In this document: in pieces, positions 1-64,000 of the stretch
Position numbering within the stretch: the first letter of the stretch is position 1
How the letters are laid out: each line of letters opens with the position of its first letter
Source of the DNA: a virus
Length of the DNA: 64,000 nucleotides
IMG/VR virus record: IMGVR_UViG_3300042905_003904
Coordinates: 65,223 to 129,222 of that record
Direction: 5' to 3' (one strand)
Position numbers and translations under genes: made by a program
The notes under the pieces: model-generated
The model's database searches: none
Seen by the model: only the letters and a program-made list of their open reading frames with translations
Told to the model about the DNA's origin: nothing

Positions 1-2886
1 TATACAAATACCTGTTGGTATTATTTCTAATATTGTAGATAGAACGGATTGATTATAGGTAGCTAGGGCCAGGTGTGTGGCTCCTGAAATAGTAGCTAAA
101 TACCCAACTTCAGCGTAGTGGGTAACTTGGTTGGTAGCTAAATTATTACCATAAGCAGACGATGCGGCTGCTGACCATTGAGCGGCATTAGTAACACTAT
201 CAGGGCCTGATGATACTGTTGTTTTTGTTCTCATGCTCGGCATTGCAAGAAAGGGAACAGATAATTCGCCGTCTAGGGTTAGTCCTCCTTTAACAGCCAT
301 ATCAGCATCCACACTTAAAGAACCAGCCACTCGGCTACGTTTTGCATTAATCAAAAAACCACCAGTTCCATCAGAATCATCTACATCTATATGAACACCT
401 TTGCCTTTAACTACTGTAGTATATTTGGAGGCCAGAATTAAATCACTGTGACAGGCTGTAATTTCTAGATCCCCCGCATTAATCTTTATTTTACCCCCCG
501 TATTAAACTCCATTCCAGGGGTTCCAGCTATAAACTGAATTTTATTCACAGCTTTATACACTAGATTACCACCAGGAATCATAGGCACATCATTATGGGC
601 AACGGCATCAAATCCATCAGCCTTATTAATTAATACAGTTGGTGTTTTATCAGCAGGGGCTGAATGATATGAATTGGAATTTTTTCCAATATAGGCATAA
701 GGATTCGCAGAATTGACGGCGCCGATACCAGCCCCAAAATACATGTCTTTAGGGGTTTGGATTATATGAGTTCCACCCATTCCCAATTTACTTTCCAGTT
801 CTTGGATGTCGCTTTGTTGATCTTGGTATTGTTGGGCTGCTATTTTATTAGCTTCTGCAATAGCTCTGGATGGTTCTGGAATCTGACCGTTATGACACAG
901 GGGATTACCACAGGTTCCTCCGTTTAAAACATAAGCACTGTGAGTGCTTGGTAGGATCACTTCAGCAGCGGTTCCAATGAAATCAAGAACATCAAGAGCA
1001 AACGAGAAATATGGAGGAATAATCTTACGAACAAATCCTAAAATAGAAGAGACACAGCTATCTTGCGACAGATAGTTAGCATTACACACAGGACAGCAGA
1101 TGGTATCGCCATGAACAGCATGTTTAGAGATATAGTCAATCTTGTCTTGATGAATTTTATTCAGTCTACCTTGTAATTGATTCGTTGCTTCGATTTCAGG
1201 GGTGCCTTGTTCGCCAATAAAACTATAGTGGTCCCCCATATTAACCGTATTAGACGTGCCATTAACAAAGTTCTCAGAATTTCCGCGAACGGTAGTATAA
1301 CTATTACCACCTATTTTACGAGTTTCGTTTCCTGGGTTGTTATGATATTGGCCGTCAGAAGTAAAGGATATTCTATTTCCGTTTTTGTCATACATTGATG
1401 TATGACCCCAATCACTAGCAATCTTAGAAAACTTTTGTTTGACCAATTGCATTACCATACGCAATCCCCCTTGCTTAGAATCTATGGTATTATTTTGGGC
1501 TATCTGAGTATCCGTGTCTTCATTTAGGTTAGATGGACTATTAATTTCCTGAATATTTTGATAGGATACTGGATCTGGTTGCTGAGCAAAATAAACCGGC
1601 TGCTGGGCGTCGCCGCCATGAAAAAATACCCAAACTTTGGCACCTGGTTTAGGCACAGATACCATTCCAGTGCCTCCCGAGAACATAGGTGCCGATAACA
1701 TACTACCAGCAGACGGATTAATATTGCGAACTAGTTTAGGGTCTTCTGAAGATGTTTGCACCCCCGAAAGTGGTGGTAGTTCTGAGAGTGTGGTTTCTGT
1801 TCCTAGTTTGGGTAGGGGGGCTGATACCTGCCCTGTGCTGGTGGTTTGTCCGATGTCAGCTACAGATACAGCCTGAGAACTGCCACCTAATGTAGATGGG
1901 GAACTTACAACATTAACATCCAAGGATTGGCCTAATTTTACCCTAATGGATGGCGGATAATTTCCAGACCATATTTGGCGAAAAACCTCTCCATCAGATG
2001 TATTAAGTTTACCACTTAATCCCACACCGCGAGCCACACTACCTTTCCATATGCTTTTCGAATTCGCAGCAGCCTCAAATCTGCCCGCCAATATATTATT
2101 TAAAAACTCTTTATACGGACCGTTTTGTCCTGACTTTAAAATATATTCATAAACAGCCTTTGTCTGCATATGAATATCATATTTGCCCCCAGAACCACCG
2201 CCATTTAATGCTTGAGCTAATTGGGGATCCATCCCATAATCAATAGCACGTTGAACATCCGCTCCGTTAGTCTGATAATAACCATAATCCCCGAACAAGG
2301 ACCTAGCTTCTGCTAATGTCATGGGGTTTATTCTTTTATTATTACGTGGATCAATACCTCGCATCGCAGATGCGACGTTATCATTATTGGTTTTACTATT
2401 GCCGGTTGCTGAATTATATACTTCAGAATAGGCCTCTTTACTCGAAAATCCGGTTTCCTCATAACCAATACTAATAACAAACCGCAACAAGTTTTCTTGG
2501 GGTGAATTTTTGGATTGATTATTAAGAGGTTCTGTGTTTCTAGTATTAGACGCCAATGCAGACTGGGGATCAGTATTAACTACTTTGCTGGCTGGATTAT
2601 AAACTGCAGATGTTCCACCGCCCCAAATAGGCATAGCGCCTTCTGCCCACGGTAATATCCTTTTAAGACGCTCTAAGATGACATCAGGCAAGCCACCCTG
2701 TTCTTCCCCCATACCCTTAATTATAGGGTCTTTAATCTTTTCGTTATCTTGGGAGTATACCTCATTCCAACCCTGAAACAAAGTAGTGGAGATATGTGGA
2801 ATAAATACTTGCACTCTGCCTCTGTTTTCGGGATCATTGTCATTAATAACAAGTCCTAAATGATTTCCGTAATATTTTTCAGTCAT
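1..2886 (-). CDS. gp5/VgrG-like baseplate hub protein, 3'-partial, with a large insertion in the OB-fold
   Basis: Manual translation from ATG 2886 (MTEKYYGNHLGLVINDNDPENRGRVQVFIP...LPWAEGAMP...VPKPGAKVWVFFHGGDAQQPVYF) is open to the window edge. These are gp5 N-terminal OB-fold motifs. Not in the ORF track because it has no stop. Confidence 0.8.
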   Translation of the reverse strand, partial: MTEKYYGNHLGLVINDNDPENRGRVQVFIPHISTTLFQGWNEVYSQDNEKIKDPIIKGMGEEQGGLPDVILERLKRILPWAEGAMPIWGGGTSAVYNPASKVVNTDPQSALASNTRNTEPLNNQSKNSPQENLLRFVISIGYEETGFSSKEAYSEVYNSATGNSKTNNDNVASAMRGIDPRNNKRINPMTLAEARSLFGDYGYYQTNGADVQRAIDYGMDPQLAQALNGGGSGGKYDIHMQTKAVYEYILKSGQNGPYKEFLNNILAGRFEAAANSKSIWKGSVARGVGLSGKLNTSDGEVFRQIWSGNYPPSIRVKLGQSLDVNVVSSPSTLGGSSQAVSVADIGQTTSTGQVSAPLPKLGTETTLSELPPLSGVQTSSEDPKLVRNINPSAGSMLSAPMFSGGTGMVSVPKPGAKVWVFFHGGDAQQPVYFAQQPDPVSYQNIQEINSPSNLNEDTDTQIAQNNTIDSKQGGLRMVMQLVKQKFSKIASDWGHTSMYDKNGNRISFTSDGQYHNNPGNETRKIGGNSYTTVRGNSENFVNGTSNTVNMGDHYSFIGEQGTPEIEATNQLQGRLNKIHQDKIDYISKHAVHGDTICCPVCNANYLSQDSCVSSILGFVRKIIPPYFSFALDVLDFIGTAAEVILPSTHSAYVLNGGTCGNPLCHNGQIPEPSRAIAEANKIAAQQYQDQQSDIQELESKLGMGGTHIIQTPKDMYFGAGIGAVNSANPYAYIGKNSNSYHSAPADKTPTVLINKADGFDAVAHNDVPMIPGGNLVYKAVNKIQFIAGTPGMEFNTGGKIKINAGDLEITACHSDLILASKYTTVVKGKGVHIDVDDSDGTGGFLINAKRSRVAGSLSVDADMAVKGGLTLDGELSVPFLAMPSMRTKTTVSSGPDSVTNAAQWSAAASSAYGNNLATNQVTHYAEVGYLATISGATHLALATYNQSVLSTILEIIPTGICI

Positions 2887-2901
2887 AAATTAAACAATAG
2901 A

Positions 2902-4143
2902 TCAGACTTCGTAATTACTAGTAGATACTACACCTTCTAGCTTTTCTCCATAAGCATTAGTTGACACTGGATCCCCGGTGCCTGATTGGTAGTATTCGCC
3001 TGGGTCACTCTGCTTTACAACCATGGACATTTCTCTTAATAAATCTGCATTAGCCACCATATTATAGGCGCCCACATAAGATGCATTATTAGCATAGTTA
3101 AGTTTTACTTGACCTATAAATTTACCCTGCAAATTTTGCATAACATAATTAGACGCCATATTCCTTATGGAATTACCCAAGAATGCTTTAGGATTAGATA
3201 CAAATTGCTGAGTTAATTCTAATATATTTCGCACATCAACAGGCAATAAGGACCATAAATCAGGAACCGCCAGCACAGAGGAGTATTTGCCAATATGCTG
3301 ATTCAACATTCCCTGTATATTGGTAATGGAAAGGATTTGTGAAAATGTTGAAGTATAAGAAGCAATGTCTTTAACGAAGAATTGTAATACCTGTAAGAAC
3401 AGACACATTAAATCTGGTGGAATGATTTGTTCTATAAGATTATTGATATACTGTTGAAGCCTACTCATTAATCCATTAATATATGCTATAAAAAGTCTCA
3501 CTGCTTCTATAGCGCCCCTGTAGATATCCATTAACAAGTTCTCTAATGCACCGCATAAAGCATTTACATCACTTAACAACAGCGCAATTTTTTCTACGCT
3601 TCCGAAGGAGGTCTTCGGAGCAGCCAAATAAGCATCCGTTTTAATTTTCTTGAGATATTTGTTAACATCTTCAAAGTAATTGTGTTTTACTTTCTGCAAG
3701 GCATTGCGTATAAGTGGTGGAATATGTTCCATTTCCCCGGACATCGGATTAGCTGCCTGGTTTTGCGGAGTCAATCCAGAGGAACCACCAACCCCATCAC
3801 CAGCCTGCTTAAAAAATCCATTTTTTCCTGCGGGCGTCTCAATTTGCAGATTTTGAAGGCCTGGACTGGTGGATGGTAACAAATGGATCTTTTTAATAAA
3901 TTCCTGATCTATTAAAACATCAGAACACTTTTTAAACCCATCTGGCAAAACAATATGAATATTGGTTCCTAATGATTGTGCACCATAAACCAAAACATAT
4001 AAGGCAGCAGTATAATAACTAAAAACTCGTTCCCCCATTTGTTGTCTCAATAAAGTCAATTCGTTATTGGTTAAATTAGATTGGTTTTCTAATTCTAACA
4101 TGTTAACAGTAACTGTAGAAATTTGTTGAGAATTATTTGTCAT
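2902..4143 (-). CDS. hypothetical virion-region protein
   Basis: 413-aa ORF co-oriented with baseplate genes; no motif recognised. Confidence 0.6.
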   Translation of the reverse strand: MTNNSQQISTVTVNMLELENQSNLTNNELTLLRQQMGERVFSYYTAALYVLVYGAQSLGTNIHIVLPDGFKKCSDVLIDQEFIKKIHLLPSTSPGLQNLQIETPAGKNGFFKQAGDGVGGSSGLTPQNQAANPMSGEMEHIPPLIRNALQKVKHNYFEDVNKYLKKIKTDAYLAAPKTSFGSVEKIALLLSDVNALCGALENLLMDIYRGAIEAVRLFIAYINGLMSRLQQYINNLIEQIIPPDLMCLFLQVLQFFVKDIASYTSTFSQILSITNIQGMLNQHIGKYSSVLAVPDLWSLLPVDVRNILELTQQFVSNPKAFLGNSIRNMASNYVMQNLQGKFIGQVKLNYANNASYVGAYNMVANADLLREMSMVVKQSDPGEYYQSGTGDPVSTNAYGEKLEGVVSTSNYEV

Positions 4144-4172
4144 GATTTAAAATTAGTAGACTTAAACTATTT

Positions 4173-4781
4173 ATGGAACGAACTCTTGATATCCCGAGAA
4201 CTATTGGCATTTGCGGCGCAGCCGGCTGTGGTAAGGACACTCTTTGCAATGCATTAATAACGATTATCGGCAGCCAACTAGCCAAAAGATTCTCTATTGC
4301 GGGGGATAAAATCCGAGAAGATTTAAGACCTTTAATACACCAATCTATGTTCTGGGATATCACCGAACTAGACAGACATCAAAAGGAAACCGTAAGACCT
4401 TTAATGGTAGAATATGGACGAATGATGCGTAATACTACTTTAGGACGATATTTTATAACCCACCTTGAAAATAACCCCACATTTCAAGATACTTCTATTC
4501 GCATTATACCGGATATCCGCTATGATGAATTCCAATATGACGAAAGACATTGGTTAAAGGAAGAACAAAAGGGATTTTTGATCTATGTGGATAGAAAGAA
4601 TACCCCTCCAGCCAACAAATACGAAGAAAAAAACCTGCAAAACTTACGGTTATGGGCTGACCATGTAGTTTACTGGGATACTCTGGAAAATATCGAACAA
4701 GATGCTTTACTGGTGGCTAACCAGATTATTAATAACCACTTTACCACAAACCGTTCGGACACCGCTCTGCCTGCAAGGTAA
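4173..4781 (+). CDS. deoxynucleoside monophosphate kinase (T4 gp1-like)
   Basis: IGICGAAGCGKDT P-loop, RPLMVEYG, IIPDIRY motifs. Confidence 0.75.
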   Translation: MERTLDIPRTIGICGAAGCGKDTLCNALITIIGSQLAKRFSIAGDKIREDLRPLIHQSMFWDITELDRHQKETVRPLMVEYGRMMRNTTLGRYFITHLENNPTFQDTSIRIIPDIRYDEFQYDERHWLKEEQKGFLIYVDRKNTPPANKYEEKNLQNLRLWADHVVYWDTLENIEQDALLVANQIINNHFTTNRSDTALPAR

Positions 4782-5034
4782 CTTTAACCTTTAAATAACA
4801 GCCGCATATAGAGCACCGACTTTTATCAGCAATATATAACGGACATGCTTTACAAATAGACAAACGCCTGATGGTTTCTTCAGATTCGCACCGCAGATTT
4901 CCACCAGCCATTACTTGTTTGATATTATTAATCACAGACTGCCCCACATTTTTAATTTGAGTGGATACTGGGGGTAATGACGGACCTGTATTTTGATTTT
5001 CTAGTATTCTAGATTTAAGGTAGTCTCGATTCAT
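4741..5034 (-). CDS. small Cys-rich (putative Zn-binding) protein
   Basis: RRLSICKACP...RCSICGC...CPNGLW pattern. Confidence 0.65.
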   Translation of the reverse strand: MNRDYLKSRILENQNTGPSLPPVSTQIKNVGQSVINNIKQVMAGGNLRCESEETIRRLSICKACPLYIADKSRCSICGCYLKVKVTLQAERCPNGLW

Positions 5035-5035
5035 A

Positions 5036-6697
5036 TTAGAACTTAGGATCTGTTTCTGGCCAAAGCTTGATAAAGTTGTCTATTTTGGTGGCAATTACAT
5101 CATTGAGGTATGCATTTTGACTTGGGTTAATATAATGAACAACTTTCACCACCATCCACTGACCTAAAAACTTATCATCAAACGGGTGATTGGCATTACT
5201 AGCGGTAGCCGCAACCCTGTCCACAAATAAAAACCTACCAGGATGTCTTATAGTCAATCCATTGGCTTGAAAATATAGAGAATTACTCAAAATTACCGAA
5301 TCCAATATCATTTGATTTACTGGTAGGTTTGCATTATAGTAATTAAGTGGTAAAAATTCATTAGTAGTTGATCGCCCAGTTCCTTTGGTTTGATTAAAGT
5401 GTTGAGATAGTTGGCCTCTCTTTTGTTGAAAGCTATAGAGTCCGTCCTTGCTGCAATTATACAATCCAGTCATTGCCTTATTGGCGGTATTATTCTTGAT
5501 CTTAATTGTAAAGGCCCCAGAGGCAAAATCATAAGAATGCAGTGGTCTATTAGTTAATCTATGACTATCCGTAGATACCATTGGAACATATTGATAAGAG
5601 GATATTATCGATGCCCCGCCAGACATAAAATTTTGAATATTATTAGCAGCACTGGTGTTAAAAGAATCTACAGGGGCTCTTGATTTATAGATGGATATTT
5701 GGTCCATACCATCAGCCAATAGGATTCGTTCTACTTGAGACTGCTGTGCATCTGCAAAATATTTGGATAACGGCATCAACGACCATTTCTTAGTATCACT
5801 AGAACGACCATACTCTAAAAGGACAGGTCCTCCACTAGCAGATTCCAAATGAGGCGTTAGATAATTGATATCATCCAAAATATTTGAGTTGGCTGGAGAA
5901 GTGTAAAATACGCGATTAGAATCTATAGGACCTGCGTCCCAACTGTTTGAATCTGTAGTCCCCGCATCCAATGGAATATTTGGTTTATCTATGGTTGACG
6001 ATGAATCATAGCCAATATTAACTTTGGTGGTTTGAAAAGCTGCTGCTGTTTGTAGTAAATTGCTCAGTGCTAAATTAGCAGGCATGATTCTATTCACATC
6101 TTGGGCACTCGCACCACCCTTTGAGGTGCTGAATTCCACATTATTTTCCAGACAATACTGATATATTTCAGAGTGGAAATATAGTTTTTTTCGTTTTTTG
6201 ATATTATCCGATGGAAGATCTTCCATATCATATATTACGAAATCATAATTCATCTCCCAAGAACTTTTAGGAAAGTCTCCCTTCTCTTTATCGGATTGGA
6301 TCGGACAAAATAAAATACTCAGACGATTCCGCCCATCCGTTCTAAATACATAGGGAGCCTTTGCTCCTGCTAGATTCCCTTGAATACCAGCAGCGGCGAC
6401 ACCGGCAGCAAATGGATTAGTAGCCATTAGAGTCACATTTAAAGCAACGCCAGCCATTTGCTGAATATTTAATTCATATAGATTCCCTCGCTCAAATATT
6501 TCTAAATCATTATTCAGAACCATCCATCCACTCACTTTCCAATCTTGGAAGAGTTCTTCTATACAGATAGAATCTATAAAAAAGGGAGAAACTAAAACTG
6601 GTTTATAGTCATCTAATTGATTCCACAGCCAAACCGTTAATTGATAGGTTTGACCCCCGATAATAACATTAAAATCCGTATTTGAAGAAGCACTCAT
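5036..6697 (-). CDS. putative baseplate hub protein (gp27-like)
   Basis: C-terminal NG...PGRFL...FLGQWMVVKVVH resembles hub-protein C-termini; baseplate context; start MSASSN chosen. Confidence 0.45.
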   Translation of the reverse strand: MSASSNTDFNVIIGGQTYQLTVWLWNQLDDYKPVLVSPFFIDSICIEELFQDWKVSGWMVLNNDLEIFERGNLYELNIQQMAGVALNVTLMATNPFAAGVAAAGIQGNLAGAKAPYVFRTDGRNRLSILFCPIQSDKEKGDFPKSSWEMNYDFVIYDMEDLPSDNIKKRKKLYFHSEIYQYCLENNVEFSTSKGGASAQDVNRIMPANLALSNLLQTAAAFQTTKVNIGYDSSSTIDKPNIPLDAGTTDSNSWDAGPIDSNRVFYTSPANSNILDDINYLTPHLESASGGPVLLEYGRSSDTKKWSLMPLSKYFADAQQSQVERILLADGMDQISIYKSRAPVDSFNTSAANNIQNFMSGGASIISSYQYVPMVSTDSHRLTNRPLHSYDFASGAFTIKIKNNTANKAMTGLYNCSKDGLYSFQQKRGQLSQHFNQTKGTGRSTTNEFLPLNYYNANLPVNQMILDSVILSNSLYFQANGLTIRHPGRFLFVDRVAATASNANHPFDDKFLGQWMVVKVVHYINPSQNAYLNDVIATKIDNFIKLWPETDPKF

Positions 6698-7281
6698 TAG
6701 CAATGATCGATATCAGACAGTAGTTTGGCATTGAATTGATTAAAATCAAACATCGCCTGGCACGTAATTTCATTAGCATCTTGGTGGGAATATGAAATCT
6801 CACTCAAACTAACGATGCGAGCCCCATAATAAACAAAGGACATAATATTACGATTATATTCTTCTGCTGCAAAAGTGGTAAACGTAGTCAGATAATCCGT
6901 AACGGGATGGACTGGTTTACTGCCATTTAATACCACAGAAGTTATTTCTGAAGTAGATTTTAAACTTTGATTAAACAAATCCAACCAGCGCCACAAGATC
7001 CACCAATTTTTATAACCATTATCCACCTTAAAACTCAGTCTTAATGGCCTATAAGCCGGCCTAGAATGGGAGGACACCTTCAATGTTTGTCCGCCGAAGG
7101 GGGTATCAATAGAAGGAACCTCAATACTGGGCGTTGGGGAACCAAAACAAGTAAATTGAATGGTATTGGCATTCGGTAATGTTTCTAAAATCGGATCAGC
7201 CGTTCGTTTTAGGGCTAGGGGCAGATCTAATACCAATGTAAATTTATCTAGCCTGGCTCTATTTAATACACTTTGATGCAT
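6697..7281 (-). CDS. tail tube terminator / tube-fold protein (gp3-like)
   Basis: PSIEVP...YRPLRLSFKVDNGYKNWWILWRWL...SLSEISYS tube-fold pattern. Confidence 0.6.
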   Translation of the reverse strand: MHQSVLNRARLDKFTLVLDLPLALKRTADPILETLPNANTIQFTCFGSPTPSIEVPSIDTPFGGQTLKVSSHSRPAYRPLRLSFKVDNGYKNWWILWRWLDLFNQSLKSTSEITSVVLNGSKPVHPVTDYLTTFTTFAAEEYNRNIMSFVYYGARIVSLSEISYSHQDANEITCQAMFDFNQFNAKLLSDIDHC

Positions 7282-7302
7282 AATGTTACTTAGAAGGACG
7301 GT

Positions 7303-9153
7303 TCAGAAGATCATCGCAGGAAAGTGATTAATGACCTCTGAAGTATCATCCAATAATCCCACGTCTTTAATTTCTGGAACCTCTTCTTTGAATGCTCCGT
7401 CCTGATGTAGCCACATAAACAATTGCTGTTCGTCTGATAGATGAGCAGTTTCTTGACTGCCTACATAACAAGAGGATACATTTGTCCTGGCATTTCCTTT
7501 GGGTCCTACAGATATTTTACCTTGTAGCAACGGACTATTCTTAATAGATTCATTACTATATAAGTGTTTTATTTTTAATGGCCTACCCTGAGCATCTGCT
7601 TCTTCGATTAAGAAGTGTTTAACTGCTAAACTAGGATCCAATATAAAGAGGCCCCAAACTGTGGCTAATACTCTATCATCTAAATCATCTGTTTTCCGTT
7701 TACCAAAGGTATAATTTGGCAACTTAACTACATTATACATTTCGAGTAAAGTATCTAAATCATAAAACCTTACAGCCTTTAAACTATTGGTCCAATAACG
7801 AAAATTGGCAATACCCTTATATTTGGTATTAGAGTGACTATGAATACCATATCGTCCAGCATTATTATAATGTTTACTCATACCATCCAACTGATAGGTG
7901 ACTAAATTTTCATAGTTGTGCGTATGAATTAGCACATCAATAACTTGTTTGCCGTCATTATTATTCTCAATCAGACAAGGAGGACGACCCCAATCATTCA
8001 TAATCCCCATTACCTTAGTTCCAAAGTGGTAGGGGCTAACGTTATTATTCGCATAAACAGCCACCTGAATAATAGCCGTTGGATCTGTAACATCATATAC
8101 TTGAGCAACGGAATTAGTCCGCCCAATACCTTCTCCCACGTCTACTCCCACGACATAGAGATGACCTTCCTGAGGCAGTTCATAGACGCGATAAGAACCA
8201 TTGTCATCTACTAATAAAGGATCTTTACACTGAGCTTTTAGTTCCTCAAGATAGGAATCGTCTACTACAGAGGAGCCCTCATGGAACTCGAGTTCAAATT
8301 CTTGCCTCCAGTCAGCCTCCGAACCCAAAGTAGCCATCGTGCTGGCCTTCCATTTAGCGTCTCTGCCTGGTATTTCATCCCACTTAATAGTTTCTGAGTG
8401 CCATTCAGAATCTGGTTTTTGAGATTCCATGATCAGTTCATAAAATTTATTATCCTTTCCATTCGGTGTGCTGATAACAAACAACTGGGCGGTCTTAGAT
8501 GATGAAATAACTGGAATAGCGCTTTTCCAGAGTTCCTTCATGATTTCCTTAGAGATGTGGGCCGCTTCGTCGATGATTACCACATTGCTCGAAGAACCAC
8601 GAGGACCAGCTGAAGAGGTGGAACTCACTTGGATTTTCGAACCATTGCTTAAAATCATTCCGTTCTTGGTCCAATTCTTAACACCAGGCTTTAAATACAC
8701 TGGTAATTGTTCATAGGCCATCTGAATTCGGCTGAATAATTCTGTTGCGGTTGATTCTTTATTAGCAATAACTGTAATACTCTTGTCCGCTTGGAAACAA
8801 ACAAACCACAAAGCATAAATGGAAACCATCGTGCTCTTACCTACCTGACGAGATGCTAATACTAAGTTAAACCGATTGGCCTTAAATGCTTTTAGGACCC
8901 TTTTCTGACACTTATAAAGACTAATTTTTTGTTTACCTTCATCCAATGAGCGAATGAAAAAGTGATTCTCTGCGAAGTGTAGTAGACTTTTAGTGCAAAG
9001 TTTGAGCTCATCCACCATGGCCGGCGTCCATTTAATGACAGCCTCCTTGCGCATTATGTTCTCATTACCCTGGAATAATTTCCCGGAAACGAGGTAATCC
9101 TGGGTGTCCTCTGGCAACAAATCTAAGTCCTCTTCTGGTTCTTCGTTTGGCAT
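7303..9153 (-). CDS. terL: terminase large subunit (gp17-like)
   Basis: LASRQVGKST Walker A, VIIDEAAH Walker B, ISTPNG, QEFELEF, VGVDVGEG nuclease, DDRV. Confidence 0.95.
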   Translation of the reverse strand: MPNEEPEEDLDLLPEDTQDYLVSGKLFQGNENIMRKEAVIKWTPAMVDELKLCTKSLLHFAENHFFIRSLDEGKQKISLYKCQKRVLKAFKANRFNLVLASRQVGKSTMVSIYALWFVCFQADKSITVIANKESTATELFSRIQMAYEQLPVYLKPGVKNWTKNGMILSNGSKIQVSSTSSAGPRGSSSNVVIIDEAAHISKEIMKELWKSAIPVISSSKTAQLFVISTPNGKDNKFYELIMESQKPDSEWHSETIKWDEIPGRDAKWKASTMATLGSEADWRQEFELEFHEGSSVVDDSYLEELKAQCKDPLLVDDNGSYRVYELPQEGHLYVVGVDVGEGIGRTNSVAQVYDVTDPTAIIQVAVYANNNVSPYHFGTKVMGIMNDWGRPPCLIENNNDGKQVIDVLIHTHNYENLVTYQLDGMSKHYNNAGRYGIHSHSNTKYKGIANFRYWTNSLKAVRFYDLDTLLEMYNVVKLPNYTFGKRKTDDLDDRVLATVWGLFILDPSLAVKHFLIEEADAQGRPLKIKHLYSNESIKNSPLLQGKISVGPKGNARTNVSSCYVGSQETAHLSDEQQLFMWLHQDGAFKEEVPEIKDVGLLDDTSEVINHFPAMIF

Positions 9154-9183
9154 TTTAATTTAAGTATCCTAAGTATTTAGGAG

Positions 9184-9648
9184 ATGGCTAAGAAGAAACC
9201 CACTAAAGCAGTAGCACCCATAGAATTTATAGAATGGGGGGCCATCACTTACGAGAGTCATTGGGCTCCAAATAAAGGCTTGGGTCCAACCGATGGAATT
9301 TATGGGGTAGACAAAATCTGGCCAATCTATTGTTTAGATATTGCTAATCCTTTATGTTTGTATCACCGGTTTCAAGAGCAATTAATGAGGGTCCAGAAAA
9401 AAACGGATAAAATAGACACTAGAGACATGGCTATGTTTCTCCATCAAAACCCGCATATTTATATGGAATTATTGGTATTTGAAGACCTACTAAAGGAGTC
9501 TATGTATTTCAAACTTCGTGGAAAAATATATTGTTATTGTGTAGAAACAATGAAGCCACTAATTACAGAATTCGGACAAAAAATCGGCGTTCGATTTCTA
9601 TTTGATCCCTTTAAGGTTTTAGGATTGCCTTATAACATAGAAGGTTAG
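9184..9648 (+). CDS. hypothetical protein
   Basis: 154-aa ORF filling the gap between minus-strand genes. Confidence 0.55.
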   Translation: MAKKKPTKAVAPIEFIEWGAITYESHWAPNKGLGPTDGIYGVDKIWPIYCLDIANPLCLYHRFQEQLMRVQKKTDKIDTRDMAMFLHQNPHIYMELLVFEDLLKESMYFKLRGKIYCYCVETMKPLITEFGQKIGVRFLFDPFKVLGLPYNIEG

Positions 9649-10001
9649 ATATTCACTTGCTGCTGTAGTGCAGTTATCACAGCAGAAACATACTGTGGCT
9701 TTAATATCTTCAAGACGGTTCCTGGTAGTGGAAAATTGCCGGGTTCTATAATTTGATTATATGCACAAATCAACCACCAAAGCTCAATGGTCTTATAGTG
9801 TTTATACGCAATATAAACCCAGGTTTCGTTGATGCCTACTGTATAGGAATCGTGTATATCATCTGAATTGGGTGGGATGATACTAATAGATTGTAGCAAG
9901 TTATAAAAATACTGTCCGTCTACATCTTGATAGACATTTAGAAAATTTTCATAACGAAAATCTGATAAAACCGGAACAGAATCTAAGTCGGATTGTTTCA
10001 T
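9645..10001 (-). CDS. baseplate wedge protein (gp53-like, LysM-type)
   Basis: ETWVYIAYKHYKTIELWWLICAYNQI...PGTVLKI. Confidence 0.8.
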   Translation of the reverse strand: MKQSDLDSVPVLSDFRYENFLNVYQDVDGQYFYNLLQSISIIPPNSDDIHDSYTVGINETWVYIAYKHYKTIELWWLICAYNQIIEPGNFPLPGTVLKILKPQYVSAVITALQQQVNI

Positions 10002-11053
10002 GGTTTTGGTTTAAAAATTGAATTAACAATGGTATTAAGTGGGGTTATTTTCGCCTCCTTAAGAGGCATAATTACATTAACACTTCCCACGTTGCCGTTG
10101 GCTTCTGCTAATAGTTGAGTGCTGGCTGGTAATAAATCATTTAATGTAAATGTAACCTTATATGCTTCGGGAATTATTATGGACTCAGATATATGACCAA
10201 ATTCTGAAGCAGGCAGCAGTCTAGTTGTGCCTATATTAGTAATATTTAAATTGCTAATATAGGCCGCTGCCATATAAATTCCGCCGACGCCCGTTCTTAC
10301 TTCATAAATTTTAGGTGGAATATGGGTAACCAAACTCGTCCTGGTCATGGTATTTTGGAATGTTAGCAGCAAAACAAAATTATAGTTTTCAAAGGCGCTT
10401 TTGTGGTCTAATGTATTATAGAGGGGGAACGAAACGCTAATAGATTTCTTATCTGACGCCTCAAAATAAGAAACAGTATCCAACCCATTAACACCAGCAA
10501 CGGAACCTTTAGCAAAATCCCCAGCAAGCTTACCAATATAGGAGCCAACCTTAGAAGCGCTAGACGGCTCCTGGCCTGGCTTGGGAGGTTTTGATCCCAT
10601 TAAGCTGGATATCATGCCCCCTGCTCCAGAAAATGGATTAGTATCATGCCCATCCGACCACTTATTATTGGACGACATTAACGAGGATCCCTGATTTAAC
10701 AGCCACGGTAATTTGTAAACAAAATTAGTAGGATCCGCCACATATAGTTTTTTGTAAATGTCTTTGAAGCCGTGGGATTCCTTTCCGAAAAGGTCGGTAT
10801 ATAATGTATTTAAATTAGATAACATTCCGGATAATTTTATCTCAAATTCGGTTAACATTATATACGGAATTTCTAACTCGGCGGGATCTGGACCGGTTTG
10901 GGACCGCCATGGCAATTTAGAATAGACATCCACAATGCCAGCCCCTCGAGGCTCGAGTTTTAACTGACCTCCCATAGTGGTTTTCCCTGCTGTGAAAAAC
11001 GGAGAATTCTTAAAAACCTCATTGAACCCCGATGCTGTAGAAGTATTGGCCAT
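9998..11053 (-). CDS. baseplate tail-tube cap / tube initiator (gp48-like)
   Basis: ISVSFPLYNT...PPKIYEV...YISNLNI...IPEAYKVTFTL; lies just before the gp53-like gene. Confidence 0.55.
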   Translation of the reverse strand: MANTSTASGFNEVFKNSPFFTAGKTTMGGQLKLEPRGAGIVDVYSKLPWRSQTGPDPAELEIPYIMLTEFEIKLSGMLSNLNTLYTDLFGKESHGFKDIYKKLYVADPTNFVYKLPWLLNQGSSLMSSNNKWSDGHDTNPFSGAGGMISSLMGSKPPKPGQEPSSASKVGSYIGKLAGDFAKGSVAGVNGLDTVSYFEASDKKSISVSFPLYNTLDHKSAFENYNFVLLLTFQNTMTRTSLVTHIPPKIYEVRTGVGGIYMAAAYISNLNITNIGTTRLLPASEFGHISESIIIPEAYKVTFTLNDLLPASTQLLAEANGNVGSVNVIMPLKEAKITPLNTIVNSIFKPKP

Positions 11054-11054
11054 A

Positions 11055-12884
11055 TTAAGAGGTATAACGAGTAGATGAAGAAGAGTCTCTCCAATAATTA
11101 GCACGGAAATCTGCAATAGGATCTCGCCCGCTTTGCATTGGCCCTGAATTACCCGAAGATGAATTGTCTGTGGAACTGATGTTATTAACTATATTGTTGC
11201 CAGAACCAGTTGTATTGTCATTAATAGAAGTTAGAATATCATACATTCTACCAAACATGGGAGATAACACTTTGCTGAACTGTTTCGACATATCTTCGAA
11301 GTCCATTTTGCCAAAGACCCTATCAGATTCTATATCATCTAGTTGTGGAGGGACTACCTTATAACCGTTTATGTTTATTTGAGCTTGTGGATTAACAGAA
11401 TGATCTTCAGGAAGTCGATCTTCTCCGCTTCCGCCCTGAATCGGAGGTTCGATGGGATTTATTCTATAGGTACGAGAGCGATCCGATGGAAATTCTTCTC
11501 TTGTTCCAGGAACCACACCCGGGTTCGGATTGCTAACTGGGGGTGTAGGTTTAGAAGCGTTTAGTTCATTCCGCGCAGCCATTAAAATTTCTTTCCGCTC
11601 ATCCCACGCGATAGCATCTTCTGTGTGACGTTTATGTTCATTCACACTAGTCCATTTATCCATGTCTTCATGAGCCTGTTGTGCAAGACGTCCAAAAAGG
11701 GCAATTTCTTCGTCTAAACTATTAAGGATTTTTTCTTTGGATTTTTCTATGGTAATAATTTTACCATCAGCGGTGGGCAACTCAGTTGGTTTTTTTATAG
11801 CTTCGTATCTTTTATCAGCCCATTCTTTATTTTCATCTAACACTTCTCCCTTCTCCATCCGCTCAAACCTTTCTTTCATCAGCTGTTCGGCGGATTTTAA
11901 ATCATCTTCCCATTCTTCAGCCTTCTCCATAGCCTTCATTATGGCTTCGTAACCAACATACACAATGCCACCAAGGCGTAATAGTTTTTTACCAGCAACG
12001 GCAGCAGCTAATAAAGCATCAGTAAGCGAAAACCCAGAATCTCCCGCCCCGGTTTGAGGAACATTTTCAGGAGAATTCTTGGGATTTTTGTGTGCAAACA
12101 ATTTAGCAGATTCTTCTCCGCGAATGATCAATTCCTTTAAATCCTTTAGGCTCTTCTCGGATAAAGTAACCTCAATAGCCTCTGCTTCTAAATTGGCTTG
12201 TTGTTTCTCTTTGACTGGTTTTTCTAAGAGATTATTAGCAGCCCCGATAGACCAACTATTATTGGCATTTAGGTCTGCTTGTTGTTTTTCTGCCGGAATG
12301 TTCTCTAAACTGGAATTTACTATAGGATTCTTCGCAACAGGAACGACGTCCTTCGCATTTTTACCTAAAGATACAGTATCTGCCTCACTTTGGACAGAAT
12401 CCTTTGGAATCTCGATGGTTGTATTCAGCCCATCCAACTGTTTATCGAAGACTGCTTTGGCCTTCTTTTGATACAATCCAGACAATTCCACCAAATTTAA
12501 AGGATCAGCCAATATTTTAGAAACAATTGGAGACGGAGCGGGATACTTTAAGGTTTTAAGATTCTGGTCTAAAACCTTAGCCACTTGCTGCTGATATTTT
12601 TGAAAATCTGAAGATTTAAGCGGATCCATCAGCTGATAAATCTGCGAATCTTTAGATTGGTGTCTTTTTTCTAGGTCTTGAAAGATATCCTCTAATTTAG
12701 AAAAACACGGTTCAATAACCCGATTTCTAAAGCCGGCTCGTAAATCCTCCAATAAATCTTGTTCTCCGGGCTTAGTGGGGGACAGTATCTTTAATAGGAA
12801 ATCAGAAGCATCCACATAATCTCCGATTTTAATCTCGTGGATTTTATGTAGTATTTCTTCTAAGATGACATTTTCGCCTTCCAT
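11055..12884 (-). CDS. putative tape-measure/hub (gp29-like) protein
   Basis: Helical 609-aa protein with N/S-rich C-terminus between chaperone and baseplate genes; inferred from position. Confidence 0.4.
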   Translation of the reverse strand: MEGENVILEEILHKIHEIKIGDYVDASDFLLKILSPTKPGEQDLLEDLRAGFRNRVIEPCFSKLEDIFQDLEKRHQSKDSQIYQLMDPLKSSDFQKYQQQVAKVLDQNLKTLKYPAPSPIVSKILADPLNLVELSGLYQKKAKAVFDKQLDGLNTTIEIPKDSVQSEADTVSLGKNAKDVVPVAKNPIVNSSLENIPAEKQQADLNANNSWSIGAANNLLEKPVKEKQQANLEAEAIEVTLSEKSLKDLKELIIRGEESAKLFAHKNPKNSPENVPQTGAGDSGFSLTDALLAAAVAGKKLLRLGGIVYVGYEAIMKAMEKAEEWEDDLKSAEQLMKERFERMEKGEVLDENKEWADKRYEAIKKPTELPTADGKIITIEKSKEKILNSLDEEIALFGRLAQQAHEDMDKWTSVNEHKRHTEDAIAWDERKEILMAARNELNASKPTPPVSNPNPGVVPGTREEFPSDRSRTYRINPIEPPIQGGSGEDRLPEDHSVNPQAQININGYKVVPPQLDDIESDRVFGKMDFEDMSKQFSKVLSPMFGRMYDILTSINDNTTGSGNNIVNNISSTDNSSSGNSGPMQSGRDPIADFRANYWRDSSSSTRYTS

Positions 12885-12915
12885 AAGTGCTTCTTTTACT
12901 TATGGCACCAGATCC

Positions 12916-13590
12916 TTAGGTCTTATTGAATAACCACGGACCAAAGTGACGAGGGAATATGGTCTTTAACGTTATCTGCCATTCTTTAATTTGGGCAAAT
13001 ATAGATTCAAACAAATTAGCGGGTAGAGATTGAATTAGCTGAACGGCCTTATCTAAAGAAATATCAGCCAAGTTAATAATACTGTCTTCCATAGTTATGA
13101 CAGATAGATATTTCGAAAACTCTAATAAGATTGATTTGGTTAAATGAATGTCTACCAATTTTACAATCTCCGGCTCACTAATGTCATTAATATTTTCAAA
13201 TAACCACCGCTCGACCTCCAAATACCTATTAATAGTGGGGATAGATATTTGTAACTTAATGTTTTTATATGTAAATGTTACTGGTTCGGGTATAACAATT
13301 TCAGCCAAGGTGGTCTCTGGAAAATAGATACTATTATAGTAAGACCATGCGATATACTCAAAGTCCCAAACAGTTAGAGTCGATAAATCAATACCACCAG
13401 CATTTTGTTTTATAACATCCAATACCACACTATAAAACGAGGGATCCAATAGGTCTTCTATTTTATGGGCAGATTTTTGGAGATGCAATAGTTGAGTGGT
13501 ATTGATAGAAGAGAAATATTCTATCTTCTGTAGAGACGGGATAAAAATCGGAATCTTTATTTCTTTGAATATGCTTTCTATGTCTATCAT
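12916..13590 (-). CDS. baseplate hub assembly protein (gp26/gp51-like)
   Basis: IFIPSL...DLSTLTVWDFEYI; resembles the adjacent gene. Confidence 0.5.
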   Translation of the reverse strand: MIDIESIFKEIKIPIFIPSLQKIEYFSSINTTQLLHLQKSAHKIEDLLDPSFYSVVLDVIKQNAGGIDLSTLTVWDFEYIAWSYYNSIYFPETTLAEIVIPEPVTFTYKNIKLQISIPTINRYLEVERWLFENINDISEPEIVKLVDIHLTKSILLEFSKYLSVITMEDSIINLADISLDKAVQLIQSLPANLFESIFAQIKEWQITLKTIFPRHFGPWLFNKT

Positions 13591-14516
13591 TGGTTAAATT
13601 CTTGGGCTAATTGTTGAACTTCGGCAGACTGACTATTAGTGTTCTTCTTAGGGAAGAAGTTTAAATACATCCGCCGCTCTTGGCTGGAGAGATTTAAGAT
13701 ATACTCTGCATCTAATTGTCCAGACAACACAAAGATTTCTTGGTGTATCTCTGCCAAATCAAACAAAAACGGCAATTTGAATACTTGTAAAATAGAAGAG
13801 TCAAATAAATCTAAGTGCCATTGATTGAAATTTTTAAGCTGAAACAAGTCAATATTCTTCAAGAGGTCTATATTACTCAGTAATTGCTTTACCAAGCGGT
13901 GTTGGATTGGGGCCGGAATCTTATTAACATCAAAGGGGATTCCAGAATCGGCAGACCATGTTATTATATTTTCGGCCTGATTGACAATAATTTCTCTAAT
14001 GAATAGGGGGAGAATGCTGTTAGAAATTTCTTGTGGATTGGACGAAGAATTTAATATAGTCAATAACTGGGGTAACTGTTTCCAGGTTAACCATCCTAAT
14101 TTTATATTGATGCTGGTGTTTTCATTGGCAACATAAGTCAATCCCCAATGAGATTCGTTTAACTCATTTAATCCCAAAAACACATTTTTAAGAAACAAAT
14201 CACAATCCAATTCTATAATCGTTTGTTTGTCTTCTCGTATGGCCTGCAATTTACAGATAGGCCCCATGGAAATTGAACGAATCTTCAATCCCAATAAGAG
14301 AACCTCTATTACAGATAAGTCCTGAATAGAAACATTGAGGGTGCTTCTTTGCAGTAATTCGGCAAAAGTGTTTATAAAATATAAGTCCCCATCCAATCCT
14401 TCTGGAGATACTAACATGGATTTAGCTAAAAATAGTTGGTCCTTGGTAGAAATTTCCTTAAAAGAAACGGCTTTCTTAGAAAACGGCAATTCTACTGAAT
14501 ATAAAAAATCAGACAT
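13587..14516 (-). CDS. baseplate hub assembly protein (gp26/gp51-like)
   Basis: YSVELPFSKKAVSFKEI...LSVIEVLLLGLKIRSISMG...YILNLSSQERRMYL. Confidence 0.7.
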   Translation of the reverse strand: MSDFLYSVELPFSKKAVSFKEISTKDQLFLAKSMLVSPEGLDGDLYFINTFAELLQRSTLNVSIQDLSVIEVLLLGLKIRSISMGPICKLQAIREDKQTIIELDCDLFLKNVFLGLNELNESHWGLTYVANENTSINIKLGWLTWKQLPQLLTILNSSSNPQEISNSILPLFIREIIVNQAENIITWSADSGIPFDVNKIPAPIQHRLVKQLLSNIDLLKNIDLFQLKNFNQWHLDLFDSSILQVFKLPFLFDLAEIHQEIFVLSGQLDAEYILNLSSQERRMYLNFFPKKNTNSQSAEVQQLAQEFNQ

Positions 14517-14552
14517 GATTTATATTACCACTAATTTAAAATTAATCCCTTA

Positions 14553-15344
14553 TTATCTATCCTTTACAGCAAAAAATGATGATTCCGGAATAACCTTACT
14601 TGATGCGGGAGCAACAGACGGTGCGGGCCCACCAGTTGCGGACCCACCAGTCGCAGAACCTCCAACATAATTACCAGCCCGTTCTGAACTAATAAAGTAA
14701 TGATCATAAACGAATTCTACTTTGGTATATTTTATGCCTTCTTGTTCATAAGAATTCACAAAATTACCCACAGAAACCGGAGCAGCATTGATAAAGTTGA
14801 TAGATTTCCGAACTTCAAATTGTTTACCTTCGCCCACCTTAGCTAATAGATAAATTTTAATTAGAGGACACCTGATGTTTTTATTAGAGCCAGAAGCACG
14901 AGCTATTAGTCCATGTTGTCCCACCAGAATCGTCCACGGTCGTAACACAAAATCTACAAAAGAAGCATTAGTCTCTAATACCGTAATGGAGAATTTATTA
15001 TATACTTCCCGCCCAGAAGTCGTCGGAGGCGCCATAATACCAGCGGCATTTAAGCTTTCATAACCCACACTAATAGATTCGCCCGGATAATCTACTTCTC
15101 GGGCGAAAATACATCCAATCAATTCCTGTGGATTATCCTGAAACTGTGGAGTCATTAGATGGCTAGACACAGACGGATCGATGGCCCATTTTGGTTCTAG
15201 TTTATTGAGATTGGATTTTAATACAGCCCCCTTCAAGGCTGGAACACTATTAATATCCAGAATAACAAACCACTGACTAGCGAATGCTAAACCAGAAGGC
15301 CAAGTGCCTAACTTATCGAGGAAATATAAAAGTGGGTCCGCCAT
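14553..15344 (-). CDS. tail tube-like protein (gp54-like)
   Basis: AREVDYPGESI...FSITVLET...FINAAPVSVG...VEFVYDH tube fold; start MADPLL chosen. Confidence 0.65.
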   Translation of the reverse strand: MADPLLYFLDKLGTWPSGLAFASQWFVILDINSVPALKGAVLKSNLNKLEPKWAIDPSVSSHLMTPQFQDNPQELIGCIFAREVDYPGESISVGYESLNAAGIMAPPTTSGREVYNKFSITVLETNASFVDFVLRPWTILVGQHGLIARASGSNKNIRCPLIKIYLLAKVGEGKQFEVRKSINFINAAPVSVGNFVNSYEQEGIKYTKVEFVYDHYFISSERAGNYVGGSATGGSATGGPAPSVAPASSKVIPESSFFAVKDR

Positions 15345-15367
15345 ACCCTTACTTAGGCGAGCAACAA

Positions 15368-15907
15368 TTAAACGTTGCCGTCTCTCCAGAATTGATAGGC
15401 GATAGTAGCTTCCTGTTCCACTATTTCGCCCTTGGATGCAACGGTTACACTCACATTTCCGATGGTCTTTAACCAAGAACCGAAAAGGGTCATGAACTTA
15501 ACAACGCCGCCCTGTTTATCTAAAAGAGCCAAGATGATTTTATTAGCTGCAGATGCATTGGGGATCTGATAATTTCCAGAAGAAGAAGCATCATCAAAAA
15601 TTTGCAAAGAAGATATTTCTAGGAGATTGCGTAAATTATAGATGGAGTCCATGCGGAACTTGACTGACCAGGATTCTGATCCGGGATACGAAACGTTTCC
15701 GGGAACGTTAAACGATAGTCCCATAAAAGGAACTACTACATTATTAATATCCTTTCCGGGCATGATAGTAGATTCCAGATAGATTAAGTTATCTGGAGCC
15801 AGATTTCCTAGCTGGATTACCCGGAACAAATTAGTTCGAGCAAAGTCCAGCCGGGAAGCTGTATCATAAAAGTTCGCGATTCCGTATTGGTCAAGAAGTC
15901 CTGGCAT
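15368..15907 (-). CDS. tail tube protein (gp19-like)
   Basis: ARTNLFRV...MPGK...VPFMG...PG...WSVKF...IAYQFW; directly after the sheath gene. Confidence 0.85.
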   Translation of the reverse strand: MPGLLDQYGIANFYDTASRLDFARTNLFRVIQLGNLAPDNLIYLESTIMPGKDINNVVVPFMGLSFNVPGNVSYPGSESWSVKFRMDSIYNLRNLLEISSLQIFDDASSSGNYQIPNASAANKIILALLDKQGGVVKFMTLFGSWLKTIGNVSVTVASKGEIVEQEATIAYQFWRDGNV

Positions 15908-15925
15908 AAGTGTTAATATTTAGGG

Positions 15926-18193
15926 TTAGGCAGTGAATTCAGCGAGATTTACTCCAGTGGGTTCAGCAATGAAATTAGCCAAGATGAATTCGGCTGTGCG
16001 GGTAGGTTGCACATAGATAGAAACAATTAACTGATTCTGATCAATGACAGAAGCCGTATTGTTATTTTCATTGCAAACGATTTTGTAATCATACATACCA
16101 CCATTAGTCACTGCCTGGTCATAAATCGGAGACAGGGAGGCTACGACGCGAGCCCTGGTGCTGATGTTATTAGGTTCGAATACAAAGAATTTAAGCACCG
16201 ATTGGGTGGATTTTTCTAAGTATAAGAACAGGCGACGGACATTGATACGATCAAATGCGCTTGGAGTAGTAAGAGCGGTTTTTTGACCCCAGATTACATA
16301 TCCACCAGAATTTGGGAATGCACAAATTGGATTGATACCAATACGATACAACAGATCCCGTTGTTTCTGGATAGGATTGACTGCAAGATCAGAAACCCCA
16401 TTAATAACCCCATAGTTCAGACCAGCAGGGGCTGTCCATGGGAAATGGGCCTGATTTACATCAGCCATGATTTGAGCGGCATATCCACTGAACGGCAACC
16501 AAACATTCTGTCCGGAGTAAACGTCATTACGCTTCACCCAGTTACCATATAGAGCCACATAACTGGTGAAGATATTACCCCAGAGGTTGGAAAGTCCCCA
16601 GAAAATATCTCTAGAAAACACGAATCCTGGTGTAGTGGACTGTTTAGTGTTAGCTCCATTCACGAAAATATAACGCAAGGCATCCGGAATAAACATGTGA
16701 TCCAACCGGGAAGTAGCTACGGTGATAAACTGATCTGCAATAGCACTATAATTTACTTTGGTATTGGAGGAAGAACCTGTGGTCTGATTCAGCAAGTCTG
16801 AAATGTCTGGCGCAAAGGAATCATCAAAAGCGCTAACATATCCGGATTGGGTGCCACTAAGAGCAGCGGCTCGAGCTACTGTTCCAGCCCAAACGGTGCC
16901 CAATCCTGCTTCCAGGGTAAGGTCCAACTGGTTGGTATCAAGATTCTGTAGTAATGCCAAAGAATTGGAAACTTTCAGCGGGAGATTGCCGATATCTTGA
17001 GTGGAATTGTTGTTTACGGTATAAACTCCATCCGCATAAAGGTTCTTTGCGGCGGGTGAAACCCGGATAGAGAAATTCGGCGTATCTCCAGAGAACCAAT
17101 TAGTTAAGGATGAAATATTTGGATTAACTTTAACAGATATATCTCTGGAGTTATCATTCACCACATGTTCTAAGTCAAATGGTTTAGATCCACCAGTCTG
17201 ACTTAGAATGGTGCGAGATCCATACAAGGAACCAGCATAAGACTCTGTATTCACATAATCCAGCAACAGACTGTTGTTGGTGTAAATGGAATTGCGAATC
17301 TTGAAGGCCACCAAGCTTAAACAATCATTATAAGACGATGAGGCGAAATTAATGTCAGCAGGAACGCTTTCAACGACCTGCGAAATGCTCTCATTACCCT
17401 GATCTAAATAGGTAGCAGTAAGCGCAAAATCTAACCGGGACGATGGGATAGAAGCAAACACTTGAGTATTTCCGCTAAAACCAGTTATGGTTTTTACTCC
17501 TGTGATATTGTCGAAATTGGTCGACGGGTTGTTGTTAGAATTATCCGCAAATCCAATATAATACCCTTGGTAGAAATTATCTACAGAATATTTATTGTTA
17601 TTCAACACTAATAATCCGGCTTTGTTTAAGTCATTAAATCCAGTAATGCTAGTAGTATAGTTACTATTGGTAGCAGTGGTTTGGTAGAAGTTATTAAATC
17701 CAGTCACCCCGTTGGTGATTAAGGTTTGGTACTGAGCATCTGTCAATACCACACTGGTTGGTGGTAATAATAGAAACGCAGAGGCATTCTGATAAAGAAC
17801 ACCAGAAACCCCAGTGACGCTTGTGGTTCCATTAATAGCCGTTACGGCTGTTACACTACCATTAGCAGAAATGGGATAGGCCAAGACGCTGTAATTATTA
17901 GAATAACCAGTTCCAGCGGCTGGGCCATACGGAAGACGGGAAACTATTAAGTTTCCGTCGCTATTTAAGATGTTCTGCGACGTATAGTAAAAATACCGCT
18001 CGGCGGCGTTGGTTGGACTACCGAAGATGGATTGAAACTCTGCAACAGAACCGACATTAATCAGTTCTTCTGTGGGTCCTTGTGGCGCGAATCCGGCAAC
18101 AAATATATTTAAAGCTCCGGGGGTCTTAGCCACGGCGCTTCGGTCAGTTTCAGAAATTTGTACGCCAGGAGACGCTAAAGTTATGGTGGACAT
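15926..18193 (-). CDS. tail sheath protein (gp18-like)
   Basis: LASPGVQISETD, PWTAPAGLNYG, WGQKT...SAFDRINVRRLF, FVFEPN, PTRTAEFI. Confidence 0.95.
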   Translation of the reverse strand: MSTITLASPGVQISETDRSAVAKTPGALNIFVAGFAPQGPTEELINVGSVAEFQSIFGSPTNAAERYFYYTSQNILNSDGNLIVSRLPYGPAAGTGYSNNYSVLAYPISANGSVTAVTAINGTTSVTGVSGVLYQNASAFLLLPPTSVVLTDAQYQTLITNGVTGFNNFYQTTATNSNYTTSITGFNDLNKAGLLVLNNNKYSVDNFYQGYYIGFADNSNNNPSTNFDNITGVKTITGFSGNTQVFASIPSSRLDFALTATYLDQGNESISQVVESVPADINFASSSYNDCLSLVAFKIRNSIYTNNSLLLDYVNTESYAGSLYGSRTILSQTGGSKPFDLEHVVNDNSRDISVKVNPNISSLTNWFSGDTPNFSIRVSPAAKNLYADGVYTVNNNSTQDIGNLPLKVSNSLALLQNLDTNQLDLTLEAGLGTVWAGTVARAAALSGTQSGYVSAFDDSFAPDISDLLNQTTGSSSNTKVNYSAIADQFITVATSRLDHMFIPDALRYIFVNGANTKQSTTPGFVFSRDIFWGLSNLWGNIFTSYVALYGNWVKRNDVYSGQNVWLPFSGYAAQIMADVNQAHFPWTAPAGLNYGVINGVSDLAVNPIQKQRDLLYRIGINPICAFPNSGGYVIWGQKTALTTPSAFDRINVRRLFLYLEKSTQSVLKFFVFEPNNISTRARVVASLSPIYDQAVTNGGMYDYKIVCNENNNTASVIDQNQLIVSIYVQPTRTAEFILANFIAEPTGVNLAEFTA

Positions 18194-18204
18194 AGTTGTA
18201 CTAA

Positions 18205-18212
18205 TATTTATA
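18205..18212 (-). promoter_or_regulatory. T4-type late promoter TATAAATA for the sheath operon
   Basis: Exact TATAAATA 11 nt upstream of the sheath ATG. Confidence 0.7.
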
Positions 18213-18259
18213 GTTGCCAAGGGTCAACATAGTTAAAAATGGAATTAAGACCTTGGCAG

Positions 18260-18267
18260 TATAAATA
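18260..18267 (+). promoter_or_regulatory. T4-type late promoter TATAAATA (divergent)
   Basis: Exact TATAAATA 8 nt upstream of ATG 18276. Confidence 0.65.
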
Positions 18268-18275
18268 TAGACACT

Positions 18276-18566
18276 ATGCATCAATTCGATAACTACTGCG
18301 AGAGTGTAATTTTAGAATTAGATTCTACGATGGCTCCTCCAGTTAGCGGACAGCAAGTAACTCCTACGGCCAACCCAGCGCCAGTGGACCCGTCTTTAAC
18401 CCCAGCAACTCCGAATGTTGCTAATATGAATATTAATGATCCTAACCACCCGGTTCAGGCCTTCGCAAAGACTTTAACAACGCTTCCCCCAGAAAAACAA
18501 CAAGAATACTTGCAAAAATTGGGAGCTATGTTAAAAATTGGTAACACCAGCACTGCAACGCGTTAA
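18276..18566 (+). CDS. hypothetical Pro/Thr-rich protein
   Basis: 96-aa ORF behind a late promoter. Confidence 0.6.
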   Translation: MHQFDNYCESVILELDSTMAPPVSGQQVTPTANPAPVDPSLTPATPNVANMNINDPNHPVQAFAKTLTTLPPEKQQEYLQKLGAMLKIGNTSTATR

Positions 18567-18577
18567 TATAACACATC

Positions 18578-19402
18578 GTGGGAAAACAAAAAGGCCAGAA
18601 AACCAAGGTTCCTCATAAACAAGGAAGTAACATCAATAATGAACAGGGAAGTGGTGGCGACGCGTCTCCATATGTATTCCAACGGGATAAGATAGACTTT
18701 GATCTTCCTGTAAGAGAACTACCGTGGACATTGAAGCAGAAGGGATTTATCTCTCAAATTATGGATAAACAGACCAAATGTGTGTTTATCGAAGGGCCTG
18801 CAGGGGCCTCGAAAACTAGTTTGGCTGTATACTGTGGGCTGCAATTATTAAAGGCACGGAAAGTATCTGATTTGTTTTTTGTCCGTTCTGCAGTAGAGTC
18901 AGCCGATAGTAAAATAGGATATCTGCCGGGCGATGTCGATGAAAAATTCGGCGTTTATATGGCTCCATTCCTGGATAAACTACAAGAGTTTCTGGATGCC
19001 GGAAGCATCAAAAGATTGCAGGCAGATGAAAGGTTTCATGCGATGCCCGTCAATTATGTCCGCGGATTACACTGGGCAGCAAAGTGTATTATAGTAGATG
19101 AATGTCAATCTTTGACCAAAAGGGAATTGATTACCATTATTACTAGGTTGGGAGAATTTTCCAAAATTATATTCTTAGGAGACCCATTTCAATCCGATCT
19201 TCCTGAAAATAAATCAGGCGGCTTCGTTCAAATTGCGCGGTTGTTTAGCGACGAAGAAAGTCTCCAACACGGAATTTGCCATCTGAAATTTACGGTCGAT
19301 GATATTGTTCGATCTGAATTTGTTAAATTCGTCACCAAAAAACTAGAAGCAGAACACAAAGAAGGAACTTGGAGTCCTTCTCCCAACGGAAGCCATAAAT
19401 AA
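18578..19402 (+). CDS. phoH: PhoH-like ATPase
   Basis: GPAGASKT, IGYLPGD, YVRG, IVDECQ, ITRLGE, GDPFQSDL, DIVRS. Confidence 0.93.
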   Translation: MGKQKGQKTKVPHKQGSNINNEQGSGGDASPYVFQRDKIDFDLPVRELPWTLKQKGFISQIMDKQTKCVFIEGPAGASKTSLAVYCGLQLLKARKVSDLFFVRSAVESADSKIGYLPGDVDEKFGVYMAPFLDKLQEFLDAGSIKRLQADERFHAMPVNYVRGLHWAAKCIIVDECQSLTKRELITIITRLGEFSKIIFLGDPFQSDLPENKSGGFVQIARLFSDEESLQHGICHLKFTVDDIVRSEFVKFVTKKLEAEHKEGTWSPSPNGSHK

Positions 19403-19406
19403 CTAT

Positions 19407-19586
19407 ATGAAAAACACATCTTCTTATACGCAAGTTACTAATCGTCCTATTGGTTGTTCCTTTTGCGATGCCCAAATTCAAGGCCGAGTAACCCCTAAAA
19501 AGGACGGTTCAGGAAAGGTGTATAATGAATGTCGTTGGGTCTGCTCTCGTTGTTCTAATTTAGTTAAAGTGGGCGTTGTTAAATAA
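19407..19586 (+). CDS. small Zn-ribbon protein (59 aa, below the track cutoff)
   Basis: MKNTSS...GCSFCD...WVCSRCS; two CxxC motifs. Confidence 0.6.
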   Translation: MKNTSSYTQVTNRPIGCSFCDAQIQGRVTPKKDGSGKVYNECRWVCSRCSNLVKVGVVK

Positions 19587-20040
19587 TATGCACGATGCAG
19601 ATTTAGTGGAAATTATTTCTGAAACAACGTATTCAGGAACGTCCGAAGCCCCTCGAAAGGACTTTGTTCCGCTTTCTTCTAAAAACGATTACAGCGCCCA
19701 ATATCAGAGTGGCGGAGCTGTTTGGCCGCCAATAGACAAGCCAGTCGTTGGGCAAGGATCTCTTCCGTGGCCCTTGCAACTAGCCCCTATAGATTTGGGG
19801 GATAGTTATGTATATTTGTTCGCTGCTCTTAATAAGATTAAAACGGCTGTTTTGGAGAACAGAGCCATGACCGCAGACCAAATCGTCTGTCTCAAGAAGA
19901 TATATACTCATGGGAAGAAGGCTCTGAAAATTATTAAAGAGGTTGGGTTGGTGTTTGAGACGGTAGCAAATATGGGGGTTAATGTCAAAGAACCCAAACA
20001 ACACGGGCCGAAAATCGTTCCACCTGGTTCGTTGTTTTAA
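19576..20040 (+). CDS. hypothetical protein
   Basis: ORF in a co-oriented run. Confidence 0.55.
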   Translation: MLNNMHDADLVEIISETTYSGTSEAPRKDFVPLSSKNDYSAQYQSGGAVWPPIDKPVVGQGSLPWPLQLAPIDLGDSYVYLFAALNKIKTAVLENRAMTADQIVCLKKIYTHGKKALKIIKEVGLVFETVANMGVNVKEPKQHGPKIVPPGSLF

Positions 20041-20084
20041 ACAATTTAATTGATATTCCCTATTAAAATAATTAATATGGGAAC

Positions 20085-20510
20085 ATGAAATTAAATATTC
20101 AACAAACAACAGTTCGCGTCATTTTCTTCGGAGGTCTACCCGTTTTAGTGGGGTTGGCCGGATACGTAAGCAAAATTGGATTCTTAGCTCCATATTTAGT
20201 GTGTCTCTTTTTGGAATTGATCGGTTTATATTTTCTAGGAGCGGTGTATAGAACCAGGGTGCTAGAGAGAATCAAATTCGCCGAACTAGATAAAATTGGT
20301 AATTTATCTTCCATTTTATCATGTGCTGCTTGCAATGCCTCTAATATAATCACATTCATCCCAGACAATCAAGAACGGGTAGAATTCGAATGCGAAAAAT
20401 GCCACAAGTCAAACGTAGTGACTATCCAATTTTCCGTCGCTGTAATGACTTCTCCTATGGATAGCCTTTCGGCACCAGCAATTAATACTACTTCTGGAGA
20501 CATTATTTAA
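20085..20510 (+). CDS. membrane protein with Zn-ribbon
   Basis: Two hydrophobic segments, then CAAC...CEKC. Confidence 0.6.
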   Translation: MKLNIQQTTVRVIFFGGLPVLVGLAGYVSKIGFLAPYLVCLFLELIGLYFLGAVYRTRVLERIKFAELDKIGNLSSILSCAACNASNIITFIPDNQERVEFECEKCHKSNVVTIQFSVAVMTSPMDSLSAPAINTTSGDII

Positions 20511-20512
20511 AT

Positions 20513-20833
20513 ATGAAAACACACGTAAGAAATAGCCCCGCACAACCAACACTAAACCAGACCCTGAATTGGTGGGAAAATACCAGCCAAAAAGCATCAG
20601 AATTGGCTCGCTGGATTCTACTATATGAAGCTGTGAATCTCATTGCCGACAAAGCAGAAGAAAGGCGCATCCCACTAGATAAGGTTGAATTTAAGCCGCT
20701 GTCTATTCTCCACTATATTGAAACCTCGGAGAATCAAATGACCAGAAAGGTTCTTGCTCAAGAACATAATATTGATATTACCCCCAACGACACTACGTAT
20801 GAAAACCGAAATCGCACGGAAGAAGCTTTGTAA
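20513..20833 (+). CDS. hypothetical protein
   Basis: 106-aa ORF in a co-oriented run. Confidence 0.55.
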   Translation: MKTHVRNSPAQPTLNQTLNWWENTSQKASELARWILLYEAVNLIADKAEERRIPLDKVEFKPLSILHYIETSENQMTRKVLAQEHNIDITPNDTTYENRNRTEEAL

Positions 20834-21089
20834 AATTCCAGAAAAGGTCTTAGCGGATATCAATGAAAATTGGGATCATAATTGGGATATTGTCGGTGTC
20901 GTTTTACGAGATAATGACACGGCTAATGTGGTCATTGTTTCTCATGAAACCCTGTCTGAAAATAGCAAGGTGCAAACAAGGCATCTGATTGTTCCTGAAT
21001 TTGATGAATTAATGGAACCTACCAAACCGTGCATGCAGCTGAATATCCAGCAAGCGGTTATGGCTGGGCGTAATAATCCAACCCACTAG
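20754..21089 (+). CDS. hypothetical protein (true start probably MKTEIARK)
   Basis: ORF overlapping the previous stop. Confidence 0.45.
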   Translation: MLKNIILILPPTTLRMKTEIARKKLCKIPEKVLADINENWDHNWDIVGVVLRDNDTANVVIVSHETLSENSKVQTRHLIVPEFDELMEPTKPCMQLNIQQAVMAGRNNPTH

Positions 21090-21816
21090 GTTCTAGAAAC
21101 AAGTCTCCGTCACTATCAACATAAGCATCTGTGGGTGCTGGTGGTAATGGAGCAGGGGCCATACCATAATCCCCGTATACCGAAGTAGAAATACATGGTA
21201 TATCATTGTAATCAAAATTAGCCTGTGCTAGAGCGCTTAGGATGTCGTTATCGTTTAGAGGAGTATTTCCAACACCAGGACCAGGGGAACCGGGCTCATT
21301 GCTGTAATCTGATCGTTTTCCTTTGAAGAACCAAACATAGTGTCCTCCTAGGGGATTATTAACGAATTCGTCAATGACTTCGGTTAATTCAAAAATAACA
21401 CCTTGTCGCTTTGGAAAATTAAGCCGATCAGAACCATATTCTTGAAGCCATATTACGTCTCCAGCTTTAGGTTCTGCTGAAAGTATCCCAGTAACGGTGC
21501 TCAATGCTTGATTGAACATCAGCGGGTGGATGACTCCATTGATATCCGAGTCAGCTATAATACCAAACTTGGATAACAGATAGGAATCATTATTAAGGTT
21601 TAGGAGAACTATTAAATTCTGTCCGGATAGGAACCCCGCCATTGGTTGTTCTCCGTAAAGGGGATTGGAACCAGAGATAGAGGTTTGATTGGAATAGAAT
21701 ACGATTTGTTGGCCATAAATCCCAATCTGCTCCTGCCACCAACCATCAAAATTGGCCCGTTCTTCAGTATTAACTGATTTATTTAAGAAACGAAGATCTT
21801 CTACGAAATATGGCAT
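21058..21816 (-). CDS. neck / head-completion protein (gp14-like)
   Basis: EQIGIYGQ...LYGEQP...LLSKFGI...PKAGDVIW...IFELTEV. Confidence 0.75.
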   Translation of the reverse strand: MPYFVEDLRFLNKSVNTEERANFDGWWQEQIGIYGQQIVFYSNQTSISGSNPLYGEQPMAGFLSGQNLIVLLNLNNDSYLLSKFGIIADSDINGVIHPLMFNQALSTVTGILSAEPKAGDVIWLQEYGSDRLNFPKRQGVIFELTEVIDEFVNNPLGGHYVWFFKGKRSDYSNEPGSPGPGVGNTPLNDNDILSALAQANFDYNDIPCISTSVYGDYGMAPAPLPPAPTDAYVDSDGDLFLEPSGLDYYAQP

Positions 21817-21820
21817 ATGT

Positions 21821-22174
21821 TTAATGTCTGGAGAGACGATAGTCCTTCCCGTTTTTATCTAAAGAGATACTAATGCCTGTTTTGTTGATAGCTTTTGAGG
21901 ACCCTGCTGTTGGAAAATTGGTAATTCCGTAGGTTTTCATGATACGGTGGGCTATTGGTTTGGATATAACAACAGATCCTCGAATCTTCCGCTTCACCCA
22001 ACGATCGATCAAAGGGTCTTCCTTTTGCTGACTATGGCAAGCAGCCACCATATTTAAATGTTTTCTTTTATGGTTGTTAGTTCCCATGACCCTTTCCGTG
22101 GTCTGGTGATGAACACTCGTATTGGGTGTTTTCGATGCAGGTCGATTATAAAAACTTTTAAAGGTGGAATCCAC
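21821..22174 (-). CDS. hypothetical basic protein
   Basis: 117-aa ORF after a TAAATA motif. Confidence 0.55.
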   Translation of the reverse strand: MDSTFKSFYNRPASKTPNTSVHHQTTERVMGTNNHKRKHLNMVAACHSQQKEDPLIDRWVKRKIRGSVVISKPIAHRIMKTYGITNFPTAGSSKAINKTGISISLDKNGKDYRLSRH

Positions 22175-22188
22175 AATAGTATTTAGCC

Positions 22189-22225
22189 AAAAAGAAAGCC
22201 GAACCCATTATAGGTTCGGCTTTCT
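22189..22225 (-). terminator. intrinsic terminator
   Basis: 13-bp stem AGAAAGCCGAACC/GGTTCGGCTTTCT followed by a U-tract on the minus strand, after gene 22248. Confidence 0.8.
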
Positions 22226-22247
22226 AAACATTTGCCAGTGATGGTGA

Positions 22248-23099
22248 TTACTGATCGAACAGGAACTTACCAGTCTTAACACCCTTAGTGTCTTGGGACT
22301 TAGTAGCACCTTGGAAGGCGTCCTTCTTATCGGGAGCCTTTTCTAACTTGCCGTCATTTCCTTTACCGGTAGAGGGGGTGGATGCTTTGCCTTTCTTCTT
22401 GGGCACTGCGCCGGTTACGACTTGGGACTTAGTAGCACCTTGGAAGGCGTCCTTCTTATCAGGGGCCTTGGTCAATTCGACGGATTCTCCAGCCACTGGC
22501 TCTTCGTCGTCACCGTCATCTTCTACGTCCCACGAAAATTCATCGTCTTCTCCTTCTTCTGATTCGTCGCCAAGTTCTTCTCCGTCGCCTTCACTGTCTC
22601 CACCAGCGATACCCTTTAAAGCAGCTAGTGCTTGTTCGAGGGCTTTAATGGCAGCAGGAATGCCACCTTCTGGTTCTTCTTCGGATTCATCTTCATCAAT
22701 GTTTTCATCCGTAATAGGCAACTCATCGGATTGAATGTCTGTGCCAACCTCTCCACCCAGATCTCCACTATTGCTTCCCATGTCAGGGGTGCTAGGAGCA
22801 AAATTATCCCCGAAATCTTCGGCGAGATATTGATTAAACAGCTTATCAAAGGGATTGGAAGATTCCTTAGACATCTTCATCTTTTCGGGTTTGCCCTTAG
22901 AACCATCAGCATTGCTGTGCTCTTTGTCTTCTTTAGGCTTTTCTAAATCCTTTTTAACGTTCTCTTCAGCATCGTTTCCTTTTGGGAATTTCCCAAATGC
23001 TTCGGAGTTCTTTTTGAGGGTGGACCCTTTAACTTCTGGAGAATTAACTCCTTCGTTAAGAGTGGACATATAAAGGTCGATCAGAGGATTATTGCTCAT
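22248..23099 (-). CDS. highly acidic protein, possible prohead core/scaffold
   Basis: D/E-rich centre, K-rich ends, duplicated KAPDKKDAFQGATKSQ, L-x-E motifs. Confidence 0.55.
   Translation of the reverse strand: MSNNPLIDLYMSTLNEGVNSPEVKGSTLKKNSEAFGKFPKGNDAEENVKKDLEKPKEDKEHSNADGSKGKPEKMKMSKESSNPFDKLFNQYLAEDFGDNFAPSTPDMGSNSGDLGGEVGTDIQSDELPITDENIDEDESEEEPEGGIPAAIKALEQALAALKGIAGGDSEGDGEELGDESEEGEDDEFSWDVEDDGDDEEPVAGESVELTKAPDKKDAFQGATKSQVVTGAVPKKKGKASTPSTGKGNDGKLEKAPDKKDAFQGATKSQDTKGVKTGKFLFDQ
22292..22460. repeat. 40-bp perfect direct repeat (22292-22331, 22421-22460)
   Basis: CTTGGGACTTAGTAGCACCTTGGAAGGCGTCCTTCTTATC twice, in frame. Confidence 0.9.
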
Positions 23100-23109
23100 G
23101 TTGGTATGA

Positions 23110-23532
23110 CTATTTATCACCCAACAATCCCAAATCAAAGGAATTTCGTCCTAATTCTTGTTTGGAGAACATTCGTATTTTAGAAGATTGTAATTGTTCT
23201 CTGATACTATCCTTAATAATGGTCTTGGGTTTCTTATTTCGAATAGGTGGTTGCTTCCCAGGAGCTAAAACTTTCTTATCTAGAACCAAAAATAACACAG
23301 TCGGAGCCTCTTCTATGATGGAGAAATCTGTATTATTTAATACATCATTAAAATGATGAAGACTATCCAAGATTTCCAGGGCTGCTTCTAAGAAGTCTGG
23401 GTCAGAACTTTCATCAATTAGTTTTTGAACTAACTCAATGTCTGTTTGATAAATTGTTTTAAAATCCGGAGTGGTTACTGTATATTCAGAGGATTCTTCC
23501 AATTGATTAGTGTAGGTGAATGTGTGTTTCAT
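23110..23532 (-). CDS. hypothetical protein
   Basis: 140-aa ORF coupled to the upstream gene. Confidence 0.55.
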   Translation of the reverse strand: MKHTFTYTNQLEESSEYTVTTPDFKTIYQTDIELVQKLIDESSDPDFLEAALEILDSLHHFNDVLNNTDFSIIEEAPTVLFLVLDKKVLAPGKQPPIRNKKPKTIIKDSIREQLQSSKIRMFSKQELGRNSFDLGLLGDK

Positions 23533-24344
23533 AGTTTTTCTTGGTCTAAAATAAATTCTGCTTCTTTTTGTAAATCCAGAACTTCAATTACTTCAGGACC
23601 TTCTGGTTTACCCACCCAAATAATCTGGGAGTTCTTTAATTTAAAGGGAGTATTTTTCTCCAACATAATTCGATACAACCAAAGCTGGAGGCTATATTTC
23701 ACTTGTTCTGACTGGGCTAAATGGCTAAGCGGGCCAATAAATTTAGTATTATATTTGGACTTTTCCTCCATCGCCTTATTGGTTTTCCAGTCCAAGATAA
23801 TTAATTGTTGGGAAGGAACATGCAGAGAAAGGTTGTCGATACAACCACAAATTCCTGTTTCGCGGTCGCCTATAATAAATTCAGGACGAATCAAAATGTG
23901 GTCCTTTTTCCACTCTTTATAGAATTCCAGGAAATTCTTAATCAGTCCAGCCACCTTTTCATAATAGTCTGGAATGGCTTCAGGGGTTCGATAATCTGCC
24001 CATTTCTTAAAGAATAGGCTGATGGCTTCTTGGTCAATCCCAATTTGTCTTCTCTGAAGAAAGTGTTCTACAAAGCTATGAAATTCAGAACCCACATGAG
24101 AAGCATATTCTCCTCCAAATTCCCATTTATTTAAAACATCAGAAACTTCTACTCCCTGCTTTCTAGCCACGAAGAAGGCGACCTTCTCAGCATCAAACGG
24201 CGTCTCATATTTATGGATGAGCTTGGTGACCGACATCTTGGCTGGTTTACCGTCAATAGAATAGGTATGATTTTTCTCCACAAATCTTATGTGGGCGAAA
24301 CTCTCATCTAAAGTTTGAAATGCTGACCAGCTTAATTTTGGCAT
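23529..24344 (-). CDS. PD-(D/E)XK (Cas4/RecB-like) exonuclease
   Basis: SVTKLI, GSEFH, PE..., CGCIDNL...ILDWKT, YSLQLWLY. Confidence 0.85.
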   Translation of the reverse strand: MPKLSWSAFQTLDESFAHIRFVEKNHTYSIDGKPAKMSVTKLIHKYETPFDAEKVAFFVARKQGVEVSDVLNKWEFGGEYASHVGSEFHSFVEHFLQRRQIGIDQEAISLFFKKWADYRTPEAIPDYYEKVAGLIKNFLEFYKEWKKDHILIRPEFIIGDRETGICGCIDNLSLHVPSQQLIILDWKTNKAMEEKSKYNTKFIGPLSHLAQSEQVKYSLQLWLYRIMLEKNTPFKLKNSQIIWVGKPEGPEVIEVLDLQKEAEFILDQEKL

Positions 24345-24393
24345 AATTGATTTTCGTCTAGGCATTCCTGGAAATCTACGGTATTATTAAAAC

Positions 24394-26033
24394 ATGAAAG
24401 CATATAAAGTAGAACTTCTTATTATTGATTTTGATGAATTAGGTAAAGAACAAATCGTCGAAGAATTGGTTAATGCCAATTTCCCAAATGATTGTATTAC
24501 CATAAACGTTAAAAATATTGTTGAAAAGGACATTGGGGAATGGCATGATGATCATCCATTGAACATTCGCATTTATGCTGATGCGGAATACCAGAAAATC
24601 TTCGGTATTATTAAAACATGAAACGCTCCAAGTGCATAACCACTCGCAAATCAGACATCTCCGAGATAGATTCTCAGATCAAAACATGGGAGGAACTCTG
24701 TAAATATTGGCCGAACTGGCAGGAAGGCAGAAAATCCCTTAATGACCTCAAGGATATCCGGGTAGCTATAGCTTCTCGAATCGGTCAAGTTACCGTTTAA
24801 TATGAACAACAAAACCACTAACGATTATCCAGATGAACCCATCTGCGAACTGTCTCTGTGTGAAACGGTTCATCTTGTTTTAAAACCAAACCAAATTTAC
24901 ATTTTCCGCGTTGATCCTACGTGTCCAACCTGTGTAAAATTAAATTCAGATCCAACATACACAGGAACCACTAAATGATCACTTGCCGCGACTGTAAACA
25001 TTGGATGTGTCCTCACCCAGAATGGTTAGAGAATTACTCCCGAGAAACTCCACCAAAAGAAGGTTGGATGGATGGAGTATGTAAAACTCTTCAACATGGT
25101 ATTACTATTGAAGTTTCTGGTGGTTGGGAGGGTGCTACAGTAGATTCCGTAGAAACTGATGCCAATTTCGGATGCATATACGCCGAAGCAAAATAATATG
25201 GCTGAAACTCTCGAACAAGTTATTAAAGAACGGGATGCTCTGCGAATTTGCTTTGCAGAAGCCTCCCACAGCGATTGTGCTAATGGCCGAGAACGATATC
25301 TGAAGGATGGGTGGCTGTTTCCAGAGAAAGTCGAAGAACTCGTAAAAGCCGTTTGGAACGCTGCTTTTAGAATTGGTTATAATAATGGTTCCTCCAATGC
25401 CACTTCCTGGGAATGGGGATGTGGTGGAACTGAACCCAAAGAAGCAGAAAAGGCATGGAAAGAAGATGTTCAATGGATGATAGATACAGAATTTGATCCC
25501 ATAGACATTAAGGACCCAAAACATTGGGAGCGGGTTTAGAATAGACATTCCCGGCAATTTATCAGAATATCTTTATATGAAACACATCAAACAAATCGAA
25601 GTAGAAGCATTTACTGATGGCGCTGGTCGTCCCACCTGTGCTACTAATTTTCAGACTGGTGAAGTTTGTAAATTTTACAGGACCCAACGATTTGGTTGCC
25701 ATGAAACTTGTGTATTTGCTGAGGATAATGGAAAATATTCCGATGGAATGCAACGCCGAACCTCGCTTACTGGTGTGGCTGGTGATGGCACACTAATCCC
25801 TTTGAAAACGTGTCCTATTTGGAATAAAGTTTAATATGAAACCAGAAATCAAAGTTAAAATAGACAATCTACGACAGAAGGATCCTCATGATCTAGATGG
25901 CTGGATTCATGGGTGGTTGCGTTATGAAGCCTTGCGAAAATTGAATGTCATGGAATTTGCTGGCCTATTTGAACGCAACATTCGCGGCGAAAACTTTGAT
26001 GAAATGATCGATGAGTTAATTTTGTTACATTAA
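24394..26033 (+). other. run of small hypothetical early-type genes (24394, 24618, 24802, 24975, 25159, 25577, 25836)
   Basis: Tightly packed 58-126 aa ORFs, several Cys-rich. Confidence 0.6.
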
Positions 26034-26192
26034 TATGATAATCACAGTTGCTTACCATAATTGGATAAAAACATTAGATTGGACGCCAAATATACCCCTG
26101 TGCGAATATACGGGGTTTATACGGCTGGACGGAGATCTAAAAGAAATTCGCGAAATTCATAGAACCAAAAACGGAATTCAAATAGAACTAAT

Positions 26193-26651
26193 ATGAACCG
26201 AGAAATTAAATTTCGAGCGTGGTTTAACGAAATGCAAGCACCCCAAATGATTTATCCTCATTTGGATGATTTTATTTATTGGGATGGTTTAGTAGCAGCC
26301 CAATTGGATATATGTGTTTATAAAAATATGGAGATTTCATATATTCCAGTAAATGGCACTAGATATCCAGATCAGCTAGGAGAACTCTCAGATACTTTGT
26401 GGGATGCTCCTAATAGCACATTAATGCAATTTACTGGAATGAAAGACAGGGCTGGAAATGATGTATACGAAGGGGACATCATTTCACATCAACGTGAAAG
26501 TTATAAACCTTATGTGGTAGAATATAACGAACGAACAGGATCATTTACGGCTAGTGGCTATGGAATTAATACTAATGTTGGACAATGTGTTAGCATGTGT
26601 AGTTTAACTGTTGTTGGAAATATCTTTGAAAATCCTGAATTGTTAAAGTAA
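26193..26651 (+). CDS. YopX-family protein
   Basis: MNREIKFRAW...LMQFTGMKD...YEGDII...VVGNIFENPELL. Confidence 0.9.
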   Translation: MNREIKFRAWFNEMQAPQMIYPHLDDFIYWDGLVAAQLDICVYKNMEISYIPVNGTRYPDQLGELSDTLWDAPNSTLMQFTGMKDRAGNDVYEGDIISHQRESYKPYVVEYNERTGSFTASGYGINTNVGQCVSMCSLTVVGNIFENPELLK

Positions 26652-26660
26652 ACTCTTATT

Positions 26661-26975
26661 ATGAAGAAGTGCCCCAAACAATTCGAAGATAATGACTTCC
26701 GTCGAACCCAGATTTGCCGCGAAGGAAACGTTGCCATCTATAAACAGGAACCCGTAAAACTTTCTTACGGCCCTTACTATGAAGTAGTGGTCATCGAATG
26801 GAAGAAACGATGCGAAATTAAAGGACCCAAAGGACAAATCAATGTCATTGAGGCAGGAGAACATTACCCCGGAAATAGTTTGTGGGGACAAAAAGGATGG
26901 ACCTATACTAATCTACCCGAAGCTCAAATTAAATTTGCTAAAGTGGTAAAACAAGAAATTAAGAAACTGTCATGA
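26661..26975 (+). CDS. hypothetical protein
   Basis: YEVV...EHYPGNSLWGQKGWTY motif typical of small phage proteins. Confidence 0.6.
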   Translation: MKKCPKQFEDNDFRRTQICREGNVAIYKQEPVKLSYGPYYEVVVIEWKKRCEIKGPKGQINVIEAGEHYPGNSLWGQKGWTYTNLPEAQIKFAKVVKQEIKKLS

Positions 26976-27370
26976 AGCCAATTAAATTTAGAACGTGGGA
27001 TATTAAGAAGAAAAAATGGGTTCTTTCTATTCCACCAGAGGAATACATGTTGGATGAAGATTGTTGGGATCAACCACAAGATCCCGAAGACGCATGGTTT
27101 ATTTGTCCTGCTAACCCCTTGCCAACATTTAAGGGTCGTTTAATACACCAACAGTTTATTGGTTTAAAAGATTCTAAAGGAACCGAAATCTATGAAGGGG
27201 ATATCGTGAAAGGAAATTTGTCTTCTTTTGGGGAATCCTATTTTGCGGAGGTTAAATGGAGTGCGTTTATGTGGAACGCCTTGACCTTCGGTGGGAATAA
27301 TGTTTGGTTGTCAGACGTTTTGGAGGTGATGGGAAATATCTTTGAAAATAGTGATTTATTAAAAGATTAA
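26972..27370 (+). CDS. YopX-family protein
   Basis: IKFRTWD...QQFIGLKD...IYEGDIV...EVMGNIFEN. Confidence 0.9.
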   Translation: MKPIKFRTWDIKKKKWVLSIPPEEYMLDEDCWDQPQDPEDAWFICPANPLPTFKGRLIHQQFIGLKDSKGTEIYEGDIVKGNLSSFGESYFAEVKWSAFMWNALTFGGNNVWLSDVLEVMGNIFENSDLLKD

Positions 27371-27383
27371 CTTAAAATGGAGA

Positions 27384-27818
27384 ATGGCTTCCGAATTAAC
27401 CCTCTTAAATCAGAAACAAATAGGAAGTTTGATGCGCCGCTGCATTCGGTTGGCCCAAAAGGCTCCTGTGGATTTCTTTTATATTAAGAAATTAAAGGGG
27501 TGTCAGGGTTTGTGGTATCCAGAGAGAACAGAGAACGATCCGGTGGATTCTGGGCGGTTTCATGATAAGAAACATATCATTTTAGATCCCCGGCGTGGGT
27601 TTATTGGCACTTTAATTCACGAATTAATTCATGAACTCGAACCAGATTGGACGGAGCGACAGGTTTTATATGCTGATTCTCGCTGCATAAACTGCGCGTC
27701 CTTGCATTTGATTTTAAAACTCCTGAAGGTCGTCGTTGACAAGGTTTATAAAAGGGAAGCGCAGAAAATAAAAAAGAAATTTCCCAAAAGAAACACAGAG
27801 ATTAAAGCATCAAACTGA
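27384..27818 (+). CDS. putative zincin-like metalloprotein
   Basis: TLIHELIH (HExxH). Confidence 0.55.
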   Translation: MASELTLLNQKQIGSLMRRCIRLAQKAPVDFFYIKKLKGCQGLWYPERTENDPVDSGRFHDKKHIILDPRRGFIGTLIHELIHELEPDWTERQVLYADSRCINCASLHLILKLLKVVVDKVYKREAQKIKKKFPKRNTEIKASN

Positions 27819-27832
27819 TAAATAATGATCCT

Positions 27833-29860
27833 ATGTTAACTACTGAAGCAGTTGGAAATACTGCACCTCGAATTGTGGAATCTTATGAGTCGGATTTATT
27901 GCCTAAAGAATTTTTAGAACCCTATCAAACTAAGAAAGTTCCGTGGGGGTTTAATGGGCTGGGATATATTGTCTATAAAAGAACATATGCCCGCAAATTG
28001 AATGATTCCGATCAAACCGAAGAATGGTGGCAAACAGTGGCTCGTGCGGTAAATGGGGCACAAAAAATTGGCGCAAAATATACCCAGGAAGAAGCCCAAC
28101 AACTTTATGATTTGGTATTTAATCTAAAATGTAATTTTTCTGGTAGGGCTCTTTGGCAACTAGGAACATCTACGGTAGATCGGTTTGGTGGGAACAGTCT
28201 GTTGAATTGTTGGTTTGTGGCAATGAACGAACCCAAAGCATTCACTTTCCTATTTGAAAATTTGATGCTCGGCGGCGGAGTTGGATTTTCTATTCGTCGA
28301 GAAGATATTCACGAACTCCCCAAGATTAAACGAGGGGTTAAAACAGAACATCAAAATGTTAAGGATGCTGATTTTATTGTTCCAGATTCCCGACAGGGAT
28401 GGGTTCAACTGTTGGTAAAAGTTTTAGAAGCCTTTTATGTTACTGGAAAATCTTTCACGTATTCTACGATTTTAGTTCGTGGGGCTAATGAGAAAATTCA
28501 TGGATTTGGAGGCACCGCCTCTGGCCCGGGCATTCTGATTGATGGTATCGAAAAGATCGGCAAAATTTTTCAACAAAGAGAAGGAAAGAAGCTTCGTTCT
28601 TTGGATGTATTGGATATCAACAATATTATTGGCAGTATTGTAGTGGCTGGTAATGTCCGAAGATCTGCCCAAATTGCTTTAGGAGATCCAGATGATTATC
28701 TCTTTTTAAGGGCCAAGAATTGGTCTCTGGGAAACATTCCAAATACTCGGGCTATGTCCAATAATACCATCTATGCGGATGATTACGAACATATCAGTCC
28801 AGAAATTTGGGATAACGGGTATATCAAAGATTCTAAAACGGGAATGGCAAAAGGAGAAGCTTATGGGTTTTTCAATCTTCCACTCTCTCAGAAGTTTGGC
28901 CGTCTTAAAGACGGGTTAATGAAAGGATGCCGAATGTATCCTGCAGAATATGATAATGTTACAGGAACAAATCCGTGTGGGGAAATTTCATTAGCTTCTT
29001 GGGAATGTTGCAATCTGGCGGAAATTTATTTGAACAATATTACCAGCAAAGAAGAATTGTTTTTGGCTGCCCGCCTCCAATACAAAACCCAAAAAGCAAT
29101 TGCAGCCCTTCAATTCTTGCACGAAGAAACCAATAAAATCGTGCATAAGAATATGCGTCTTGGTCAGGGAGTTACTGGCGTATGCCAATCCTTAGATAAA
29201 TTAGAATGGTTGGATGAATGCTATGTCAAGCTTCGTAAATTTGACAAGGAATGGAGTAAGCAAAATAATTGGCCTGAAAGTATTAAGTTGACCACTATTA
29301 AACCATCAGGCACTTTATCTCTATTGGCCGGATCTACTCCAGGTGGACACGGTGCTATTTATCCGTTTTATATTCGAAACATCAGAATGTCTTCCCAAGA
29401 CGCTTTGGTTCCGTTCTGTCGGAATATTGGGTGTGCTGTGGAATATGCCAGAAACTTCGACAAGTCTAAAAACTATGATACTGTGGTGGTTAGCTTTCCG
29501 TGTCAATCCAACGGGGCTGTGTTGGCTAGTGAATTAGGAGCCATCAAACAATTAGAATTGGTAAAGACCCTACAAACGGTTTGGTCAGACAATGCTGTGT
29601 CTGTAACCGTTTATTACCGCCCAGAAGAACTTGACGACATCAAAGTTTGGCTTAAAGAAAATTACGAAACCGGAATTAAGTCAGTTAGTTTCTTGCTTCA
29701 TGATGACCACGGATTCGATCAAGCACCATACATTGAAGTTTCTGAAGAAGAATATGGTAAACTGGTGGCTGGAATGAAGCCCATTACCAACATCCAGAAT
29801 CTGGGGGATGGTGATTTGGAAACTATGGAATGTGCTGGTGGGGCATGTCCTATTAAATAA
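27833..29860 (+). CDS. nrdJ: class II (B12-dependent) ribonucleoside-triphosphate reductase
   Basis: SGRALW, LLNCWF, VVAGNVRRSA, TNPCGEI, CNLAE, TTIKPSGT, C-terminal CAGGACP. Confidence 0.93.
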   Translation: MLTTEAVGNTAPRIVESYESDLLPKEFLEPYQTKKVPWGFNGLGYIVYKRTYARKLNDSDQTEEWWQTVARAVNGAQKIGAKYTQEEAQQLYDLVFNLKCNFSGRALWQLGTSTVDRFGGNSLLNCWFVAMNEPKAFTFLFENLMLGGGVGFSIRREDIHELPKIKRGVKTEHQNVKDADFIVPDSRQGWVQLLVKVLEAFYVTGKSFTYSTILVRGANEKIHGFGGTASGPGILIDGIEKIGKIFQQREGKKLRSLDVLDINNIIGSIVVAGNVRRSAQIALGDPDDYLFLRAKNWSLGNIPNTRAMSNNTIYADDYEHISPEIWDNGYIKDSKTGMAKGEAYGFFNLPLSQKFGRLKDGLMKGCRMYPAEYDNVTGTNPCGEISLASWECCNLAEIYLNNITSKEELFLAARLQYKTQKAIAALQFLHEETNKIVHKNMRLGQGVTGVCQSLDKLEWLDECYVKLRKFDKEWSKQNNWPESIKLTTIKPSGTLSLLAGSTPGGHGAIYPFYIRNIRMSSQDALVPFCRNIGCAVEYARNFDKSKNYDTVVVSFPCQSNGAVLASELGAIKQLELVKTLQTVWSDNAVSVTVYYRPEELDDIKVWLKENYETGIKSVSFLLHDDHGFDQAPYIEVSEEEYGKLVAGMKPITNIQNLGDGDLETMECAGGACPIK

Positions 29861-29916
29861 GCGGTCCATTCCAACTTTGAAGTTGTATTCTATTTTAACC
29901 TAAATAGAATATCGAT

Positions 29917-31338
29917 ATGACGTTTAAAGAATTTTACACAGAAGCCACCAAAGTGCCTTTGACTAATTGGGCCGACTTGCAACAAAAGTCTCCCATGTTA
30001 AAGGCTGCCGTTGGGCTTTTAGCTGCCATTGAAGAAGTAAATAGTTCTGCGGAAGCCTTGATTGTGGGTGGCGCCGTTCGAGACATTCTTCTTCAAAAGG
30101 ACCCGAAGGATGTTGATATTGCTACTAATTTACCCACAGACGAATTGACCCGTCATTTCAAAACGCATGACGTGGGGGCCAGTAAAGATTTTGGTATTCA
30201 TACCGTAACCTGGGAGGGATATCAATTTGAGGTGGCCGCATTTCGTTCTGAAACGGGAAGCGCAGATAATCGTCGCCCAGACTCCGTGTCCAAAGTCGAT
30301 TCTTTCGAAGAAGACTCGAAACGTCGTGATATCACTTTCAACGCGCTTGGACTCAGTAGAGATGGCGTTATTATTGACTATCACAACGGCATCGAGGATT
30401 TGAATAACAAGATTGTTCGCACTGTAGGCAATGCTCGGGAGAGATTTAAGGAAGATGGCTTGCGGATTTGTCGGGTAATGCGTTTTGCCTCAAAGATGGG
30501 ATTTAAAATTGAACCAGACACCAAGAAGGCCATCATTGAACTCAAACATTTGGTAGAAACAATGCCGGGTGAAAGGGTGCGGGATGAAATGCTTAAAGCT
30601 GCAACGAGTGGTAATTCCTTAGCAGATTACTTCATCCATTTAAATGATGTGGGTCTTTTAGAAAAGATTCTGCCAGAGTTTAAGGCTATGGAAGGTAAGC
30701 CACATACCAAAGAAACCCACCCAGAAGGGGGCGTTTTTGAGCACGTTATATCTGCGATGCGACAGTCTAGGTCTACAGACCCAATTACCAACTTGGCTAT
30801 TGCCTTTCATGATTTGGGTAAGGCCATTACCTTGACCTTTACACCTGAAGGGAAGCCTCAATATAAAGGCCATGAATATGATGGTTTACCTTTAATTGAC
30901 GCCATTGCCAACCGATTGAAATTCTCCACCGAAGATAAACAAGCCATTAAATTTGCAATGGAACACCACATGCACGGACATCGCATTAAGGAAATGTCTC
31001 CGTCTAAGCTCATTGGAATGAGGCATTCTCCTCACTGGGAACATTTGAAGCAAACCTTTAGGGCTGACGATGCTTCGAGGCTTCATTTATTCGATGAAAA
31101 GGAATATGATTCCAAGATGGAGCACATCGAAAACCTTTACAATACCTTTGGTAAGAAGCAGGAATTTGAAAGGAAGATGAGCGAACTGATCAACGGACAA
31201 ATGATTATGAAGATCGTGCCTGGAGTTAAAGGTCCTGCAATCGGCAAAATTAAAGACGCCGTTCGTCAATGGATCGTGGATGCCCAATTCCAAGTCACCC
31301 AAGATCAGGTAATTGCGAAGATTAAGGAATTAGCTTAA
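29917..31338 (+). CDS. cca: CCA tRNA nucleotidyltransferase with HD domain
   Basis: VGGAVRD...DVDIAT, RRDITFNAL, RFKEDGLR, ERVRDE, HPEGGVFEH, FHDLGK. Confidence 0.9.
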   Translation: MTFKEFYTEATKVPLTNWADLQQKSPMLKAAVGLLAAIEEVNSSAEALIVGGAVRDILLQKDPKDVDIATNLPTDELTRHFKTHDVGASKDFGIHTVTWEGYQFEVAAFRSETGSADNRRPDSVSKVDSFEEDSKRRDITFNALGLSRDGVIIDYHNGIEDLNNKIVRTVGNARERFKEDGLRICRVMRFASKMGFKIEPDTKKAIIELKHLVETMPGERVRDEMLKAATSGNSLADYFIHLNDVGLLEKILPEFKAMEGKPHTKETHPEGGVFEHVISAMRQSRSTDPITNLAIAFHDLGKAITLTFTPEGKPQYKGHEYDGLPLIDAIANRLKFSTEDKQAIKFAMEHHMHGHRIKEMSPSKLIGMRHSPHWEHLKQTFRADDASRLHLFDEKEYDSKMEHIENLYNTFGKKQEFERKMSELINGQMIMKIVPGVKGPAIGKIKDAVRQWIVDAQFQVTQDQVIAKIKELA

Positions 31339-31619
31339 ACTTCAGGTCCACCCAAAGAAGGCAATCCGTCATCGCTATGAGGACTCTCGTGCCGTTGTTT
31401 AGGTTCTCCCAATACATTAGTATTGGTCCGCAGATATTCCATACAGGCATTCCAACCAGCCACAAAATCTATTTCACTAACCTTTTGGGCTGAATATGGA
31501 TTATCATTAGCATTGGCCAATTTATAAGTCTGAAATGCTGTCTTTGCTTCTGGGGAAAAATGGCGATAAACCCCGCCTTCGTTTAAGGCTTCTGCAATAA
31601 CTCGGTCGTAACTACTCAT
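31335..31619 (-). CDS. hypothetical protein
   Basis: 94-aa ORF. Confidence 0.55.
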   Translation of the reverse strand: MSSYDRVIAEALNEGGVYRHFSPEAKTAFQTYKLANANDNPYSAQKVSEIDFVAGWNACMEYLRTNTNVLGEPKQRHESPHSDDGLPSLGGPEV

Positions 31620-31947
31620 GGCTGGCAGATCCTAAAATTTGCTTATGGGCTGGCGGGCGTTGTCCTCCGTGCATTTCAGTCCGCCACACATCTTGGTCTG
31701 ACATTTTGGAACCCGAACCGACTAATGCTTCGATTTTAGCAATTAGTGGACGAAGAGCAGAGTCCCTATCACTGTCTCCAAATGCGGTCAATTCTTGTAA
31801 AAACGGCAAAGCTAGTTTGAGCAATGCAATCGGCGTTTCTTCATTAGGATCGCCCATATCCTCGTTTAATGATTGCAAAGGTGTTTTACCTTCTTTTAAG
31901 ATCTGCAGATAGTAAGGGACGAAACTCATGGGACTATTTATCTCCAT
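31612..31947 (-). CDS. hypothetical protein
   Basis: ORF, probable start MSFVPYY. Confidence 0.5.
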   Translation of the reverse strand: MEINSPMSFVPYYLQILKEGKTPLQSLNEDMGDPNEETPIALLKLALPFLQELTAFGDSDRDSALRPLIAKIEALVGSGSKMSDQDVWRTEMHGGQRPPAHKQILGSASHE

Positions 31948-31955
31948 GATGGCAA

Positions 31956-32495
31956 CTATAACCAGAATCTAGGAGTTCGAGTCAGTGCTAAACTCAAAAG
32001 TCTTGCTGACTGTCTTGCGTCCTTCAGTGGATTGTGAATAGGTAGTTCATCTGGAAGACGATCGTATTTTGCTAAAGGATTCATGCCAGCCGCTAACAAA
32101 ACGGTGGCAATATCATGCAAAGGATAAGGGGCTTGGTCTTTCCTAGTCCGATAATCATCTTTTACACAAGCACCCAAAAATCGCGCCTCAACAGGATAAC
32201 AACAATCAGCAGCAACTAAAATATTTGGATATTTCTTTTTGGCTGCAGTTAATGCGACCCAGAATGCCCCACGCACGCCAACTGGGGTTTTATGGGTAAC
32301 CTCTAGGTCTTTAACATTCTCTTCAATCCACTTTCGGTCTTCTGCAGTTCCTAGAGCAACCCCAGGATCACAAGCAAATTCAAACTCTGATTCCGAGTGT
32401 CCATTGGCATAATATAACCCACCACCCACAGCATAACCCTCTCCATACAGGCCAATAGACTCTACGTCGAAAACAAAAAAGACCGGATCTTTCAT
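31956..32495 (-). CDS. DEDDh 3'-5' exonuclease-like protein
   Basis: FVFDVES...HDI...HNPLKDA. Confidence 0.75.
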   Translation of the reverse strand: MKDPVFFVFDVESIGLYGEGYAVGGGLYYANGHSESEFEFACDPGVALGTAEDRKWIEENVKDLEVTHKTPVGVRGAFWVALTAAKKKYPNILVAADCCYPVEARFLGACVKDDYRTRKDQAPYPLHDIATVLLAAGMNPLAKYDRLPDELPIHNPLKDARQSARLLSLALTRTPRFWL

Positions 32496-32669
32496 AAGTC
32501 TATTTAGCAGCGTCTCTTAATCCCATCAGTCGAAATCGTTCATCCAGAGATTCGTTGATCCTAGACATATATTCCTCTTTCTCCTTACCAGCAGGAGCTT
32601 TCTCCCATTGCTTTCGAATCAAGGACAATGTTTTATCCATAGTAGCAATTAACTTTTCGTATTCGGTTT

Positions 32670-33062
32670 TCATATAATAGAGAAGGAGGCGCGAGACTTA
32701 CGGGTTTCAGAAACAGTTACTTTAGAAACAAACCAACCAACATTTAGACACCAACGATAAAATGCATATGCCATATTTTCTGAAGTGGTTTGTTTGATCA
32801 GTTCTCCAGTTCCTGTTACATCATTGAGTAATTCTGCCGTAATAAATTGATGATCAAATTTGGATTTGATAAGTTCGGCAAAAGGTTCTAACTCCCGAAA
32901 ATCCTTCACCCACTGGTTTGGGAGTAGGTCGTTGGAATTTGTAAATAGTTCAATATCAACAAGATACGAATGGCCATGTAGCTGGGAACATGGATGCGGT
33001 GCCTCTACATTGGTTAATTGATGGGCTGCTTCAAATTCAAATTGCTTGCTGATTGTATACAT
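32670..33062 (-). CDS. queD: 6-carboxy-5,6,7,8-tetrahydropterin synthase
   Basis: FEAAHQL...PCSQLHGHSY...DF...FDH...TSENMA...VSET. Confidence 0.9.
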   Translation of the reverse strand: MYTISKQFEFEAAHQLTNVEAPHPCSQLHGHSYLVDIELFTNSNDLLPNQWVKDFRELEPFAELIKSKFDHQFITAELLNDVTGTGELIKQTTSENMAYAFYRWCLNVGWFVSKVTVSETRKSRASFSII

Positions 33063-33115
33063 ACTCAAGTATTTTACTAGCATTTAAGAGGAATGCCCAA
33101 TACAATTATTGAAAG

Positions 33116-33376
33116 TTAACAGCGGTATGTAGTTGGGAATGGCCAATTAGCCAACCCGTCTGATGGCTTAAATGGTTGGCCGCCATCATGGATATTTAGC
33201 ATTACTCCAGTAGGATCTGGCATACTTGGATCAATCTCGTGCTTGAATACCAAATTCAAATGATTCCTAATCATATCTACTTGGGGAACAGTTAATGATT
33301 GTTTATCATTTTCTATATTGGTGCTGCGAAGTTCAAAATAACCTTGCAACCAATAGCAGAAGTCTCGTGATGTCAT
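33116..33376 (-). CDS. hypothetical phage protein
   Basis: DFCYWLQGYFEL...IRNHLNLVF. Confidence 0.65.
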   Translation of the reverse strand: MTSRDFCYWLQGYFELRSTNIENDKQSLTVPQVDMIRNHLNLVFKHEIDPSMPDPTGVMLNIHDGGQPFKPSDGLANWPFPTTYRC

Positions 33377-33780
33377 ATTTGTTTTAATTCTATATTATGA
33401 AACTTAAAAATCTCTAGGGCACTTTGATCTTTGTCGTAAAGCTCCCGATAGACCACTTTAGGAATATTGTGGGCAGCAATAGCATTAGCACAAGCCGTGC
33501 AGGGTAAAAGAGTGCAAGCCAGCAATTTACATTCCCCTCGCTTGATTAGCGAAAGTAAATTGGTTTCAGCATGGATCATGAACTTTCTGCGTTGATCTCT
33601 ATTCACCCAAAATTCCGGACCTACATTTTTGCCGTGGGATAAACCATTATATGCTACGCCGATGACCCGATTTTCGTGGTCTAGGGCTACTGCTCCTACT
33701 TTTTGATAAATATCTTCACTTCTTTTTGCGGCCACCTCAGCCAACTGCAAAGCATATTCTTCCCAGGTTGGTCTGGTCAC
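33373..33780 (-). CDS. dCMP deaminase
   Basis: RPTWEEY, KVGAV, YNG, HAETN, PCTAC. Confidence 0.9.
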   Translation of the reverse strand: MTRPTWEEYALQLAEVAAKRSEDIYQKVGAVALDHENRVIGVAYNGLSHGKNVGPEFWVNRDQRRKFMIHAETNLLSLIKRGECKLLACTLLPCTACANAIAAHNIPKVVYRELYDKDQSALEIFKFHNIELKQI

Positions 33781-34229
33781 TTCGACCCCTCAACTAGAAA
33801 ACTTAATCCCTGGGTGTATTTTAGAATCTGCTTTGGTGTTGGAGAGTCTGCTAAATTAGCCTTCATATCAGCAATTTTAACCGCCTTGGCCATTACATTT
33901 TCTTTAACCCCCTTAAGATATTCTCCATAAGGTTGGTTCTTTTTCTTGGTAAGAATTTCAACGGCTTCAATGACATCCGCCGGAACCCCATAAACCATCA
34001 AATCATATTTAGAAACAACAGTATCTTCTAAAACATCATGCAACCAGGCCACTGCCTTATAACGAATATTCTCCAAAGAATCAGCCACTGCTTTAGGATG
34101 GACAATATAAGGAGTAATGCCATCATGCCTAAATTGTCCGGCATGGGCGGCTTTGGCAATTACTTCGGCTAAATCCACCAAAGGCAAATTCTTTAGAGCG
34201 TTGACATTCATAATTTTCATCGGCCGCAT
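33777..34229 (-). CDS. HD-domain small alarmone hydrolase (Mesh1/SpoT-HD-like)
   Basis: AHAGQFR...PYIVHP..VA...AWLHDVLED...VEILTK...VKIAD..ANL. Confidence 0.85.
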   Translation of the reverse strand: MRPMKIMNVNALKNLPLVDLAEVIAKAAHAGQFRHDGITPYIVHPKAVADSLENIRYKAVAWLHDVLEDTVVSKYDLMVYGVPADVIEAVEILTKKKNQPYGEYLKGVKENVMAKAVKIADMKANLADSPTPKQILKYTQGLSFLVEGSK

Positions 34230-34389
34230 TTAGGACAAACGGCTCGCCCCACTTGCGTGTAATTGACAGTGGATTTGCATTTTGGGCAAAATCCGCAAAA
34301 GTGGCAAAATTTTCGCCAGTAGTATCTCAAATAATTGCAAAATCGTTGGAATTTCATAACACCAATATATCAGAAATTAGTAGGAAATA

Positions 34390-34785
34390 CTAGTTCCAAA
34401 TATCAAATTGACAAACTTCCAACAACCGTTCTCGGAAGTCTTCGTCATGTAGATCATTGTCCAGTGTATTTAAAAAATTAACTGCAGCATCTAGATACCC
34501 TCGAGCATAAGGTTGCCAAACAGAATCTAAGATAGGAACATACCAATCATCCTGTTGAATATCAGCAGCCATAATAGCTAGTATGGTTTTCTTTTGGATG
34601 GTATCAGTTAGTTCTTCCATATGAGATGGGGATTGGCTTTAATTATATCACACACCAAACGAACAATCTCTGCTGGTTCAAAATGAGTTTTCCAATCCAA
34701 ATCCTCTGCAATAGTATCAATCTTTTTAAGATATAGTTCAGTTACCTTTTCAATATCGATATCTACGTTTATTTGTCTGGACATA
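34390..34785 (-). other. two small hypothetical genes
   Basis: ORFs 34390-34620 and 34608-~34785, translationally coupled. Confidence 0.5.
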
Positions 34786-35379
34786 TTAATTCTTCTTATG
34801 GATGAAGGGCTCCCACTCAGGGATACCATAATGGTTCTGGATGAAATGGGACGCTGGCAGGGCTTTGGGCTCCTGAGGAATGCGAGCCAGGTTCATTCCT
34901 GCTTCTTTTGGAGTGCGATCTCGCTTCATCGAGTTGCACGGAATGCAGGAGCAAACCAGATTCTTCCAGGAACTTGCACCCCCTTGTGCCCTAGGAACCA
35001 CATGATCCAGATTCATCTTTCGCTTAGAGGAGCCCTTGCCGCAATATTGGCAGGTGTCTTTGTCTCTTTTGCGGATAGCCGCAGAAGTAAGACGCGGCTT
35101 CCGAATAGGAACCTTGTCATACTTAGCGAGAATGATTACTCGAGGAACCTTGATTTTAGCATGGACAGTATTGACGAAAATGTCATCCTCCTTTAATTCC
35201 AGCTTCTGCCATTCCTCCCACTTCATAGGAATCATCACATCTTCTCCTTGAATATCCAGTGCCGTTGCCACCCCAGCATAAATCATGCTAAGGGCCTTGG
35301 CTGGAGACATAGCATGGATAGCTTGCCATCCTTTGTTTAGGACTAAGACTGTGTTATTATTGAGTTCAGTGGGATTCAT
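34786..35379 (-). CDS. HNH endonuclease
   Basis: VLVLN, RDKDTCQYCG...NLDHVVPRAQGG...NLVCSCIPCN. Confidence 0.9.
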   Translation of the reverse strand: MNPTELNNNTVLVLNKGWQAIHAMSPAKALSMIYAGVATALDIQGEDVMIPMKWEEWQKLELKEDDIFVNTVHAKIKVPRVIILAKYDKVPIRKPRLTSAAIRKRDKDTCQYCGKGSSKRKMNLDHVVPRAQGGASSWKNLVCSCIPCNSMKRDRTPKEAGMNLARIPQEPKALPASHFIQNHYGIPEWEPFIHKKN

Positions 35380-35456
35380 TGCCTATAATTTAGTCTGAAT
35401 TACGTGGAAAGGAAATATTATTCTGGTTCGCCCGAAGAATCGTGACTCTTTTCATA

Positions 35457-35963
35457 TTACGGATAATGATTATTGTCCTTATTTTCCCAATACAGGTCTC
35501 GCTCAAACACAACTCCCTCGATTGGAGTATCAGAACAAGTTACTACTAGGAGAGCATCTGGCCTGAAATAGAAACGCTGTAGGATCTTCACAGTAGATCC
35601 GTAACCAAAGGGAACATCATAATGCCGAACAGCAATAACAGCCAATTCTCCATACTTTTCCGAAAGAGGAACATATGGATTATATGGAACCCACTTCCTT
35701 TCAAATTCCCAGAAATCTGACAAATCATACATTGTGGCGTGCATTTCGTCGCCAGACATCCAAATCCTCGGATCTCCATAATCCCGGATTACTTGCCTGT
35801 AGCGGCTGGTGGCAGGTTCTGAAGTTTTCGTGATACCAGTGCCTCCATTAGTCCAATGTTCAGGCCACCCGGGGCATAGGCCGCCTACCAAGGCCGCCAC
35901 GGACCTGCATGTGCGATGTTTGCTGGCGCCGTGCTCTTTAATTAGTTGATCGATGATATTCAT
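35457..35963 (-). CDS. hypothetical protein
   Basis: 168-aa ORF. Confidence 0.55.
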   Translation of the reverse strand: MNIIDQLIKEHGASKHRTCRSVAALVGGLCPGWPEHWTNGGTGITKTSEPATSRYRQVIRDYGDPRIWMSGDEMHATMYDLSDFWEFERKWVPYNPYVPLSEKYGELAVIAVRHYDVPFGYGSTVKILQRFYFRPDALLVVTCSDTPIEGVVFERDLYWENKDNNHYP

Positions 35964-35967
35964 ATTT

Positions 35968-36516
35968 TTATTCTAGTGTTGTGATGTATTTAAGATTACG
36001 ATATTTTTCTTGGAAATCCAAGCCAAATCCAACAACAAACAAATCAGGAATCTTAAAACCAACCCAATCTATTTGCGCTTCGGCTTTTCTTGGGACGTCC
36101 TTTTCCAGAAGAACCACGGTTTTAACTTCCGCTGCTTTACCCTTCAGATCATTTTGGATAGCAGAAAGCGTTTGTCCTGTGTCGTGAATGTCATCGATTA
36201 ACAGCACCCGCCGATTTTTACATTTGTGGAGAACCATCGAATCATAATGAATTGCTCCACTACTATACCTTTCTCCATTATAACTAGAAACATTAAACGG
36301 ACAAATCTCCAAATCTTGAGGAATCCAAAGAGTCAATTCAGAGGCAAAATACATAGCCCCCTTCATTAAGATTAGGGCCAAGATAGCGGAATCAGACGGA
36401 TTGGTTCGGTAGTAGGTGTCAATCTCATGAGCTAATTCCCCAATACGGGAATGAATCCGACTGTGTGGATATAGGGGTGGTAAAACTAAATCAGTGTTAT
36501 TCATAATAAACCCCAC
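35968..36516 (-). CDS. hpt: hypoxanthine-guanine phosphoribosyltransferase
   Basis: LMKGA, VSSY, VLLIDDIHDTGQTL, LLEK, FVVGFGLD..EKYRNL. Confidence 0.9.
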   Translation of the reverse strand: MGFIMNNTDLVLPPLYPHSRIHSRIGELAHEIDTYYRTNPSDSAILALILMKGAMYFASELTLWIPQDLEICPFNVSSYNGERYSSGAIHYDSMVLHKCKNRRVLLIDDIHDTGQTLSAIQNDLKGKAAEVKTVVLLEKDVPRKAEAQIDWVGFKIPDLFVVGFGLDFQEKYRNLKYITTLE

Positions 36517-36898
36517 GAACGACTGTAGACGGCGGCCAAACTACTCCACTATAAGGACCATATTCTTCGTTTTTCATCCCCTTCTCCAATTCCTTAAACA
36601 AGGCTTCTTCTGTTTCTTCTTGAGAACCAAACCCCTGACTATAGGACAGAGAGTGTCCATATTTATCAAACAAATGATAACACCACGGACCAACGCTAAT
36701 GGTTCTTATTGCAGAAACTTTTTGTTGTTCTGGAATCCTCGGTTCACCTTTCCAACCACAACTTTCCTCCCAATCATCCTCAGAGTTACAATGTTGTTGC
36801 AATTTGCGGCCATTGGTCCAGCAATCTACAAGATCCTCAGAACCGCATTTTGGACATTTTTCAAATTTCATATTTAAATCCGCGCAAAGACGTGCCAA
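36497..36898 (-). CDS. hypothetical Zn-ribbon protein
   Basis: KCPKCGS...C...CGW. Confidence 0.55.
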   Translation of the reverse strand: MARLCADLNMKFEKCPKCGSEDLVDCWTNGRKLQQHCNSEDDWEESCGWKGEPRIPEQQKVSAIRTISVGPWCYHLFDKYGHSLSYSQGFGSQEETEEALFKELEKGMKNEEYGPYSGVVWPPSTVVRGVYYE

Positions 36899-37161
36899 AC
36901 CAACGGATTATTTGGGTCTTGAGCTGTGGAAATATAATAACGATCTGAGTTTAGTGTCAATTCGGGAATTGGATTTCCTGTTCCTAAAATTTCAATATCC
37001 ACAGTTCGGGTAAACTCTCCAGGTTCTACCAACATCCACAAAACCAATTGTCCATTTTGAAATTGGGCGGATAATAGTTCTGCATGACCCTTTTCTTGAG
37101 CAGGGTATGATATAGTTTGAAGATCTGTAATTCTGAGTGGAAACTTATAAATGGTTTGCAT
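36874..37161 (-). CDS. hypothetical phage protein
   Basis: TIYKFPL...LSAQFQ...LW...GTG...YISTAQ...LVWHVF. Confidence 0.7.
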   Translation of the reverse strand: MQTIYKFPLRITDLQTISYPAQEKGHAELLSAQFQNGQLVLWMLVEPGEFTRTVDIEILGTGNPIPELTLNSDRYYISTAQDPNNPLVWHVFARI

Positions 37162-37207
37162 GGTGATATAGTAGTCAAAAATTGCAGGAATTACCAGAAA
37201 GGAAAAT

Positions 37208-37332
37208 TAGTCAACCTTTGTATAGAAAGTAGCTGCACCTTTCTTCCGACATCATTCCTTACTACGTCTGGGCGATGTTTCAGCCAATTCGGGAAATTAG
37301 GTTTCTGCGGAGTCAGTAGATATTCTCGACTA
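37208..37332 (-). ncRNA. candidate structured RNA (~125 nt)
   Basis: Non-coding, closed by TAGTCGA/TTGACTA; follows the tRNA-like element. Confidence 0.3.
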
Positions 37333-37339
37333 AAAGAGG

Positions 37340-37507
37340 CTCCAGCAACTGGATTTACACCAATATTCATCAAAACATAGCCACTTTAAAGAGTTCTTGG
37401 AGTATCTCGCATTTAAGTCCAATCTTCTCTGTGGTTATTTTGATTACTTTCTCGGAGGAAGTCCTGCGATGGACTATCTGAGCGCGCCTATTTTTCGCTA
37501 TGCTGGG
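37340..37507 (-). ncRNA. 168-nt tRNA-like RNA with enlarged central domain
   Basis: Acceptor CCCAGCA/TGCTGGA, D-arm GCG..CGC, T-arm ATTGG-TGTAAAT-CCAGT, about 115 nt of hairpins between. Confidence 0.6.
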
Positions 37508-37528
37508 ATTTGAAATTATTAAAACAGC

Positions 37529-37829
37529 TGTAAGATTGGCCGAACATGCCAAGTTCGGAATACCTCGTTAAGTTCATCTATTCGGCCACATTCGAAATAT
37601 TCTGATCAGGAATACTTCTTTCCTTTCGGAAGAATGAGAGGACTGGTTACCTCCAAGGGTTCATCTACTGGTCATGTTTGAGCTACCAAACCCACAGCGC
37701 TTATTCCGCAACCTAGATTGTCTACGGAACTCCTTCTGCCTTGATGTCACTTATTGATGTATACCACAGAGTCTAGATCTGTGTGCGTTACCTCCGTAAG
37801 AACGAGGACCTTCCGCCACCAATTTTACA
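37529..37829 (-). ncRNA. candidate ~300-nt structured RNA
   Basis: Terminal stem TGTAAAATTGGT/GCCAATCTTACA and nested GGAAGGTCCTCGTT/AACGAGGTATTCC helix. Confidence 0.55.
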
Positions 37830-37879
37830 AATGTCTTAAAGAACTATAAACATCTTATATTATGTTTTCGGGAAAGCCA

Positions 37880-38491
37880 CTAGGGAAGTTTTCCGCCACC
37901 AAATTTATCTCGCATGTCCCCGTCTGCAGAGGACATATATGGTTTCTTAACCATCGTATCTGCTACCCCTTTTACGATTTCTGTATAATTTGGAACCACC
38001 CCAAAAGGACTTCCTGGGAATAGGGACTGCCATAAACGCTTACATCCTTCTATGGACCACGTTGGTTCTTCTTTATCCCCGGTAAATTGTTCTTCTAATT
38101 TCAAATTCCAAGGATGAGAAGGTTCGCCTCGTTTCTGGTGGGAAGGACGCCAACCAGCTTCTTCCCGCACATAATGGTCTACAAAACATTGATACGAACT
38201 ACCCCGAACACAATACGGATATGTTTCCAAACAAACCACATCTTTATCTGCCGCCGATTTAAATTCAATACAACCCACATCTCTTTTATGAATAAACAAT
38301 TGATTGGATTCTATGTCACCTGAAAGATTATTGTCTCTTTTTAATATCTCCAAAGTCTTATTTGCCAATATTTGGGTGGAACGAGAATTATGTCCAATGA
38401 CAAATACGTTCCAACCATCTAAAGCAGCTCCAATGGCTTGTTTCAACATTCGAGTGGTTCTACCTGTTTGGCGATTAGTATCGTAGTGCAT
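37880..38491 (-). CDS. hypothetical protein with degenerate P-loop
   Basis: RQTGRTTRML...FVDH. Confidence 0.6.
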   Translation of the reverse strand: MHYDTNRQTGRTTRMLKQAIGAALDGWNVFVIGHNSRSTQILANKTLEILKRDNNLSGDIESNQLFIHKRDVGCIEFKSAADKDVVCLETYPYCVRGSSYQCFVDHYVREEAGWRPSHQKRGEPSHPWNLKLEEQFTGDKEEPTWSIEGCKRLWQSLFPGSPFGVVPNYTEIVKGVADTMVKKPYMSSADGDMRDKFGGGKLP

Positions 38492-38522
38492 GATTAAATG
38501 ATATAGGGGTTTGCAAAAAGTT

Positions 38523-38744
38523 CTACGGATTGTTTGAAATTAAATTCAAAGTTCGATCTTCCCAACCATAATAACTGCACCATTGCCCTGGTTTGTCTTC
38601 TGGATCTAAAATGATCTGAAAGAGATTACTCCTTTGAACGATGCTGTGAACCACTTGAGGAACAGCGGGTTCCTTTTCCAGTTTTTTCAAGAGAAGGGTG
38701 TCTCCGGGTTTAACTTGGTCATACCTAATAGGGGTAGTGTTCAT
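38523..38744 (-). CDS. hypothetical protein
   Basis: 73-aa ORF. Confidence 0.5.
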   Translation of the reverse strand: MNTTPIRYDQVKPGDTLLLKKLEKEPAVPQVVHSIVQRSNLFQIILDPEDKPGQWCSYYGWEDRTLNLISNNP

Positions 38745-38764
38745 GTGATGTAGTAGTTGTAAAG

Positions 38765-38858
38765 TGGCGACCAGCTAAGGTGTCGATCCCTAACCCAAGT
38801 CTTAGTTGGGTCCACCTCGCTTCAAACGAGAGGTCATCGCCGGATGACTTAACTGGCC
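38765..38858 (-). tRNA. tRNA-Ser(TGA), 8/4 type
   Basis: GGCCAGTT/AGCTGGTC, loop TTTGAAG, long V-arm, G73, CCA. Confidence 0.85.
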
Positions 38859-39169
38859 TTTAAAAGTTCTGGATTTTCGTTAATGTTGCCAATTATATCC
38901 ATAGGACGAATAAACCCGCAATGATCTGTTAGTAAAATTCGAGCACGATGGTTAATGCCGAAGCTACCTTGCATGTAGACCACTAACCCCACAACATCAA
39001 ATCCTATATCTTTAGTAGCTACAATATCACCTTCGAATATTTCATTTTTGGTTAAATCAAAAATTGCAGTGCCTTCCTCGAACACCAAAGTAGGATCCTC
39101 AAAAGAATATATTCCTTTCAATGGAATATACTTCTTTAAAATTTTGTCATAGACTCGAATATTTCTCAT
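38849..39169 (-). CDS. YopX-family protein
   Basis: EIFEGDIV...IIGNINENPELL; stop lies inside the tRNA-Ser 5' end. Confidence 0.8.
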   Translation of the reverse strand: MRNIRVYDKILKKYIPLKGIYSFEDPTLVFEEGTAIFDLTKNEIFEGDIVATKDIGFDVVGLVVYMQGSFGINHRARILLTDHCGFIRPMDIIGNINENPELLKAS

Positions 39170-39170
39170 A

Positions 39171-39365
39171 TTACCACCCAATAGATTTACTGGCACTGAC
39201 CCATGCAGCAGAATCAGCATCTCGTTTAGCATACATTACTTTGGCATAATAGTCACCCACCTCTCCTTGAAACATTTCATCCCCAACTACAGCATGTCTC
39301 CATTTGGAAAGCAGTTCATATAGGCTCATATTATCAATGATTGGTTTCGCGGTTTCTAATGTCAT
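39171..39365 (-). CDS. hypothetical protein
   Basis: IDNMSLYELLSKWRHA..GDEMFQGEVGDY...SKSIGW. Confidence 0.65.
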   Translation of the reverse strand: MTLETAKPIIDNMSLYELLSKWRHAVVGDEMFQGEVGDYYAKVMYAKRDADSAAWVSASKSIGW

Positions 39366-39391
39366 AAAAGAAGTTTCCTGTATTTTATGAG

Positions 39392-39443
39392 GAAAAACAA
39401 GTCCGGATTACTGATGCTCCAAATGGTAGGATCAGTAATCCGG
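39392..39443 (-). terminator. 13-bp hairpin with downstream U-rich tract, probable terminator
   Basis: CCGGATTACTGAT/ATCAGTAATCCGG (39403-39443), then ACTTGTTTTT on minus. Confidence 0.5.
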
Positions 39444-39505
39444 TTGTGGTAAGGCTTGACCCTTCCCAGAGTTCTCGAGCTGATGGGGTCTTTTAACGAG
39501 AATCC

Positions 39506-40219
39506 TTACGACAAATTACTTAGTTCGCTCCAGACCTGAAAGAGCCGACTTTTTAAAAGTTTTAGGTGCTTCGGCGATTCTAAACAAGCCACCAAGAAAT
39601 TTTTATCATCTATAATCCATTTTGGCAAAGATTTGATGGTTCTCTTTAAAGGGGTTCGAATGAACTGTTCCAAGTCCTTTAGAAACAGTGTTTTTTGCTT
39701 GGACCATTGCGCGTCCGAGCGTTGAACCTCTAAAGTGGACGTTCTGACGCGTTTAAGATGGTTAATAAGATGGAAACGAAGAGTTCCTAAATGAGCCTCA
39801 AACTCTGCTGGTTCTAAGAAGTAATCTTTACGATAGGCTAAACCCCCAGCCTTAATAGTGGTAATTGCATCATCATAAGTTGCTGAGGTGTCCTTATAAT
39901 GCTGAACTCCATGCCAAACTTCATGCACTAGAAACTTTTCTAGATTAGCCGCATTTAAATTTTGAATCCCTTTCCAGTAAAGGACAATTTGTTTTCCGGT
40001 CCATTCCCCAACAGCCGAAATGTCTTCAGGACTAAGAACTAGGGGGATATTTTTAACTCGGTTGGTTTCCCTATTAACCACTGAAATAGAACCCAAAGAA
40101 GTTTTCTTGGTGGGTGGTTCTTGAATTTGAGACAGCTTACGACTAAACTGATGAATTTGAGAAAGAGTCTCTTCTGGAAGATCCTTGAAGGATTCTGAGA
40201 AGAAGGTTTGAAAATTCAT
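39506..40219 (-). CDS. putative zincin metallopeptidase
   Basis: LVHEVWHGVQH...YFLEPAEFEAH; TATAAATA upstream. Confidence 0.65.
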   Translation of the reverse strand: MNFQTFFSESFKDLPEETLSQIHQFSRKLSQIQEPPTKKTSLGSISVVNRETNRVKNIPLVLSPEDISAVGEWTGKQIVLYWKGIQNLNAANLEKFLVHEVWHGVQHYKDTSATYDDAITTIKAGGLAYRKDYFLEPAEFEAHLGTLRFHLINHLKRVRTSTLEVQRSDAQWSKQKTLFLKDLEQFIRTPLKRTIKSLPKWIIDDKNFLVACLESPKHLKLLKSRLFQVWSELSNLS

Positions 40220-40243
40220 ATGATGTAGTATTTATAGAGAAAA

Positions 40244-40318
40244 TGGTAACCCTACCCAAAATTGCATTGGGACTTAATCCTTAGGAGGGAATCGTGATGT
40301 CTATTTCACTATAGGGTT
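40244..40318 (-). tRNA. tRNA-Arg(CCT)
   Basis: AACCCTA/TAGGGTT, loop CTCCTAA, CCA. Confidence 0.85.
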
Positions 40319-40327
40319 ATTAAAGAG

Positions 40328-40399
40328 TGTTCCATCCAGGAATTGCACCTGGAATAAGATTTCCGCAAAATCTCGTGATGTCTATTTCACTAATGGAAC
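40328..40399 (-). tRNA. tRNA-Arg(GCG)
   Basis: GTTCCAT/ATGGAAC, loop TTGCGGA, no encoded CCA. Confidence 0.85.
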
Positions 40400-40404
40400 T
40401 AAAA

Positions 40405-40485
40405 TGGTATTCGCGATAGGGGTCGAACCTATATATTATCCAGTTAACCTTTTTACTCGTTAGAAGCGAGAGGGTATACGCGAAC
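40405..40485 (-). tRNA. atypical tRNA-Arg(TCT), no D-arm in the normal position
   Basis: GTTCGCG/CGCGAAT, loop CTTCTAA, T-loop TTCGACC, CCA. Confidence 0.75.
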
Positions 40486-40491
40486 ATTAAA

Positions 40492-40567
40492 TGGAAATCC
40501 GGGTGATATTTGCAATCACTATTAGCTATTTTGCAGATAGCCACCGATCTACTTTGGCTTCCGGATT
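40492..40567 (-). tRNA. tRNA-Cys(GCA)
   Basis: AATCCGG/CCGGATT, loop CTGCAAA, U73, CCA. Confidence 0.85.
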
Positions 40568-40572
40568 ATAAA

Positions 40573-40668
40573 TGGCAGTGAGCAGAGTATTTGCAACCCA
40601 ACCCAAGTCTTAGTTGGATCCACATACTTTCCAGGTATGGCCGATATCGCTGGTTCGGTTTACTCACT
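40573..40668 (-). tRNA. tRNA-Ser(GGA), 8/4 type
   Basis: AGTGAGTA/TGCTCACT, loop CTGGAAA, long V-arm, G73, CCA. Confidence 0.85.
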
Positions 40669-40675
40669 ATTAAAT

Positions 40676-40750
40676 TGGTCCCAATATCCGGACATGCACC
40701 GGCTTCACAGACTTATGAAATCTGGGTTTTACTATATAAACTATACTGGG
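40676..40750 (-). tRNA. tRNA-Met or Ile2 (CAT)
   Basis: CCCAGTA/TATTGGG, loop TTCATAA, CCA. Confidence 0.8.
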
Positions 40751-40761
40751 TCTTAAAATTG

Positions 40762-41229
40762 TCAATCTTGATATTCAATGATATAAGTGGAATTTCGGGT
40801 GTGAATTAAGGTTTTTTCTTCGTTCGTGCTCATAATACTAGAAGAACAGAAGTGACCGTGATCTAATACGATAGCGCCACCAACTTTTAGTGGGGAGGTT
40901 AATTTGCCTTTGTGTATACTTTTTACACCCAATTTAATTACTCGAACTCTTTTATCCCAAACTTCTCCCTTCAGATTCAAAGTGGTAACCATACCACCCA
41001 TGGAGATATTCCTGCCGTGATAATATTCAATTTCCTCCGGATTCAAATCTCGAGTGGTTGCTTTGGGAAAACGAACATCTATAAACCCTATCCCATAAAC
41101 CCAGGCACCATAAAAGTTTTCTTCGTCCTCTTTATAGACACTGCAAATATCTGGAGTGTCATTACTAATGTCACCAAGACCATGAAACGCTTTGGTGGCG
41201 AGTTTGTAAATGGATTTGAATTCTTTCAT
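40762..41229 (-). CDS. hypothetical protein within the tRNA array
   Basis: 155-aa ORF ending TRNSTY. Confidence 0.65.
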   Translation of the reverse strand: MKEFKSIYKLATKAFHGLGDISNDTPDICSVYKEDEENFYGAWVYGIGFIDVRFPKATTRDLNPEEIEYYHGRNISMGGMVTTLNLKGEVWDKRVRVIKLGVKSIHKGKLTSPLKVGGAIVLDHGHFCSSSIMSTNEEKTLIHTRNSTYIIEYQD

Positions 41230-41277
41230 GTTTCTATATTAGAATGGATTTGAAGGAAAGACCAGAAAAAGAAAGAG

Positions 41278-41368
41278 AGGTTCGCTAAGCTGCCGCCGCT
41301 TAACCCAAGTCTTAGTTGGATCCAGGAATTTAGCAAATTCCGTTCATCACTGGATGAATTAACGAACC
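41278..41368 (-). tRNA. tRNA-Ser(GCT), 8/4 type
   Basis: GGTTCGTT/AGCGAACC, loop TTGCTAA, long V-arm, no CCA. Confidence 0.85.
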
Positions 41369-41375
41369 ATGAAAG

Positions 41376-41449
41376 TGGGGCCGAGAACCAAAATTGCATT
41401 GGTATCATCTATATTACGAGTATAGGGTTTTGCATTAAACTATCTCGGC
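41376..41449 (-). tRNA. tRNA-Thr(CGT)
   Basis: GCCGAGA/TCTCGGC, loop CTCGTAA, CCA. Confidence 0.85.
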
Positions 41450-41453
41450 ATGG

Positions 41454-41558
41454 GAATACTGAATTGTGCGAAGCAGCGGGACTGCTCTGGGCGTTTATGA
41501 CTAGTCGTCCAGTCACCGCTATTCACGCGACCGAATTTCTTCGCACAATTCAATACTC
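41454..41558 (-). ncRNA. candidate ~105-nt RNA with 20-bp closing stem
   Basis: GAGTATTGAATTGTGCGAAG/CTTCGCACAATTCAGTATTC. Confidence 0.55.
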
Positions 41559-41608
41559 ATTGTTTAAATATTATCTGTTAGTTTTAGGGAATTGCAACTA
41601 ATTTAAAA

Positions 41609-41703
41609 TGGCGGCTAACGGAGTGGATGCTACCCAACCTAGTAGTGAACTAGATCCAACTATTTTCGAAATAGTGTCAGCTCGCTTGTCTGATTCATTA
41701 GCC
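41609..41703 (-). tRNA. tRNA-Ser(CGA), 8/4 type
   Basis: GGCTAATG/CGTTAGCC, loop TTCGAAA, long V-arm, G73, CCA. Confidence 0.85.
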
Positions 41704-41709
41704 ATTAAA

Positions 41710-41784
41710 TGGTAGTCGGGGAGAATTTCGCAATCTCAATCTTGGCATTCAGAGTGCCCTGCGTTACTTTTACGCCACCCGACA
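41710..41784 (-). tRNA. tRNA-Gln(CTG)
   Basis: TGTCGGG/CCCGACT, loop CTCTGAA, CCA. Confidence 0.85.
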
Positions 41785-41791
41785 ATTAAAA

Positions 41792-41877
41792 TGGAGCCTG
41801 ATGAGGGACTTGCACCCCCGGTGAGATTTCTCTACATGATTACAAATCACGTCCTATCGCTACTAAGGGAATCAGGC
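41792..41877 (-). tRNA. tRNA-Thr(TGT) with long variable arm
   Basis: GCCTGAT/ATCAGGC, stem CGTGA/TCATG, loop TTTGTAA, CCA. Confidence 0.8.
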
Positions 41878-41897
41878 ATTTTGAAATTTATTTGAAA

Positions 41898-41975
41898 TGG
41901 CATCGTCTGAGGCTCTTGCGGCCTCTAGGTCTACTTTGAGGGAGTAGTTACTCGAGCTACTTTGTATTAGACGAC
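41898..41975 (-). tRNA. tRNA-Glu(CTC)
   Basis: GTCGTCT/AGACGAT, loop CCCTCAA (C33), CCA. Confidence 0.8.
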
Positions 41976-42161
41976 ATTGTATTGTGCAGTTACATTCTCG
42001 GCAATAATCTTGGCTGCCTTGAGGTGAAGATCTAGGGGAATCAAATTCTTTAAATCCGCAAATAACATTTCTGCTAGACCACAAAAATCGTGGTAGTTGG
42101 CTCCTTCTGCTTCTTCGGAGGCTTTACGTAAAATTTCATCGATCTTGTTTTGAAGTTTCAT
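41967..42161 (-). CDS. hypothetical protein within the tRNA array
   Basis: 64-aa ORF; stop lies inside the tRNA-Glu 5' end. Confidence 0.55.
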   Translation of the reverse strand: MKLQNKIDEILRKASEEAEGANYHDFCGLAEMLFADLKNLIPLDLHLKAAKIIAENVTAQYNVV

Positions 42162-42170
42162 GAGATGATT

Positions 42171-42431
42171 TTAACTACGAGTTTTCTGGAATTCTCTTAG
42201 TTTTTCTAAATCATCCCCTTCATAAAAATCTGGAATACCGCTTGCTGGATATCCGCCGCATCTACCACAAGATAAACAAGTTCCGGCTCCTCTAATGGTT
42301 CCTACTTCACCATTATGATTGATTACTAAATTAGAACGTTCTCCATCACAGTTATCACAAGAGAACATGCTTCTTTCAGTGATAATAGAAACATAGGCTT
42401 CGGAAAGTAGTTGGGTATCTTTGTCGTTCAT
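42171..42431 (-). CDS. small Cys-rich protein
   Basis: MNDKDTQLLSEAY...CDNC...CLSCGRC; TAAATA upstream. Confidence 0.6.
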   Translation of the reverse strand: MNDKDTQLLSEAYVSIITERSMFSCDNCDGERSNLVINHNGEVGTIRGAGTCLSCGRCGGYPASGIPDFYEGDDLEKLREFQKTRS

Positions 42432-42450
42432 ACGAGTATTTAGGTTAAAG

Positions 42451-42525
42451 TGGCTGGGAATCCGGCGTTTGCATCCGGTTTTAAAGTTTTTCAAACTTTC
42501 ACACTACGTCATGTGTTAATTCCCA
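42451..42525 (-). tRNA. tRNA-Phe(GAA)
   Basis: TGGGAAT/ATTCCCA, loop TTGAAAA, CCA. Confidence 0.8.
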
Positions 42526-42534
42526 ATTAAAAAG

Positions 42535-42608
42535 TGCTAGAGGGGTGTGCTGCCCACTCCTTCCTTCGACTTATCAAGTCGGTGCATATGCTGTTTTGCT
42601 TCTCTAGC
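42535..42608 (-). tRNA. tRNA-Ile(GAT)
   Basis: GCTAGAG/CTCTAGC, loop TTGATAA, irregular T-arm, no CCA. Confidence 0.75.
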
Positions 42609-42619
42609 GTTTGAAAATA

Positions 42620-42691
42620 TTCGCCATGTTCGTGCTGCCCGAACTACTCCCAGTATGTCGAACTAGGTTTCTGCTGTTGAATTAATGGCGA
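42620..42691 (-). tRNA. tRNA-Val(GAC)
   Basis: TCGCCAT/ATGGCGA, loop TCGACAT (C33), no CCA. Confidence 0.8.
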
Positions 42692-42761
42692 GTGAAATTG
42701 GCCTGCGAATTTTAACACCCCTTGCAGGTCGGGCTACGTGCTGAACGTGTTCTTAAGAAAG

Positions 42762-42835
42762 TGGAGCCCAATCCCGGTAACTCTCCGGATTTTCACCATT
42801 ACCAATGGCGTGTATTAATTTTATACGAATCGGGC
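42762..42835 (-). tRNA. tRNA-Thr(GGT)
   Basis: GCCCGAT/ATTGGGC, loop TTGGTAA, CCA. Confidence 0.85.
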
Positions 42836-42844
42836 TTTAAAACG

Positions 42845-42916
42845 TAGTCCCGGAAAATTTTGCAATTTCAACCTTCTCTGTGTAAAAGAGTTGCTCCACT
42901 TTTGAGCTACGGGACC
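42845..42916 (-). tRNA. tRNA-Val(TAC)
   Basis: GGTCCCG/CGGGACT, loop TTTACAC, no CCA. Confidence 0.85.
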
Positions 42917-42928
42917 ATTAAATTAAAG

Positions 42929-43004
42929 CGCTGCTGGAAAGAATTGCACTCTCATAAATCCTACTTCGAAGGTAGGTGCCTGGGTCTGTTCGAGCCACAG
43001 CAGC
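42929..43004 (-). tRNA. tRNA-Arg(TCG)
   Basis: GCTGCTG/CAGCAGC, loop CTTCGAA, no CCA. Confidence 0.85.
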
Positions 43005-43019
43005 ATTATTAAAAATTAA

Positions 43020-43126
43020 TTCCACTTTATGAAGCCAGTCTCCCTCGCAGGATAAGCACTCTTCATAAACAAACACCAAACGTAAACGATTTATAGGGTT
43101 TTGACACCAGTGCAAGTGTAGTGGAA
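43020..43126 (-). ncRNA. candidate ~107-nt RNA
   Basis: Closed by TTCCACT/AGTGGAA; inner TTTATGAAG/CTTCATAAA. Confidence 0.45.
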
Positions 43127-43129
43127 ATA

Positions 43130-43204
43130 TGGAAGGCGTTATCGGTATTGCGCCGATTTATCTAACTTGGCAAGCTAGTGCATCACTTTTTATGCTTAAC
43201 ACCC
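43130..43204 (-). tRNA. tRNA-Gly(GCC)
   Basis: GGGTGTT/AACGCCT, loop TTGCCAA, U73, CCA. Confidence 0.85.
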
Positions 43205-43213
43205 ATTAAAAAT

Positions 43214-43720
43214 TTATCCCATAGTAGCAAATATATCATTTTGGATACCCTGAAGGTTTACTGCTATGTGCGGATATAAAGAAATTTCATTTGTTTTAAT
43301 GTCCTTCAAATAAATATTGGATTTTAAACAATTAGCAGGATCCTGAAACATATTTGTTGTATTTTTTAATGTTAACGGTTTATCTTTACAAAGCGTCCAG
43401 TCATGTTTATAAAAACAATCATGAGTCGGGGCTGGAATCCTAATACTACCACAACTGTTAAAGGTTACTACGGTTTTCGCTATGTCATCCAATTCTAGGA
43501 ATTTAACAAAGAACAATTTTCTTGGTAAATTTTGCACATGAATAATATGCCAATCAGAATTGAATTCGGTCTGATAATCTTTCAATGTGTCTTTATCCAT
43601 AGGAAATGTATGGAAACATTCATAATCAAACCGAACGACAGTATCCGTTGATTTACCTTTAATCTTCCACAGATAATCTTGGCGATTATATATGGTTTCC
43701 AATGAATGAATAATTCTCAT
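43214..43720 (-). CDS. hypothetical AT-rich protein within the tRNA array
   Basis: 168-aa ORF. Confidence 0.55.
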   Translation of the reverse strand: MRIIHSLETIYNRQDYLWKIKGKSTDTVVRFDYECFHTFPMDKDTLKDYQTEFNSDWHIIHVQNLPRKLFFVKFLELDDIAKTVVTFNSCGSIRIPAPTHDCFYKHDWTLCKDKPLTLKNTTNMFQDPANCLKSNIYLKDIKTNEISLYPHIAVNLQGIQNDIFATMG

Positions 43721-44015
43721 AAATTGATGTTACTATTATTTGTTCGGAATAGCACTCTCAACTTTAGAAAAACACCTCCACAAATTAGGCTTAGTAAAAG
43801 AGGCCTGCATGGTCTGGCGAAAATATAAGCTCCCATGATTTACAACCTTTGGGTATTAGTATCTGGAACGGTTATGCAGATCTGCTTAAAGGGTATCATC
43901 CTTGGGATTTTTACCCAACCACCATAAGATATCATTAGGTGTTTCTAGCACACATTCCAGGCTCATCTAGACTCATAGGATTGGATAAGATTTCGGGCTG
44001 ATGTTATTTTGAAAA

Positions 44016-44090
44016 TGGCTCCCACCCAACGATTCGAACGTTGCTCACACGAGTTAACAGCTCGGCCGCACACCTAGTGCGTTGACGGGA
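44016..44090 (-). tRNA. tRNA-Asn(GTT)
   Basis: TCCCGTC/GGTGGGA, loop CTGTTAA, TTCGAAT, G73, CCA. Confidence 0.9.
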
Positions 44091-44098
44091 TTTGAAAT

Positions 44099-44172
44099 TG
44101 GCACCCCATTCGGAGCTCTCATCCGATATTCTTGCGTGACAAGCAAGTATGATAATCATTCATCAATGGGGT
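44099..44172 (-). tRNA. tRNA-Asp(GTC)
   Basis: ACCCCAT/ATGGGGT, loop TTGTCAC, G73, CCA. Confidence 0.85.
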
Positions 44173-44179
44173 ATTAAAT

Positions 44180-44256
44180 TGGTCCGAAAGGTAGGCGCTT
44201 CCCCTACATATATCCGCACATCAAGCGGGTCCTTTATATTTCTCAGGCACTCTCGG
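44180..44256 (-). tRNA. tRNA with GAT anticodon (Ile?), atypical
   Basis: CCGAGAG/CTTTCGG, loop TTGATGT (G37), CCA. Confidence 0.7.
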
Positions 44257-44265
44257 TTTGTAAAT

Positions 44266-44357
44266 TGGTAGAAGGTGTCGGTAACGCTCCGACTCGAGGC
44301 CCACATCTAGGGCGAAACGGGGTATAAAACCGTCTTGGCTACTTAGCACAACCTTCC
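44266..44357 (-). tRNA. tRNA with TAT anticodon (Ile?) and long variable arm
   Basis: GGAAGGT/ACCTTCT, loop TTTATAC, V-arm GCCC/GGGC, CCA. Confidence 0.7.
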
Positions 44358-44366
44358 ATTGAAATA

Positions 44367-44444
44367 TGGGGTAAACGACCGCATCTGCCGCGGCTATAAC
44401 TCCGGTTCACAGCCGGATCCCTATCTACTTTGGGTTCGTCTACC
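44367..44444 (-). tRNA. tRNA-His(GTG)
   Basis: G-1:C73, GTAGACG/CGTTTAC, loop CTGTGAA, CCA. Confidence 0.9.
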
Positions 44445-44453
44445 ATTTGAAAT

Positions 44454-44840
44454 TGGCCGTTTGTGGACTTCAACCACTTCCCGGATAACGGTTTTAATCC
44501 GGTTTCAGTTCTCATAGGTTTGCGGCCCGAAGCTGCCTGAAATTTAAGCCAGTTACTCGAGCTCCCTATTTGCGGCACTTAACCGTCAAGTTTAGTGGAC
44601 TCCGCCATTTGGGGACCTGTTTCGCTGACACCACCAAATTGACGTTCGGTGGAAATTAATTACCAAAGAAACCCCTCATTCTGAACTGGAAGCTACGACA
44701 TCTTCAAGAGACGTTTCCAGTGACACGGGGTTCTTTGGCTTCTATCTATGGATGTCAAATTATATCCGTTTGTGCTTCCTCTTACACTAAGTCTCCTGAT
44801 TGATTTCAGAAGCGCCGGTCCTTGAACCCGAACTAAACGG
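44454..44840 (-). ncRNA. ~390-nt structured non-coding block (one or several RNAs)
   Basis: Long hairpin 44663-44738; 3' end GTGG-TTGAAGT-CCAC-AAACGG-CCA; 5' CCGTTT. Confidence 0.5.
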
Positions 44841-44844
44841 AAAT

Positions 44845-44919
44845 TGGCACGCGCTGATCTGCTTGCAAGATCCCACGACCTTTTGGAGAGGTTGTCGCCA
44901 CTATGGAACATGAGCGCGT
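44845..44919 (-). tRNA. tRNA-Trp(CCA)
   Basis: ACGCGCT/AGCGCGT, loop CTCCAAA, G73, CCA. Confidence 0.85.
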
Positions 44920-44925
44920 ATGAAA

Positions 44926-45000
44926 TGGTAGCCCCACCTGGTAACCCTCCAGGTTCTATGGTTTCAAAGACCACTGCATTTAGTTCTATGCTATGGGGCA
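44926..45000 (-). tRNA. tRNA-Gln(TTG)
   Basis: TGCCCCA/TGGGGCT, loop CTTTGAA, CCA. Confidence 0.85.
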
Positions 45001-45009
45001 ATTATAAAA

Positions 45010-45086
45010 TGGTGAGCTCCCAGGGTATCGCGCCCTGCATCTCCAATTTAAAAGATTGGTGCATACTCTATGGCAGCTTGGAGCCC
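45010..45086 (-). tRNA. tRNA-Lys(TTT)
   Basis: GGGCTCC/GGAGCTC, loop CTTTTAA, CCA. Confidence 0.85.
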
Positions 45087-45093
45087 ATAAAAT

Positions 45094-45167
45094 TGGTGAG
45101 TCGTCCTGGTAATTCTCCAGGTTCTTCTGTTTAAGAGACAGGGGCCTTAATTTTAGGCGAACAACCC
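45094..45167 (-). tRNA. tRNA-Lys(CTT)
   Basis: GGGTTGT/ACGACTC, loop CTCTTAA, CCA. Confidence 0.85.
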
Positions 45168-45180
45168 ATATTGAAATTAA

Positions 45181-45264
45181 TCGTATACTCCGGTGTTGCT
45201 CCGAGCGTAATCTTTCGATATCTAGATCCCAAATCTAGCGGGGTCTCTGGCTCCCTCGTATACG
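45181..45264 (-). tRNA. tRNA-Pro(TGG) with long variable arm
   Basis: CGTATAC/GTATACG, loop TTTGGGA, V-arm ATC-GAAA-GAT, no CCA. Confidence 0.8.
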
Positions 45265-45274
45265 TTTTATAAAT

Positions 45275-45359
45275 TGGTAGTCCCGACAGGCATCGAACCT
45301 GCAAGCATTTCTGCGTAAGTTTCTAAAACTTATATGTTTGCCAATTTCATCACAGGACC
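45275..45359 (-). tRNA. tRNA-Leu(TAG)
   Basis: GGTCCTG/CGGGACT, loop TTTAGAA, V-arm, CCA. Confidence 0.9.
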
Positions 45360-45368
45360 ATTAAATAG

Positions 45369-45451
45369 TGTCGATAGTTGGAGTTGCACCAACACGCCCT
45401 TTCGGACAAAAGTTTTTAAGACTTTCATGGCTTCTGTTACATCATACCGAC
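45369..45451 (-). tRNA. tRNA-Leu(TAA)
   Basis: GTCGGTA/TATCGAC, loop CTTAAAA, V-arm, no CCA. Confidence 0.85.
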
Positions 45452-45459
45452 TTTGAAAT

Positions 45460-45543
45460 TGGTCCTCATAGTAGAAATTGCATCTACACTCCCGAAGGAA
45501 CTTGTTTTTGAGACAAGCGCGGCTGCTGTTACGCCATATGAGG
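45460..45543 (-). tRNA. tRNA-Leu(CAA)
   Basis: CCTCATA/TATGAGG, loop CTCAAAA, V-arm, CCA. Confidence 0.85.
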
Positions 45544-45556
45544 TTTATTGAAATTT

Positions 45557-45724
45557 CTCAAATACCACCTCATCCGTTTGCGATCGGATACTACACACTA
45601 AACCAGCCCGGTTCGTGCTTCGGCAGTTTTCCCTATTTGGGCTCCTACTAACCCCGGCAGGTAATTAGTAGATCTTTGAGGTAGACCCCCGCGTCTGTTA
45701 TTGCGCCAGCAGATGGCATTTGAA
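45557..45724 (-). ncRNA. candidate ~168-nt RNA
   Basis: 14-bp closing stem TTCAAATGCCATCT/AGGTGGTATTTGAG. Confidence 0.5.
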
Positions 45725-45729
45725 ATTAA

Positions 45730-45800
45730 TTCAGTGGTTCGATGCTGCAGGAGTGCCTGGGCTGAATCGATTGACTTCTAGTTCCTGGCGAAACACTGAA
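45730..45800 (-). ncRNA. candidate ~71-nt RNA
   Basis: Closed by TTCAGTG/CACTGAA; inner TTCG/CGAA and CAGGA/TCCTG. Confidence 0.4.
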
Positions 45801-45802
45801 AT

Positions 45803-45880
45803 TGGTAGCGTATACCGGTGCTGCCCCGGTTCTAAGTTCTCCTTGAAAGGGAGGGAAGCATGCTGTTGCTCATATACGCC
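45803..45880 (-). tRNA. tRNA-Glu(TTC)
   Basis: GGCGTAT/ATACGCT, loop CTTTCAA, CCA. Confidence 0.85.
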
Positions 45881-45889
45881 ATTTGAAAT

Positions 45890-45986
45890 TGGAGCGATTA
45901 GGGGATTTGCACCCACACCTTTAGTCTAGACGACTACTGTTCTATGAATCCCTAAAGAGGAAATTCTCTAATTAAACTACCCTCGC
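45890..45986 (-). tRNA. aberrant tRNA-like gene (loop CGTCTAG) with a hairpin inserted in the D-loop
   Basis: GCGA/TCGC-T-CCA, T-loop TGCAAAT, weak acceptor stem. Confidence 0.55.
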
Positions 45987-45992
45987 ATTAAA

Positions 45993-46083
45993 TGGTGGGA
46001 GCAAACTGAATCGCACAGTAAGCCTCGACTTCCAATCCTTGGTTAAGGTGCGGTTTTACAGACCGCCGATTGGGGTTACTCCC
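45993..46083 (-). tRNA. atypical tRNA-Tyr(GTA), no D-arm in the normal position
   Basis: GGGAGTA/TGCTCCC, loop CTGTAAA, A73, CCA. Confidence 0.75.
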
Positions 46084-46094
46084 ATTTGAAATTA

Positions 46095-46166
46095 TTGCAG
46101 GTATGGGAATTGCACCCATGCATAACGGCTTATGAGACCGTGGACTTACTACTTGTCGAACCCGCG
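46095..46166 (-). tRNA. tRNA-fMet-like (CAT)
   Basis: CGCGGGT/ACCTGCA with C1:A72 mismatch, loop CTCATAA, no CCA. Confidence 0.85.
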
Positions 46167-46233
46167 ATTTGAAATCATACCCAAATAGATCTCTCAAGTC
46201 TTTTTTAAGGACCATCTATCCAGGTTTTGAAAG

Positions 46234-46318
46234 TTACAGAGGCGGGTATTGATCCACTTTTGGGCATTTGCACCTTCCAGGTTATGGGCCTGGCGAAACA
46301 CGTTTTCTCTACTCTGTT
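46234..46318 (-). tRNA. second initiator-like tRNA (CAT) with extra arm
   Basis: AACAGAG/CTCTGTA 1:72 mismatch, CCAGG-CCCATAA-CCTGG, irregular T-arm. Confidence 0.65.
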
Positions 46319-46330
46319 ATTTAAAGACTA

Positions 46331-46411
46331 TCAAGAAGGTCCGATGCTATTATCATTGCGATTTTATAGAATGGTGATAAAGCCACCCTCATCCGACGAA
46401 ACACTTCCTGA
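46331..46411 (-). ncRNA. candidate ~80-nt RNA
   Basis: Closed by TCAGGAAG/CTTCTTGA. Confidence 0.35.
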
Positions 46412-46428
46412 ATCTGTATAAATTGAAG

Positions 46429-46502
46429 TGGAATATCTGGGTTACGCTCCCAGTTCTGCGCATTGCAAGTGCACCGTGTTACCTATTAATCACTAATACC
46501 CC
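46429..46502 (-). tRNA. tRNA-Ala(TGC)
   Basis: GGGGTAT/ATATTCC with G3:U70, loop CTTGCAA, no CCA. Confidence 0.88.
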
Positions 46503-46520
46503 TTTACTCTATGAAATTTG

Positions 46521-46635
46521 TTTGGTGTGAAATTTTACCCGCGATTATTTTCCAGCTTTGCGATAACCCCTTAGATTAGACCCTCAGGGAAAGGCGGTTC
46601 CTTCAACATCGCAAAGGTCCTTTATAGGCACCAAA
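46521..46635 (-). ncRNA. candidate ~115-nt RNA
   Basis: TTTGGTG/CACCAAA closing stem; inner CTTTGCGAT/ATCGCAAAG. Confidence 0.45.
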
Positions 46636-46639
46636 TTAT

Positions 46640-46749
46640 TTTCCTGAAAGTGTTTGTGGACTGCGGGAAACTGCCTCCGCCCGACCTTTGATCACCCAAG
46701 TGGATGAGAAAGAAATTGCATCTTTCGACTCCCAGCCCCTTTCAGGAAA
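46640..46749 (-). ncRNA. candidate ~110-nt RNA
   Basis: 11-bp perfect closing stem TTTCCTGAAAG/CTTTCAGGAAA. Confidence 0.5.
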
Positions 46750-46750
46750 T

Positions 46751-47059
46751 TGGGCAGGATTTGTTCCCATTACTTCCAGGGTCAGCTTTTAGCCTGCGGA
46801 GCTGTGCTTCTTTCGAAATCGTCTAATTTTAACACGCAGACTAGAAACTGCGAAGTCTTTGGGAGGCTTTCATAATCTGCCGGTTCACCATTCCGGACTG
46901 ACGAATTATGTTTTGCTGATTACGCTTTGCGGGCTTCTCTCAGATACAATCTTTTGTTCTGGAGTGATTGAACTCCAGTATCTTTATGCGCTATTAGAGC
47001 ACACTATCGAGGAGAGTAATACATTTATCCCCGTTTCTACATCTGCCCGTTTCACAGGC
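46751..47059 (-). ncRNA. candidate ~300-nt multi-hairpin RNA
   Basis: GGGCAG/CTGCCC long-range pairing; hairpins CTGGAGT/ACTCCAG, CATAAT/ATTATG, CGCAG/CTGCG. Confidence 0.45.
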
Positions 47060-47072
47060 ATACTAGAGAAAA

Positions 47073-47147
47073 TGGAGCGACATGTGGGTAACCCACCCAC
47101 TTAAACCTGTTTGGAAAACAGGTGCATCAGTTTTCTGCCAATGTCGC
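47073..47147 (-). tRNA. tRNA-Gly(TCC)
   Basis: GCGACAT/ATGTCGC, loop TTTCCAA, U73, CCA. Confidence 0.88.
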
Positions 47148-47157
47148 ATTTGAAATT

Positions 47158-47252
47158 TGGTGGCCGGACATGTTCGTCATTATGAAGCTTACGGATGCCT
47201 GTGGCGGGGCTGGGTTATTCACCAACCCGAATACACTTTTCAGACGCCGACC
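47158..47252 (-). ncRNA. 95-nt RNA with acceptor-like stem and ACCA end
   Basis: GGTCGG/CCGGCC-A-CCA; no canonical T-arm. Confidence 0.5.
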
Positions 47253-47268
47253 ATTATTTGAAATTCTT

Positions 47269-47323
47269 AGGGAGGAGCCCGTCTACTGCTGGAATTTTCC
47301 ACGACAGTTATTTGCTCCTCCCT
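47269..47323 (-). ncRNA. 55-nt hairpin unit
   Basis: 10-bp AGGGAGGAGC/GCTCCTCCCT. Confidence 0.4.
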
Positions 47324-47359
47324 TATCATTTTAACCTACTATATTACTTAAACTTCCTC

Positions 47360-47495
47360 CGCAAATTGAGGTGTGCTTGCTTACACTACATAGTAGAACT
47401 ACTACATCACTTACCATTCCGTTCTGGTGCCTACGTGCTGTAGGATCGCTTTTTATGTGGTTTGTAGCACCACTGAATGCATTTTTAAATTTGCG
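47360..47495 (-). ncRNA. candidate ~135-nt RNA, first unit after the attenuator
   Basis: Closed by CGCAAATT/AATTTGCG. Confidence 0.3.
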
Positions 47496-47498
47496 AAC

Positions 47499-47524
47499 AA
47501 AAAACCCGACCTTTCGATCGGGTT
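47499..47524 (-). terminator. intrinsic terminator (attenuator) at the head of the tRNA array
   Basis: AACCCGATC-GAAA-GGTCGGGTT-TTTT on minus. Confidence 0.88.
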
Positions 47525-47572
47525 CTCTAAAGTCTGACTACTTCTTTACAATTTTCAGACTTTAGAGAACCC
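47520..47572 (-). promoter_or_regulatory. antiterminator hairpin, mutually exclusive with the terminator
   Basis: Perfect 18-bp inverted repeat GGGTTCTCTAAAGTCTGA/TCAGACTTTAGAGAACCC; the 3' arm shares AACCC with the terminator 5' arm. Confidence 0.8.
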
Positions 47573-47689
47573 TTCGGCTAACGTTGGATTAAAGAGCGCG
47601 GGTTGCTTCCCTTCAATCGACCAGCCGCGAGCATCACATCCCACTATATGGGTTTGATAACTTTTTGAACTGGAGACTACTGCTTTCAT
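47555..47689 (-). CDS. putative 44-aa leader peptide containing all 20 amino acids
   Basis: MKAVVSSSKSYQTHIVGCDARGWSIEGKQPALFNPTLAEGFSKV*; last codons and TGA form the antiterminator 5' arm; TAAATA 13 nt upstream. Confidence 0.75.
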   Translation of the reverse strand: MKAVVSSSKSYQTHIVGCDARGWSIEGKQPALFNPTLAEGFSKV

Positions 47690-47702
47690 TTACTGTTACT
47701 AT

Positions 47703-47730
47703 TATTTACCATTTAATCGGGAATTTCAAC
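47703..47730 (-). promoter_or_regulatory. putative promoter of the leader and tRNA array
   Basis: TTGAAATTCCC...TGG-TAAATA upstream of the leader ATG; TAAATA precedes many genes here. Confidence 0.5.
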
Positions 47731-47829
47731 AAACTTTCTTTGAATTTGTTTTGTTCTTCAACTACTTGGCTCATTTAACTTCTTCTAATATCTAGGAGTT
47801 TCAGGGAAACTGCAACGGGAATTTTAAAA

Positions 47830-48318
47830 TTAAGTGACTTTTCCACCGATTCGACCTTTTGCTGTTCGGAACCGTCCATTTGCCGTCACCTGTTTCAAAT
47901 TCTTGAAAAGAACCTGCTGCAACTCTGCAACTAGTTGATCTTTGTCTGCAATCGGCATTTTCAATTTTTCCAAGTCCGTCACTACATTTTGAACAGCGCT
48001 ATTAATATATGATCGATATTTCGCTTCTTGCGACATCCGAGAAGCGCCTTCTTTTTGGGAAGTTCCTGCTTTTTGTAATGATTGTGCTTTTTGTCCCCAT
48101 TTACTTCTGGATAGATCGTGTCCAACCACTTTTCCGACGCCTGCTGCTGCTTTGTTCAAAACACTCCCAGCCGCTTGTTTGGCGCTTCCCGCAATTTGGT
48201 GCCCTGCTCCTTTTGCTGCTGCGATGGCTTGGGATCCCCGAGCTTTAAGACGGTCCCACAATCCTTCCTGAACTAATTGATAGGCTTCTTCGAGAGGTTT
48301 TTGGTCTGGCTGGATCAT
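47830..48318 (-). CDS. Ala/Lys/Gly-rich protein, probable internal head protein
   Basis: LEEAY..VQEGLWDRLKAR N-terminus; TAAATA upstream. Confidence 0.6.
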   Translation of the reverse strand: MIQPDQKPLEEAYQLVQEGLWDRLKARGSQAIAAAKGAGHQIAGSAKQAAGSVLNKAAAGVGKVVGHDLSRSKWGQKAQSLQKAGTSQKEGASRMSQEAKYRSYINSAVQNVVTDLEKLKMPIADKDQLVAELQQVLFKNLKQVTANGRFRTAKGRIGGKVT

Positions 48319-48520
48319 AAGACTATTTATCCAACCAACTACCTATAAATCCAACCAGTCCAAATCAATCACAGTTTCCCTGGAATGCTTATCAACGCGG
48401 ATGATCGCTGTGTGGGAATGGTTTAAAATTTCTACAACCTCTACAATCATTCCTACCTGATAAGGAACTGCTTTGTTCTTTTCATTGATCCGACCCTGCC
48501 GAAATGTGGTTTGTTTCATA

Positions 48521-48913
48521 TTAACAGTCTTTGCAGAGGCCGTCTCTTGTAACCGGACCATTACCACAATTTTCACACGGCTCTCCTATTTGCGGCTTAT
48601 AGATGTCATCCAATTTGTGATGCAGCATTAAAATATAGTCTTCCACAGAACTTCCACGATTCTTTACAAATGAAGCCATTTCTTCTGGATTATTTCGGGC
48701 ATGAACGCCTTGAGCAATTTCTAAAAGGTGTTCTAAACTTTCCCTGTCTTCCGCTGATTCTTCCACCTGAGAGGCTCTTTCATCTACTTCACACTTACCA
48801 CAGAACCCAGATTCATTCGCCTCGGCATCACAATTCTCACACTTTTTCTTCTTTTCTTTGGGCATTGCATCGTCCGTGGTTTCTTCGATAATATCTAAAA
48901 TGCTCTTTTTCAT
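48521..48913 (-). CDS. protein with two small Cys4 motifs
   Basis: CENC...CGKC and CENC...CKDC. Confidence 0.6.
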   Translation of the reverse strand: MKKSILDIIEETTDDAMPKEKKKKCENCDAEANESGFCGKCEVDERASQVEESAEDRESLEHLLEIAQGVHARNNPEEMASFVKNRGSSVEDYILMLHHKLDDIYKPQIGEPCENCGNGPVTRDGLCKDC

Positions 48914-48966
48914 CTATCTTATTTAGTTTCATTTCCTGCTAATTTACTATAAATATAAGTTATACT

Positions 48967-50643
48967 ATGTATTTTGACACAGAAATTCGGAAACAGCACG
49001 TTCTTTTGGAATCGACCAAAAAAGAACCGCGAGCACATTTGTCCCATCTTGAGGACCTTTCTATTGAATCTGGGAAAGAAGGATTTGAAGAATTTGGGAT
49101 GCATGTGGGTGAAATTTTGAAGAGGGTCGAGGGGCTGGAATCCGAACAACACATCGGAGAGAAGATTGATGGAAGTATGTCTGTGTATTTTGGAATTGAT
49201 CCTCGCCCCACTTTCAAAGGACAATTTAGTGTGGCCACCAAATCGGCGCTTTCCAAGGAACCCAAATTGATTCATTCCTTGGACGAAATTGAAGCTCTTT
49301 ACCCGGATAAAAATGAAACATTCAAAACCCATTTAGCCGAAGTTTTCACCAATCTACAAAAGGCCTATGATTATAGTGGAAAGATTTATATGGGGGATTT
49401 GCTGTTTTCCAGTGGCCGACAGAAAAGAACCACAGAGATTGATGGGGTTCCATATCTTTATTTCAAACCGAATACGCTGGTTTATGCGGTGGAAGAGGAT
49501 CCAAAATCTGAATTATATAATCGTCTGAAGGATGCTTCTTTGGGTATTTTTATTCATGATTCATATACCGCAGAATCTAAAGAAGGGAAATTGTCCCTAA
49601 CATCTGCTGGGAAAAATATAGACGGCTTGATTCAAAAGGGAAAGGAGAATGGGGTATTTATTGAAGGTTCCCACATTGAAAATGTAAACCTAAAGGTTCC
49701 GAAGAAAACATATAATTTAATTCAACGGCTAATGAAGAAATTGGATAAGGAAAAGAATAGTATTCCCGCTGAATTTGATGCGTATTGGGGTAGCTCACCG
49801 GCATTAGATCGGATGAAGAAATATATTAATCAGCAGATTCATCTACCAGACGGGGGCATCTTTGGTAATTCTGGCCGTAGTTTCAATGCCTATAAGATTC
49901 TAGAAGAATTCGTTCCATTCATCCGCGGCTCTTATAAAAATCACAAGAATGCAGAACTGGTGGTTTCTACCTTGAAAAAATTCGAAGAACCCTTTGTCCA
50001 TCTCTTAAAGAGTTTTTACTGGATGCTACAAATCAAAAACCAACTGCTGGATTTGTTTGACCAGGTGGAATCCAAAATTGGTAAGACCTTTATCCAACAA
50101 GAAGATGGAAGTTTTGTTCCGACAAGAGGGGAAGGCTTTGTCTTTATGCACCAAGGAAAATATGTGAAACTGGTAGATCGGCTAAGCTTCACTAAAAACA
50201 ATAAAATCTTCGGCAGATTCAACGAATCATTGAAGGTGGTATTAGAATACAACCAGGATAAAAAACTGAAAGGTTCTTACTGTTGGATGGATAAGACTGG
50301 AAAATTTTATTATTTTGAACAAGGGGAGGAACATCATGGAGATGCTGCAATCCGAATCTTACAAGACCATTTTCCTCAGATATATAAGTCTCTCAAATTC
50401 AATCAGGATTCGGATGCCCCAATTTATGATGCCCTGTTCAATTTAGGGTTTATTCGCATAGCATCCCATGATGATAAAACCTATCTAATTCAGTCGCCTA
50501 AACCTCCCACACCTCCTCAGCGGCGAAGTGTTATTGATTTTTGTATTGAAGCCGGATTTCAAACTATTGAATGGGATTCTTATAGTTGGACTGGAAGAGA
50601 TAGCCGAATCATTTGGCAAAACGAATCTGCTGGAGTTTCCTAA
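48967..50643 (+). CDS. large phage protein with ligase-like KxDG motif
   Basis: HLSHLED...EKIDGS...GDLLF...FKPNTLVY...GEGFV...KLVDRLSF; TATAAATA upstream. Confidence 0.65.
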   Translation: MYFDTEIRKQHVLLESTKKEPRAHLSHLEDLSIESGKEGFEEFGMHVGEILKRVEGLESEQHIGEKIDGSMSVYFGIDPRPTFKGQFSVATKSALSKEPKLIHSLDEIEALYPDKNETFKTHLAEVFTNLQKAYDYSGKIYMGDLLFSSGRQKRTTEIDGVPYLYFKPNTLVYAVEEDPKSELYNRLKDASLGIFIHDSYTAESKEGKLSLTSAGKNIDGLIQKGKENGVFIEGSHIENVNLKVPKKTYNLIQRLMKKLDKEKNSIPAEFDAYWGSSPALDRMKKYINQQIHLPDGGIFGNSGRSFNAYKILEEFVPFIRGSYKNHKNAELVVSTLKKFEEPFVHLLKSFYWMLQIKNQLLDLFDQVESKIGKTFIQQEDGSFVPTRGEGFVFMHQGKYVKLVDRLSFTKNNKIFGRFNESLKVVLEYNQDKKLKGSYCWMDKTGKFYYFEQGEEHHGDAAIRILQDHFPQIYKSLKFNQDSDAPIYDALFNLGFIRIASHDDKTYLIQSPKPPTPPQRRSVIDFCIEAGFQTIEWDSYSWTGRDSRIIWQNESAGVS

Positions 50644-50683
50644 GAATTTTCTATATTATTAGTCAAAATAAAACTAATAATAT

Positions 50684-51367
50684 ATGGGCGGCAATATTTG
50701 GTCCACAGAGACTCGCAGAGTAACTAAACAAGAAGCACTAATCACCATTGAGTGGTTGCAATACCTTGTGGGTATTCCTCTAAAGGATAATATGCTGGGT
50801 TCTACGGGATTGGTAGAGACTTCCGGGGATATTGATTTGGGTGTAGAACTTCGTAATATTTCCAAAGTAGTATTGAGGGAAAAGTTAGAGAAGTGGATTT
50901 ATCTAGCACATCCAAAAGCCGATCTTAAACATTGGTTAAAAAATAGTGGTATCAATTTGCATTTTAAAACACCTATTTGTGGAGCCCGGTGGAATGGTTT
51001 TGTCCAGACCGACTTTATGTTTGGGGATGATTTGGAATGGATGAAATTTGCATATCGAGCCAATATTCCAGAAGGTTCTCCCTATAAAGGATTTCATCGG
51101 CATATTCTGATGTCTAGTATTATCAAAGCCATTAACCCTGAATGGAAATGGAATCAGAACATTGGAATAGTTCGCAGGGCGAAACCAGTTGATACTATCA
51201 TTACCACCAACCCAGAAGGCATTGCCCTGCTTCTTCTAGGGCCTGGTGCAAAAGTGTCTGATTTGGACAACGTAGAGTCTATTATGAAGGCGCTTGAAAA
51301 TGATCCAATCCGAGACCTAAAAGTTAAAGACTTTGTAGATAACATTGCTAAACACCCATTGAAATGA
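50684..51367 (+). CDS. Pol-beta-superfamily nucleotidyltransferase
   Basis: MGGN, LGSTG...SGDIDL, VQTDFM, YKG..RH. Confidence 0.7.
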   Translation: MGGNIWSTETRRVTKQEALITIEWLQYLVGIPLKDNMLGSTGLVETSGDIDLGVELRNISKVVLREKLEKWIYLAHPKADLKHWLKNSGINLHFKTPICGARWNGFVQTDFMFGDDLEWMKFAYRANIPEGSPYKGFHRHILMSSIIKAINPEWKWNQNIGIVRRAKPVDTIITTNPEGIALLLLGPGAKVSDLDNVESIMKALENDPIRDLKVKDFVDNIAKHPLK

Positions 51368-51954
51368 ATACTAAGACTTTTGGATTATTTCCTGGATCCT
51401 TTAAGCCTCCGCACAAGGGACATTTTAATGCCATTAAAGAAGCGGCCTTGTCCATGGATGGTTGGCTGTTTGTAATTATTTCCCCCAAGCCTCGTATTGA
51501 TAGTGTTAGTGGACAATCATCTACTTTAGAAGATGCTTTAACTGTGTGGGAAATCTATCGAGAACATCTCCCCAAAAATGTGCAAATTATGACCGCGAAG
51601 TATTCTCCGGTTACTACGGTATACCAAACCATTTCCCGTTTGGTAGATGATACATTAAGCATTGAAGAGTCCGCCGAACTTATAACCGAACAAATTCGAT
51701 CCAATTCCAAACAAACAGCAATCGTGTTTGCATCAGACGATGATTTGGAGCGGTTTGGTCGATTGAAATCTACCCCACAAATATCAATTGTCGTTAATCC
51801 CGTGGAAGCCTTTAATTTTGGTGATGTCAAAATTAGCTCCAGTAATTTGCGGCACTTAATTGCAACCAAGCACGCTCATGAGGTTCTTAAATTTATGCCA
51901 GAAGAACTTTCTATAAAACAAAGAAAACAAATTCTTAGTATTTGGCTTAACTGA
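51364..51954 (+). CDS. HxGH cytidylyl/adenylyltransferase-like protein
   Basis: FPGSFKPPHKGH...ISSSNLR. Confidence 0.85.
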   Translation: MNTKTFGLFPGSFKPPHKGHFNAIKEAALSMDGWLFVIISPKPRIDSVSGQSSTLEDALTVWEIYREHLPKNVQIMTAKYSPVTTVYQTISRLVDDTLSIEESAELITEQIRSNSKQTAIVFASDDDLERFGRLKSTPQISIVVNPVEAFNFGDVKISSSNLRHLIATKHAHEVLKFMPEELSIKQRKQILSIWLN

Positions 51955-53203
51955 AATCCGCCATCGCAACTCTTTTAGTTAAGTCGAAATATTGTTGGAC
52001 AATTTGTTTATTAGCCATAGCTCCTTCTTGGGTGTTTGGGTCTTTGGTGGGTAATCCTAAATTTCTCAAAGCTAAATAAACTTTCATAGGATTGACTGCT
52101 AGAAGAGGGCCGAAGATATAATTCCAATCAGCAAAAAAAGCTGACAGTCGTCGGACATTTTGTCTTTCTTGTGGTTCTATTAGTCGTTCTTGGCCAGATT
52201 TGGTATTGTCTAAGATTTGTTTGACTGTGCTCAAAAACACCGGAACAGTAATGCCGTTACGTTTTAATATCTGCAATACCTCGATACCACCACCAACTTC
52301 ACTAGTTAGATGGGTGGGGGTTAAATTATGATCTCTATCGGTTAAAGTTTCTGTAAATTGTTTACCCCTCAATAGCACCTCGTAAAGGTTTTGTTTGGCT
52401 GGCGTTCGTTGTCTTAATTGTTGTCTTAATTCTTGTGGGGTGTCCTGCCTTAAAACCTTTAGGTATTCTTTAACTGATTTGGAGATAGGATTCAAATCGT
52501 AAACGGACTTAGAATAACGCTTTAAGTCTACCCAGTAAAACAACCAACGTTCATCATACCCTTTAAATTTATCTAGAACGGAATTGGTATTATGCGCCAG
52601 ATCCACAAAGTGATCCAAAGCTTTATAGAAGGGGGTAAAGATTTTCTGGTTCAGAGCTTTGCCGATTTTTAAGACGGCTTTGGTGATATCAGCCCATGCC
52701 TCGCCGCCATAATCCGGTTGCCAGCTCAGGCGTTCGAATGCAGCGATCATAACCTCCAAAGTTAAATTAGAACCTTGCTGTTTGAATATTTTTTGAGTGT
52801 TGATAAAATTAACAGGTTCCTTTTCTGTCCAAGCATTTACCAAGAAATTGTTCAAGGATCTCCATAAAACTCGCATTGTCCTGGCGTTTTTAATATGTAG
52901 AACAGATAACAATCTATCCATATCATTTTTATCTGAATGAGAATGCCCAAAATCAGCAGTTGTCATAATTTGAAATTCGTCAGTTTCCATTATATGCAGA
53001 AATTCTCGGGTTAAAATGTCTAGAATTTCCGGCCATGCTTCGGTTTGAAACCGCCGCAAAATATCATCCGCCGTAATTTTTTGCAGTCTTTGCCCGTATT
53101 CTTCAGTTGTATTAGGTGCCGAGGCCATCGCATAAATATCATTTAACAAGGTGTGGTTTAGGTCTTCTTGGAGAATGAAGGTTTGAAGAGAGGGGATTTT
53201 CAT
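51947..53203 (-). CDS. hypothetical protein
   Basis: 418-aa ORF; W..DYGGEAWADI...D...DLAHNT motif. Confidence 0.6.
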   Translation of the reverse strand: MKIPSLQTFILQEDLNHTLLNDIYAMASAPNTTEEYGQRLQKITADDILRRFQTEAWPEILDILTREFLHIMETDEFQIMTTADFGHSHSDKNDMDRLLSVLHIKNARTMRVLWRSLNNFLVNAWTEKEPVNFINTQKIFKQQGSNLTLEVMIAAFERLSWQPDYGGEAWADITKAVLKIGKALNQKIFTPFYKALDHFVDLAHNTNSVLDKFKGYDERWLFYWVDLKRYSKSVYDLNPISKSVKEYLKVLRQDTPQELRQQLRQRTPAKQNLYEVLLRGKQFTETLTDRDHNLTPTHLTSEVGGGIEVLQILKRNGITVPVFLSTVKQILDNTKSGQERLIEPQERQNVRRLSAFFADWNYIFGPLLAVNPMKVYLALRNLGLPTKDPNTQEGAMANKQIVQQYFDLTKRVAMADFS

Positions 53204-54273
53204 TTTTTAAGTAATTTAAATTCGGTTGGAATTACATATCCTTTAGTATTACGGATTTCGGCCCGAATTTTAGTAGGATTGGGTTCATGGATATTTATCG
53301 CCATATCTACACTACACTGCTTACTCTTTTCCTTTTCGGTGTGATAATACGGATAGCTAATTTGTGTAACTCCTACATTAGGAACATATTCCGTCAATTT
53401 GGACAGAGTGGTTAAATCGATAATTTGATACTCAGATTTTCGCTGTTCTCGGATATACCAATAACCATATCCAAAACCAGACCGCAAATAGGTTAATACT
53501 TGTTCTGGGTTAATTTGGGGAAATAGATTTACCTCTTTAGCATAATAGGTCTTTTGTTGATAAGCATTGCATCCATTGGCTATCTTTTGTTTATCTATTC
53601 CAAAGGCATAAAAAATACCGTCTACCGAAGACGGCTGTGGGATAATGAAGTTATTCTCCATTCTAAATGCTTTACCTATCCCATTATTGGAGAATGTAGA
53701 CCCTTCTACGTTTTTCAAACTAAGATAAACCGTTTCTCCATTTAATAATGTTAAAGAAAGATCGGCTATAATAGAGCCCACATTCTCTAAAGACAAACTA
53801 AGATTCCTTTTAGGCGGATATAGGTTGGGTTTCTTTACTTCTATCGGCAGCAGGGGATGATTTAATTCTAAGCTAACCGCTTGAAATTTGGCTAAACTAA
53901 TTAAGATGGGATTCGACCCAATGGTTTTAGAAAGAATATCTTGTTTGATATGGTCTTCCGTTTTAAGTTCAAAATGGTGTCCCGCATTACCACACCCAGC
54001 AAACACTAACTTATAATCCCCAAAAGTAGTAATATCCTTTACCCTATAAGTTAGAAATTTAGAAGACGCAGATTCTTGTTCTTTTGGGGGCAAAACTACT
54101 AAGATTTCGCATTGGGCTCTGGAAAGGATATTAAAAATATCCAGCTCCTTATCTTTATAGTTCGTCTTATTAAACCGCAGTGCTCCTTTTTTAACAGCAC
54201 CAAATTTAAGTTTTCCTTGAGACCCTTCTATAATCCTTTGAACTATAGCTTGAAACTTGAGAGGAACTCTCAT
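53200..54273 (-). CDS. putative PD-(D/E)XK restriction-fold nuclease
   Basis: NAGHHFE...IADLSL...YLSLK. Confidence 0.5.
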   Translation of the reverse strand: MRVPLKFQAIVQRIIEGSQGKLKFGAVKKGALRFNKTNYKDKELDIFNILSRAQCEILVVLPPKEQESASSKFLTYRVKDITTFGDYKLVFAGCGNAGHHFELKTEDHIKQDILSKTIGSNPILISLAKFQAVSLELNHPLLPIEVKKPNLYPPKRNLSLSLENVGSIIADLSLTLLNGETVYLSLKNVEGSTFSNNGIGKAFRMENNFIIPQPSSVDGIFYAFGIDKQKIANGCNAYQQKTYYAKEVNLFPQINPEQVLTYLRSGFGYGYWYIREQRKSEYQIIDLTTLSKLTEYVPNVGVTQISYPYYHTEKEKSKQCSVDMAINIHEPNPTKIRAEIRNTKGYVIPTEFKLLKK

Positions 54274-54285
54274 TCATCGGAAAAC

Positions 54286-55236
54286 TCAGTTGGACGCAGT
54301 TGCTGCAGTCCATTTGACGCTATTAAATGCACTTAGATCAGAGCCACCTGCATAACTAATAGCCGATTGTAAGGATTGTTTGATTTCCTTGAGCTTTTCT
54401 ACCAAGGTTAGTGGGTTTAATTCCATTTCGATTTTAGTGCCTTCGACATGGTTTCGTTCCCCCTTTTGAGCAAAGGAAGCTGACCCCCAATATTCTTTCT
54501 TGCCGTGCTTATTGATTGGGGCTGGAGAATCAGAACAATTAGCAAAGATCGAACCAGCCATTACCATGGTTGCTCCTGCTACTAATGCTTTAGCAATATC
54601 CCCGTTGTGCCTAATGCCTCCGTCTGCAATCACCGGAAGCGGAGAAGATTTACACACTTCCAACAAAGTAGAAAACATAGGAGTGTGGAATCCGGTTTCT
54701 AAAAAACTGGTGCAAACTTTTCCCGGCCCGATGCCGCATTTTATAGCATCTGCTCCCCACTCCGTCAAATTTTCAGCTGCTTGCACAGTAGCAATATTTC
54801 CAGCGATAATAAAAGCTTTAGGACAAGTCTTCCGAACAAACTTAATCATTTGTTTAACCAACAAATGATGCCCATGAGCGACGTCAATAGTCACATAATC
54901 TGGTTTACGTTCTCTACTAAGAAGTTCCAGCCACTCTTGAGATTCATTTCCAACCCCAACACTACAACTAGCATAAGGTAGCCCCCTACACACATCTCTG
55001 GTAAACATGTGGTTACGAACAGAGGAATCCCCAAATCGATGCATGATATAAAAATAGTTATTCTTAGCCAAATAATCCACCCATTCATCTCCAATGGTAG
55101 TAACCATATTAGCAGGGATTACTGGTAAGGCAAATCTTCGACCACCAAATTCTACAGAAGTATCAGCATAACTTCGAGTGGCTAGTTCTGAGTAATTGGG
55201 GATTAATGAAATGTCCGAATATTCTAAAGCGTTCAT
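54286..55236 (-). CDS. guaC: GMP reductase
   Basis: LPVIPANM, YIMHRF, TIDVAHGH, IAGNIAT, GIGPGKVC, IADGGIRHNGDIAKAL, YWGSAS, VEG; no CBS domains. Confidence 0.9.
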   Translation of the reverse strand: MNALEYSDISLIPNYSELATRSYADTSVEFGGRRFALPVIPANMVTTIGDEWVDYLAKNNYFYIMHRFGDSSVRNHMFTRDVCRGLPYASCSVGVGNESQEWLELLSRERKPDYVTIDVAHGHHLLVKQMIKFVRKTCPKAFIIAGNIATVQAAENLTEWGADAIKCGIGPGKVCTSFLETGFHTPMFSTLLEVCKSSPLPVIADGGIRHNGDIAKALVAGATMVMAGSIFANCSDSPAPINKHGKKEYWGSASFAQKGERNHVEGTKIEMELNPLTLVEKLKEIKQSLQSAISYAGGSDLSAFNSVKWTAATASN

Positions 55237-56060
55237 CGAACCTCCATTTCTGTGGGGATTACCTTCAGGTGTAAAGAAGTCTTATTGCGACCCAAAGCAG
55301 CTAGGTTGTAGTAAAAATAAATACCCAATGATACTCCACGAACTTTGCACAAAGGACAGTTCTCCGGAATTTTGGCGTCCTTCTCATCGAAATCCACCCA
55401 CCACCGATGAGCTGAATTTTTCTTGCATTGATACTTTTGGCACTTGTTGTGTTTCATATTAAATTATCGACGGATGCCTGCTCTATCCTTTGCTGATTGC
55501 ATATTCTAGGGCTTCTAATTGTTGAATGATTTGGTTTTGAACTTTGAAATCTCCTCGTGCATTGGCCATGTCTTCTGCTCTAGTATAAATCCTAATCCAA
55601 TATTGTCTCGTGAGTTGTTTAAATTCTTTTAAGACCTTTTGAGCTTCTCTTTCGTTATCAAATTCCCACGGATCTGTTATTTGTAATAAATGAGGCCATG
55701 CTGTCGTTGCTATATTTTGATAATCCGTATTTAAGGGGCCACCTTCTCGACCCCAATCCATGGCGATTTGGAGAATAAATTTTCCATGATTATTTTTGAT
55801 TCTAAATTTCTCCAGTGCCATATCCTGAATGTCTAAAGTTTCCCCAAATCCACCCCAACACACAACTAAAGCTTCCTATGTTCTTTGATGGGAATAATAT
55901 TTGGATCTTGAATGGTTCTATCCACCTTACCAATATATTGTCCTCCTTGGTAATAAAATCGGACCCGATCTCCGGGCATCAATTTAAGTTCTGCGTCCTC
56001 TTCGGTTTGATCTATAAAAAAGACCCCGGCTTCTAACGTAATCTTGTCTTCTGGAATCAT
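55233..56060 (-). other. three small hypothetical genes
   Basis: ORFs 55233, 55483 and 55866 in a co-oriented run. Confidence 0.5.
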
Positions 56061-56090
56061 TTCAGTGGTTGGTGGTTTGCATGCTTTATA

Positions 56091-56498
56091 TTAACGGAAA
56101 ACTTGTTGGATATCAACGGCTGGAACGATAACTTCGCTTGGGTTAGTGTGAATTTTCTGGTTATTGTGAACATAAATTTGCAGCTCAAAATGCCTGGCCT
56201 CTTTAAGCATGTTCTTTGAACCGGGGGATTTTCCGTCCCATACCAGGATTAAAGCATCGCTGTATTCGGCCATGGCTATATTTCGACAAGGGCCTGCTTT
56301 GATTCCAAGTTTCTTCCAATCCGCAGGAAAGTATTTTACTGGGATCTTATTCAGTTTAGCCCATTCAGCACCGAACATATCTGGTCCTCTACATTCCCCA
56401 CAAACCACTTCAGTAATTTTGAATCCTGATCCCTTAATGGCTTCATAGACTACTTTAAAATCTGTAATGGTTCGGCTACCAGCAATAATGGTTTTCAT
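56091..56498 (-). CDS. SLOG-family (YspA-like) protein
   Basis: KTIIAGSR...EVVCGECRGPD...PADW...AGPCRN..MAEY...WDGKSPGSKNM. Confidence 0.85.
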   Translation of the reverse strand: MKTIIAGSRTITDFKVVYEAIKGSGFKITEVVCGECRGPDMFGAEWAKLNKIPVKYFPADWKKLGIKAGPCRNIAMAEYSDALILVWDGKSPGSKNMLKEARHFELQIYVHNNQKIHTNPSEVIVPAVDIQQVFR

Positions 56499-56511
56499 GC
56501 TTCCTTCCAAG

Positions 56512-56838
56512 TCATTTCGATACAATTTCTTTATCTCCATTAACCCACCCGTCTTGATAATCTGGCTGTTTGGGTGGTATAGTAATAACACGTTGTGCAT
56601 TAATACACACATCAGACCAGTTCATATTATTAGATGCCCAATCAATTAGTTCATCATCAGAATCCATAGTATAGGCAAATTCTTCATTAAAGATTCGTGT
56701 ATACAATTCGCCACCAATATTTCCTCTAGAATCTAAATTCGCGTAATATCTTGCTCTGGAATTGGCGATCGCAATAGCAGGAACATCCCACTGACTTTGA
56801 TCTGGCATTGTAACCCGTAGGTATTTTTCTTTCTTCAT
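56512..56838 (-). CDS. hypothetical phage protein
   Basis: MPD.SQWDVP...IA..RA.YY...DWASNNMNWSDV. Confidence 0.7.
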   Translation of the reverse strand: MKKEKYLRVTMPDQSQWDVPAIAIANSRARYYANLDSRGNIGGELYTRIFNEEFAYTMDSDDELIDWASNNMNWSDVCINAQRVITIPPKQPDYQDGWVNGDKEIVSK

Positions 56839-56840
56839 AT

Positions 56841-57194
56841 TTATTCAGCTGTTCGGCCATTTTTTGTTGCAGCGATGGCCGTGCGGGTCTGTCCGTGAGT
56901 TCCATCGTTCGCCTCAGAATGACACTCTCCCAAGAAAGCATCGAGCGTTGGCTTGTTGTCCTCCATGAACTCGGATTCAGCCGCTTCCCGCATGATGCGG
57001 TAGTAAGCGACGATTCGAGGTCTGTGGAGCGATCCCTGCTTGACCAACTTTCGACATATCCACCTCAAAAGAAGGCGAACAAGTCGGTCGAGAGCAACGG
57101 GCGGGGCGGTTCGTGGCGTTAAGTGCTTTTCGTTACATCCCATCAGTGGGTGGTGGTCGTGTCCGCAGTTTTCGCAGTAGGGATGCTTTATCAT
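56841..57194 (-). CDS. hypothetical protein in a GC-rich patch
   Basis: Start MIKHPYCENC chosen (ATGA overlap with the upstream stop). Confidence 0.55.
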   Translation of the reverse strand: MIKHPYCENCGHDHHPLMGCNEKHLTPRTAPPVALDRLVRLLLRWICRKLVKQGSLHRPRIVAYYRIMREAAESEFMEDNKPTLDAFLGECHSEANDGTHGQTRTAIAATKNGRTAE

Positions 57195-57349
57195 GGCAGT
57201 TGCAGAGCTTGCCGTTCCCGATCCAGACGGTCTATCTCCCAGCGATGTGCGCACCCACCATCCCTCCCCTCGCCTGTTATCTGCCGCTCTCGCTCGGCTG
57301 CAATTTGTGCGGCACCACTCAACGGCTGCTTTGGCTGTTCTTCGATCAT
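57191..57349 (-). pseudogene. 52-aa ORF, possibly an internally deleted phage gene
   Basis: IAAERERQITGEG joined almost directly to EIDRLDR, recalled as the two ends of a longer phage protein. Confidence 0.4.
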
Positions 57350-57953
57350 AGTTCACCGCGTTCAAAGGTTTCTCCTGCCACTTCAAATTCGTCCCCAATA
57401 ATATACCCGTGCAGGATTTCTCCGTCTGGCAATTCCGCTTCACATTCCCATTCCCACCAAGTATTTTTAATGTGGGTGTCTTGACGAATCAAGGAGATTT
57501 TGACTTCTGTGGGAGTTCCGTTCCAATTAATGTAGGTTTTCATATTATTAATTTCCTTCTAATTCTCGAAATTCCAAATGTTCTGTTTCTGTTCCGTGAT
57601 TATAAACTACTACTTCAACCCCTTCACCAAAACCACATTCAATGCGCATGCCATTAGGCAATTCGTCTAGAATCTTTTTAAGGGCTCCGACTGTATTGGC
57701 TTTTGGGTGGTTGTCTCCTTTATAAAATTTTTCAGGGATTTTCATATTATTCAATAACTTCTAATACCAGACGATATTTAGGAACATCCCTTCGCCACAG
57801 AATTGGTGGCCAATTTAAGACTAAATTAGGACCACCAACGGGTTGATTTCTCATAGTAATTTCAAAATACTCATCTGGCTTTATCCCATTAGCCCATGGA
57901 TAGCCTTCTGCCAAAACCACTCGATTTGGAAATACTGGTGTTTCTGTTTTCAT
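57346..57953 (-). other. three small hypothetical genes
   Basis: ORFs 57346, 57548, 57747. Confidence 0.55.
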
Positions 57954-58006
57954 ATTCTAAATCTTAAAGGAAATAATCAGGAATGCCCAGACTAAATACA
58001 ATATAC

Positions 58007-58705
58007 ATGGCTAAGACCTTTCAACTACATCCGAAATTTTGGGATCAAACCCAGCAACTGGATTCGGATATTCGGAAACATCTATTATGGGCTGCAGATA
58101 CTTTTCTGGAATCTATTAAGATTCCGTTCTCTGTAAAGCATTTATACTTAACAGGTTCCTTAGCGTCCTTCATCTGGTCTGAGCTGTCTGATTGGGATGT
58201 TCATATCATTTTGGATCTGGACGTTAAACTGGACACCAAATATGTCGATGAATACCTAGAAGCTAAGAGCACTGAATTTAATAAGAAGCATCACATTATA
58301 GTTAAGGGGTTTCCAGTCGAAGTAAATGCTAAGACCAAAGAATCTAAACACAAAGACAAAGCCATTTACGATTTACAAAAAGATAGTTGGTTGGTTAAGC
58401 CAAAAGTTCCATCCAAAACGGTAGAGGACGAAGGGGTCCAAACCATTGTAAATAAATTCCAAGACTCTATTGAAGACCTGATTAGAAAAAACGCCACCGA
58501 AGAAGAGTTCACCAAAATAAAGGACCAAATCAAAGAACTGAGAGTAAAGGGCTTAAAGTATAACGGAGAGTATTCCACCGGAAATTTGGTGTTTAAAGGT
58601 TTGCGTTATAATGGTTCCTTAGAGAAATTATATTCCCACAAACTTCAAGCTAAGGACAAAGAACTGTCATTAGAACAAATTTATAAAAATATATGTCCGA
58701 TCTAA
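58007..58705 (+). CDS. Pol-beta-superfamily nucleotidyltransferase
   Basis: LTGSLAS..WS..SDWDVHI...PVEV...GEYS.GNLVFK.LR. Confidence 0.75.
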   Translation: MAKTFQLHPKFWDQTQQLDSDIRKHLLWAADTFLESIKIPFSVKHLYLTGSLASFIWSELSDWDVHIILDLDVKLDTKYVDEYLEAKSTEFNKKHHIIVKGFPVEVNAKTKESKHKDKAIYDLQKDSWLVKPKVPSKTVEDEGVQTIVNKFQDSIEDLIRKNATEEEFTKIKDQIKELRVKGLKYNGEYSTGNLVFKGLRYNGSLEKLYSHKLQAKDKELSLEQIYKNICPI

Positions 58706-59130
58706 GCGAGAAAGAATATAAGGTTGCTACTAGCAAGGAAGATTATCCTGTGCTTTTTGGGATTACCTATGGCAACGGGAAAGTGAAAACCGCGCAGGGC
58801 AAACGATCCGATACCCATGGAAGATTATTCCATGGATATGATTGGGTGGGAATTGATGGCACTTGGCGTTATACCTATTTAACAGATACGGTTTATTGGT
58901 GGCATCGCCCCAGCCCAAGAATGAAACAGGACACTATAGAATATTTAACTAATCTTTTAGGCGACGCCCCTAAACACCATGTATGCATAGCCCAAAGCGT
59001 GGACGCCGCGAGGGCGTTTGCAATAACCAGTCATCCACGGAAAAATTATAAAGCATTTGCACCAGAGTTCGATGAAGATACGCGTTTGCCATCATTTCAA
59101 GAATGGTATAAAGCTCACCAAGGAGATTAA
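58693..59130 (+). CDS. hypothetical protein, paralog A
   Basis: YPVLFG..TH..TWRY..T.T.YWW..P...PSF.EWYKAHQGD. Confidence 0.7.
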   Translation: MSDLSEKEYKVATSKEDYPVLFGITYGNGKVKTAQGKRSDTHGRLFHGYDWVGIDGTWRYTYLTDTVYWWHRPSPRMKQDTIEYLTNLLGDAPKHHVCIAQSVDAARAFAITSHPRKNYKAFAPEFDEDTRLPSFQEWYKAHQGD

Positions 59131-59133
59131 TTT

Positions 59134-59553
59134 ATGAAAAATTTAACTGAAGCAGTAACTGAAGCAGTTACTGAAGTAGAATACAATACTTCTCTTTCGG
59201 ATGAAAACTATCCGGTTCTTTTCGGGGCCATTGCAGAAATAGGCGACCGGATAATCTCAGTTATGGACAAGAGAAACAGCACCCACGGAAACGTAGGAAT
59301 CTATGGCGGGGAATGGCTGACTTGGCGATATGTCCCGATGACAGAAACGTTATATTGGTGGTTTCGCCCAAATCCAAGCCAAAAGGAAATGGTGAAAGAT
59401 TACATTTTCAAAAAATACCAATTTAAGGTCTTACATAATGCTGTTATGGATAGGGAGGGGATGATTACCAACCACCCCAAAAAATATTCTAAGGATTATT
59501 ACGAAAAACCACCCAGTTTTGCAGATTGGTATAAAGCCCACCAAGGGGATTAA
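59134..59553 (+). CDS. hypothetical protein, paralog B
   Basis: Same motifs as the preceding gene. Confidence 0.7.
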   Translation: MKNLTEAVTEAVTEVEYNTSLSDENYPVLFGAIAEIGDRIISVMDKRNSTHGNVGIYGGEWLTWRYVPMTETLYWWFRPNPSQKEMVKDYIFKKYQFKVLHNAVMDREGMITNHPKKYSKDYYEKPPSFADWYKAHQGD

Positions 59554-60110
59554 TCCGCAGTCAACATTTTGATGACTGCTTCGGTATTTTCAGCATTTAA
59601 TCCCATAACCCGAACCAGCCGATGAGAAAGGTGGACCATGTCTGCATCGTCGTCGAGGATACATACTTGATTTTGCTTAACTCCGTGACTTTCCATCCAG
59701 GCTTGAATTTCATTACCCCGAACAGGAGCAGTAAACAGAGGTCCTGCTTGCTGGTCTAGAATGGGCGTCATTCCAATAAAGTTCGGCCTCCATAAGGGAC
59801 CCAGACCTCTTTCTATTAACATCTCTACGATTTCATCTAAAGTAAACATTCGACGCCAAGTAGAAGAAATAACCACCCTACAATCCGTGCGCCAGAGGAT
59901 TTCGTTAAGATGTTTTATGGCTGCAGGGTTTAAATGACGAGGACCAAAAACAGCACAAAATGACTTTCTAGAATCTGGATCATCGAAATTAGTCTCCCTA
60001 GAAAGTTGGTTTCCTGGATATTTTAATTTGGTTTGTTGGTATTCTTCGGATTTGAACCAATCAAAATCATTCAAAACTCCATCGAAATCGCAGAATAAAA
60101 ATTTTTGCAT
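59550..60110 (-). CDS. HAD-family phosphatase (RNA-repair-associated type)
   Basis: FCDFDGVLN...VISSTWR...RGNEIQAW...ILDD. Confidence 0.85.
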   Translation of the reverse strand: MQKFLFCDFDGVLNDFDWFKSEEYQQTKLKYPGNQLSRETNFDDPDSRKSFCAVFGPRHLNPAAIKHLNEILWRTDCRVVISSTWRRMFTLDEIVEMLIERGLGPLWRPNFIGMTPILDQQAGPLFTAPVRGNEIQAWMESHGVKQNQVCILDDDADMVHLSHRLVRVMGLNAENTEAVIKMLTAD

Positions 60111-60557
60111 GATTTATTTTCGGTTTCCTTTATATCCAGCCATCAGCGTTTTCATCGCCCACACCATTCCTTCTACGGTAGATTCCGGGGCATTAGCATC
60201 CTGGTCCCTTTGGCGTTTACTTTCAGTTTCCATCGCATCAGCCACCGTGTTGGGTTTTCTTAATAAGGTATTCCATCTTGTCCTTTTTGGTTGATGGTTT
60301 ACTCCAATCAATATTATCCCAATTTTTCAGGAATTTCTTTAGGTTGGTTGGTCTTTTTTTACTTCCTTTGCCGTTCATATTAATATGGTAAAATTTGTTT
60401 AATCCATTCGGTGATGTGAGAAAAATGCCAACATGGTTCTTGGCCTGGAATGAAGAATCCTTTGCCGTCTGGACTAACCCGAATAACATCATGGCGGCAT
60501 TCTACTATTACTAGCCACATGGAATTGGGGTGGTTGTAATTTAAAGGGACTGTCATA

Positions 60558-60818
60558 TTACCTTTCAGAAGAACTCATTACCCGATGCACCCCAGAACCT
60601 CGTCCAGTTGCTCGCCCGTATGGATTATAATACTGCCAGTCTTTATGGGTTTCTGGATCGATAGTTTGCATAAAACCGTTGGTTTTCCCCTCAAACACCA
60701 TTACGCCACGATTCCTGGGTGGATTAATTATCTTGGCACAACAAGAACAAATTTTAGTTTCTGGAAGAACTTCCAGACGTTCGGTTTCGATGCTATTACT
60801 ACAGGAGATACAATTCAT
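60558..60818 (-). CDS. DksA/TraR-type C4 zinc-finger protein
   Basis: CISCSNSIETERLEVLPETKICSCC. Confidence 0.75.
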   Translation of the reverse strand: MNCISCSNSIETERLEVLPETKICSCCAKIINPPRNRGVMVFEGKTNGFMQTIDPETHKDWQYYNPYGRATGRGSGVHRVMSSSER

Positions 60819-61000
60819 ACATTTATCTTAACTAATTTTATGAGGAACGACTACTGCTAAATTTAAATCATTCAATGTGCTATATACCACTTCGGCCCTT
60901 ATCTTAGCACCATCCCAACCACCGCACAAGTTTAGGGACAAAGTGGGCGGCTACTTTGGATATAATTTCTGGGTCGTTTCTTTTAGGGGCTGGTTTCATA

Positions 61001-61417
61001 TTAACGGATTTTAACTTCGATATCTGGGATGATCGTGGATGGACGAAACACGACACGATAGTGAAACGGGGAGGCCTTTACAGAATCAAGCTGTTCGCAG
61101 AACCAGGTTACATTGTCCGAGATTCCAAGGTAGTGCTTTTTATATTCCTTCGGACCAGTCTTTACGATCACGGACAGTTTCTGGTCTGGCTCTACGACAA
61201 CAGATAATAACCCCTCGATGGTCAAAATATACTCACTAGTGATTCCATTGTAAAAGACCACCCTTCGGTTCACCTCGAAGTTGTGGGCTGCTTGCGAGAC
61301 ATTATAGGCGGCGACTTCGGATTCTTGTTGGCAAGATGAAAGTCCAAGGGCGACTGCAAGGATGATGTATTTCAGTGTTTGTTTCAATGTTTGTTTCATA
61401 TTAGATTGTTGGTTCAA
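61001..61417 (-). CDS. phage lipoprotein
   Basis: Lipobox LSSC; NFEVNRRVVFYNGIT...YKKHYLGISDNVT. Confidence 0.75.
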   Translation of the reverse strand: MNQQSNMKQTLKQTLKYIILAVALGLSSCQQESEVAAYNVSQAAHNFEVNRRVVFYNGITSEYILTIEGLLSVVVEPDQKLSVIVKTGPKEYKKHYLGISDNVTWFCEQLDSVKASPFHYRVVFRPSTIIPDIEVKIR

Positions 61418-62597
61418 AAACTTGACCGCTTCCGATGGCCTTGTCGTTCATGGCATTATTAAAGTCAAACCGGGCATAGTTTGGAATCCCATAGCCAGTG
61501 AATCCGTTATACTGAACCGTTACCAATTTCCCAACCAACTTGGATGGGTTATTCCAGGCCCAGGTGGCTTGCTCTCGGGTTCCTTTAAATGTGCCGCCAA
61601 ATTCATGAGTCAGCACTCCATCTACCATGACAGGCTTCTTGAGTTGGAAATCGATTCGCTTACAGGCCCCTGCCCAGTTTCCTTTGCATTCGTGAAGCTT
61701 GAGGATGATAAATTCAGCATCATCTGTTGGCTTCAATTTAATCATCTTTTTAGTTCGCTTGTGTTCATACTTCATATCAGCATATCTCACAATAGCTCCT
61801 TCGTGTTTATCCGCAATCAAATCTTCATAGATAGCCCACACCTCTTCTTCTGTATTACACTTGGTAGTTGGGACTACCTCCAACGCATCTGGAAGAGAAT
61901 TGGCTAGTTCATCCAAATAATGTTTGCGGTTGGCATAAGGAACACTTTCATCCATTCCATAAAACCCATAACCATCATAAAGAGCCAGACGGATTAGTTG
62001 CTTACTCTTGGCTAGAATCTCTGGAGTCACATGAGTATTCTTCCGAAGAATTCGCATGATTTCATTCAATTGCTGCCGAAGAGCCGCGTTGTATCCCTCC
62101 CCGTCCAAAACAGCATCAGGCCATTTCTCGAAAAACGGTTCCAGCGCCTTGAGAATATGCGGTAGCACTTCATATTTTTCTCCCTTGCTGGTAAAGGCTC
62201 CATGACGAGTAATGACCACCCTTCCGCCATTAAATTTATTTTGGACTAAACAAGGGAGCTGAATACCTTTCTTTACATCTTTTAGAGGAGTGGCTAACAT
62301 TGGTTCAACAAAGTAGAAATTATCCACGTCCTTCACATTCTCAAAGTAACCTGTCTTAGCCTTCTTATCCCACTTGGATTGAGCTTCTAGACGAGCCTGC
62401 TCTTCTCCAGTAGTTTCATTGGCCCTACCGATGTTCTTCCCCTTGCAGATAGTAGGTTTGCTGCTGGTGGTCTTACCAGTGACTCGTCCGGATTCCGTCC
62501 AGAACATATTATCCTTAACATTCACGCGCCAAATCTGTAAGGCACCTGTGGAGGTTCGAGAATAAAGTGGCGGAAGGAGAAATGGTGTATTAGGCAT
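61401..62597 (-). CDS. lig: ATP-dependent DNA ligase
   Basis: PMLA, QNKFNGGR, LDGEGY, EGAIVR, KLKPTDDAEF. Confidence 0.88.
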   Translation of the reverse strand: MPNTPFLLPPLYSRTSTGALQIWRVNVKDNMFWTESGRVTGKTTSSKPTICKGKNIGRANETTGEEQARLEAQSKWDKKAKTGYFENVKDVDNFYFVEPMLATPLKDVKKGIQLPCLVQNKFNGGRVVITRHGAFTSKGEKYEVLPHILKALEPFFEKWPDAVLDGEGYNAALRQQLNEIMRILRKNTHVTPEILAKSKQLIRLALYDGYGFYGMDESVPYANRKHYLDELANSLPDALEVVPTTKCNTEEEVWAIYEDLIADKHEGAIVRYADMKYEHKRTKKMIKLKPTDDAEFIILKLHECKGNWAGACKRIDFQLKKPVMVDGVLTHEFGGTFKGTREQATWAWNNPSKLVGKLVTVQYNGFTGYGIPNYARFDFNNAMNDKAIGSGQVFEPTI

Positions 62598-62607
62598 GAT
62601 TTAATAA

Positions 62608-63992
62608 TCAATGATTTTTGATGGAACTTCCACAAGTAAATGTCGGCGAATACGGCCAATCAGGGGTTTGTGGTTGGCTGTAATAAGGACCCTTAATCCA
62701 CGAGTAGCGATAACGTGGTTCTGGATCGGATAGTGTTGGTTTAGACATCTCGCTAATCATCTTATACAATCGTTCGTTCTCTTGCCGCAGCAGACGAATC
62801 TCCATATCCTTCTCTGCTAAAGTATTGGTGATGCGTCGGATTTGATCCATGATTTCAATTAAGTCGTTGGTGTCTTTGGTTTTCATATATAAAATGGATG
62901 AAGGTTTTATCTAAAAAAATAGCATAGATTCTGACTAAGTCAAATATCAATTTTATCAACGCCGGATTCCGTGTCTTGTGGATGTTGCTGTGGAATGATA
63001 AACCTTCTTAATGGCATTTCTGGTAGAGGCCTCAATTTTTCCAACACGATGAGGGCACAATGGTGACACAGATTTAGTTCTGGGTGATTGCTCCACTCAC
63101 ATCCACCCAGTAAACTCATGCTGGTGTGGCATCTTACACATGCGGGTTCTTCGGGATCCCATGCGATGTTCATCCATGATCCCCAATTAAACGCCATCAT
63201 ATTCATAGTAATTCTAATAGATATGAAATTCCCTTGAATACAAATGCAGTCCATAGAATACTAATTGCGATGATGGCTGCCCATACTAGAATCCTTTGTT
63301 TCATGGTTCTTTATGGAAGTATTCTTTGCCTAGCATAATCTGTTTATTTTTGCCAACAAATTTTACGGTGCGACTAAACATGTTTCCTTGATGCTTGGCT
63401 GGTTTCATAATGCCACAATTCTTAGGAACTGTTAGGGACCAAGCGCCTGCTGGTTCATGATCGCTATACCTAGTAATGATGGATTGCTCAATGTATTGTT
63501 CCATTTTAGTAAAGATCTCGATCTTCTACTACAGGGCTGGCTTCGAACGCTTTAACCTCTCGCAAGGCCTCCATAAGTTCGGCCGTGGATTTGGGTTCAA
63601 TGGGGGACGAAAAGCCAAGAACCACTTTGCCGTTCACAGAAACCGTAATTCGATGGGAAGTAGGTTTGGGTGCTTGTGGATAGAGATGGTCAAACGAATT
63701 ACCACAAAATCCACACTTGCGAGTTCCATCCGGATAACTGAAGGAGCATTTGCATTGTATCATATTAGTTCTTGGAATAGATATTGATCCAACTGACCGC
63801 TAAATCAGAGCCGCGGGCGAACATATCACCGGCCGCTTTGTTCAGAGTTTTGCCGCACAGGATATCAATTTCTGCTTTGCGGTGCGTAGCCACTGCTGTA
63901 TGCACGTTGAACAAATCAAAGGCATTAATATTGGTAGCAACCCGAGCTTGATCCTTGCTGGACATTTTAGACAGATCATAACCACGATTCAA
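62608..63992 (-). other. run of small hypothetical genes; the last ORF may be 5'-truncated by the window edge
   Basis: ORFs 62608, 62940, 63301, 63506, 63765. Confidence 0.5.
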
Positions 63993-64000
63993 ATGATCGG

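Follow-up and report, generated by a model that had tools for sequence, protein, structure and literature searches.

The question raised by this locus is how a phage can carry a large set of tRNAs in which the residues that normally build the elbow have been exchanged. In the canonical elbow a T-loop of the form U54-U55-C56-R57-A58 takes in G18, and textbooks list G18, U55 (modified to pseudouridine) and G19-C56 pairing among the features that do not vary in tRNA. G18 and U55 are called virtually universal in the accessible parts of PMC4810234 and PMC7912444. Within the window, the whole 64,000-nucleotide stretch of DNA that was analysed and which derives from a T4-like lake-water phage, a dense array extending from 40247 to 47147, and confined to the minus strand, carries 38 tRNA-like genes, 35 of them with G55 in the T-loop. 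With tRNA-Ser(TGA) at 38768..38858 included the total is 39, and G55 replaces U55 in 35/39. We consider it probable, at roughly four chances in five, that these are working tRNA genes constituting a full decoding set, and that most of their elbows would be built on an alternative form of the T-loop motif already known from other RNAs. A literature search yielded no published description of such rewired-elbow tRNAs.

The array and its cloverleaves

The array did not arise from faulty assembly; contigs from four lake-water metagenome runs are identical to it and one run, possibly the source run, holds the whole stretch as a single piece. Between the genes lie short (N)CCA-ATTTCAAA spacers, along with a handful of small ORFs and several gaps that are non-coding. 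ARAGORN reported ten tRNA genes in the window, nine of them within the array interval, while the Rfam model RF00005 yielded 10–14 above its gathering score and 15 when run by E-value (window and interval). The gathering threshold (29 bits) was reached by only 14 of the approximately 38 interval genes and the remainder were detected solely by a covariance model, R1, built for this analysis, which produced 29 matches at E<=1e-5, every one on the minus strand, and 40 minus-strand matches at E<=1, two of them doubtful. Our own cloverleaf scan registered 26 tRNAs in the interval, one doubtful. About two thirds of such genes escape standard finders and, therefore, phage tRNA counts are underestimated. 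The set is nearly complete, with all 20 amino acids covered in the window, and about nine in ten of its members carry matched A18 and G55 in place of G18 and U55.

Cells in the stems are paired in 92.2% of cases, compared with 47.5% in shuffles and 36–42% with the partners slid, the values per stem being 99.0% (acceptor), 87.0% (D), 94.5% (anticodon) and 96.6% (T), and all 21 stem pairs vary on both sides such that the 7/4/5/5-bp cloverleaf is supported by covariation. Identity elements are present in tRNA-Ala(TGC) (46429..46502; this and all tRNA genes located here lie on the minus strand), which carries G3:U70, and in tRNA-His(GTG) (44370..44444; T-loop GGCAGAT, D-loop AAGTAGAT), with an encoded G-1 opposite C73. 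Discriminators fit the E. coli rules in about 22 of the 29 well-parsed window tRNAs, and CCA is encoded in 20 of the 29 and absent from nine. The genes look functional because cloverleaf pairing, these identity elements and mostly bacterial-type discriminators have been kept. The conserved elbow set is nevertheless broken, since six of the 29 lack C56 and G19 and 14 lack the U54/A58 pair; G53-C61 is replaced in ten and C33 occurs in two.

Linked residues of the elbow

Among the 29 well-parsed window tRNAs, residues 18/55 are A/G in 25, G/U in two (Leu-TAG, Asn-GTT), C/G in one (Phe) and U/G in one (Thr-CGT), the last two having a pyrimidine where position 18 is inferred; G55 is present in 26 of the 28 filter-passing window tRNAs. 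Positions 18 and 19 were assigned by rule because D-loop lengths vary, and by this rule A occupies position 18 in 25/27 of the window G55 tRNAs and in 69/72 across the clade set, which comprises 160 unique tRNAs from the window phage and ten related viral contigs. Tests for the presence or absence of GG are alignment-free and independent of this rule. For the C56 tRNAs of the clade set, GG in the D-loop accompanies U55 in 80/80 cases and G55 in 1/66, and in an independent set of 22 loci (21 contigs), none bearing the clade's spacer, the corresponding values are 102/103 and 5/38 (Fisher 3e-41 and 1e-25, respectively, both of which overstate the independent events because the tRNAs are kin to one another). 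AG is found without GG in 65 of the 66 G55 tRNAs of the former set. The A18/G55 linkage is found again in unrelated viral contigs, which indicates that such phage tRNAs form a class of general occurrence, apparently undescribed, rather than the oddity of a single genome. Intermediates of the kind G18/G55 or A18/U55 occur in at most 2/160 unique tRNAs, and orthologous tRNAs have switched between the two types: for Glu between L121 (TTCGACC, D-loop ..AAGG..) and L126 (GGCAGCG, ..TCAG..), where D and T stems are identical, for Phe between the D-loops ATCTGGAGA and ATCTAGAGA, and for Trp between the window and L005.

The initial annotation had proposed that most T-loops carry G55 together with an AG D-loop, which is borne out by the 25 A18/G55 tRNAs, and the T-loop strings that it quoted (TGCAA, AGCGT, GGCAG and CGCAA) are all present in the window. 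It further stated that the few U55-C56 tRNAs keep GG, and this holds for the three that it named, tRNA-Asn(GTT) (44019..44090; D-loop CTAGGTG, T-loop TTCGAAT) and tRNA-Leu(TAG) (45278..45359; D-loop AATTGGCAA, T-loop TTCGATG), with canonical elbows, and the canonical tRNA-Ser(TGA) (GG D-loop; T-loop ATCGACA with U55 and C56), but the last of these lies beyond the interval in which it had been placed. The sole window G55 tRNA that also has GG in its D-loop is tRNA-Ala(TGC) (T-loop AGCGTAA; D-loop TTAATAGGTA, with AGG), which is about 85% identical to the tRNA-Ala of Ochrobactrum phage vB_OspM_OC (T-loop GGCGGAA).

Residues 19/56 are G/C in 23, U/A in four and C/G in two of the well-parsed window tRNAs and are, thus, Watson-Crick in 29/29, whereas a control that permuted T-loops across the set and applied the position rule afresh gave a mean of 21.4 and a maximum of 27, with 0/5000 shuffles reaching 29. 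In the clade set the pair is Watson-Crick in 159/160 (G-C 146, A-U 6, U-A 5 and C-G 2), with a mean of 148.5 and a maximum of 155 in shuffles, none of 5000 attaining 159. An RG dinucleotide is present in the D-loop of 144/146 tRNAs with C56 and in 1/14 with another base at 56. When a fixed column of the model alignment is used instead, pairing with 56 drops to 56% of rows, since short D-loops are shifted in that alignment. The exceptional pairs are exactly those that had been listed from the sequence at the outset. U19-A56 occurs in tRNA-Lys(CTT) (45097..45167; D-loop AAAATTA, T-loop AGAATTA, with A18, G55 and A54/U58), tRNA-Thr(GGT) (42765..42835; AAAATTA, AGAGTTA), tRNA-Asp(GTC) (44102..44172; ATGATTA, TGAGAGC) and the second tRNA-Ile(GAT) (44183..44256; AGAAATATA and GGAAGCG, an rRNA-like GGAAG loop), and C19-G56 in tRNA-Gln(TTG) (44929..45000; AGAACTAA, AGGGTTA) and tRNA-Gly(TCC) (47076..47147; AAAACTG, TGGGTTA). 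Extension to related phage tRNAs, the check then suggested, sustained the covariation, with four pair types. The near-absence of intermediates, the four kinds of 19-56 pair and the cloverleaf, which is intact and covaries strongly, argue for selection on tertiary contacts rather than decay, and they support the further proposal that the L-shape has probably been kept while its contacts changed.

A precedent exists in other RNAs. FMN and cobalamin riboswitch T-loops are described, in the accessible text of bioRxiv 10.1101/2022.12.26.521914, as having the consensus (YGNRA)NY, at best (UGHAA)UU, with an intercalator that is an adenosine in 99.96% of cases, inserts between loop positions 4 and 5 and is bound to the sugar edge of G2 by two hydrogen bonds; the same text lists GGAAG as an rRNA T-loop type. 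Since riboswitch and rRNA T-loops bond an intercalated adenosine to G at position 2, A18-G55 has a structural precedent. The commonest window T-loop, TGCAATT, is (UGCAA)UU, and U/C-G-N-R-A loops (TGCAA, TGCGA, TGAGA, CGCAA) occur in 16/29 and rRNA-like G-G-N-A-G loops in 5/29 window tRNAs, the rest being A-G-N-R-U with a few odd ones, and residue 57 is a purine in 29/29. For the A54...U58 loops (AGCGT, AGCAT, AGAGT) no precedent was met in the accessible parts of the T-loop literature.

We propose that the loops, mostly U-G-C-A-A (also C-G-C-A-A, G-G-C-A-G and A-G-C-R-U), would take in A18, which would intercalate as in the FMN and cobalamin riboswitches and bond to the second loop residue, G, along its sugar edge, while residue 56 would pair Watson-Crick with residue 19, whichever bases are present. 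Under this scheme the tRNA would keep its L-shape, and the 19-56 pair its flat platform on the outer side. We infer the three-dimensional geometry, expression, charging and use of these tRNAs from sequence. The exchange itself implies that they lack pseudouridine 55 and Gm18 and that many lack m5U54. Counting against the scheme, 45/47 variants of yeast SUP4oc in conserved tertiary pairs were dead, according to the accessible part of PMC4117946. The lack of purine 18 in Phe and Thr-CGT, and the AGG of Ala, were also counted against it.

Possible causes of the exchange

As to why the elbow changed, we tentatively favour, at a little under even odds, the view that a UGNRA loop with an intercalated A folds well unmodified and would be near-neutral, or mildly favoured, in tRNAs produced as a burst in the course of infection, this lineage having drifted or been pushed furthest. 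The complete relatives carry canonical tRNAs in the same arrays (19/32 and 19/31, or about 60%), and for most anticodons either elbow type is the only phage tRNA present so that both must work in one cell. This view leaves unexplained the absence of G55 from phage T5 (0/25 annotated tRNAs, with U55 in 25/25 and C56 in 24/25), its rarity in the cultured phage vB_OspM_OC (1/23, a single A18/G55-type tRNA) and its avoidance by cellular tRNAs.

Escape from attack, which the initial annotation had put forward as a possible purpose beside freedom from TruB, TrmA or TrmH, is rather unlikely. The altered elbow would render phage tRNAs poor substrates for a host nuclease or toxin reading the T-psi-C loop or G18-G19, and a full resistant set would sustain translation once host tRNAs were destroyed. 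The phage has a complete set, some 90% of which (35/39) carries the altered elbow, and what has changed is a feature common to all tRNAs, as would suit a threat to every tRNA more than one from nucleases specific for an anticodon. Loop mutations by which phage tRNAs evade anticodon nucleases, and a tRNase cutting within the T-loop, are on record in the accessible parts of PMC10264068 and PMC9086364, respectively, and an RNA-repair-type HAD domain protein (PF18143) is encoded in the window at 59550-60110. However, the elbow-reading host nuclease is postulated, the canonical tRNAs of the relatives would stay vulnerable, and elbow type is stable per tRNA lineage rather than turning over rapidly. 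The neighbouring ligase also counts against escape, being a DNA ligase rather than an RNA ligase.

It is unlikely, in our estimation, that A18/G55 constitutes a self-mark against a pan-tRNA attack on the T-psi-C/GG elbow, mounted by host defence or phage shutoff, which the phage would survive through a complete orthogonal tRNA set served by the CCA-adding enzyme that it encodes; if true, this would add a new front to the arms race over tRNAs between phage and host, involving the tRNA body and not the anticodon loop. Distinctly doubtful is discrimination of the two elbow types by a phage enzyme, CCA-adding or a host-shutoff tRNase, that would service or spare phage tRNAs as those of the host are degraded. 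The window phage encodes a tRNA nucleotidyltransferase (CCA-adding enzyme; 29917..31338, plus strand) for which no match was found in the two complete relatives or in vB_OspM_OC, and nearly all of the relatives' tRNAs encode CCA, in contrast to the nine of 29 window tRNAs that do not. The correlation, however, has n=1; possession of a CCA-adding enzyme is common among phages whose tRNAs are ordinary (the enzyme matches 504 phage records), and no phage tRNase was found among about 50 scanned window ORFs. Least probable by far is that the genes are decaying pseudogenes or tRNA-like decoys outside translation since, although standard finders miss most of them (ARAGORN 9 and, at the gathering score, Rfam 14 in the interval), irregular units occur at 40408-40485 (without a normal D-arm), 45892-45978 and 45997-46083 (Tyr-like), and G53-C61 and position 33 vary as given above, the stems are 87–99% paired with compensatory changes in each pair, loop partners covary, identity elements and all amino acids are represented, elbow types are conserved among phages with terminases only 44% identical, and, for most anticodons read by G55 tRNAs in the relatives, the phage has no other copy.

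Whatever the cause, the array constitutes a natural, large-scale compensatory-mutation experiment on textbook tRNA invariants. It suggests that the riboswitch-type T-loop contact, G at position 2 with an adenosine, may replace the contact typical of tRNA over a full decoding set, which must suit the ribosome, RNase P, EF-Tu and synthetases of a bacterial host. The genes provide natural sequences for probing the roles of pseudouridine 55, m5U54 and Gm18, and candidate tRNA scaffolds independent of these modifications.

Comparison with known systems

The window tRNAs resemble those of RF00005 and phage T5 in their cloverleaf, 7-nt anticodon and T-loops, CCA encoded in most, bacterial-type identity elements and clustering in arrays in a T4-like phage. 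They differ in that A18 and G55 occur jointly in 35/39 and that C56, G19, U54, A58 and G53-C61 also vary. T5 tRNA-Ile(GAU) and four vB_OspM_OC tRNAs have U56 with a D-loop GA (A19-U56) while retaining U55 and G18, a swap also found in relatives of the window phage, but the T5 and vB_OspM_OC swaps are isolated, with no 18-55 change, whereas U19-A56 and C19-G56 in the window accompany A18/G55.

Metazoan mitochondrial tRNAs, themselves part of a compact genetic system, likewise depart from G18, G19, U55 and C56; their elbows are weakened or missing as contacts are lost, and RNase P and the ribosomal L1 region have co-evolved with them, according to the accessible part of PMC4810234. In the window tRNAs, by contrast, the covariation of the contacts suggests that they persist, and an ordinary bacterial host supplies the partners. 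The phage tRNAs of van den Berg et al. 2023 (PMC10264068), as described in its accessible text, also depart from host-like sequence at a site that other proteins read, but in the anticodon loops of particular tRNAs and not at the elbow, and the terms T-loop, D-loop, T-arm and elbow are absent from the main text available.

The closest likeness in the loops is to the FMN and cobalamin riboswitches, with which the window tRNAs share (UGCAA)UU, CGCAA, a 7-nt terminal loop, a purine at position 4 and an adenosine as the inferred intercalator beside G at position 2. Here, however, the motif resides in tRNA, and loop position 3 is Watson-Crick paired with D-loop residue 19, while the corresponding riboswitch contact has little base-pair preference. 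The likeness is one of mode of working and not of shared ancestry.

The tRNA array and its genomic setting

The 129 kb virus record has an estimated completeness of 61%, and the window forms its second half. The phage is myovirus-like, and Pfam and PHROG scans revealed genes for a tail sheath, large terminase, ribonucleotide reductase, PhoH, a DNA ligase (61401-62597) and a CCA-adding enzyme (29917-31338, plus strand). Its terminase shares 30-35% identity with those of T4-like cyanophages and Rhizobium phages; no cultured relative close at the DNA level was found, and identical DNA is present in lake-water metagenomes. Neither a tRNA-modifying enzyme nor a tRNase was detected by these scans among the approximately 50 ORFs of the window. 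Genes on the minus strand for a HAD domain of the 'Swiss Army Knife' RNA-repair type (PF18143; 59550-60110), a QueD-like 6-pyruvoyl-tetrahydropterin synthase (PF01242; 32670-33083) and a SLOG-family protein (PF10686; 56091-56612) hint at RNA or nucleotide-modification functions. A cytidine/dCMP-deaminase-family protein (PF00383), also encoded on the minus strand (33373-33780), could be either a dCMP deaminase or a TadA-like tRNA deaminase. Anticodons with A34 (Leu-AAG and Arg-ACG) were observed on tRNAs of the relatives L121, L126, L133, L139 and L140, and an AGT anticodon in L120, possibly no close relative.

The tRNA genes form a dense array on the minus strand extending from position 47147 down to 40247. 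Ten tRNAs were detected in the window by ARAGORN, and ten by Rfam at the gathering score, rising to 15 in E-value mode, while a custom plain cloverleaf scan yielded 26 within the array interval, one of them doubtful. R1, a covariance model trained on 110 tRNAs from the window phage and its relatives, produced 29 window matches at E<=1e-5, none of them on the plus strand. At E<=1 it gave 40 minus-strand matches, those at 46234-46317 and 47336-47395 being doubtful, and five weak plus-strand matches (E 0.6-0.94). The total is 39 tRNA-like genes for all 20 amino acids, counting a Tyr-like unit (45997-46083) that was detected only by an acceptor/T-arm scan. Most array tRNAs are separated by the spacer (N)CCA-ATTTCAAA(T), with the next tRNA following directly. 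This spacer may be a processing signal, read in the context of RNase E or RNase P or by a phage enzyme, and it is common to the window and ten related viral contigs (L005, L069, L121, L126, L128, L131-L134 and L136); terminase identity among phages sharing it is only 44%.

Standard pairs occupy 92.2% of stem cells in the 29 strong matches, versus 47.5% after shuffling and 36-42% with slid partners; pairing reaches 99.0% in the acceptor, 87.0% in the D, 94.5% in the anticodon and 96.6% in the T stem, and changes on both sides occur at all 21 of the 21 stem pairs. The tRNA-Ala-TGC carries G3:U70, tRNA-His-GTG has an encoded G-1 facing C73, and the discriminator bases of about 22 of the 29 window tRNAs agree with the E. 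coli rules. CCA is encoded by 20 of the 29 well-parsed window tRNAs and by nearly all tRNAs of the relatives. Contigs of four metagenome runs, one possibly the source of the record, match the array with zero variants, and sequencing error is therefore ruled out as the cause of the odd loops. The parsed tRNAs include no suppressor anticodon and so give no indication of an alternative genetic code. In an alignment of the 29 strong window tRNAs, the usually strictly conserved G53-C61 closing pair of the T-stem is G-C in 19, another pair in seven and unpaired in three.

Some minus-strand units are irregular. In one, at 40408-40485, the acceptor stem is perfect, the T-loop (TTCGACC) is canonical and CCA is present, but there is no normal D-arm; a long arm ends in the loop CTTCTAA (anticodon TCT), and a GG-containing stretch lies at the place expected for the variable region. 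In the Tyr-like unit at 45997-46083 (anticodon loop CTGTAAA) the D region is very short and the anticodon and T arms lie about 29 nt apart, and a unit at 45892-45978 carries an insertion after the D-arm; both have G55 T-loops. Long variable arms (12-22 nt) occur on tRNAs other than those for Leu, Ser and Tyr, both in the window (Thr-TGT, 41795-41877; Pro-TGG, 45181-45264; Ile-TAT, 44269-44357; all minus strand) and in relatives (Asn-GTT, L126:1582-1671; Lys-TTT, L134:11306-11391; Ile-TAT, L134:11404-11486). At anticodon-loop position 33, where U is near-universal, C is found in Val-GAC (42620-42691, minus strand; loop TCGACAT) and Glu-CTC (41901-41975, minus strand; loop CCCTCAA). Non-coding gaps of 260-570 nt within the array (46503-47076, 45544-45806, 44444-44848 and 43721-44019, minus strand) match neither the tRNA model nor, below E=1, any Rfam family, and showed no similarity to the relatives except for a single 30-base match upstream of the array. 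A hairpin resembling a T-arm, with the loop TGCAATT, lies in the first of these gaps. Such gaps bring to mind phage T5, whose tRNA region includes stable RNAs of no known function.

Linked changes at the tRNA elbow

The initial annotation had described most T-loops of the array as carrying G55, and this holds for 35 of the 39 tRNA-like genes. U55 is confined to Leu-TAG, Asn-GTT, Ser-TGA and the irregular unit at 40408-40485; the U55 attributed to Ser-TGA was correct, but its gene (38768-38858) lies outside the interval to which it had been assigned. T-loop positions were read straight from the T-stem, and residues 18 and 19 were located by rule since D-loop length varies. In the model alignment short D-loops are shifted, and residue 19, if tied to one fixed column, consequently pairs with 56 in just 56% of rows; we therefore relied on the rule-based assignment, a shuffle control in which T-loops were permuted among tRNAs and the identical rule re-applied, and alignment-free tests.

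Among the 29 well-parsed window tRNAs, positions 54-58 read chiefly TGCAA, with TGCGA, CGCAA, GGCAG, AGCGT, AGCAA, AGAGT, AGAAT, AGGGT, TGGGT, TGAGA, GGAAG and TGCAT also present and TTCGA restricted to Leu-TAG and Asn-GTT. The inferred 18/55 combinations are A/G (25), G/U (2), C/G (1) and U/G (1), and those at 19/56 are G/C (23), U/A (4) and C/G (2). All 29 are thus Watson-Crick at 19-56, a value reached by none of 5000 shuffles (mean 21.4, maximum 27), and the four U/A and two C/G cases are precisely those tRNAs listed earlier as having matching residues at 19 and a base other than C at 56. As examples, tRNA-Arg(CCT) has T-loop TGCAATT with D-loop AATAGACA, tRNA-Lys(CTT) has AGAATTA with AAAATTA, and tRNA-Gln(TTG) has AGGGTTA with AGAACTAA.

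Relatives were retrieved by DNA pattern. The initial pattern TGCAA N15 CCAWTTTYAAA gave mostly chance matches, L005 alone being related, and no related viral loci were found via the 237-aa protein adjoining the array. A two-spacer pattern identified 19 loci, from which L122-125, L127, L129, L130 and L135 were dropped as tandem repeats or chance, and it recovered the ten other viral contigs with same-spacer arrays; L120 has tRNAs, none with G55. R1 matched 264 sequences in all, and filtering for loops of 7 nt, a minimum of 18 pairs out of 21 and D-loops 5-12 nt long removed 43 rows and left 221, comprising 160 unique tRNAs.

The 18/55 combinations among these 160 were G/U in 85, A/G in 69 and others in 6, and the near absence of mixed states argues that the 18-55 contact is under selection. 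In alignment-free tests, GG was present in the D-loop of 80/80 U55 tRNAs versus 1/66 G55 tRNAs, counting in both groups those having C56 (Fisher, 3e-41), and an RG dinucleotide in 144/146 tRNAs with C56 versus 1/14 with another base at 56 (3e-16), P values which overstate independence because numerous rows are orthologues. At 19/56 we found G/C in 146, A/U in 6, U/A in 5, C/G in 2 and A/A in 1, such that the proposed covariation extends to related phage tRNAs, with 159/160 Watson-Crick and none of 5000 shuffles reaching 159 (mean 148.5, maximum 155). Positions 54/58 are patterned too (U/A 117, A/U 22, G/G 10, C/A 9, U/U 2). Switches also occur between orthologues: the Glu-TTC genes of L121 and L126 are identical in their D and T stems, yet their loops are ACGGAAGGCTA/TTCGACC and ACGATCAGTTA/GGCAGCG, respectively, for Phe the D-loops are ATCTGGAGA versus ATCTAGAGA, and further cases are Trp (window versus L005) and Asn (L069 versus L005).

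Distribution and possible causes of the altered elbow

G55 is carried by 26 of the 28 filter-passing window tRNAs, by 21-53% of those in related contigs, and by 13/32 and 12/31 in two relatives, of 224.7 kb and 184.5 kb, that bear terminal repeats and are complete. In the cultured Ochrobactrum phage vB_OspM_OC it occurs in one of 23, a tRNA-Ala (L141:10727-10799, MT028491; T-loop GGCGGAA) with about 85% identity to the window tRNA-Ala; the terminases share only 30% identity, a contrast suggestive of single tRNA genes being transferred between phages. T5 has no G55 in 21 model matches or 25 annotated tRNAs. U56 accompanied by a GA D-loop is found in its tRNA-Ile(GAU) and in four tRNAs of vB_OspM_OC, and 19-56 swaps are therefore sporadic elsewhere. 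A generic pattern of G55 T-arm plus CCA matched at least 122 places in at least 120 other viral loci; among the matches listed, 25 fold as cloverleaves, of which 20 have AG without GG. When R1 was applied to 22 G55 T-arm loci lacking the clade spacer, GG was found in 102/103 U55 versus 5/38 G55 unique C56 tRNAs (1e-25). Since these loci were selected by the T-arm and not by D-loops, the 18-55 linkage is replicated independently in phages without the clade spacer. The window phage is the most extreme case of the G55/A18 elbow so far.

Reviews describe pseudouridine 55 as universally conserved and G18/G19 as conserved (PMC4810234, PMC7912444), and for yeast SUP4oc, variants affecting conserved tertiary pairs were reported as non-functional in 45 of 47 cases (PMC4117946). 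No account of phage tRNAs with G55/A18 was found in the literature searched, which included few subscription journals and no supplements, and an earlier mention is possible.

It follows directly from the bases present that G55/A18 tRNAs can bear neither pseudouridine 55 nor Gm18, and an A, G or C at position 54 likewise precludes m5U54. Nuclease evasion and independence from modification enzymes had both been proposed as the purpose of the rewiring. We tentatively favour modification-independent folding or near-neutral drift as the driver, at a probability of about 0.45. Escape from attack appears unlikely: a complete set, about 90% converted, is in keeping with a universal feature of tRNA being under threat, and the phage CCA-adding enzyme, for which no counterpart was found in the two complete relatives or vB_OspM_OC, the 9/29 genes without encoded CCA and the absence of the trait from T5 also favour it, but G55 and U55 tRNAs of the relatives lie mostly on different anticodons within one array and therefore both elbow types work in one host cell, and the canonical share is about 60% in the complete relatives, both of which speak against evasion of an elbow-directed nuclease as a simple requirement. 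That the altered elbow marks the tRNAs for a phage enzyme is less probable still, and decay of the genes or a role as decoys is very improbable.

A proposed T-loop reading of the elbow

In one study (bioRxiv 10.1101/2022.12.26.521914), the T-loop is treated as a general five-nucleotide motif, with UUCRA as the tRNA type, a consensus of (YGNRA)NY, best (UGHAA)UU, in FMN and cobalamin riboswitches, CGNRA as a second class and GGAAG as an rRNA type. In FMN riboswitches an adenosine intercalates between loop positions 4 and 5 in 99.96% of cases and is hydrogen-bonded twice to the position-2 G at its sugar edge (same source). Reading GCAA as a GNRA tetraloop fails as a general account, since AGCGT, GGCAG and AGAGT do not conform.

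By analogy, the 18-55 co-change probably represents a switch between two known solutions of the T-loop motif, with the tRNA-specific 19-56 pair retained. The commonest window loop, TGCAATT, is an exact match to the riboswitch (UGCAA)UU, with A18 as the inferred intercalator, and the window loops also include CGCAA, of the CGNRA class, and GGCAG and GGAAG, the latter being an rRNA type.

What the first reader, a model, noticed from the sequence alone, without database searches (positions are those of the whole stretch)
45993..46083. The only tRNA-Tyr has the same D-arm-relocated architecture
Seen: acceptor, short linker ACCCCAATC, anticodon arm (GTA), CCTT/AAGG hairpin, then ATTGG complementary to linker CCAAT, then AAGT before a G55 T-loop. 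This second independent instance argues against simple decay. Established: tRNA-Tyr is a target of retron Ec78 PtuAB. Inference: a resistant replacement tRNA.
Basis: partly seen in the sequence, partly recalled or inferred. Interest (0 to 1): 0.72.

Follow-up and report, generated by a model that had tools for sequence, protein, structure and literature searches.

The report
Rewired, pseudoknotted tRNA-Tyr without D hairpin
This phage gene is a conserved tyrosine tRNA that lacks the usual D hairpin and instead builds that part of the fold from a short 5' linker paired with the loop of its variable arm, a design shared by many phages and some Planctomycetota and apparently not described before.

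Summary
The 91-nt gene at 45993-46083 (minus strand) is real and is not decay. It is backed by strong covariation in 45 distinct relatives: 50 IMG/VR phage loci, Planctomycetota chromosomes and one Verrucomicrobiota MAG contig. A model built without the window still finds the gene (74.7 bits, E 1.6e-19).

Consensus structure:
- 8-bp acceptor stem and 4-bp T stem
- 2-nt link, then 6-bp helix P2 continuing into the GUA anticodon stem
- a second covarying helix P3, the variable-arm stem, which crosses P2 and makes a pseudoknot
- a D-loop-like run after P2 that covaries with the T-loop

The gene always sits in dense tRNA arrays and fills the tyrosine slot. Two Planctomycetota genomes and one jumbo phage also carry canonical tRNA-Tyr. 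An Arg(UCU) tRNA in the same window (40405-40485) belongs to a second family with the same rewiring.

Most likely it is a working tRNA-Tyr. Charging, expression and any nuclease resistance (the PtuAB idea) are untested. ARAGORN and Rfam miss it, and my literature searches found no description.

The parts
45993..46083 (-). Whole 91-nt rewired tRNA-Tyr gene, with encoded A73 and CCA
   Evidence: R2 (built without the window) scores it 74.7 bits, E 1.6e-19.
46084..46092 (-). Spacer motif ATTTCAAAT directly upstream. It recurs between units of the array.
   Evidence: (25 matches of the motif in 38500-47500).
46076..46083 (-). Acceptor stem 5' strand, GGGAGTAA (8 nt)
   Evidence: Pairs with 45997-46004. 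The 8th pair covaries: GC 37, AU 3, UG 3, CG 1, UA 1 of 46 rows. RNAalifold predicts 8 bp.
46068..46073 (-). P2 5' strand, CCAATC. It takes the place of the D arm and runs on into the anticodon stem.
   Evidence: 100% of cells paired in 17 and 32 sequences, 99.3% in 46 rows. 14 distinct hexamers, each with its own complement.
46050..46066 (-). Anticodon arm GCGGT CTGTAAA ACCGC; anticodon GTA at 46057-46059
46045..46048 (-). P3 5' strand, CCTT (variable-arm stem)
   Evidence: Pairs with GAGG at 46023-46026. Relatives show ACCT/AGGT, ACTC/GAGT, GGCA/TGCC, TGCC/GGCG, TGTCA/TGACA, TGAC/GTCG and TGTCT/AGACG.
46032..46037 (-). P2 3' strand, GATTGG, lying inside the variable-arm loop
46027..46031 (-). 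L3, AAGTC: a D-loop-like run directly after P2
   Evidence: 20 of 20 relatives with xGC-type T-loops start L3 with AAG. 22 of 24 with TTC-type T-loops have GG there.
46023..46026 (-). P3 3' strand, GAGG
   Evidence: P3 crosses P2, which makes a pseudoknot.
46005..46019 (-). T arm: 4-bp stem ACTG/CAGT and loop TGCGATT (G at position 55)
   Evidence: The position that would give a fifth T-stem pair is unpaired in 16 of 17 sequences.
45997..46004 (-). Acceptor stem 3' strand, TTGCTCCC
45993..45996 (-). Discriminator A and encoded CCA
   Evidence: A at this position in 45 of 45 family sequences; CCA encoded in 33 of 45.
40405..40485 (-). Second rewired tRNA in the same array: Arg(UCU). It has TAT + ACC + C before the anticodon arm. 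GGT and a TAACTGGA D-loop-like run follow the arm. The T-loop is canonical TTCGACC.
   Evidence: There are 7 distinct sequences. The 3-bp helix is 100% paired, and all 3 pairs change on both sides.

Best explanation
The gene encodes a structurally rewired class-II tRNA-Tyr.

Shown:
- It has no D hairpin.
- An 8-bp acceptor stem is followed by two bases and then a 6-nt strand (P2 5'). That strand runs straight into the anticodon stem.
- Its partner strand (P2 3') lies inside the large loop of the variable arm, whose stem (P3) is also conserved. P2 and P3 therefore cross as a pseudoknot.
- The T stem has 4 bp (an 8/4 arrangement).
- The bases right after P2 3' change together with the T-loop.

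Inferred:
- P2 stacks on the anticodon stem and plays the part of the D stem, but with swapped connectivity.
- The run after P2 3' plays the part of the D-loop and docks on the T-loop to form the elbow, so an L shape of normal dimensions is kept.
- The transcript is cut out of the array.
- It is charged by the host tyrosyl-tRNA synthetase (A73, G1-C72, GUA anticodon and a variable-arm stem are kept).
- It reads UAY codons as the tyrosine member of a mobile tRNA array.

Why this design is kept is open. The leading guess is that it escapes something that recognises the normal D-arm or core of tRNA-Tyr, such as a host or rival nuclease.
For: Relatives:
- A scan that fixed only CC..., one C and the anticodon arm gave 52 IMG/VR loci. 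Of these, 50 carry a full-length gene of this design, 1 is truncated (L087) and 1 is canonical (L006). With the window that makes 31 distinct sequences.
- R1 added L026 and 13 bacterial copies.

P2:
- 30 of 31 distinct sequences have a 6/6 complement. Only 132 of 864 mismatched pairings reach 6/6.
- On a plain MAFFT alignment of 17 sequences, 100% of cells pair. Pair 13-50 reads CG 6, AU 4, GC 3, UA 3, UG 1. None of 500 shuffles reaches the observed values, and slid controls pair only 32-53% against 94%.
- In 32 sequences 100% pair. In 46 rows 99.3% pair, with 5 of 6 pairs changed on both sides.
- RNAalifold, without my structure, predicts the 8-bp acceptor, P2, a 6-bp anticodon stem and a 4-bp T stem.

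P3:
- All 31 sequences have at least 3 contiguous pairs at the anchored positions.
- The core pairs read 36-69 GC 12/AU 11, 37-68 CG 21/GC 4/UA 3, and 38-67 100% paired.

Elbow:
- AAG goes with xGC T-loops in 20 of 20. GG goes with TTC T-loops in 22 of 24.

Identity features:
- A73 in 45 of 45, and G1-C72 in 44 of 46 rows.
- 3 of the 5 copies found by the model alone (no anticodon-arm pattern) have the CTGTAAA loop. The other two still read GTA at the anticodon.

Context:
- The gene lies in tRNA arrays. ARAGORN lists a tRNA-Tyr in 0 of 14 array loci.
- The sequence is identical in contigs of three further runs, X4, X5 and X9. In X9, one of two differences in the contig piece is unplaced.
- The phage encodes a CCA-adding enzyme.
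- A non-circular model finds the window copy.
Against: - There are no RNA data. Expression, end processing, charging and ribosome use are all untested here.
- Most family members were found with a pattern that fixed the anticodon arm, so its conservation is partly by design.
- Alignments A5 and A6 were fitted to the model and lean towards P2.
- P3 is short. The own-versus-other contrast is modest (mean 4.3 against 3.5 contiguous pairs), and its columns were not structure-aligned (77% of cells paired).
- The 3D reading is inference; no fold was computed.
- Two Planctomycetota genomes and one jumbo phage also carry canonical tRNA-Tyr, so the rewired copy need not be a plain translational tRNA.
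- Mukai et al. (PMC5389517, passages) report that some irregular tRNAs from gene clusters are charged but not used in translation.
Confidence: 0.7

Rival explanations
1. One reading: the rewired tRNA-Tyr is a nuclease-proof replacement. Host or rival defence nucleases that deplete tRNA-Tyr (retron Ec78/Eco7 PtuAB and the like) cannot recognise or cut it, so phage translation continues. This is a sub-case of the best explanation; it adds a specific selective reason.
For: - tRNA-Tyr is a known defence target. PMC11555353 (passages) says PtuAB depletes tRNA-Tyr and phage tRNA-Tyr rescues infection.
- tRNA array units are discussed as putative anti-defence (PMC12803027 abstract).
- The rewired copy coexists with canonical tRNA-Tyr in G002, G003 and phage G310. 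That suggests it adds something the canonical one lacks.
- It is sporadic in Planctomycetota, found in 6 of 151 genomes sampled, as accessory genes are.
- A second isoacceptor, Arg(UCU), shows the same rewiring.
Against: - No nuclease was tested.
- PMC11555353 attributes T5's escape to abundance from a strong promoter and leaves direct cleavage open.
- The anticodon loop, the usual target of anticodon nucleases, is the ordinary CTGTAAA.
- No retron or PtuAB was looked for in any host, and the host of this phage is unknown.
Confidence: 0.22
2. It is a tRNA-like RNA that is not used in translation. It could be a decoy or sponge for a tRNA-Tyr-binding protein, a regulator, or a substrate of a non-ribosomal aminoacyl-tRNA-using enzyme.
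For: - It coexists with canonical tRNA-Tyr in three genomes.
- Irregular tRNAs from clusters have been reported as charged but not used in translation (PMC5389517, passages).
- Its core is very unusual.
Against: - It fills the tyrosine slot of otherwise near-complete arrays. No other tRNA-Tyr was found in 14 array loci, nor in this contig.
- A73, G1-C72, the GUA anticodon and a 12-bp acceptor/T branch are kept.
- CCA is encoded in 33 of 45 sequences, in line with the other tRNAs of the same arrays.
- No conserved partner gene was seen. The Singulisphaera flanks are kinase, phosphorylase, GroEL and DnaJ genes.
Confidence: 0.12
3. In this particular copy the reader's local fold holds: P2 plus a CCTT/AAGG hairpin, with no P3 and no pseudoknot. 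The window copy has extra bases (CCA) that allow the hairpin.
For: The minimum-free-energy fold of the single sequence contains P2 and a 3-bp CUU/AAG hairpin, -27.2 kcal/mol. Nested models score -23.8 with P2 only and -21.6 with P3 only.
Against: - The hairpin is impossible in most relatives, whose equivalent run is TACCTTAAGA with no loop.
- The P3 partners covary.
- The folding program cannot score pseudoknots.
- The single-sequence fold is not distinguished from shuffles (z = -1.54; 16 of 200 shuffles fold as well).
Confidence: 0.1
4. It is a decayed tRNA-Tyr pseudogene that lost its D arm.
For: Standard tRNA finders do not call it.
Against: - 45 distinct relatives keep every helix through compensatory changes.
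- The sequence is identical in contigs of three further runs. In X9, one of two differences in the contig piece is unplaced.
- The acceptor, anticodon loop, A73 and CCA are intact.
Confidence: 0.02

Closest known systems
Canonical bacterial class-II tRNA-Tyr (Rfam RF00005 cloverleaf)
   Same: - GUA anticodon in a 7-nt loop with U33 and A37
- A73 and G1-C72
- a variable-arm stem directly after the anticodon stem
- a 12-bp acceptor/T branch, with encoded or added CCA
- it sits among other tRNA genes
   Different: - no D hairpin; only 10 nt lie between acceptor base 7 and the anticodon stem
- the D-stem-like helix is made with the variable-arm loop (pseudoknot)
- 8/4 rather than 7/5
- in this copy the T-loop has G at position 55
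- not detected by RF00005 or ARAGORN
(8/4) tRNAs and allo-tRNAs of bacteria and phages (Mukai et al., PMC5389517; passages read)
   Same: - 8-bp acceptor plus 4-bp T stem
- long variable arm and a longer anticodon branch
- found in phage tRNA gene clusters
   Different: - Those keep a D stem-loop (long stem, tetraloop) and a cloverleaf.
- They are reported for Ser, His and allo-tRNAs. Tyr is not mentioned in the text I read, and the supplements were not seen.
D-arm-lacking mitochondrial tRNAs, e.g. mt-tRNA-Ser(AGY/UCU) (PMC7609411 passages; PMC4013460 abstract listing)
   Same: No D hairpin, with a short connector between the acceptor and anticodon stems.
   Different: - Those are short, flexible, AT-rich organelle tRNAs served by adapted partner proteins.
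- They have no variable arm and no pseudoknot.
- Here the RNA is longer than normal (88-94 nt), GC-balanced, and rebuilds a D-stem-like helix and an elbow contact.
tRNA-Sec
   Same: A 6-bp D-type helix followed at once by the bases that meet the T-loop, a long variable arm and an extended acceptor stem. PMC7609411 passages give a 6-bp D stem and 4-base D-loop.
   Different: tRNA-Sec has a normal D hairpin, a 13-bp acceptor/T branch and a UCA anticodon.
Tyrosine-accepting tRNA-like structures of plant RNA viruses (recalled, not checked here)
   Same: A viral RNA that uses pseudoknots to present a tyrosine-accepting, tRNA-shaped end.
   Different: Those are 3' ends of eukaryotic RNA virus genomes, with no decoding anticodon arm. 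This is a free-standing gene in a tRNA array of DNA phages and bacteria.
tRNA array units of prokaryotes and phages (PMC4758250 passages; PMC12803027 passages)
   Same: The gene is a member of dense arrays. There are about 33 tRNA-like units in 8.4 kb here and 15-34 ARAGORN genes in the bacterial loci. Arrays are reported in Planctomycetes, and array copies differ from chromosomal ones.
   Different: Those papers, as far as I read them, describe cloverleaf variants only. One notes tRNA-Tyr among the rarest isotypes in arrays (2%), which undetected rewired copies could partly explain.

Membership tests
tRNA (Rfam RF00005 / canonical cloverleaf) | Four-arm cloverleaf with a D stem-loop between acceptor and anticodon stems, detected by the family model | tested here: not met
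   No RF00005 match at E<=1 over 36000-50000 at this locus. ARAGORN finds none. Ten nt separate acceptor base 7 from the anticodon stem.
tRNA (Rfam RF00005 / canonical cloverleaf) | Acceptor stem, 7-nt anticodon loop with U33 and a purine at 37, T arm with a 7-nt loop, NCCA end | tested here: met
   All helices covary.
Bacterial tRNA-Tyr identity (elements recalled: A73, G1-C72, G34/U35, long variable arm) | A73, G1-C72, GUA anticodon, variable-arm stem | tested here: met
   A73 in 45 of 45. G1-C72 in 44 of 46 rows. GTA in all. P3 lies 0-1 nt after the anticodon stem.
Bacterial tRNA-Tyr identity | Aminoacylation with tyrosine by TyrRS | not testable with these tools
No TyrRS-family gene (PF00579) is in the 129-kb contig, which is 61% complete, so a host enzyme would be needed.
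(8/4) tRNAs (Mukai et al. 2017) | 8-bp acceptor stem and 4-bp T stem, 12 bp in all | tested here: met
   Pair 8-80 is always paired and covaries. The fifth T-stem pair is absent in 16 of 17.
(8/4) tRNAs / allo-tRNAs (Mukai et al. 2017) | Cloverleaf with a D stem-loop (long stem, tetraloop) | tested here: not met
   No hairpin exists between the acceptor and anticodon stems.
D-arm-lacking mitochondrial tRNAs | Loss of the D hairpin | tested here: met
D-arm-lacking mitochondrial tRNAs | Shortened organelle tRNA with a simple replacement loop and no variable arm | tested here: not met
   The gene is 91 nt and sits in phage and bacterial genomes. The linker is base-paired to the variable-arm loop.
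tRNA array unit (definition in PMC4758250 abstract: at least 20 tRNA genes, at least 2 per kb) | Dense cluster of at least 20 tRNA genes | tested here: met
   33 cloverleaf-type units plus the odd ones lie between 38769 and 47147, about 4 per kb. Bacterial loci hold 15-34 ARAGORN genes within 2.8-8 kb.
   Not tested. The literature read shows rescue by abundance for T5.

The most novel reading that the evidence does not exclude
Bacterial-type translation uses a second, non-cloverleaf solution to the tRNA fold. In it the D domain is rewired. The strand equivalent to the 3' half of the D stem follows the acceptor directly. The strand equivalent to the 5' half, together with the D-loop, is moved to the variable region, and in tRNA-Tyr it forms a pseudoknot with the variable arm. 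This design arose in at least two isoacceptors (Tyr and Arg-UCU). It spreads with mobile tRNA arrays of phages and Planctomycetota as functional spare tRNAs that escape whatever recognises the normal tRNA core. Standard tRNA finders systematically miss it, so tRNA-Tyr 'gaps' in phage and array gene sets are partly artefacts.
Probability: 0.45. Interest if true: 0.9.

Novelty: new variant of a known kind. Interest (0 to 1): 0.82.

Why it matters
- The cloverleaf is treated as universal outside organelles. The abstract of PMC11551756 (search listing) states that all known bacterial tRNAs adopt it.
- A conserved, covariation-backed tRNA-Tyr with no D hairpin and a pseudoknotted core would be a natural counter-example. 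It occurs in many phages and in cultivable Planctomycetota, so it can be tested directly, for example in Singulisphaera sp. PoT.
- It would show which parts of the core RNase P, TyrRS, EF-Tu and the ribosome really need.
- It would offer a natural scaffold for orthogonal tRNAs.
- It would explain missing tRNA-Tyr calls in phage and array annotations.
- If the design blocks tRNA-targeting nucleases, it would reveal a structural route of counter-defence different from anticodon-loop mutations or overexpression.

Tried and rejected
- Near search of 44000-47000 against cultured phages: no match.
- Distant blastn of a family member against cultured phages: nothing at E<=1e-3. At E<=10 there were only anticodon-arm matches to ordinary tRNA-Tyr genes. 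One unannotated hit in Lactobacillus phage Satyr has a normal-length D region. So no cultured-phage member was found, though a short blastn query is a weak test.
- First exact-18-mer scan: I read all 45 hits as ordinary. That was wrong for L026, which R1 later showed to be a family member. Only 20 of those 45 loci were given to R1; the rest looked like duplicates by eye.
- Protein-anchored searches for relatives of this phage:
  - DUF6267 protein in viral contigs: none.
  - Terminase: one 56%-identical contig with a single ordinary tRNA at its end.
  - Alignment of five homologues in metagenome contigs: one 8.5-kb contig that stops at window position 47402, short of the gene.
  - The same alignment in genome contigs: none. 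In viral contigs: one 40%-identical contig without tRNAs.
- Read laying: no joints, so there is no sign of a spliced or shorter DNA form. Parts without cover prove nothing. No RNA run was laid, so nothing can be said on expression.
- A loose pattern for canonical tRNA-Tyr in four phage records gave mostly noise. Only G310's two canonical genes were confirmed. I did not establish absence of canonical tRNA-Tyr in the other three records.
- The neighbouring 97-nt unit at 45890-45986, and the units at 47158-47254 and 45555-45717, could not be fitted to the cloverleaf or to the rewired design.
- One malformed structure string (third row) gave a meaningless energy and is ignored.
- Literature searches that found no description of such a tRNA.
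Full report
**What the window is.** The window is the second half of a 129,222-base IMG/VR virus contig that CheckV estimates as 61% complete. It encodes a large terminase, a tail sheath, ribonucleotide reductase, a CCA-adding enzyme and a DNA ligase. Its terminase is at most about 35% identical to those of T4-like phages of cyanobacteria, rhizobia and Caulobacter. Near-identical DNA occurs in lake-water and sediment metagenomes. Between 38.7 and 47.2 kb the minus strand carries a dense tRNA array whose units are separated by an ATTTCAAA-type spacer. My own scan finds 33 cloverleaf-type units covering most amino acids. ARAGORN with default settings calls only 10, and Rfam above threshold.

**Checking the observation.**
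- On the minus strand, 46083-45993 reads: GGGAGTAA, CC, CCAATC, G, GCGGT-CTGTAAA-ACCGC, A, CCTT, AACCAAG, GATTGG, AAGTC, GAGG, CTT, ACTG-TGCGATT-CAGT, TTGCTCCC, A, CCA.
- It is the only unit with a GTA anticodon in the contig.
- ARAGORN and Rfam do not call it.
- The single-sequence fold contains the CCAAUC/GAUUGG helix but is not distinguished from shuffles (z = -1.54). The case therefore rests on relatives.

**Finding relatives.** Protein-anchored searches gave nothing that reached the gene. Laying contigs of four runs showed three things:
- The gene is identical in X4 and X5.
- X9's contig piece covering the gene has two differences. One lies at 45931, outside the gene; the other is not listed.
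- X6 holds a diverged copy of the 5' part with different flanks.

Using motifs shared with that copy, a gapped pattern found 6 IMG/VR loci. A second pattern fixed only CC, three free bases, one C and the anticodon arm. It found 52 loci:
- 50 carry a full-length gene of the same design
- one is truncated (L087)
- one is an ordinary tRNA-Tyr (L006)

With the window this gives 31 distinct sequences. A covariance model (R1) also recognised L026 from my first scan, which I had wrongly taken for ordinary.

**The linker helix (P2).** The three free bases of the pattern vary, and their partners follow. The pairings seen are CCAATC/GATTGG (window), CCTGTC/GATAGG, CCCGTC/GATGGG, CCGGTC/GATCGG, CCCTAC/GTAGGG, CCATAC/GTATGG, CCACTC/GAGTGG, CCCCAC/GTGGGG, CCTTTC/GAAAGG, CCTCTC/GAGAGG and others.
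- In 30 of 31 distinct sequences the hexamer has a 6/6 complement. Only 132 of 864 pairings of a hexamer with another sequence's variable region reach 6/6.
- On a plain MAFFT alignment of 17 sequences P2 is 100% paired. Pair 13-50 reads CG 6, AU 4, GC 3, UA 3, UG 1. No shuffle of 500 reaches the observed measures, and sliding the partner by 1-3 columns drops pairing from 94% to 32-53%.
- RNAalifold on the same alignment, without my structure, predicts P2, an 8-bp acceptor stem, a 6-bp anticodon stem (G17-U35 in 16 of 17) and a 4-bp T stem.
- On model-fitted alignments, P2 is 100% paired in 32 sequences. It is 99.3% paired in 46 rows, with 5 of 6 pairs changed on both sides. These alignments lean towards the model.
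- A model built without the window (R2) finds the window gene at 74.7 bits, E 1.6e-19, as the only strong hit in 64 kb.

**A second helix and a pseudoknot.**
- Instead, the bases right after the anticodon stem pair with the bases right before the T stem. The pairings seen are ACCT/AGGT, ACTC/GAGT, GGCA/TGCC, TGCC/GGCG, TGTCA/TGACA, TGAC/GTCG, TGTCT/AGACG, TGCT/AGCG and ACCTGA/TCAGGT. In the window it is CCTT/GAGG.
- Core pairs read 36-69 GC 12/AU 11/GU 1/other 8, 37-68 CG 21/GC 4/UA 3/AU 1/other 3, and 38-67 all paired.
- This helix (P3) sits where the variable-arm stem of a class-II tRNA sits. The 3' strand of P2 lies inside its loop, so P2 and P3 cross.
- The evidence for P3 is good but weaker than for P2. 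The helix is short, the own-versus-other contrast is 4.3 against 3.5 contiguous pairs, and its columns were not structure-aligned.

**Acceptor/T branch and elbow.**
- Base 8 always pairs with the base that would otherwise close the T stem: GC 37, AU 3, UG 3, CG 1, UA 1 of 46 rows.
- The fifth T-stem pair is missing in 16 of 17 sequences. The branch is therefore 8/4.
- The run directly after P2's 3' strand tracks the T-loop. All 20 copies whose T-loop has G at position 55 (AGCGTTA, TGCGATT and the like) start it with AAG. Of the 24 with a TTC-type loop, 22 have GG there.
- From recalled tRNA structure (G18-psi55, G19-C56), this is what a D-loop substitute would do.

**How it most likely works (inference).**
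- The 5' strand of P2 runs unbroken into the 5' strand of the anticodon stem. It therefore occupies the place of the 3' half of a normal D stem.
- The 3' strand of P2, followed by the D-loop-like run, occupies the place of the 5' half of the D stem and the D-loop.
- The D domain is thus rebuilt with swapped connectivity and closed by the variable-arm stem.
- Six P2 pairs plus six anticodon-stem pairs, with an 8/4 branch, give dimensions like those of tRNA-Sec and allo-tRNAs. The review PMC7609411 (passages) gives a 6-bp D stem and a 4-base D-loop for tRNA-Sec.
- A73 (45 of 45), G1-C72 (44 of 46 rows), the GUA anticodon and the variable-arm stem are kept. I recall these as the bacterial TyrRS identity set.
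- The contig has no TyrRS-family gene, so a host enzyme would charge it.

**Where it occurs.**
- The same pattern in one genome per GTDB species gave 9 loci. Eight are family members, and the ninth is a chance match. By record titles, seven are Planctomycetota, including the complete chromosome of Singulisphaera sp. PoT, and one is a Verrucomicrobiota MAG contig.
- Each of five genomes has exactly one copy.
- R1 found it in 6 of 151 sampled Planctomycetota genomes. It found it in 1 of 151 Verrucomicrobiota genomes, and that one was the query genome itself.
- All bacterial copies lie inside dense tRNA arrays of 4-34 ARAGORN genes per locus. None of those 8 loci, nor the 6 phage loci examined, has an ARAGORN tRNA-Tyr.
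- The copies found by the model alone have different anticodon stems but the same design.
- Singulisphaera and a second Isosphaeraceae genome also have an ordinary 82-nt tRNA-Tyr in a Thr-Tyr-Gly-Thr cluster elsewhere.
- A complete 424-kb phage has two ordinary tRNA-Tyr genes a few hundred bases from the rewired one.
- The Singulisphaera array is flanked by kinase, phosphorylase, GroEL and DnaJ genes, with no phage genes in the 10 proteins scanned.

**A second rewired family.** The window's Arg(UCU) unit at 40405-40485 has only seven bases (TAT ACC C) before the anticodon arm. After the arm come five bases, GGT, then TAACTGGA... and a canonical TTCGACC T-loop. An exact anticodon-arm scan found 54 loci, 11 of which share this design. 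The 7 distinct sequences show ACC/GGT, CGG/CCG, CCC/GGG and CTC/GAG. The helix is 100% paired, with all three pairs changed on both sides. The rewiring is therefore not peculiar to tyrosine. R1 also picked up an Arg(TCT)-like gene with a 6-bp P2 in locus L118.

**Function.**
- The best-supported reading is a working tRNA-Tyr that fills the tyrosine slot of mobile tRNA arrays.
- Its coexistence with ordinary tRNA-Tyr and its patchy distribution point to an accessory role.
The paper on retron-Eco7 (PMC11555353, passages read) shows depletion of tRNA-Tyr by PtuAB. It also shows rescue by an abundantly expressed T5 tRNA-Tyr, and it leaves direct cleavage open.
- A decoy or non-translational role cannot be excluded.

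**Comparison with what is known.** I found no description of such a tRNA.
- The review of non-canonical tRNAs (PMC7609411, passages) has no occurrence of 'phage'. It places D-arm loss in mitochondria.
- Mukai et al. (PMC5389517, passages) describe 8/4 Ser and His tRNAs in phage clusters, but with D stem-loops.
- The abstract of PMC11551756 (search listing) states that all known bacterial tRNAs are cloverleaves.
- Tran et al. (PMC4758250, passages) note that tRNA-Tyr is among the rarest isotypes in arrays.
- Seven searches returned nothing relevant.
- No member was found among cultured phages, though only by a weak blastn test.

**Limits.**
- There are no RNA, charging or structural data.
- Most phage members were found with a pattern that fixes the anticodon arm.
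- The 3D reading is inference.
- Absence of canonical tRNA-Tyr was shown only for this contig and for the array loci, not for whole phage genomes.

Noticed in passing
window 38769-47147, minus strand: Most tRNAs of this array have non-canonical elbows. T-loops such as TGCAAYT, GGCAGCA, AGAATTA, AGGGTTA, AGCGTTA and CGCGATA go with D-loops that lack GG (for example AAGTAG or AACAGCA). Only a few (Asn, Leu-TAG, Arg-TCT) have TTCGA-type loops with GG. D-loop and T-loop types appear to go together.
   Followed up: partly
window 40405-40485, minus strand; loci L157, L160, L164, L169, L170, L176, L183, L185, L193, L196, L202: An Arg(UCU) tRNA family with the same kind of rewiring. A 3-bp helix joins the 5' linker to a post-anticodon segment and is followed by a TAAnTGGA D-loop-like run. 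There are 7 distinct sequences, and all three pairs covary.
   Followed up: yes
L118:3808-3891: An Arg(TCT)-like tRNA with a 6-bp linker helix (CCCGAC/GTTGGG), picked up by the Tyr model at 40 bits. It may be a third variant of the design.
   Followed up: no
window 44266-44357, 45178-45264, 41792-41877, minus strand: tRNA-Ile(TAT), tRNA-Pro(TGG) and tRNA-Thr(TGT) carry long extra arms of 23, 16 and 15 nt in the variable region, although these isotypes are normally class I. A 91-92-nt tRNA-Ile(TAT) is also called by ARAGORN in L071, L072, L074, L075 and L125.
   Followed up: partly
window 45890-45986, 47158-47254, 45555-45717, minus strand: Three spacer-bounded units of 97, 97 and about 160 nt fit neither the cloverleaf nor the rewired design. 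The first ends in a TGCAAAT T-loop and TCCA. No Rfam match at E<=1.
   Followed up: partly
window about 46290 and 45795, minus strand: The 13-mer GTGTTTCGCCAGG occurs twice, each time at the start of an unassigned stretch between tRNAs.
   Followed up: no
window 45890 (junction between two units): In run X5 one contig carries about 163 extra letters at this spacer, and X9 contigs break there on both sides. The array seems to gain and lose units at the spacers.
   Followed up: no
L087 (IMGVR_UViG_3300025083_003781): A family member that is normal up to the 3' strand of P2 and then runs into unrelated AT-rich sequence. It is truncated or interrupted.
   Followed up: no
G002 (Singulisphaera sp. 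PoT) 7913922-7917536; L154, L155: A chromosomal array of at least 28 tRNA genes flanked by a Ser/Thr kinase, a glycogen phosphorylase-like gene, two GroEL genes and DnaJ. No integrase or phage gene was seen among the 10 proteins scanned.
   Followed up: partly
L122 (Lactobacillus phage Satyr, MG744354.1 about 75110-75220): An unannotated tRNA-Tyr-like gene with a normal-length D region and a CGCGAAT T-loop lies between annotated tRNA genes.
   Followed up: no
window 46096-46166, minus strand: The tRNA just upstream has a C1-A72 mismatch and a CAT anticodon, as in bacterial initiator tRNA (recalled feature). Its T-loop is TGCAATT, and it has no encoded CCA.
   Followed up: no

What the first reader, a model, noticed from the sequence alone, without database searches (positions are those of the whole stretch)
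47499..47730. Pan-codon leader-peptide attenuator gating the phage tRNA array
Seen: directly upstream of the tRNA array, on its strand, is an unlisted 44-codon ORF (47689-47555). It contains all 20 amino acids by codon 34 and 37 distinct codons, including all 4 Ala, 5 Ser, 3 Val and 3 Gly codons. Even uniform sampling of 61 codons would give only about 31-32 distinct. Its last five codons plus UGA are exactly the 5' arm of a perfect 18-bp hairpin, whose 3' arm overlaps the 5' arm of a GAAA-capped intrinsic terminator with a U-tract. Established: trp/his/thr attenuators use this geometry but with runs of one or two cognate amino acids. Inference: a ribosome reaching the stop masks the antiterminator, so transcription terminates. 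Stalling at any earlier codon (cleaved, uncharged or modified host tRNA, or blocked initiation) frees it and the whole replacement tRNA set is transcribed. That would be a general translation-health sensor countering tRNA-targeting defences. I do not know of a description of this.
Basis: partly seen in the sequence, partly recalled or inferred. Interest (0 to 1): 0.96.

Follow-up and report, generated by a model that had tools for sequence, protein, structure and literature searches.

The report
Translation-gated terminator before phage tRNAs
In front of this freshwater phage's tRNA genes sits a tiny reading frame that uses all twenty amino acids and ends inside an RNA helix competing with a transcription stop signal, so the phage may make more tRNA when ribosomes slow down, but this rests on sequence analysis alone.

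Summary
A 44-codon ORF (47689-47555, minus strand) has 37 distinct codons and all 20 amino acids by codon 34. Its last five codons plus TGA form the 5' arm of the longest perfect hairpin in the window (18 bp). That hairpin shares 5 nt with a strong GAAA-capped terminator.

New here:
- A promoter-like site and the phage's usual gene-start motif (TAAATA) lie just upstream of the ATG.
- The ORF body is not structured.
- Complete amino-acid coverage in 34 codons is found in 1 of 560 ORFs of the genome.
- Helix and terminator are nearly isoenergetic. A simple ribosome-footprint model flips terminator occupancy from about 0.24 to 0.88 between codons 34 and 36.

Limits:
- All reachable relatives are at least 97% identical here, so ORF or helix conservation could not be tested.
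- The first tRNA lies 352 nt beyond the terminator.
- The array has internal promoter-like sites.
- A boxA-like motif offers a rival reading.
- Nothing shows translation.

I read it as a probable ribosome-gated attenuator (about 0.45). The anti-defence "pan-codon sensor" reading is unproven. The scan noted the same architecture before in many other phages. Four literature searches found no published account.

The parts
47701..47729 (-). Sigma-70-like promoter match TTGAAA-17-AATAAT. It contains the phage's gene-start motif TAAATA at 47708-47703.
   Evidence: It is one of the two best matches (10 of 12) in the 13-kb scan. TAAATA lies within 28 nt upstream of an early ATG in 17 of 137 ORFs of at least 120 aa, against 4 of 426 small ORFs. 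It is unchanged in L004 and in the run X12 variant.
47555..47689 (-). 44-codon ORF (MKAVV...GFSKV) plus TGA; candidate leader peptide.
   Evidence: All 20 amino acids are present by codon 34 (1 of 560 ATG ORFs). The codon-usage score of 0.058 lies between real genes and spurious ORFs. It matches no Pfam or PHROG family. Only a cluster at 90% identity or more holds it, with 4 variants, all 44 aa.
47589..47597 (-). boxA-like GCTCTTTAA inside the ORF (codons 31-34).
   Evidence: It matches 10 of 11 positions of the gamma-proteobacterial consensus GYTCTTTAANA (PMC5725501, passage read). The 9-mer GYTCTTTAA occurs 6 times in the window against 1.77 expected.
47520..47572 (-). Perfect 18-bp helix (5' arm 47572-47555 including TGA, 17-nt loop, 3' arm 47537-47520); partial antiterminator.
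   Evidence: pair I1. The helix alone is -29.7 kcal/mol. It is unchanged in L004 and in the run X12 variant.
47496..47524 (-). Intrinsic terminator: AACCCGATC-GAAA-GGTCGGGTT followed by a T-run (TTTTTTGTT counting the last two stem Ts).
   Evidence: -14.3 kcal/mol alone; third most stable of 21 sites in 129 kb. The run X12 variant has GCAA in place of GAAA, which still fits GNRA.
47148..47495 (-). Structured spacer without ORF or recognisable tRNA, between the terminator and the first tRNA.
   Evidence: Fold z-score -2.63, with 1 of 100 shuffles folding as well. No Rfam family matches. An RNA-library contig of run X24 covers 47378-47518.
47073..47147 (-). First detectable tRNA of the array (Gly, anticodon TCC).
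   Evidence: ARAGORN finds it at 95% thresholds but not at default.

Best explanation
This is a ribosome-gated transcription attenuator at the head of the first block of the phage's tRNA array.

Proposed mechanism. Transcription starts a few bases before the ATG at 47689, from the promoter-like site at 47729-47701. The 44-codon frame is then translated while RNA polymerase moves on.
- If the ribosome reaches the last codons or the UGA, it covers the 5' arm of the 18-bp helix. The 3' arm then gives its AACCC to the terminator stem, and transcription stops at the U-tract near 47500.
- If the ribosome is absent or held up anywhere in codons 1 to about 35, the 18-bp helix forms and keeps AACCC most of the time. 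The terminator is reduced to a 4-bp stub, and more polymerases run on into the structured spacer and the tRNA genes.
- Codons 1-34 contain every amino acid, so slow decoding of any one of them could raise read-through. This would act as a feedback on tRNA supply.

Shown here: the sequence anatomy, the energetics and the rarity of the composition.

Inferred: the transcription start, translation of the ORF, coupling to termination, and the biological purpose.
For: Anatomy and transcription signals.
- The anatomy is confirmed.
- The promoter-like site is one of the two best of 35 in 13 kb. No other match on this strand lies between the terminator and the first tRNA.
- The TAAATA start context is enriched about 12-fold before real genes (17 of 137 against 4 of 426). 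Shine-Dalgarno cores are rare in this phage (5 of 42), so the missing SD does not count against translation.

The open frame.
- An open frame of this length has about a 4% chance under local composition.
- The ORF body is no more structured than shuffles (z -0.68, 54 of 200 fold as well). This fits a translated leader and does not fit an aptamer.
- No Rfam family matches, T-box included.
- All 20 amino acids within 34 codons occurs in 1 of 560 ATG ORFs, in 49 of 64,683 stop-free windows, and at 0.15% under independent draws from gene amino-acid usage.

Terminator and competing helix.
- The terminator is among the three most stable of 21 sites in 129 kb.
- The footprint model gives lower-stem terminator occupancy of 0.24 for free RNA, 0.08-0.31 for a ribosome at codons 10-34, 0.78-0.93 at codons 36-40, and 0.88 at the stop.

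Relatives and RNA libraries.
- Against relative L004, the block 47449-47874 has 1 mismatch in 426 nt. The next 907 nt have 30, and the rest is about 9% different.
- An RNA-library contig spans the U-tract (47378-47518). This is weak, because DNA carry-over is not excluded.
- Earlier notes of this scan report the same architecture in many other phages. These are leads and were not tested here.
Against: - No data show that the ORF is translated or where transcripts start or end.
- The only relatives whose DNA I could read are at least 97% identical here (L004, run X12), so ORF, stop position and helix could not be tested by covariation.
- The relatives with 66-69% identical neighbour proteins (P0004, P0005) were unreachable.
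- No homologue of the peptide below 90% identity was found (1 candidate).
- The helix overlaps the terminator by only 5 nt, and the two states differ by about 1.2 kcal/mol, so the predicted effect is graded.
- 352 nt of other RNA separate the terminator from the first tRNA.
- The array has further promoter-like sites (40805-40778, 46854-46826; TAAATA at 46323, 42442 and 40234) and interspersed ORFs.
- Codon diversity is less extreme if the sequence is unbiased (P 0.011 uniform; 0.9% of open windows in the tRNA region), and it was noticed after the fact.
- The three known peptide variants are all amino-acid changes. By my reading, two of them lower the distinct-codon count to 36.
- A boxA-like motif sits in the ORF.
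- An RNA-library contig runs from the upstream gene into the ORF start (47666-47937), so the ATG is not only at a 5' end.
- The one named tRNA-rich phage I examined, S-CRM01, has a plain promoter and no leader ORF before its first tRNA.
Confidence: 0.45

Rival explanations
1. This is a self-contained small gene or small-RNA unit. The promoter, the 44-aa protein (or a roughly 190-nt RNA) and its own terminator form one short transcription unit with a function unrelated to tRNA control. The 18-bp helix stabilises or processes the 3' end. The tRNAs are made by leaky read-through and from internal promoters.
For: - The strong promoter-like site and the strong terminator bracket about 200 nt.
- Gene callers called the ORF on at least 15 contigs.
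- The codon-usage score is nearer to genes than most spurious ORFs reach (8.3% of 265 small ORFs score higher).
- The array has other promoter-like sites.
Against: - No family or homologue was found beyond near-identical copies.
- This reading explains neither the 20-amino-acid coverage nor why the helix shares exactly the terminator's basal 5 nt.
- The one relative read in full has 1 non-synonymous and 0 synonymous changes.
Confidence: 0.2
2. This is a plain, constitutively leaky terminator, and the open frame is a matter of chance. The helix merely tunes terminator strength by branch migration, setting a fixed ratio of short to long transcripts. The ORF and its composition are coincidences picked out after the fact.
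For: - The states are near-isoenergetic without any ribosome.
- Codon diversity lies only in the top 1% of unbiased sequence.
- No evidence shows translation.
- An RNA-library contig spans the terminator.
Against: - An open frame from an ATG next to the predicted start, running right into the helix arm, has a few percent chance (open fraction 0.042).
- Amino-acid coverage has P of about 0.001.
- The start context is gene-like.
Confidence: 0.15
3. This is a non-coding leader that loads a processive antitermination complex. The boxA-like GCTCTTTAA would recruit NusB/NusE-type factors, or a phage factor, so that polymerase can cross the terminator and the long untranslated array, as in rRNA operons. 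The 18-bp helix could be a boxB-like or RNase III element.
For: - The motif matches the published consensus GYTCTTTAANA at 10 of 11 positions, on the right strand, between promoter and terminator.
- A long untranslated transcript would plausibly need protection. This point is inference.
Against: - The last consensus position is not met.
- The host and its boxA are unknown.
- The 9-mer occurs at 5 other places in the window.
- In the minimum-free-energy fold the motif is paired, whereas boxA acts single-stranded (PMC2800207, abstract seen in the listing).
- The open frame and its composition remain unexplained.
Confidence: 0.1

Closest known systems
Leader-peptide transcription attenuators of amino-acid operons (trpL, hisL, thrL, ilvL, pheL; textbook knowledge, recalled; pheL paper PMC3082878 seen as abstract)
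   Same: A short promoter-proximal ORF is followed by an intrinsic terminator. The stem of that terminator competes with an upstream helix, and ribosome position decides which helix forms. A ribosome reaching the stop favours termination.
   Different: There are no runs of one or two regulatory codons; instead all 20 amino acids occur once or a few times. There are only two competing helices, with no 1:2 helix. The overlap is 5 nt, so control would be graded. The controlled genes are tRNAs and not biosynthetic enzymes. The context is a phage, with a very short or absent 5' leader and no SD.
Ribosome-stalling attenuators of antibiotic-resistance genes (B. subtilis vmlR, PMC9226507; tlrB/yxjB, PMC6851288; abstracts seen)
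   Same: They sense a general slow-down of translation on a leader ORF and answer with terminator read-through.
   Different: They depend on drug-bound ribosomes and specific arrest contexts. They control resistance proteins, not tRNAs.
Anabaena trn L-array (26 tRNA genes) induced under translational stress (PMC8421152, passages read; PMC10272220, abstract read)
   Same: An accessory tRNA array is switched on when translation is impaired, which is the same biological logic.
   Different: Control there is at the promoter, by the repressor TrcR binding direct repeats. The words leader, attenuat- and terminator do not occur in the main text of PMC8421152.
T-box riboswitches (recalled)
   Same: A terminator/antiterminator switch that reads the tRNA charging state.
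   Different: There is no Rfam T-box match in the leader at E up to 10. The leader body is not significantly structured.
boxA/Nus-factor antitermination of rRNA operons and lambda nut sites (PMC5725501, passages; PMC3177189, section 10 read)
   Same: A GCTCTTTAA motif lies in the leader of a long untranslated RNA operon.
   Different: One consensus position is missed. The motif lies inside an open frame and is predicted to be paired. No factor or host is known.
Leaderless polycysteine short ORFs acting as attenuators in mycobacteria (bioRxiv 10.1101/834739, abstract seen)
   Same: A short ORF at or next to the 5' end of the transcript, without SD, is proposed to control downstream genes through its own translation.
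   Different: They respond to a single amino acid and belong to cellular operons. I did not read that paper beyond the abstract, so I did not compare its mechanism.

Membership tests
Leader-peptide transcription attenuator | Short ORF close behind a promoter, with a usable start | tested here: met
   ATG 47689 lies 11 nt after the -10-like hexamer and 13 nt after TAAATA. The same context occurs before 17 of 137 large ORFs against 4 of 426 small ones. This is in silico only.
Leader-peptide transcription attenuator | Intrinsic terminator between the ORF and the regulated genes | tested here: met
   A 9-bp GC-rich stem with a GAAA loop and a T-run, -14.3 to -15.8 kcal/mol, third of 21 sites in the genome.
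Leader-peptide transcription attenuator | Alternative helix mutually exclusive with the terminator | tested here: inconclusive
   Only 5 of the 9 terminator pairs are contested. The energies are -33.2 kcal/mol (18-bp helix plus stub) and -32.0 kcal/mol (13-bp helix plus terminator).
Leader-peptide transcription attenuator | Ribosome position selects the helix (stop codon placed so that a terminating ribosome masks the antiterminator) | tested here: met
   TGA is the last triplet of the 5' arm. Modelled occupancy is 0.24 for free RNA and 0.88 with a ribosome at the stop, with the switch between codons 34 and 36. This is a model, not a measurement.
Leader-peptide transcription attenuator | Regulatory codons: runs of the cognate amino acid(s) | tested here: not met
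   No amino acid occurs more than 5 times in 44, and the longest run is SSS. Instead all 20 are present by codon 34.
Leader-peptide transcription attenuator | ORF is translated and termination responds to it | not testable with these tools
   The public runs gave only low-depth contigs.
Leader-peptide transcription attenuator | ORF, stop position and helices kept in diverged relatives | tested here: inconclusive
   They are kept in L004, in run X12 and in four peptide variants, but all of these are at least 97% identical. More distant relatives could not be reached.
T-box riboswitch | Match to the Rfam T-box covariance model | tested here: not met
   No T-box match at E up to 1 or up to 10.
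boxA (Nus factor binding site) | Consensus GYTCTTTAANA | tested here: inconclusive
   GCTCTTTAATC matches 10 of 11 positions. Which positions are critical is in a supplementary table that I could not see.

The most novel reading that the evidence does not exclude
The leader is a deliberate all-amino-acid test strip. A shortage of any charged tRNA, whether from host tRNA cleavage by anticodon nucleases, from starvation or from the phage's own codon demand, stalls the ribosome within codons 1-34. That stall opens transcription of the phage's own tRNA block. The new tRNAs then restore leader translation and shut the gate again. This would be a self-correcting tRNA-supply circuit and a new class of target for leader-peptide attenuation, shared by many unrelated phages.
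Probability: 0.22. Interest if true: 0.85.

Novelty: new variant of a known kind. Interest (0 to 1): 0.62.

Why it matters
Phage tRNA arrays are usually discussed as codon-usage aids or as replacements for host tRNAs destroyed by defence nucleases. How their expression is controlled is largely unknown. If a ribosome-read gate in front of the array is real, the phage measures decoding capacity directly and adjusts tRNA supply. That would extend leader-peptide attenuation from amino-acid and resistance genes to tRNA genes. It also gives a simple reporter-testable element of about 230 nt. Because this scan has flagged the same architecture in many unrelated phages, one experimental confirmation would carry over to a wide class.

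Tried and rejected
Relatives.
- Single-protein scans of IMG/VR with the 162-aa and the 558-aa neighbours found none.
- The alignment-based scan found one 40% relative, L003, with no tRNA.
- The genome-contig scan found none.
- The metagenome scan gave one near-identical contig, L004.
- A 16-mer of the leader hit 15 IMG/VR stretches. None shares more than 25 nt of flank, so I take them as chance.
- The terminator pattern hit nothing.

Sequencing runs.
- No contig of the two RNA libraries covers 47519-47665. This is no evidence either way.
- Depths are 2-23, and the contigs cannot show transcript ends.
- The X24 piece 47378-47518 carries adapter letters at both ends. It may be one small insert or DNA carry-over.

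Peptide.
- The AlphaFold model has mean pLDDT 64.9 and pTM 0.26, which is not informative.
- The ESM Atlas gave no usable look-alike.

Other attempts.
I abandoned it because MAFFT misaligned the acceptor stems. ARAGORN and Rfam, with my reading of two anticodon loops, confirm tRNAs for 12 amino acids only.
- ARAGORN below 85% thresholds calls the wrong strand too often (6 of 31 calls at 80%, 19 of 53 at 75%).
- The built-in terminator scan did not list this terminator. I think this is because G-T pairing lets its stem swallow the T-run, so I scanned with my own script.
- dN/dS: the three peptide variants come from a protein database that cannot show synonymous variants, so I draw no conclusion from them.
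- Supplementary tables of PMC5725501 (critical boxA positions) were not available.

Full report
Where it lies. The window is the second half of a 129,222-base IMG/VR virus record, estimated 61% complete. It encodes a large terminase, a tail sheath, ribonucleotide reductase, a DNA ligase and a CCA-adding enzyme, so it is a large myovirus. Runs that hold it are lake, freshwater and sediment metagenomes (24 runs, 21 studies; only four were laid). All tRNA genes found anywhere in the genome lie in one array on the minus strand of the window. ARAGORN finds 10 at default thresholds and 15 at 95% thresholds, and Rfam finds 15 at E up to 1. Many of these tRNAs are atypical, because relaxed thresholds are needed even for the first one, Gly-TCC at 47147-47073.

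The observation. Read on the minus strand, the order of features is as follows.
- A sigma-70-like match TTGAAA-17-AATAAT at 47729-47701.
- ATG at 47689.
- A 44-codon frame ending in TGA at 47557-47555.
- A 17-nt loop.
- The 3' arm of a perfect 18-bp helix, whose 5' arm is the last five codons plus TGA.
- Sharing AACCC with that arm, a 9-bp hairpin capped by GAAA and followed by TTTTTTGTT.

The helix is the longest inverted repeat in the window. The terminator is the third most stable of 21 terminator-like sites in 129 kb. The observation therefore stands, with two corrections.
- The overlap of helix and terminator is 5 nt, not a whole arm.
- The first tRNA starts 352 nt after the U-tract. A structured stretch without ORF or tRNA lies between them (z -2.63).

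Is the composition more than chance? The probability of 37 or more distinct codons in 44 depends on the null model.
- 0.0004 under the phage's gene codon usage.
- 0.002 under local base composition and 0.011 under uniform codons.
- 0 of 1011 windows in real genes.
- 0.9% of 1851 stop-free windows in the non-coding tRNA region.

The sharper statistic is amino-acid coverage. All 20 amino acids within the first 34 residues occur in 1 of 560 ATG ORFs of the genome (this one), in 49 of 64,683 stop-free windows, and in 0.15% of independent draws from gene amino-acid usage. Both properties were noticed after the fact, so I treat them as moderate evidence, not strong.

Is the frame likely to be translated?
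- Shine-Dalgarno cores are rare in this phage (5 of 42 large ORFs).
- Instead, TAAATA lies 2-20 nt before an early ATG in 17 of 137 ORFs of at least 120 aa, including the tail sheath, against 4 of 426 small ORFs. The 44-codon ORF is one of those four. From memory, TAAATA resembles the T4 late promoter TATAAATA. If so, many mRNAs here have almost no 5' leader.
- The ORF's codon-usage score (0.058 per codon) lies between real-gene windows (0.153 +/- 0.117) and spurious small ORFs (-0.104 +/- 0.127), which decides nothing.
- An open frame of this length has about a 4% chance under local composition.
- The 122 nt from the predicted start to the helix fold no better than shuffles (z -0.68). This argues against an aptamer-like leader and fits a translated one.
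- No Rfam family matches the leader.
- No Pfam or PHROG family matches the peptide.

Energetics. The 18-bp helix plus a 4-bp stub of the terminator scores -33.2 kcal/mol. A 13-bp helix plus the full 9-bp terminator scores -32.0 kcal/mol. The two states interconvert by a 5-bp branch migration, because the helix base (GGGUU:AACCC) and the terminator base (AACCC:GGGUU) use the same AACCC. The helix is thus a partial antiterminator.

I modelled equilibrium occupancy of the five contested terminator pairs on the whole leader, blocking 18 nt upstream and 14 nt downstream of the first A-site base. That footprint is my assumption.

| State | Occupancy of contested pairs |
|---|---|
| Free RNA | 0.24 |
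| Ribosome at codons 10-34 | 0.08-0.31 |
| Ribosome at codons 36-40 | 0.78-0.93 |
| Ribosome at the stop | 0.88 |

The stop lies 30 nt before the terminator stem, so a terminating ribosome would not itself cover the terminator. The zone in which a stalled ribosome leaves the helix free ends where the twentieth amino acid appears (codon 34).

Relatives. The neighbouring DUF6267 protein has relatives at 96, 89, 69 and 66% identity. I could read DNA for one close relative only, L004.
- L004 has 92% protein identity to the neighbour. It differs from the window by about 9% over most of its length. It differs by 30 of 907 nt in 47875-48781 and by 1 of 426 nt in 47449-47874. That single change, GGC to GAC, is non-synonymous.
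- A second variant, in run X12 from another study, changes the loop GAAA to GCAA, which still fits GNRA. It also changes two bases between the -10 hexamer and the ATG. It has about 3.4% differences in the neighbouring gene and 2-3% in the tRNA genes.
- The protein collection holds four versions of the peptide, all 44 aa: the window's own, V16A, G22D and A31T. That source cannot show synonymous variants.
- In sum, the leader is about as conserved as the tRNA genes and more conserved than the flanking coding DNA. Nothing is diverged enough to test whether the frame, the stop position or the helices are under selection.
- The only named tRNA-rich phage that I examined is S-CRM01, with 37 tRNA matches. 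It has a hairpin and a TTGACT-17-TATGCT promoter, but no leader ORF, before its first tRNA.

Results against a single gate for the whole array.
- The other best promoter-like match on this strand sits at 40805-40778, just before tRNA-Met 40750.
- Further matches lie at 46854-46826, and TAAATA occurs at 46323, 42442 and 40234.
- ORFs of 107-237 aa interrupt the array.
- At most, the leader controls the first ORF-free block, 47147 to about 43800.

A rival lead.
- Codons 31-34 spell GCTCTTTAA. The published gamma-proteobacterial boxA consensus is GYTCTTTAANA (PMC5725501, passage read), and the leader matches 10 of 11 positions.
- The 9-mer occurs 6 times in the window against 1.77 +/- 1.25 expected, so it is not unique to the leader.
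- The motif is paired in the predicted fold.
- The host is unknown.
- I keep Nus-type processive antitermination as a minor rival.

RNA libraries.
- One contig of run X24 spans the second half of the terminator, the U-tract and 120 nt beyond (47378-47518).
- One contig of run X20 runs from the upstream gene into the ORF start (47666-47937).
- Both runs hold 46862-47056, a non-tRNA unit inside the array.
- These are low-depth contigs from libraries that may carry DNA. They are compatible with read-through but prove nothing.

What is known.
- Four full-text searches found no paper that links phage tRNA genes with a leader peptide or an attenuator.
- The nearest biology in print is the Anabaena trn array. 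It is induced by translational stress but is controlled by the repressor TrcR at the promoter (PMC8421152 passages; PMC10272220 abstract).
- The nearest mechanisms are the classical leader-peptide attenuators and the drug-sensing ribosome-stalling attenuators (abstracts seen).
- Within this scan, the same architecture has been noted in many other phages. One note describes a marine T4-like phage in which a small ORF ends inside a perfect 15-bp helix that competes with the terminator before the tRNAs. Some follow-ups supported codon matching and some did not. I did not test those notes.

Verdict. The sequence features are real and jointly unlikely by chance. The best reading is a graded, ribosome-gated attenuator heading the first tRNA block (0.45). 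The further claim, that its all-amino-acid composition is an adaptation to sense loss of any tRNA and to counter tRNA-targeting defences, is possible (about 0.2) and untested.

Noticed in passing
whole window and genome, e.g. 18210-18205, 48329-48324, 32506-32501 (minus strand): TAAATA lies 2-20 nt before the ATG of many genes (17 of 137 ORFs of at least 120 aa), and Shine-Dalgarno cores are rare (5 of 42). If TAAATA is a T4-late-type promoter (recalled), many mRNAs would be nearly leaderless.
   Followed up: partly
window 46862-47056 (minus strand): A non-tRNA stretch between tRNA-Gly and tRNA-Ala is held as contigs in both metatranscriptome runs laid (depth 7.4 and 23.3). It is a candidate abundant small RNA inside the array.
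   Followed up: no
window 315, 23631, 25223, 35933, 37836, 47589: The boxA-like 9-mer GYTCTTTAA occurs 6 times against 1.77 expected (0 of 100 shuffles reach 6). One copy (37844-37836, minus strand) lies just after the 203-aa gene downstream of the tRNA array.
   Followed up: no
window 38765-47147 (minus strand): Most tRNAs of the array escape default detection (10 by ARAGORN default, 15 by Rfam).
   Followed up: partly
window about 50624-50631 versus L004 3444-3853: The close relative L004 carries about 400 extra bases at the 3' end of the DUF6267 gene. Its protein is about 695 aa against 558 aa here, and P0002 is 696 aa.
   Followed up: no
window 47706-47774 (minus strand): A 22-codon ORF (MSQVVEEQNKFKESLLKFPIKW) ends inside the promoter-like site. 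It lies in the same block that is nearly invariant against L004.
   Followed up: no
window 40778-40805 (minus strand): A second 10-of-12 sigma-70-like match lies directly before tRNA-Met 40750, suggesting an internal promoter in the array.
   Followed up: no
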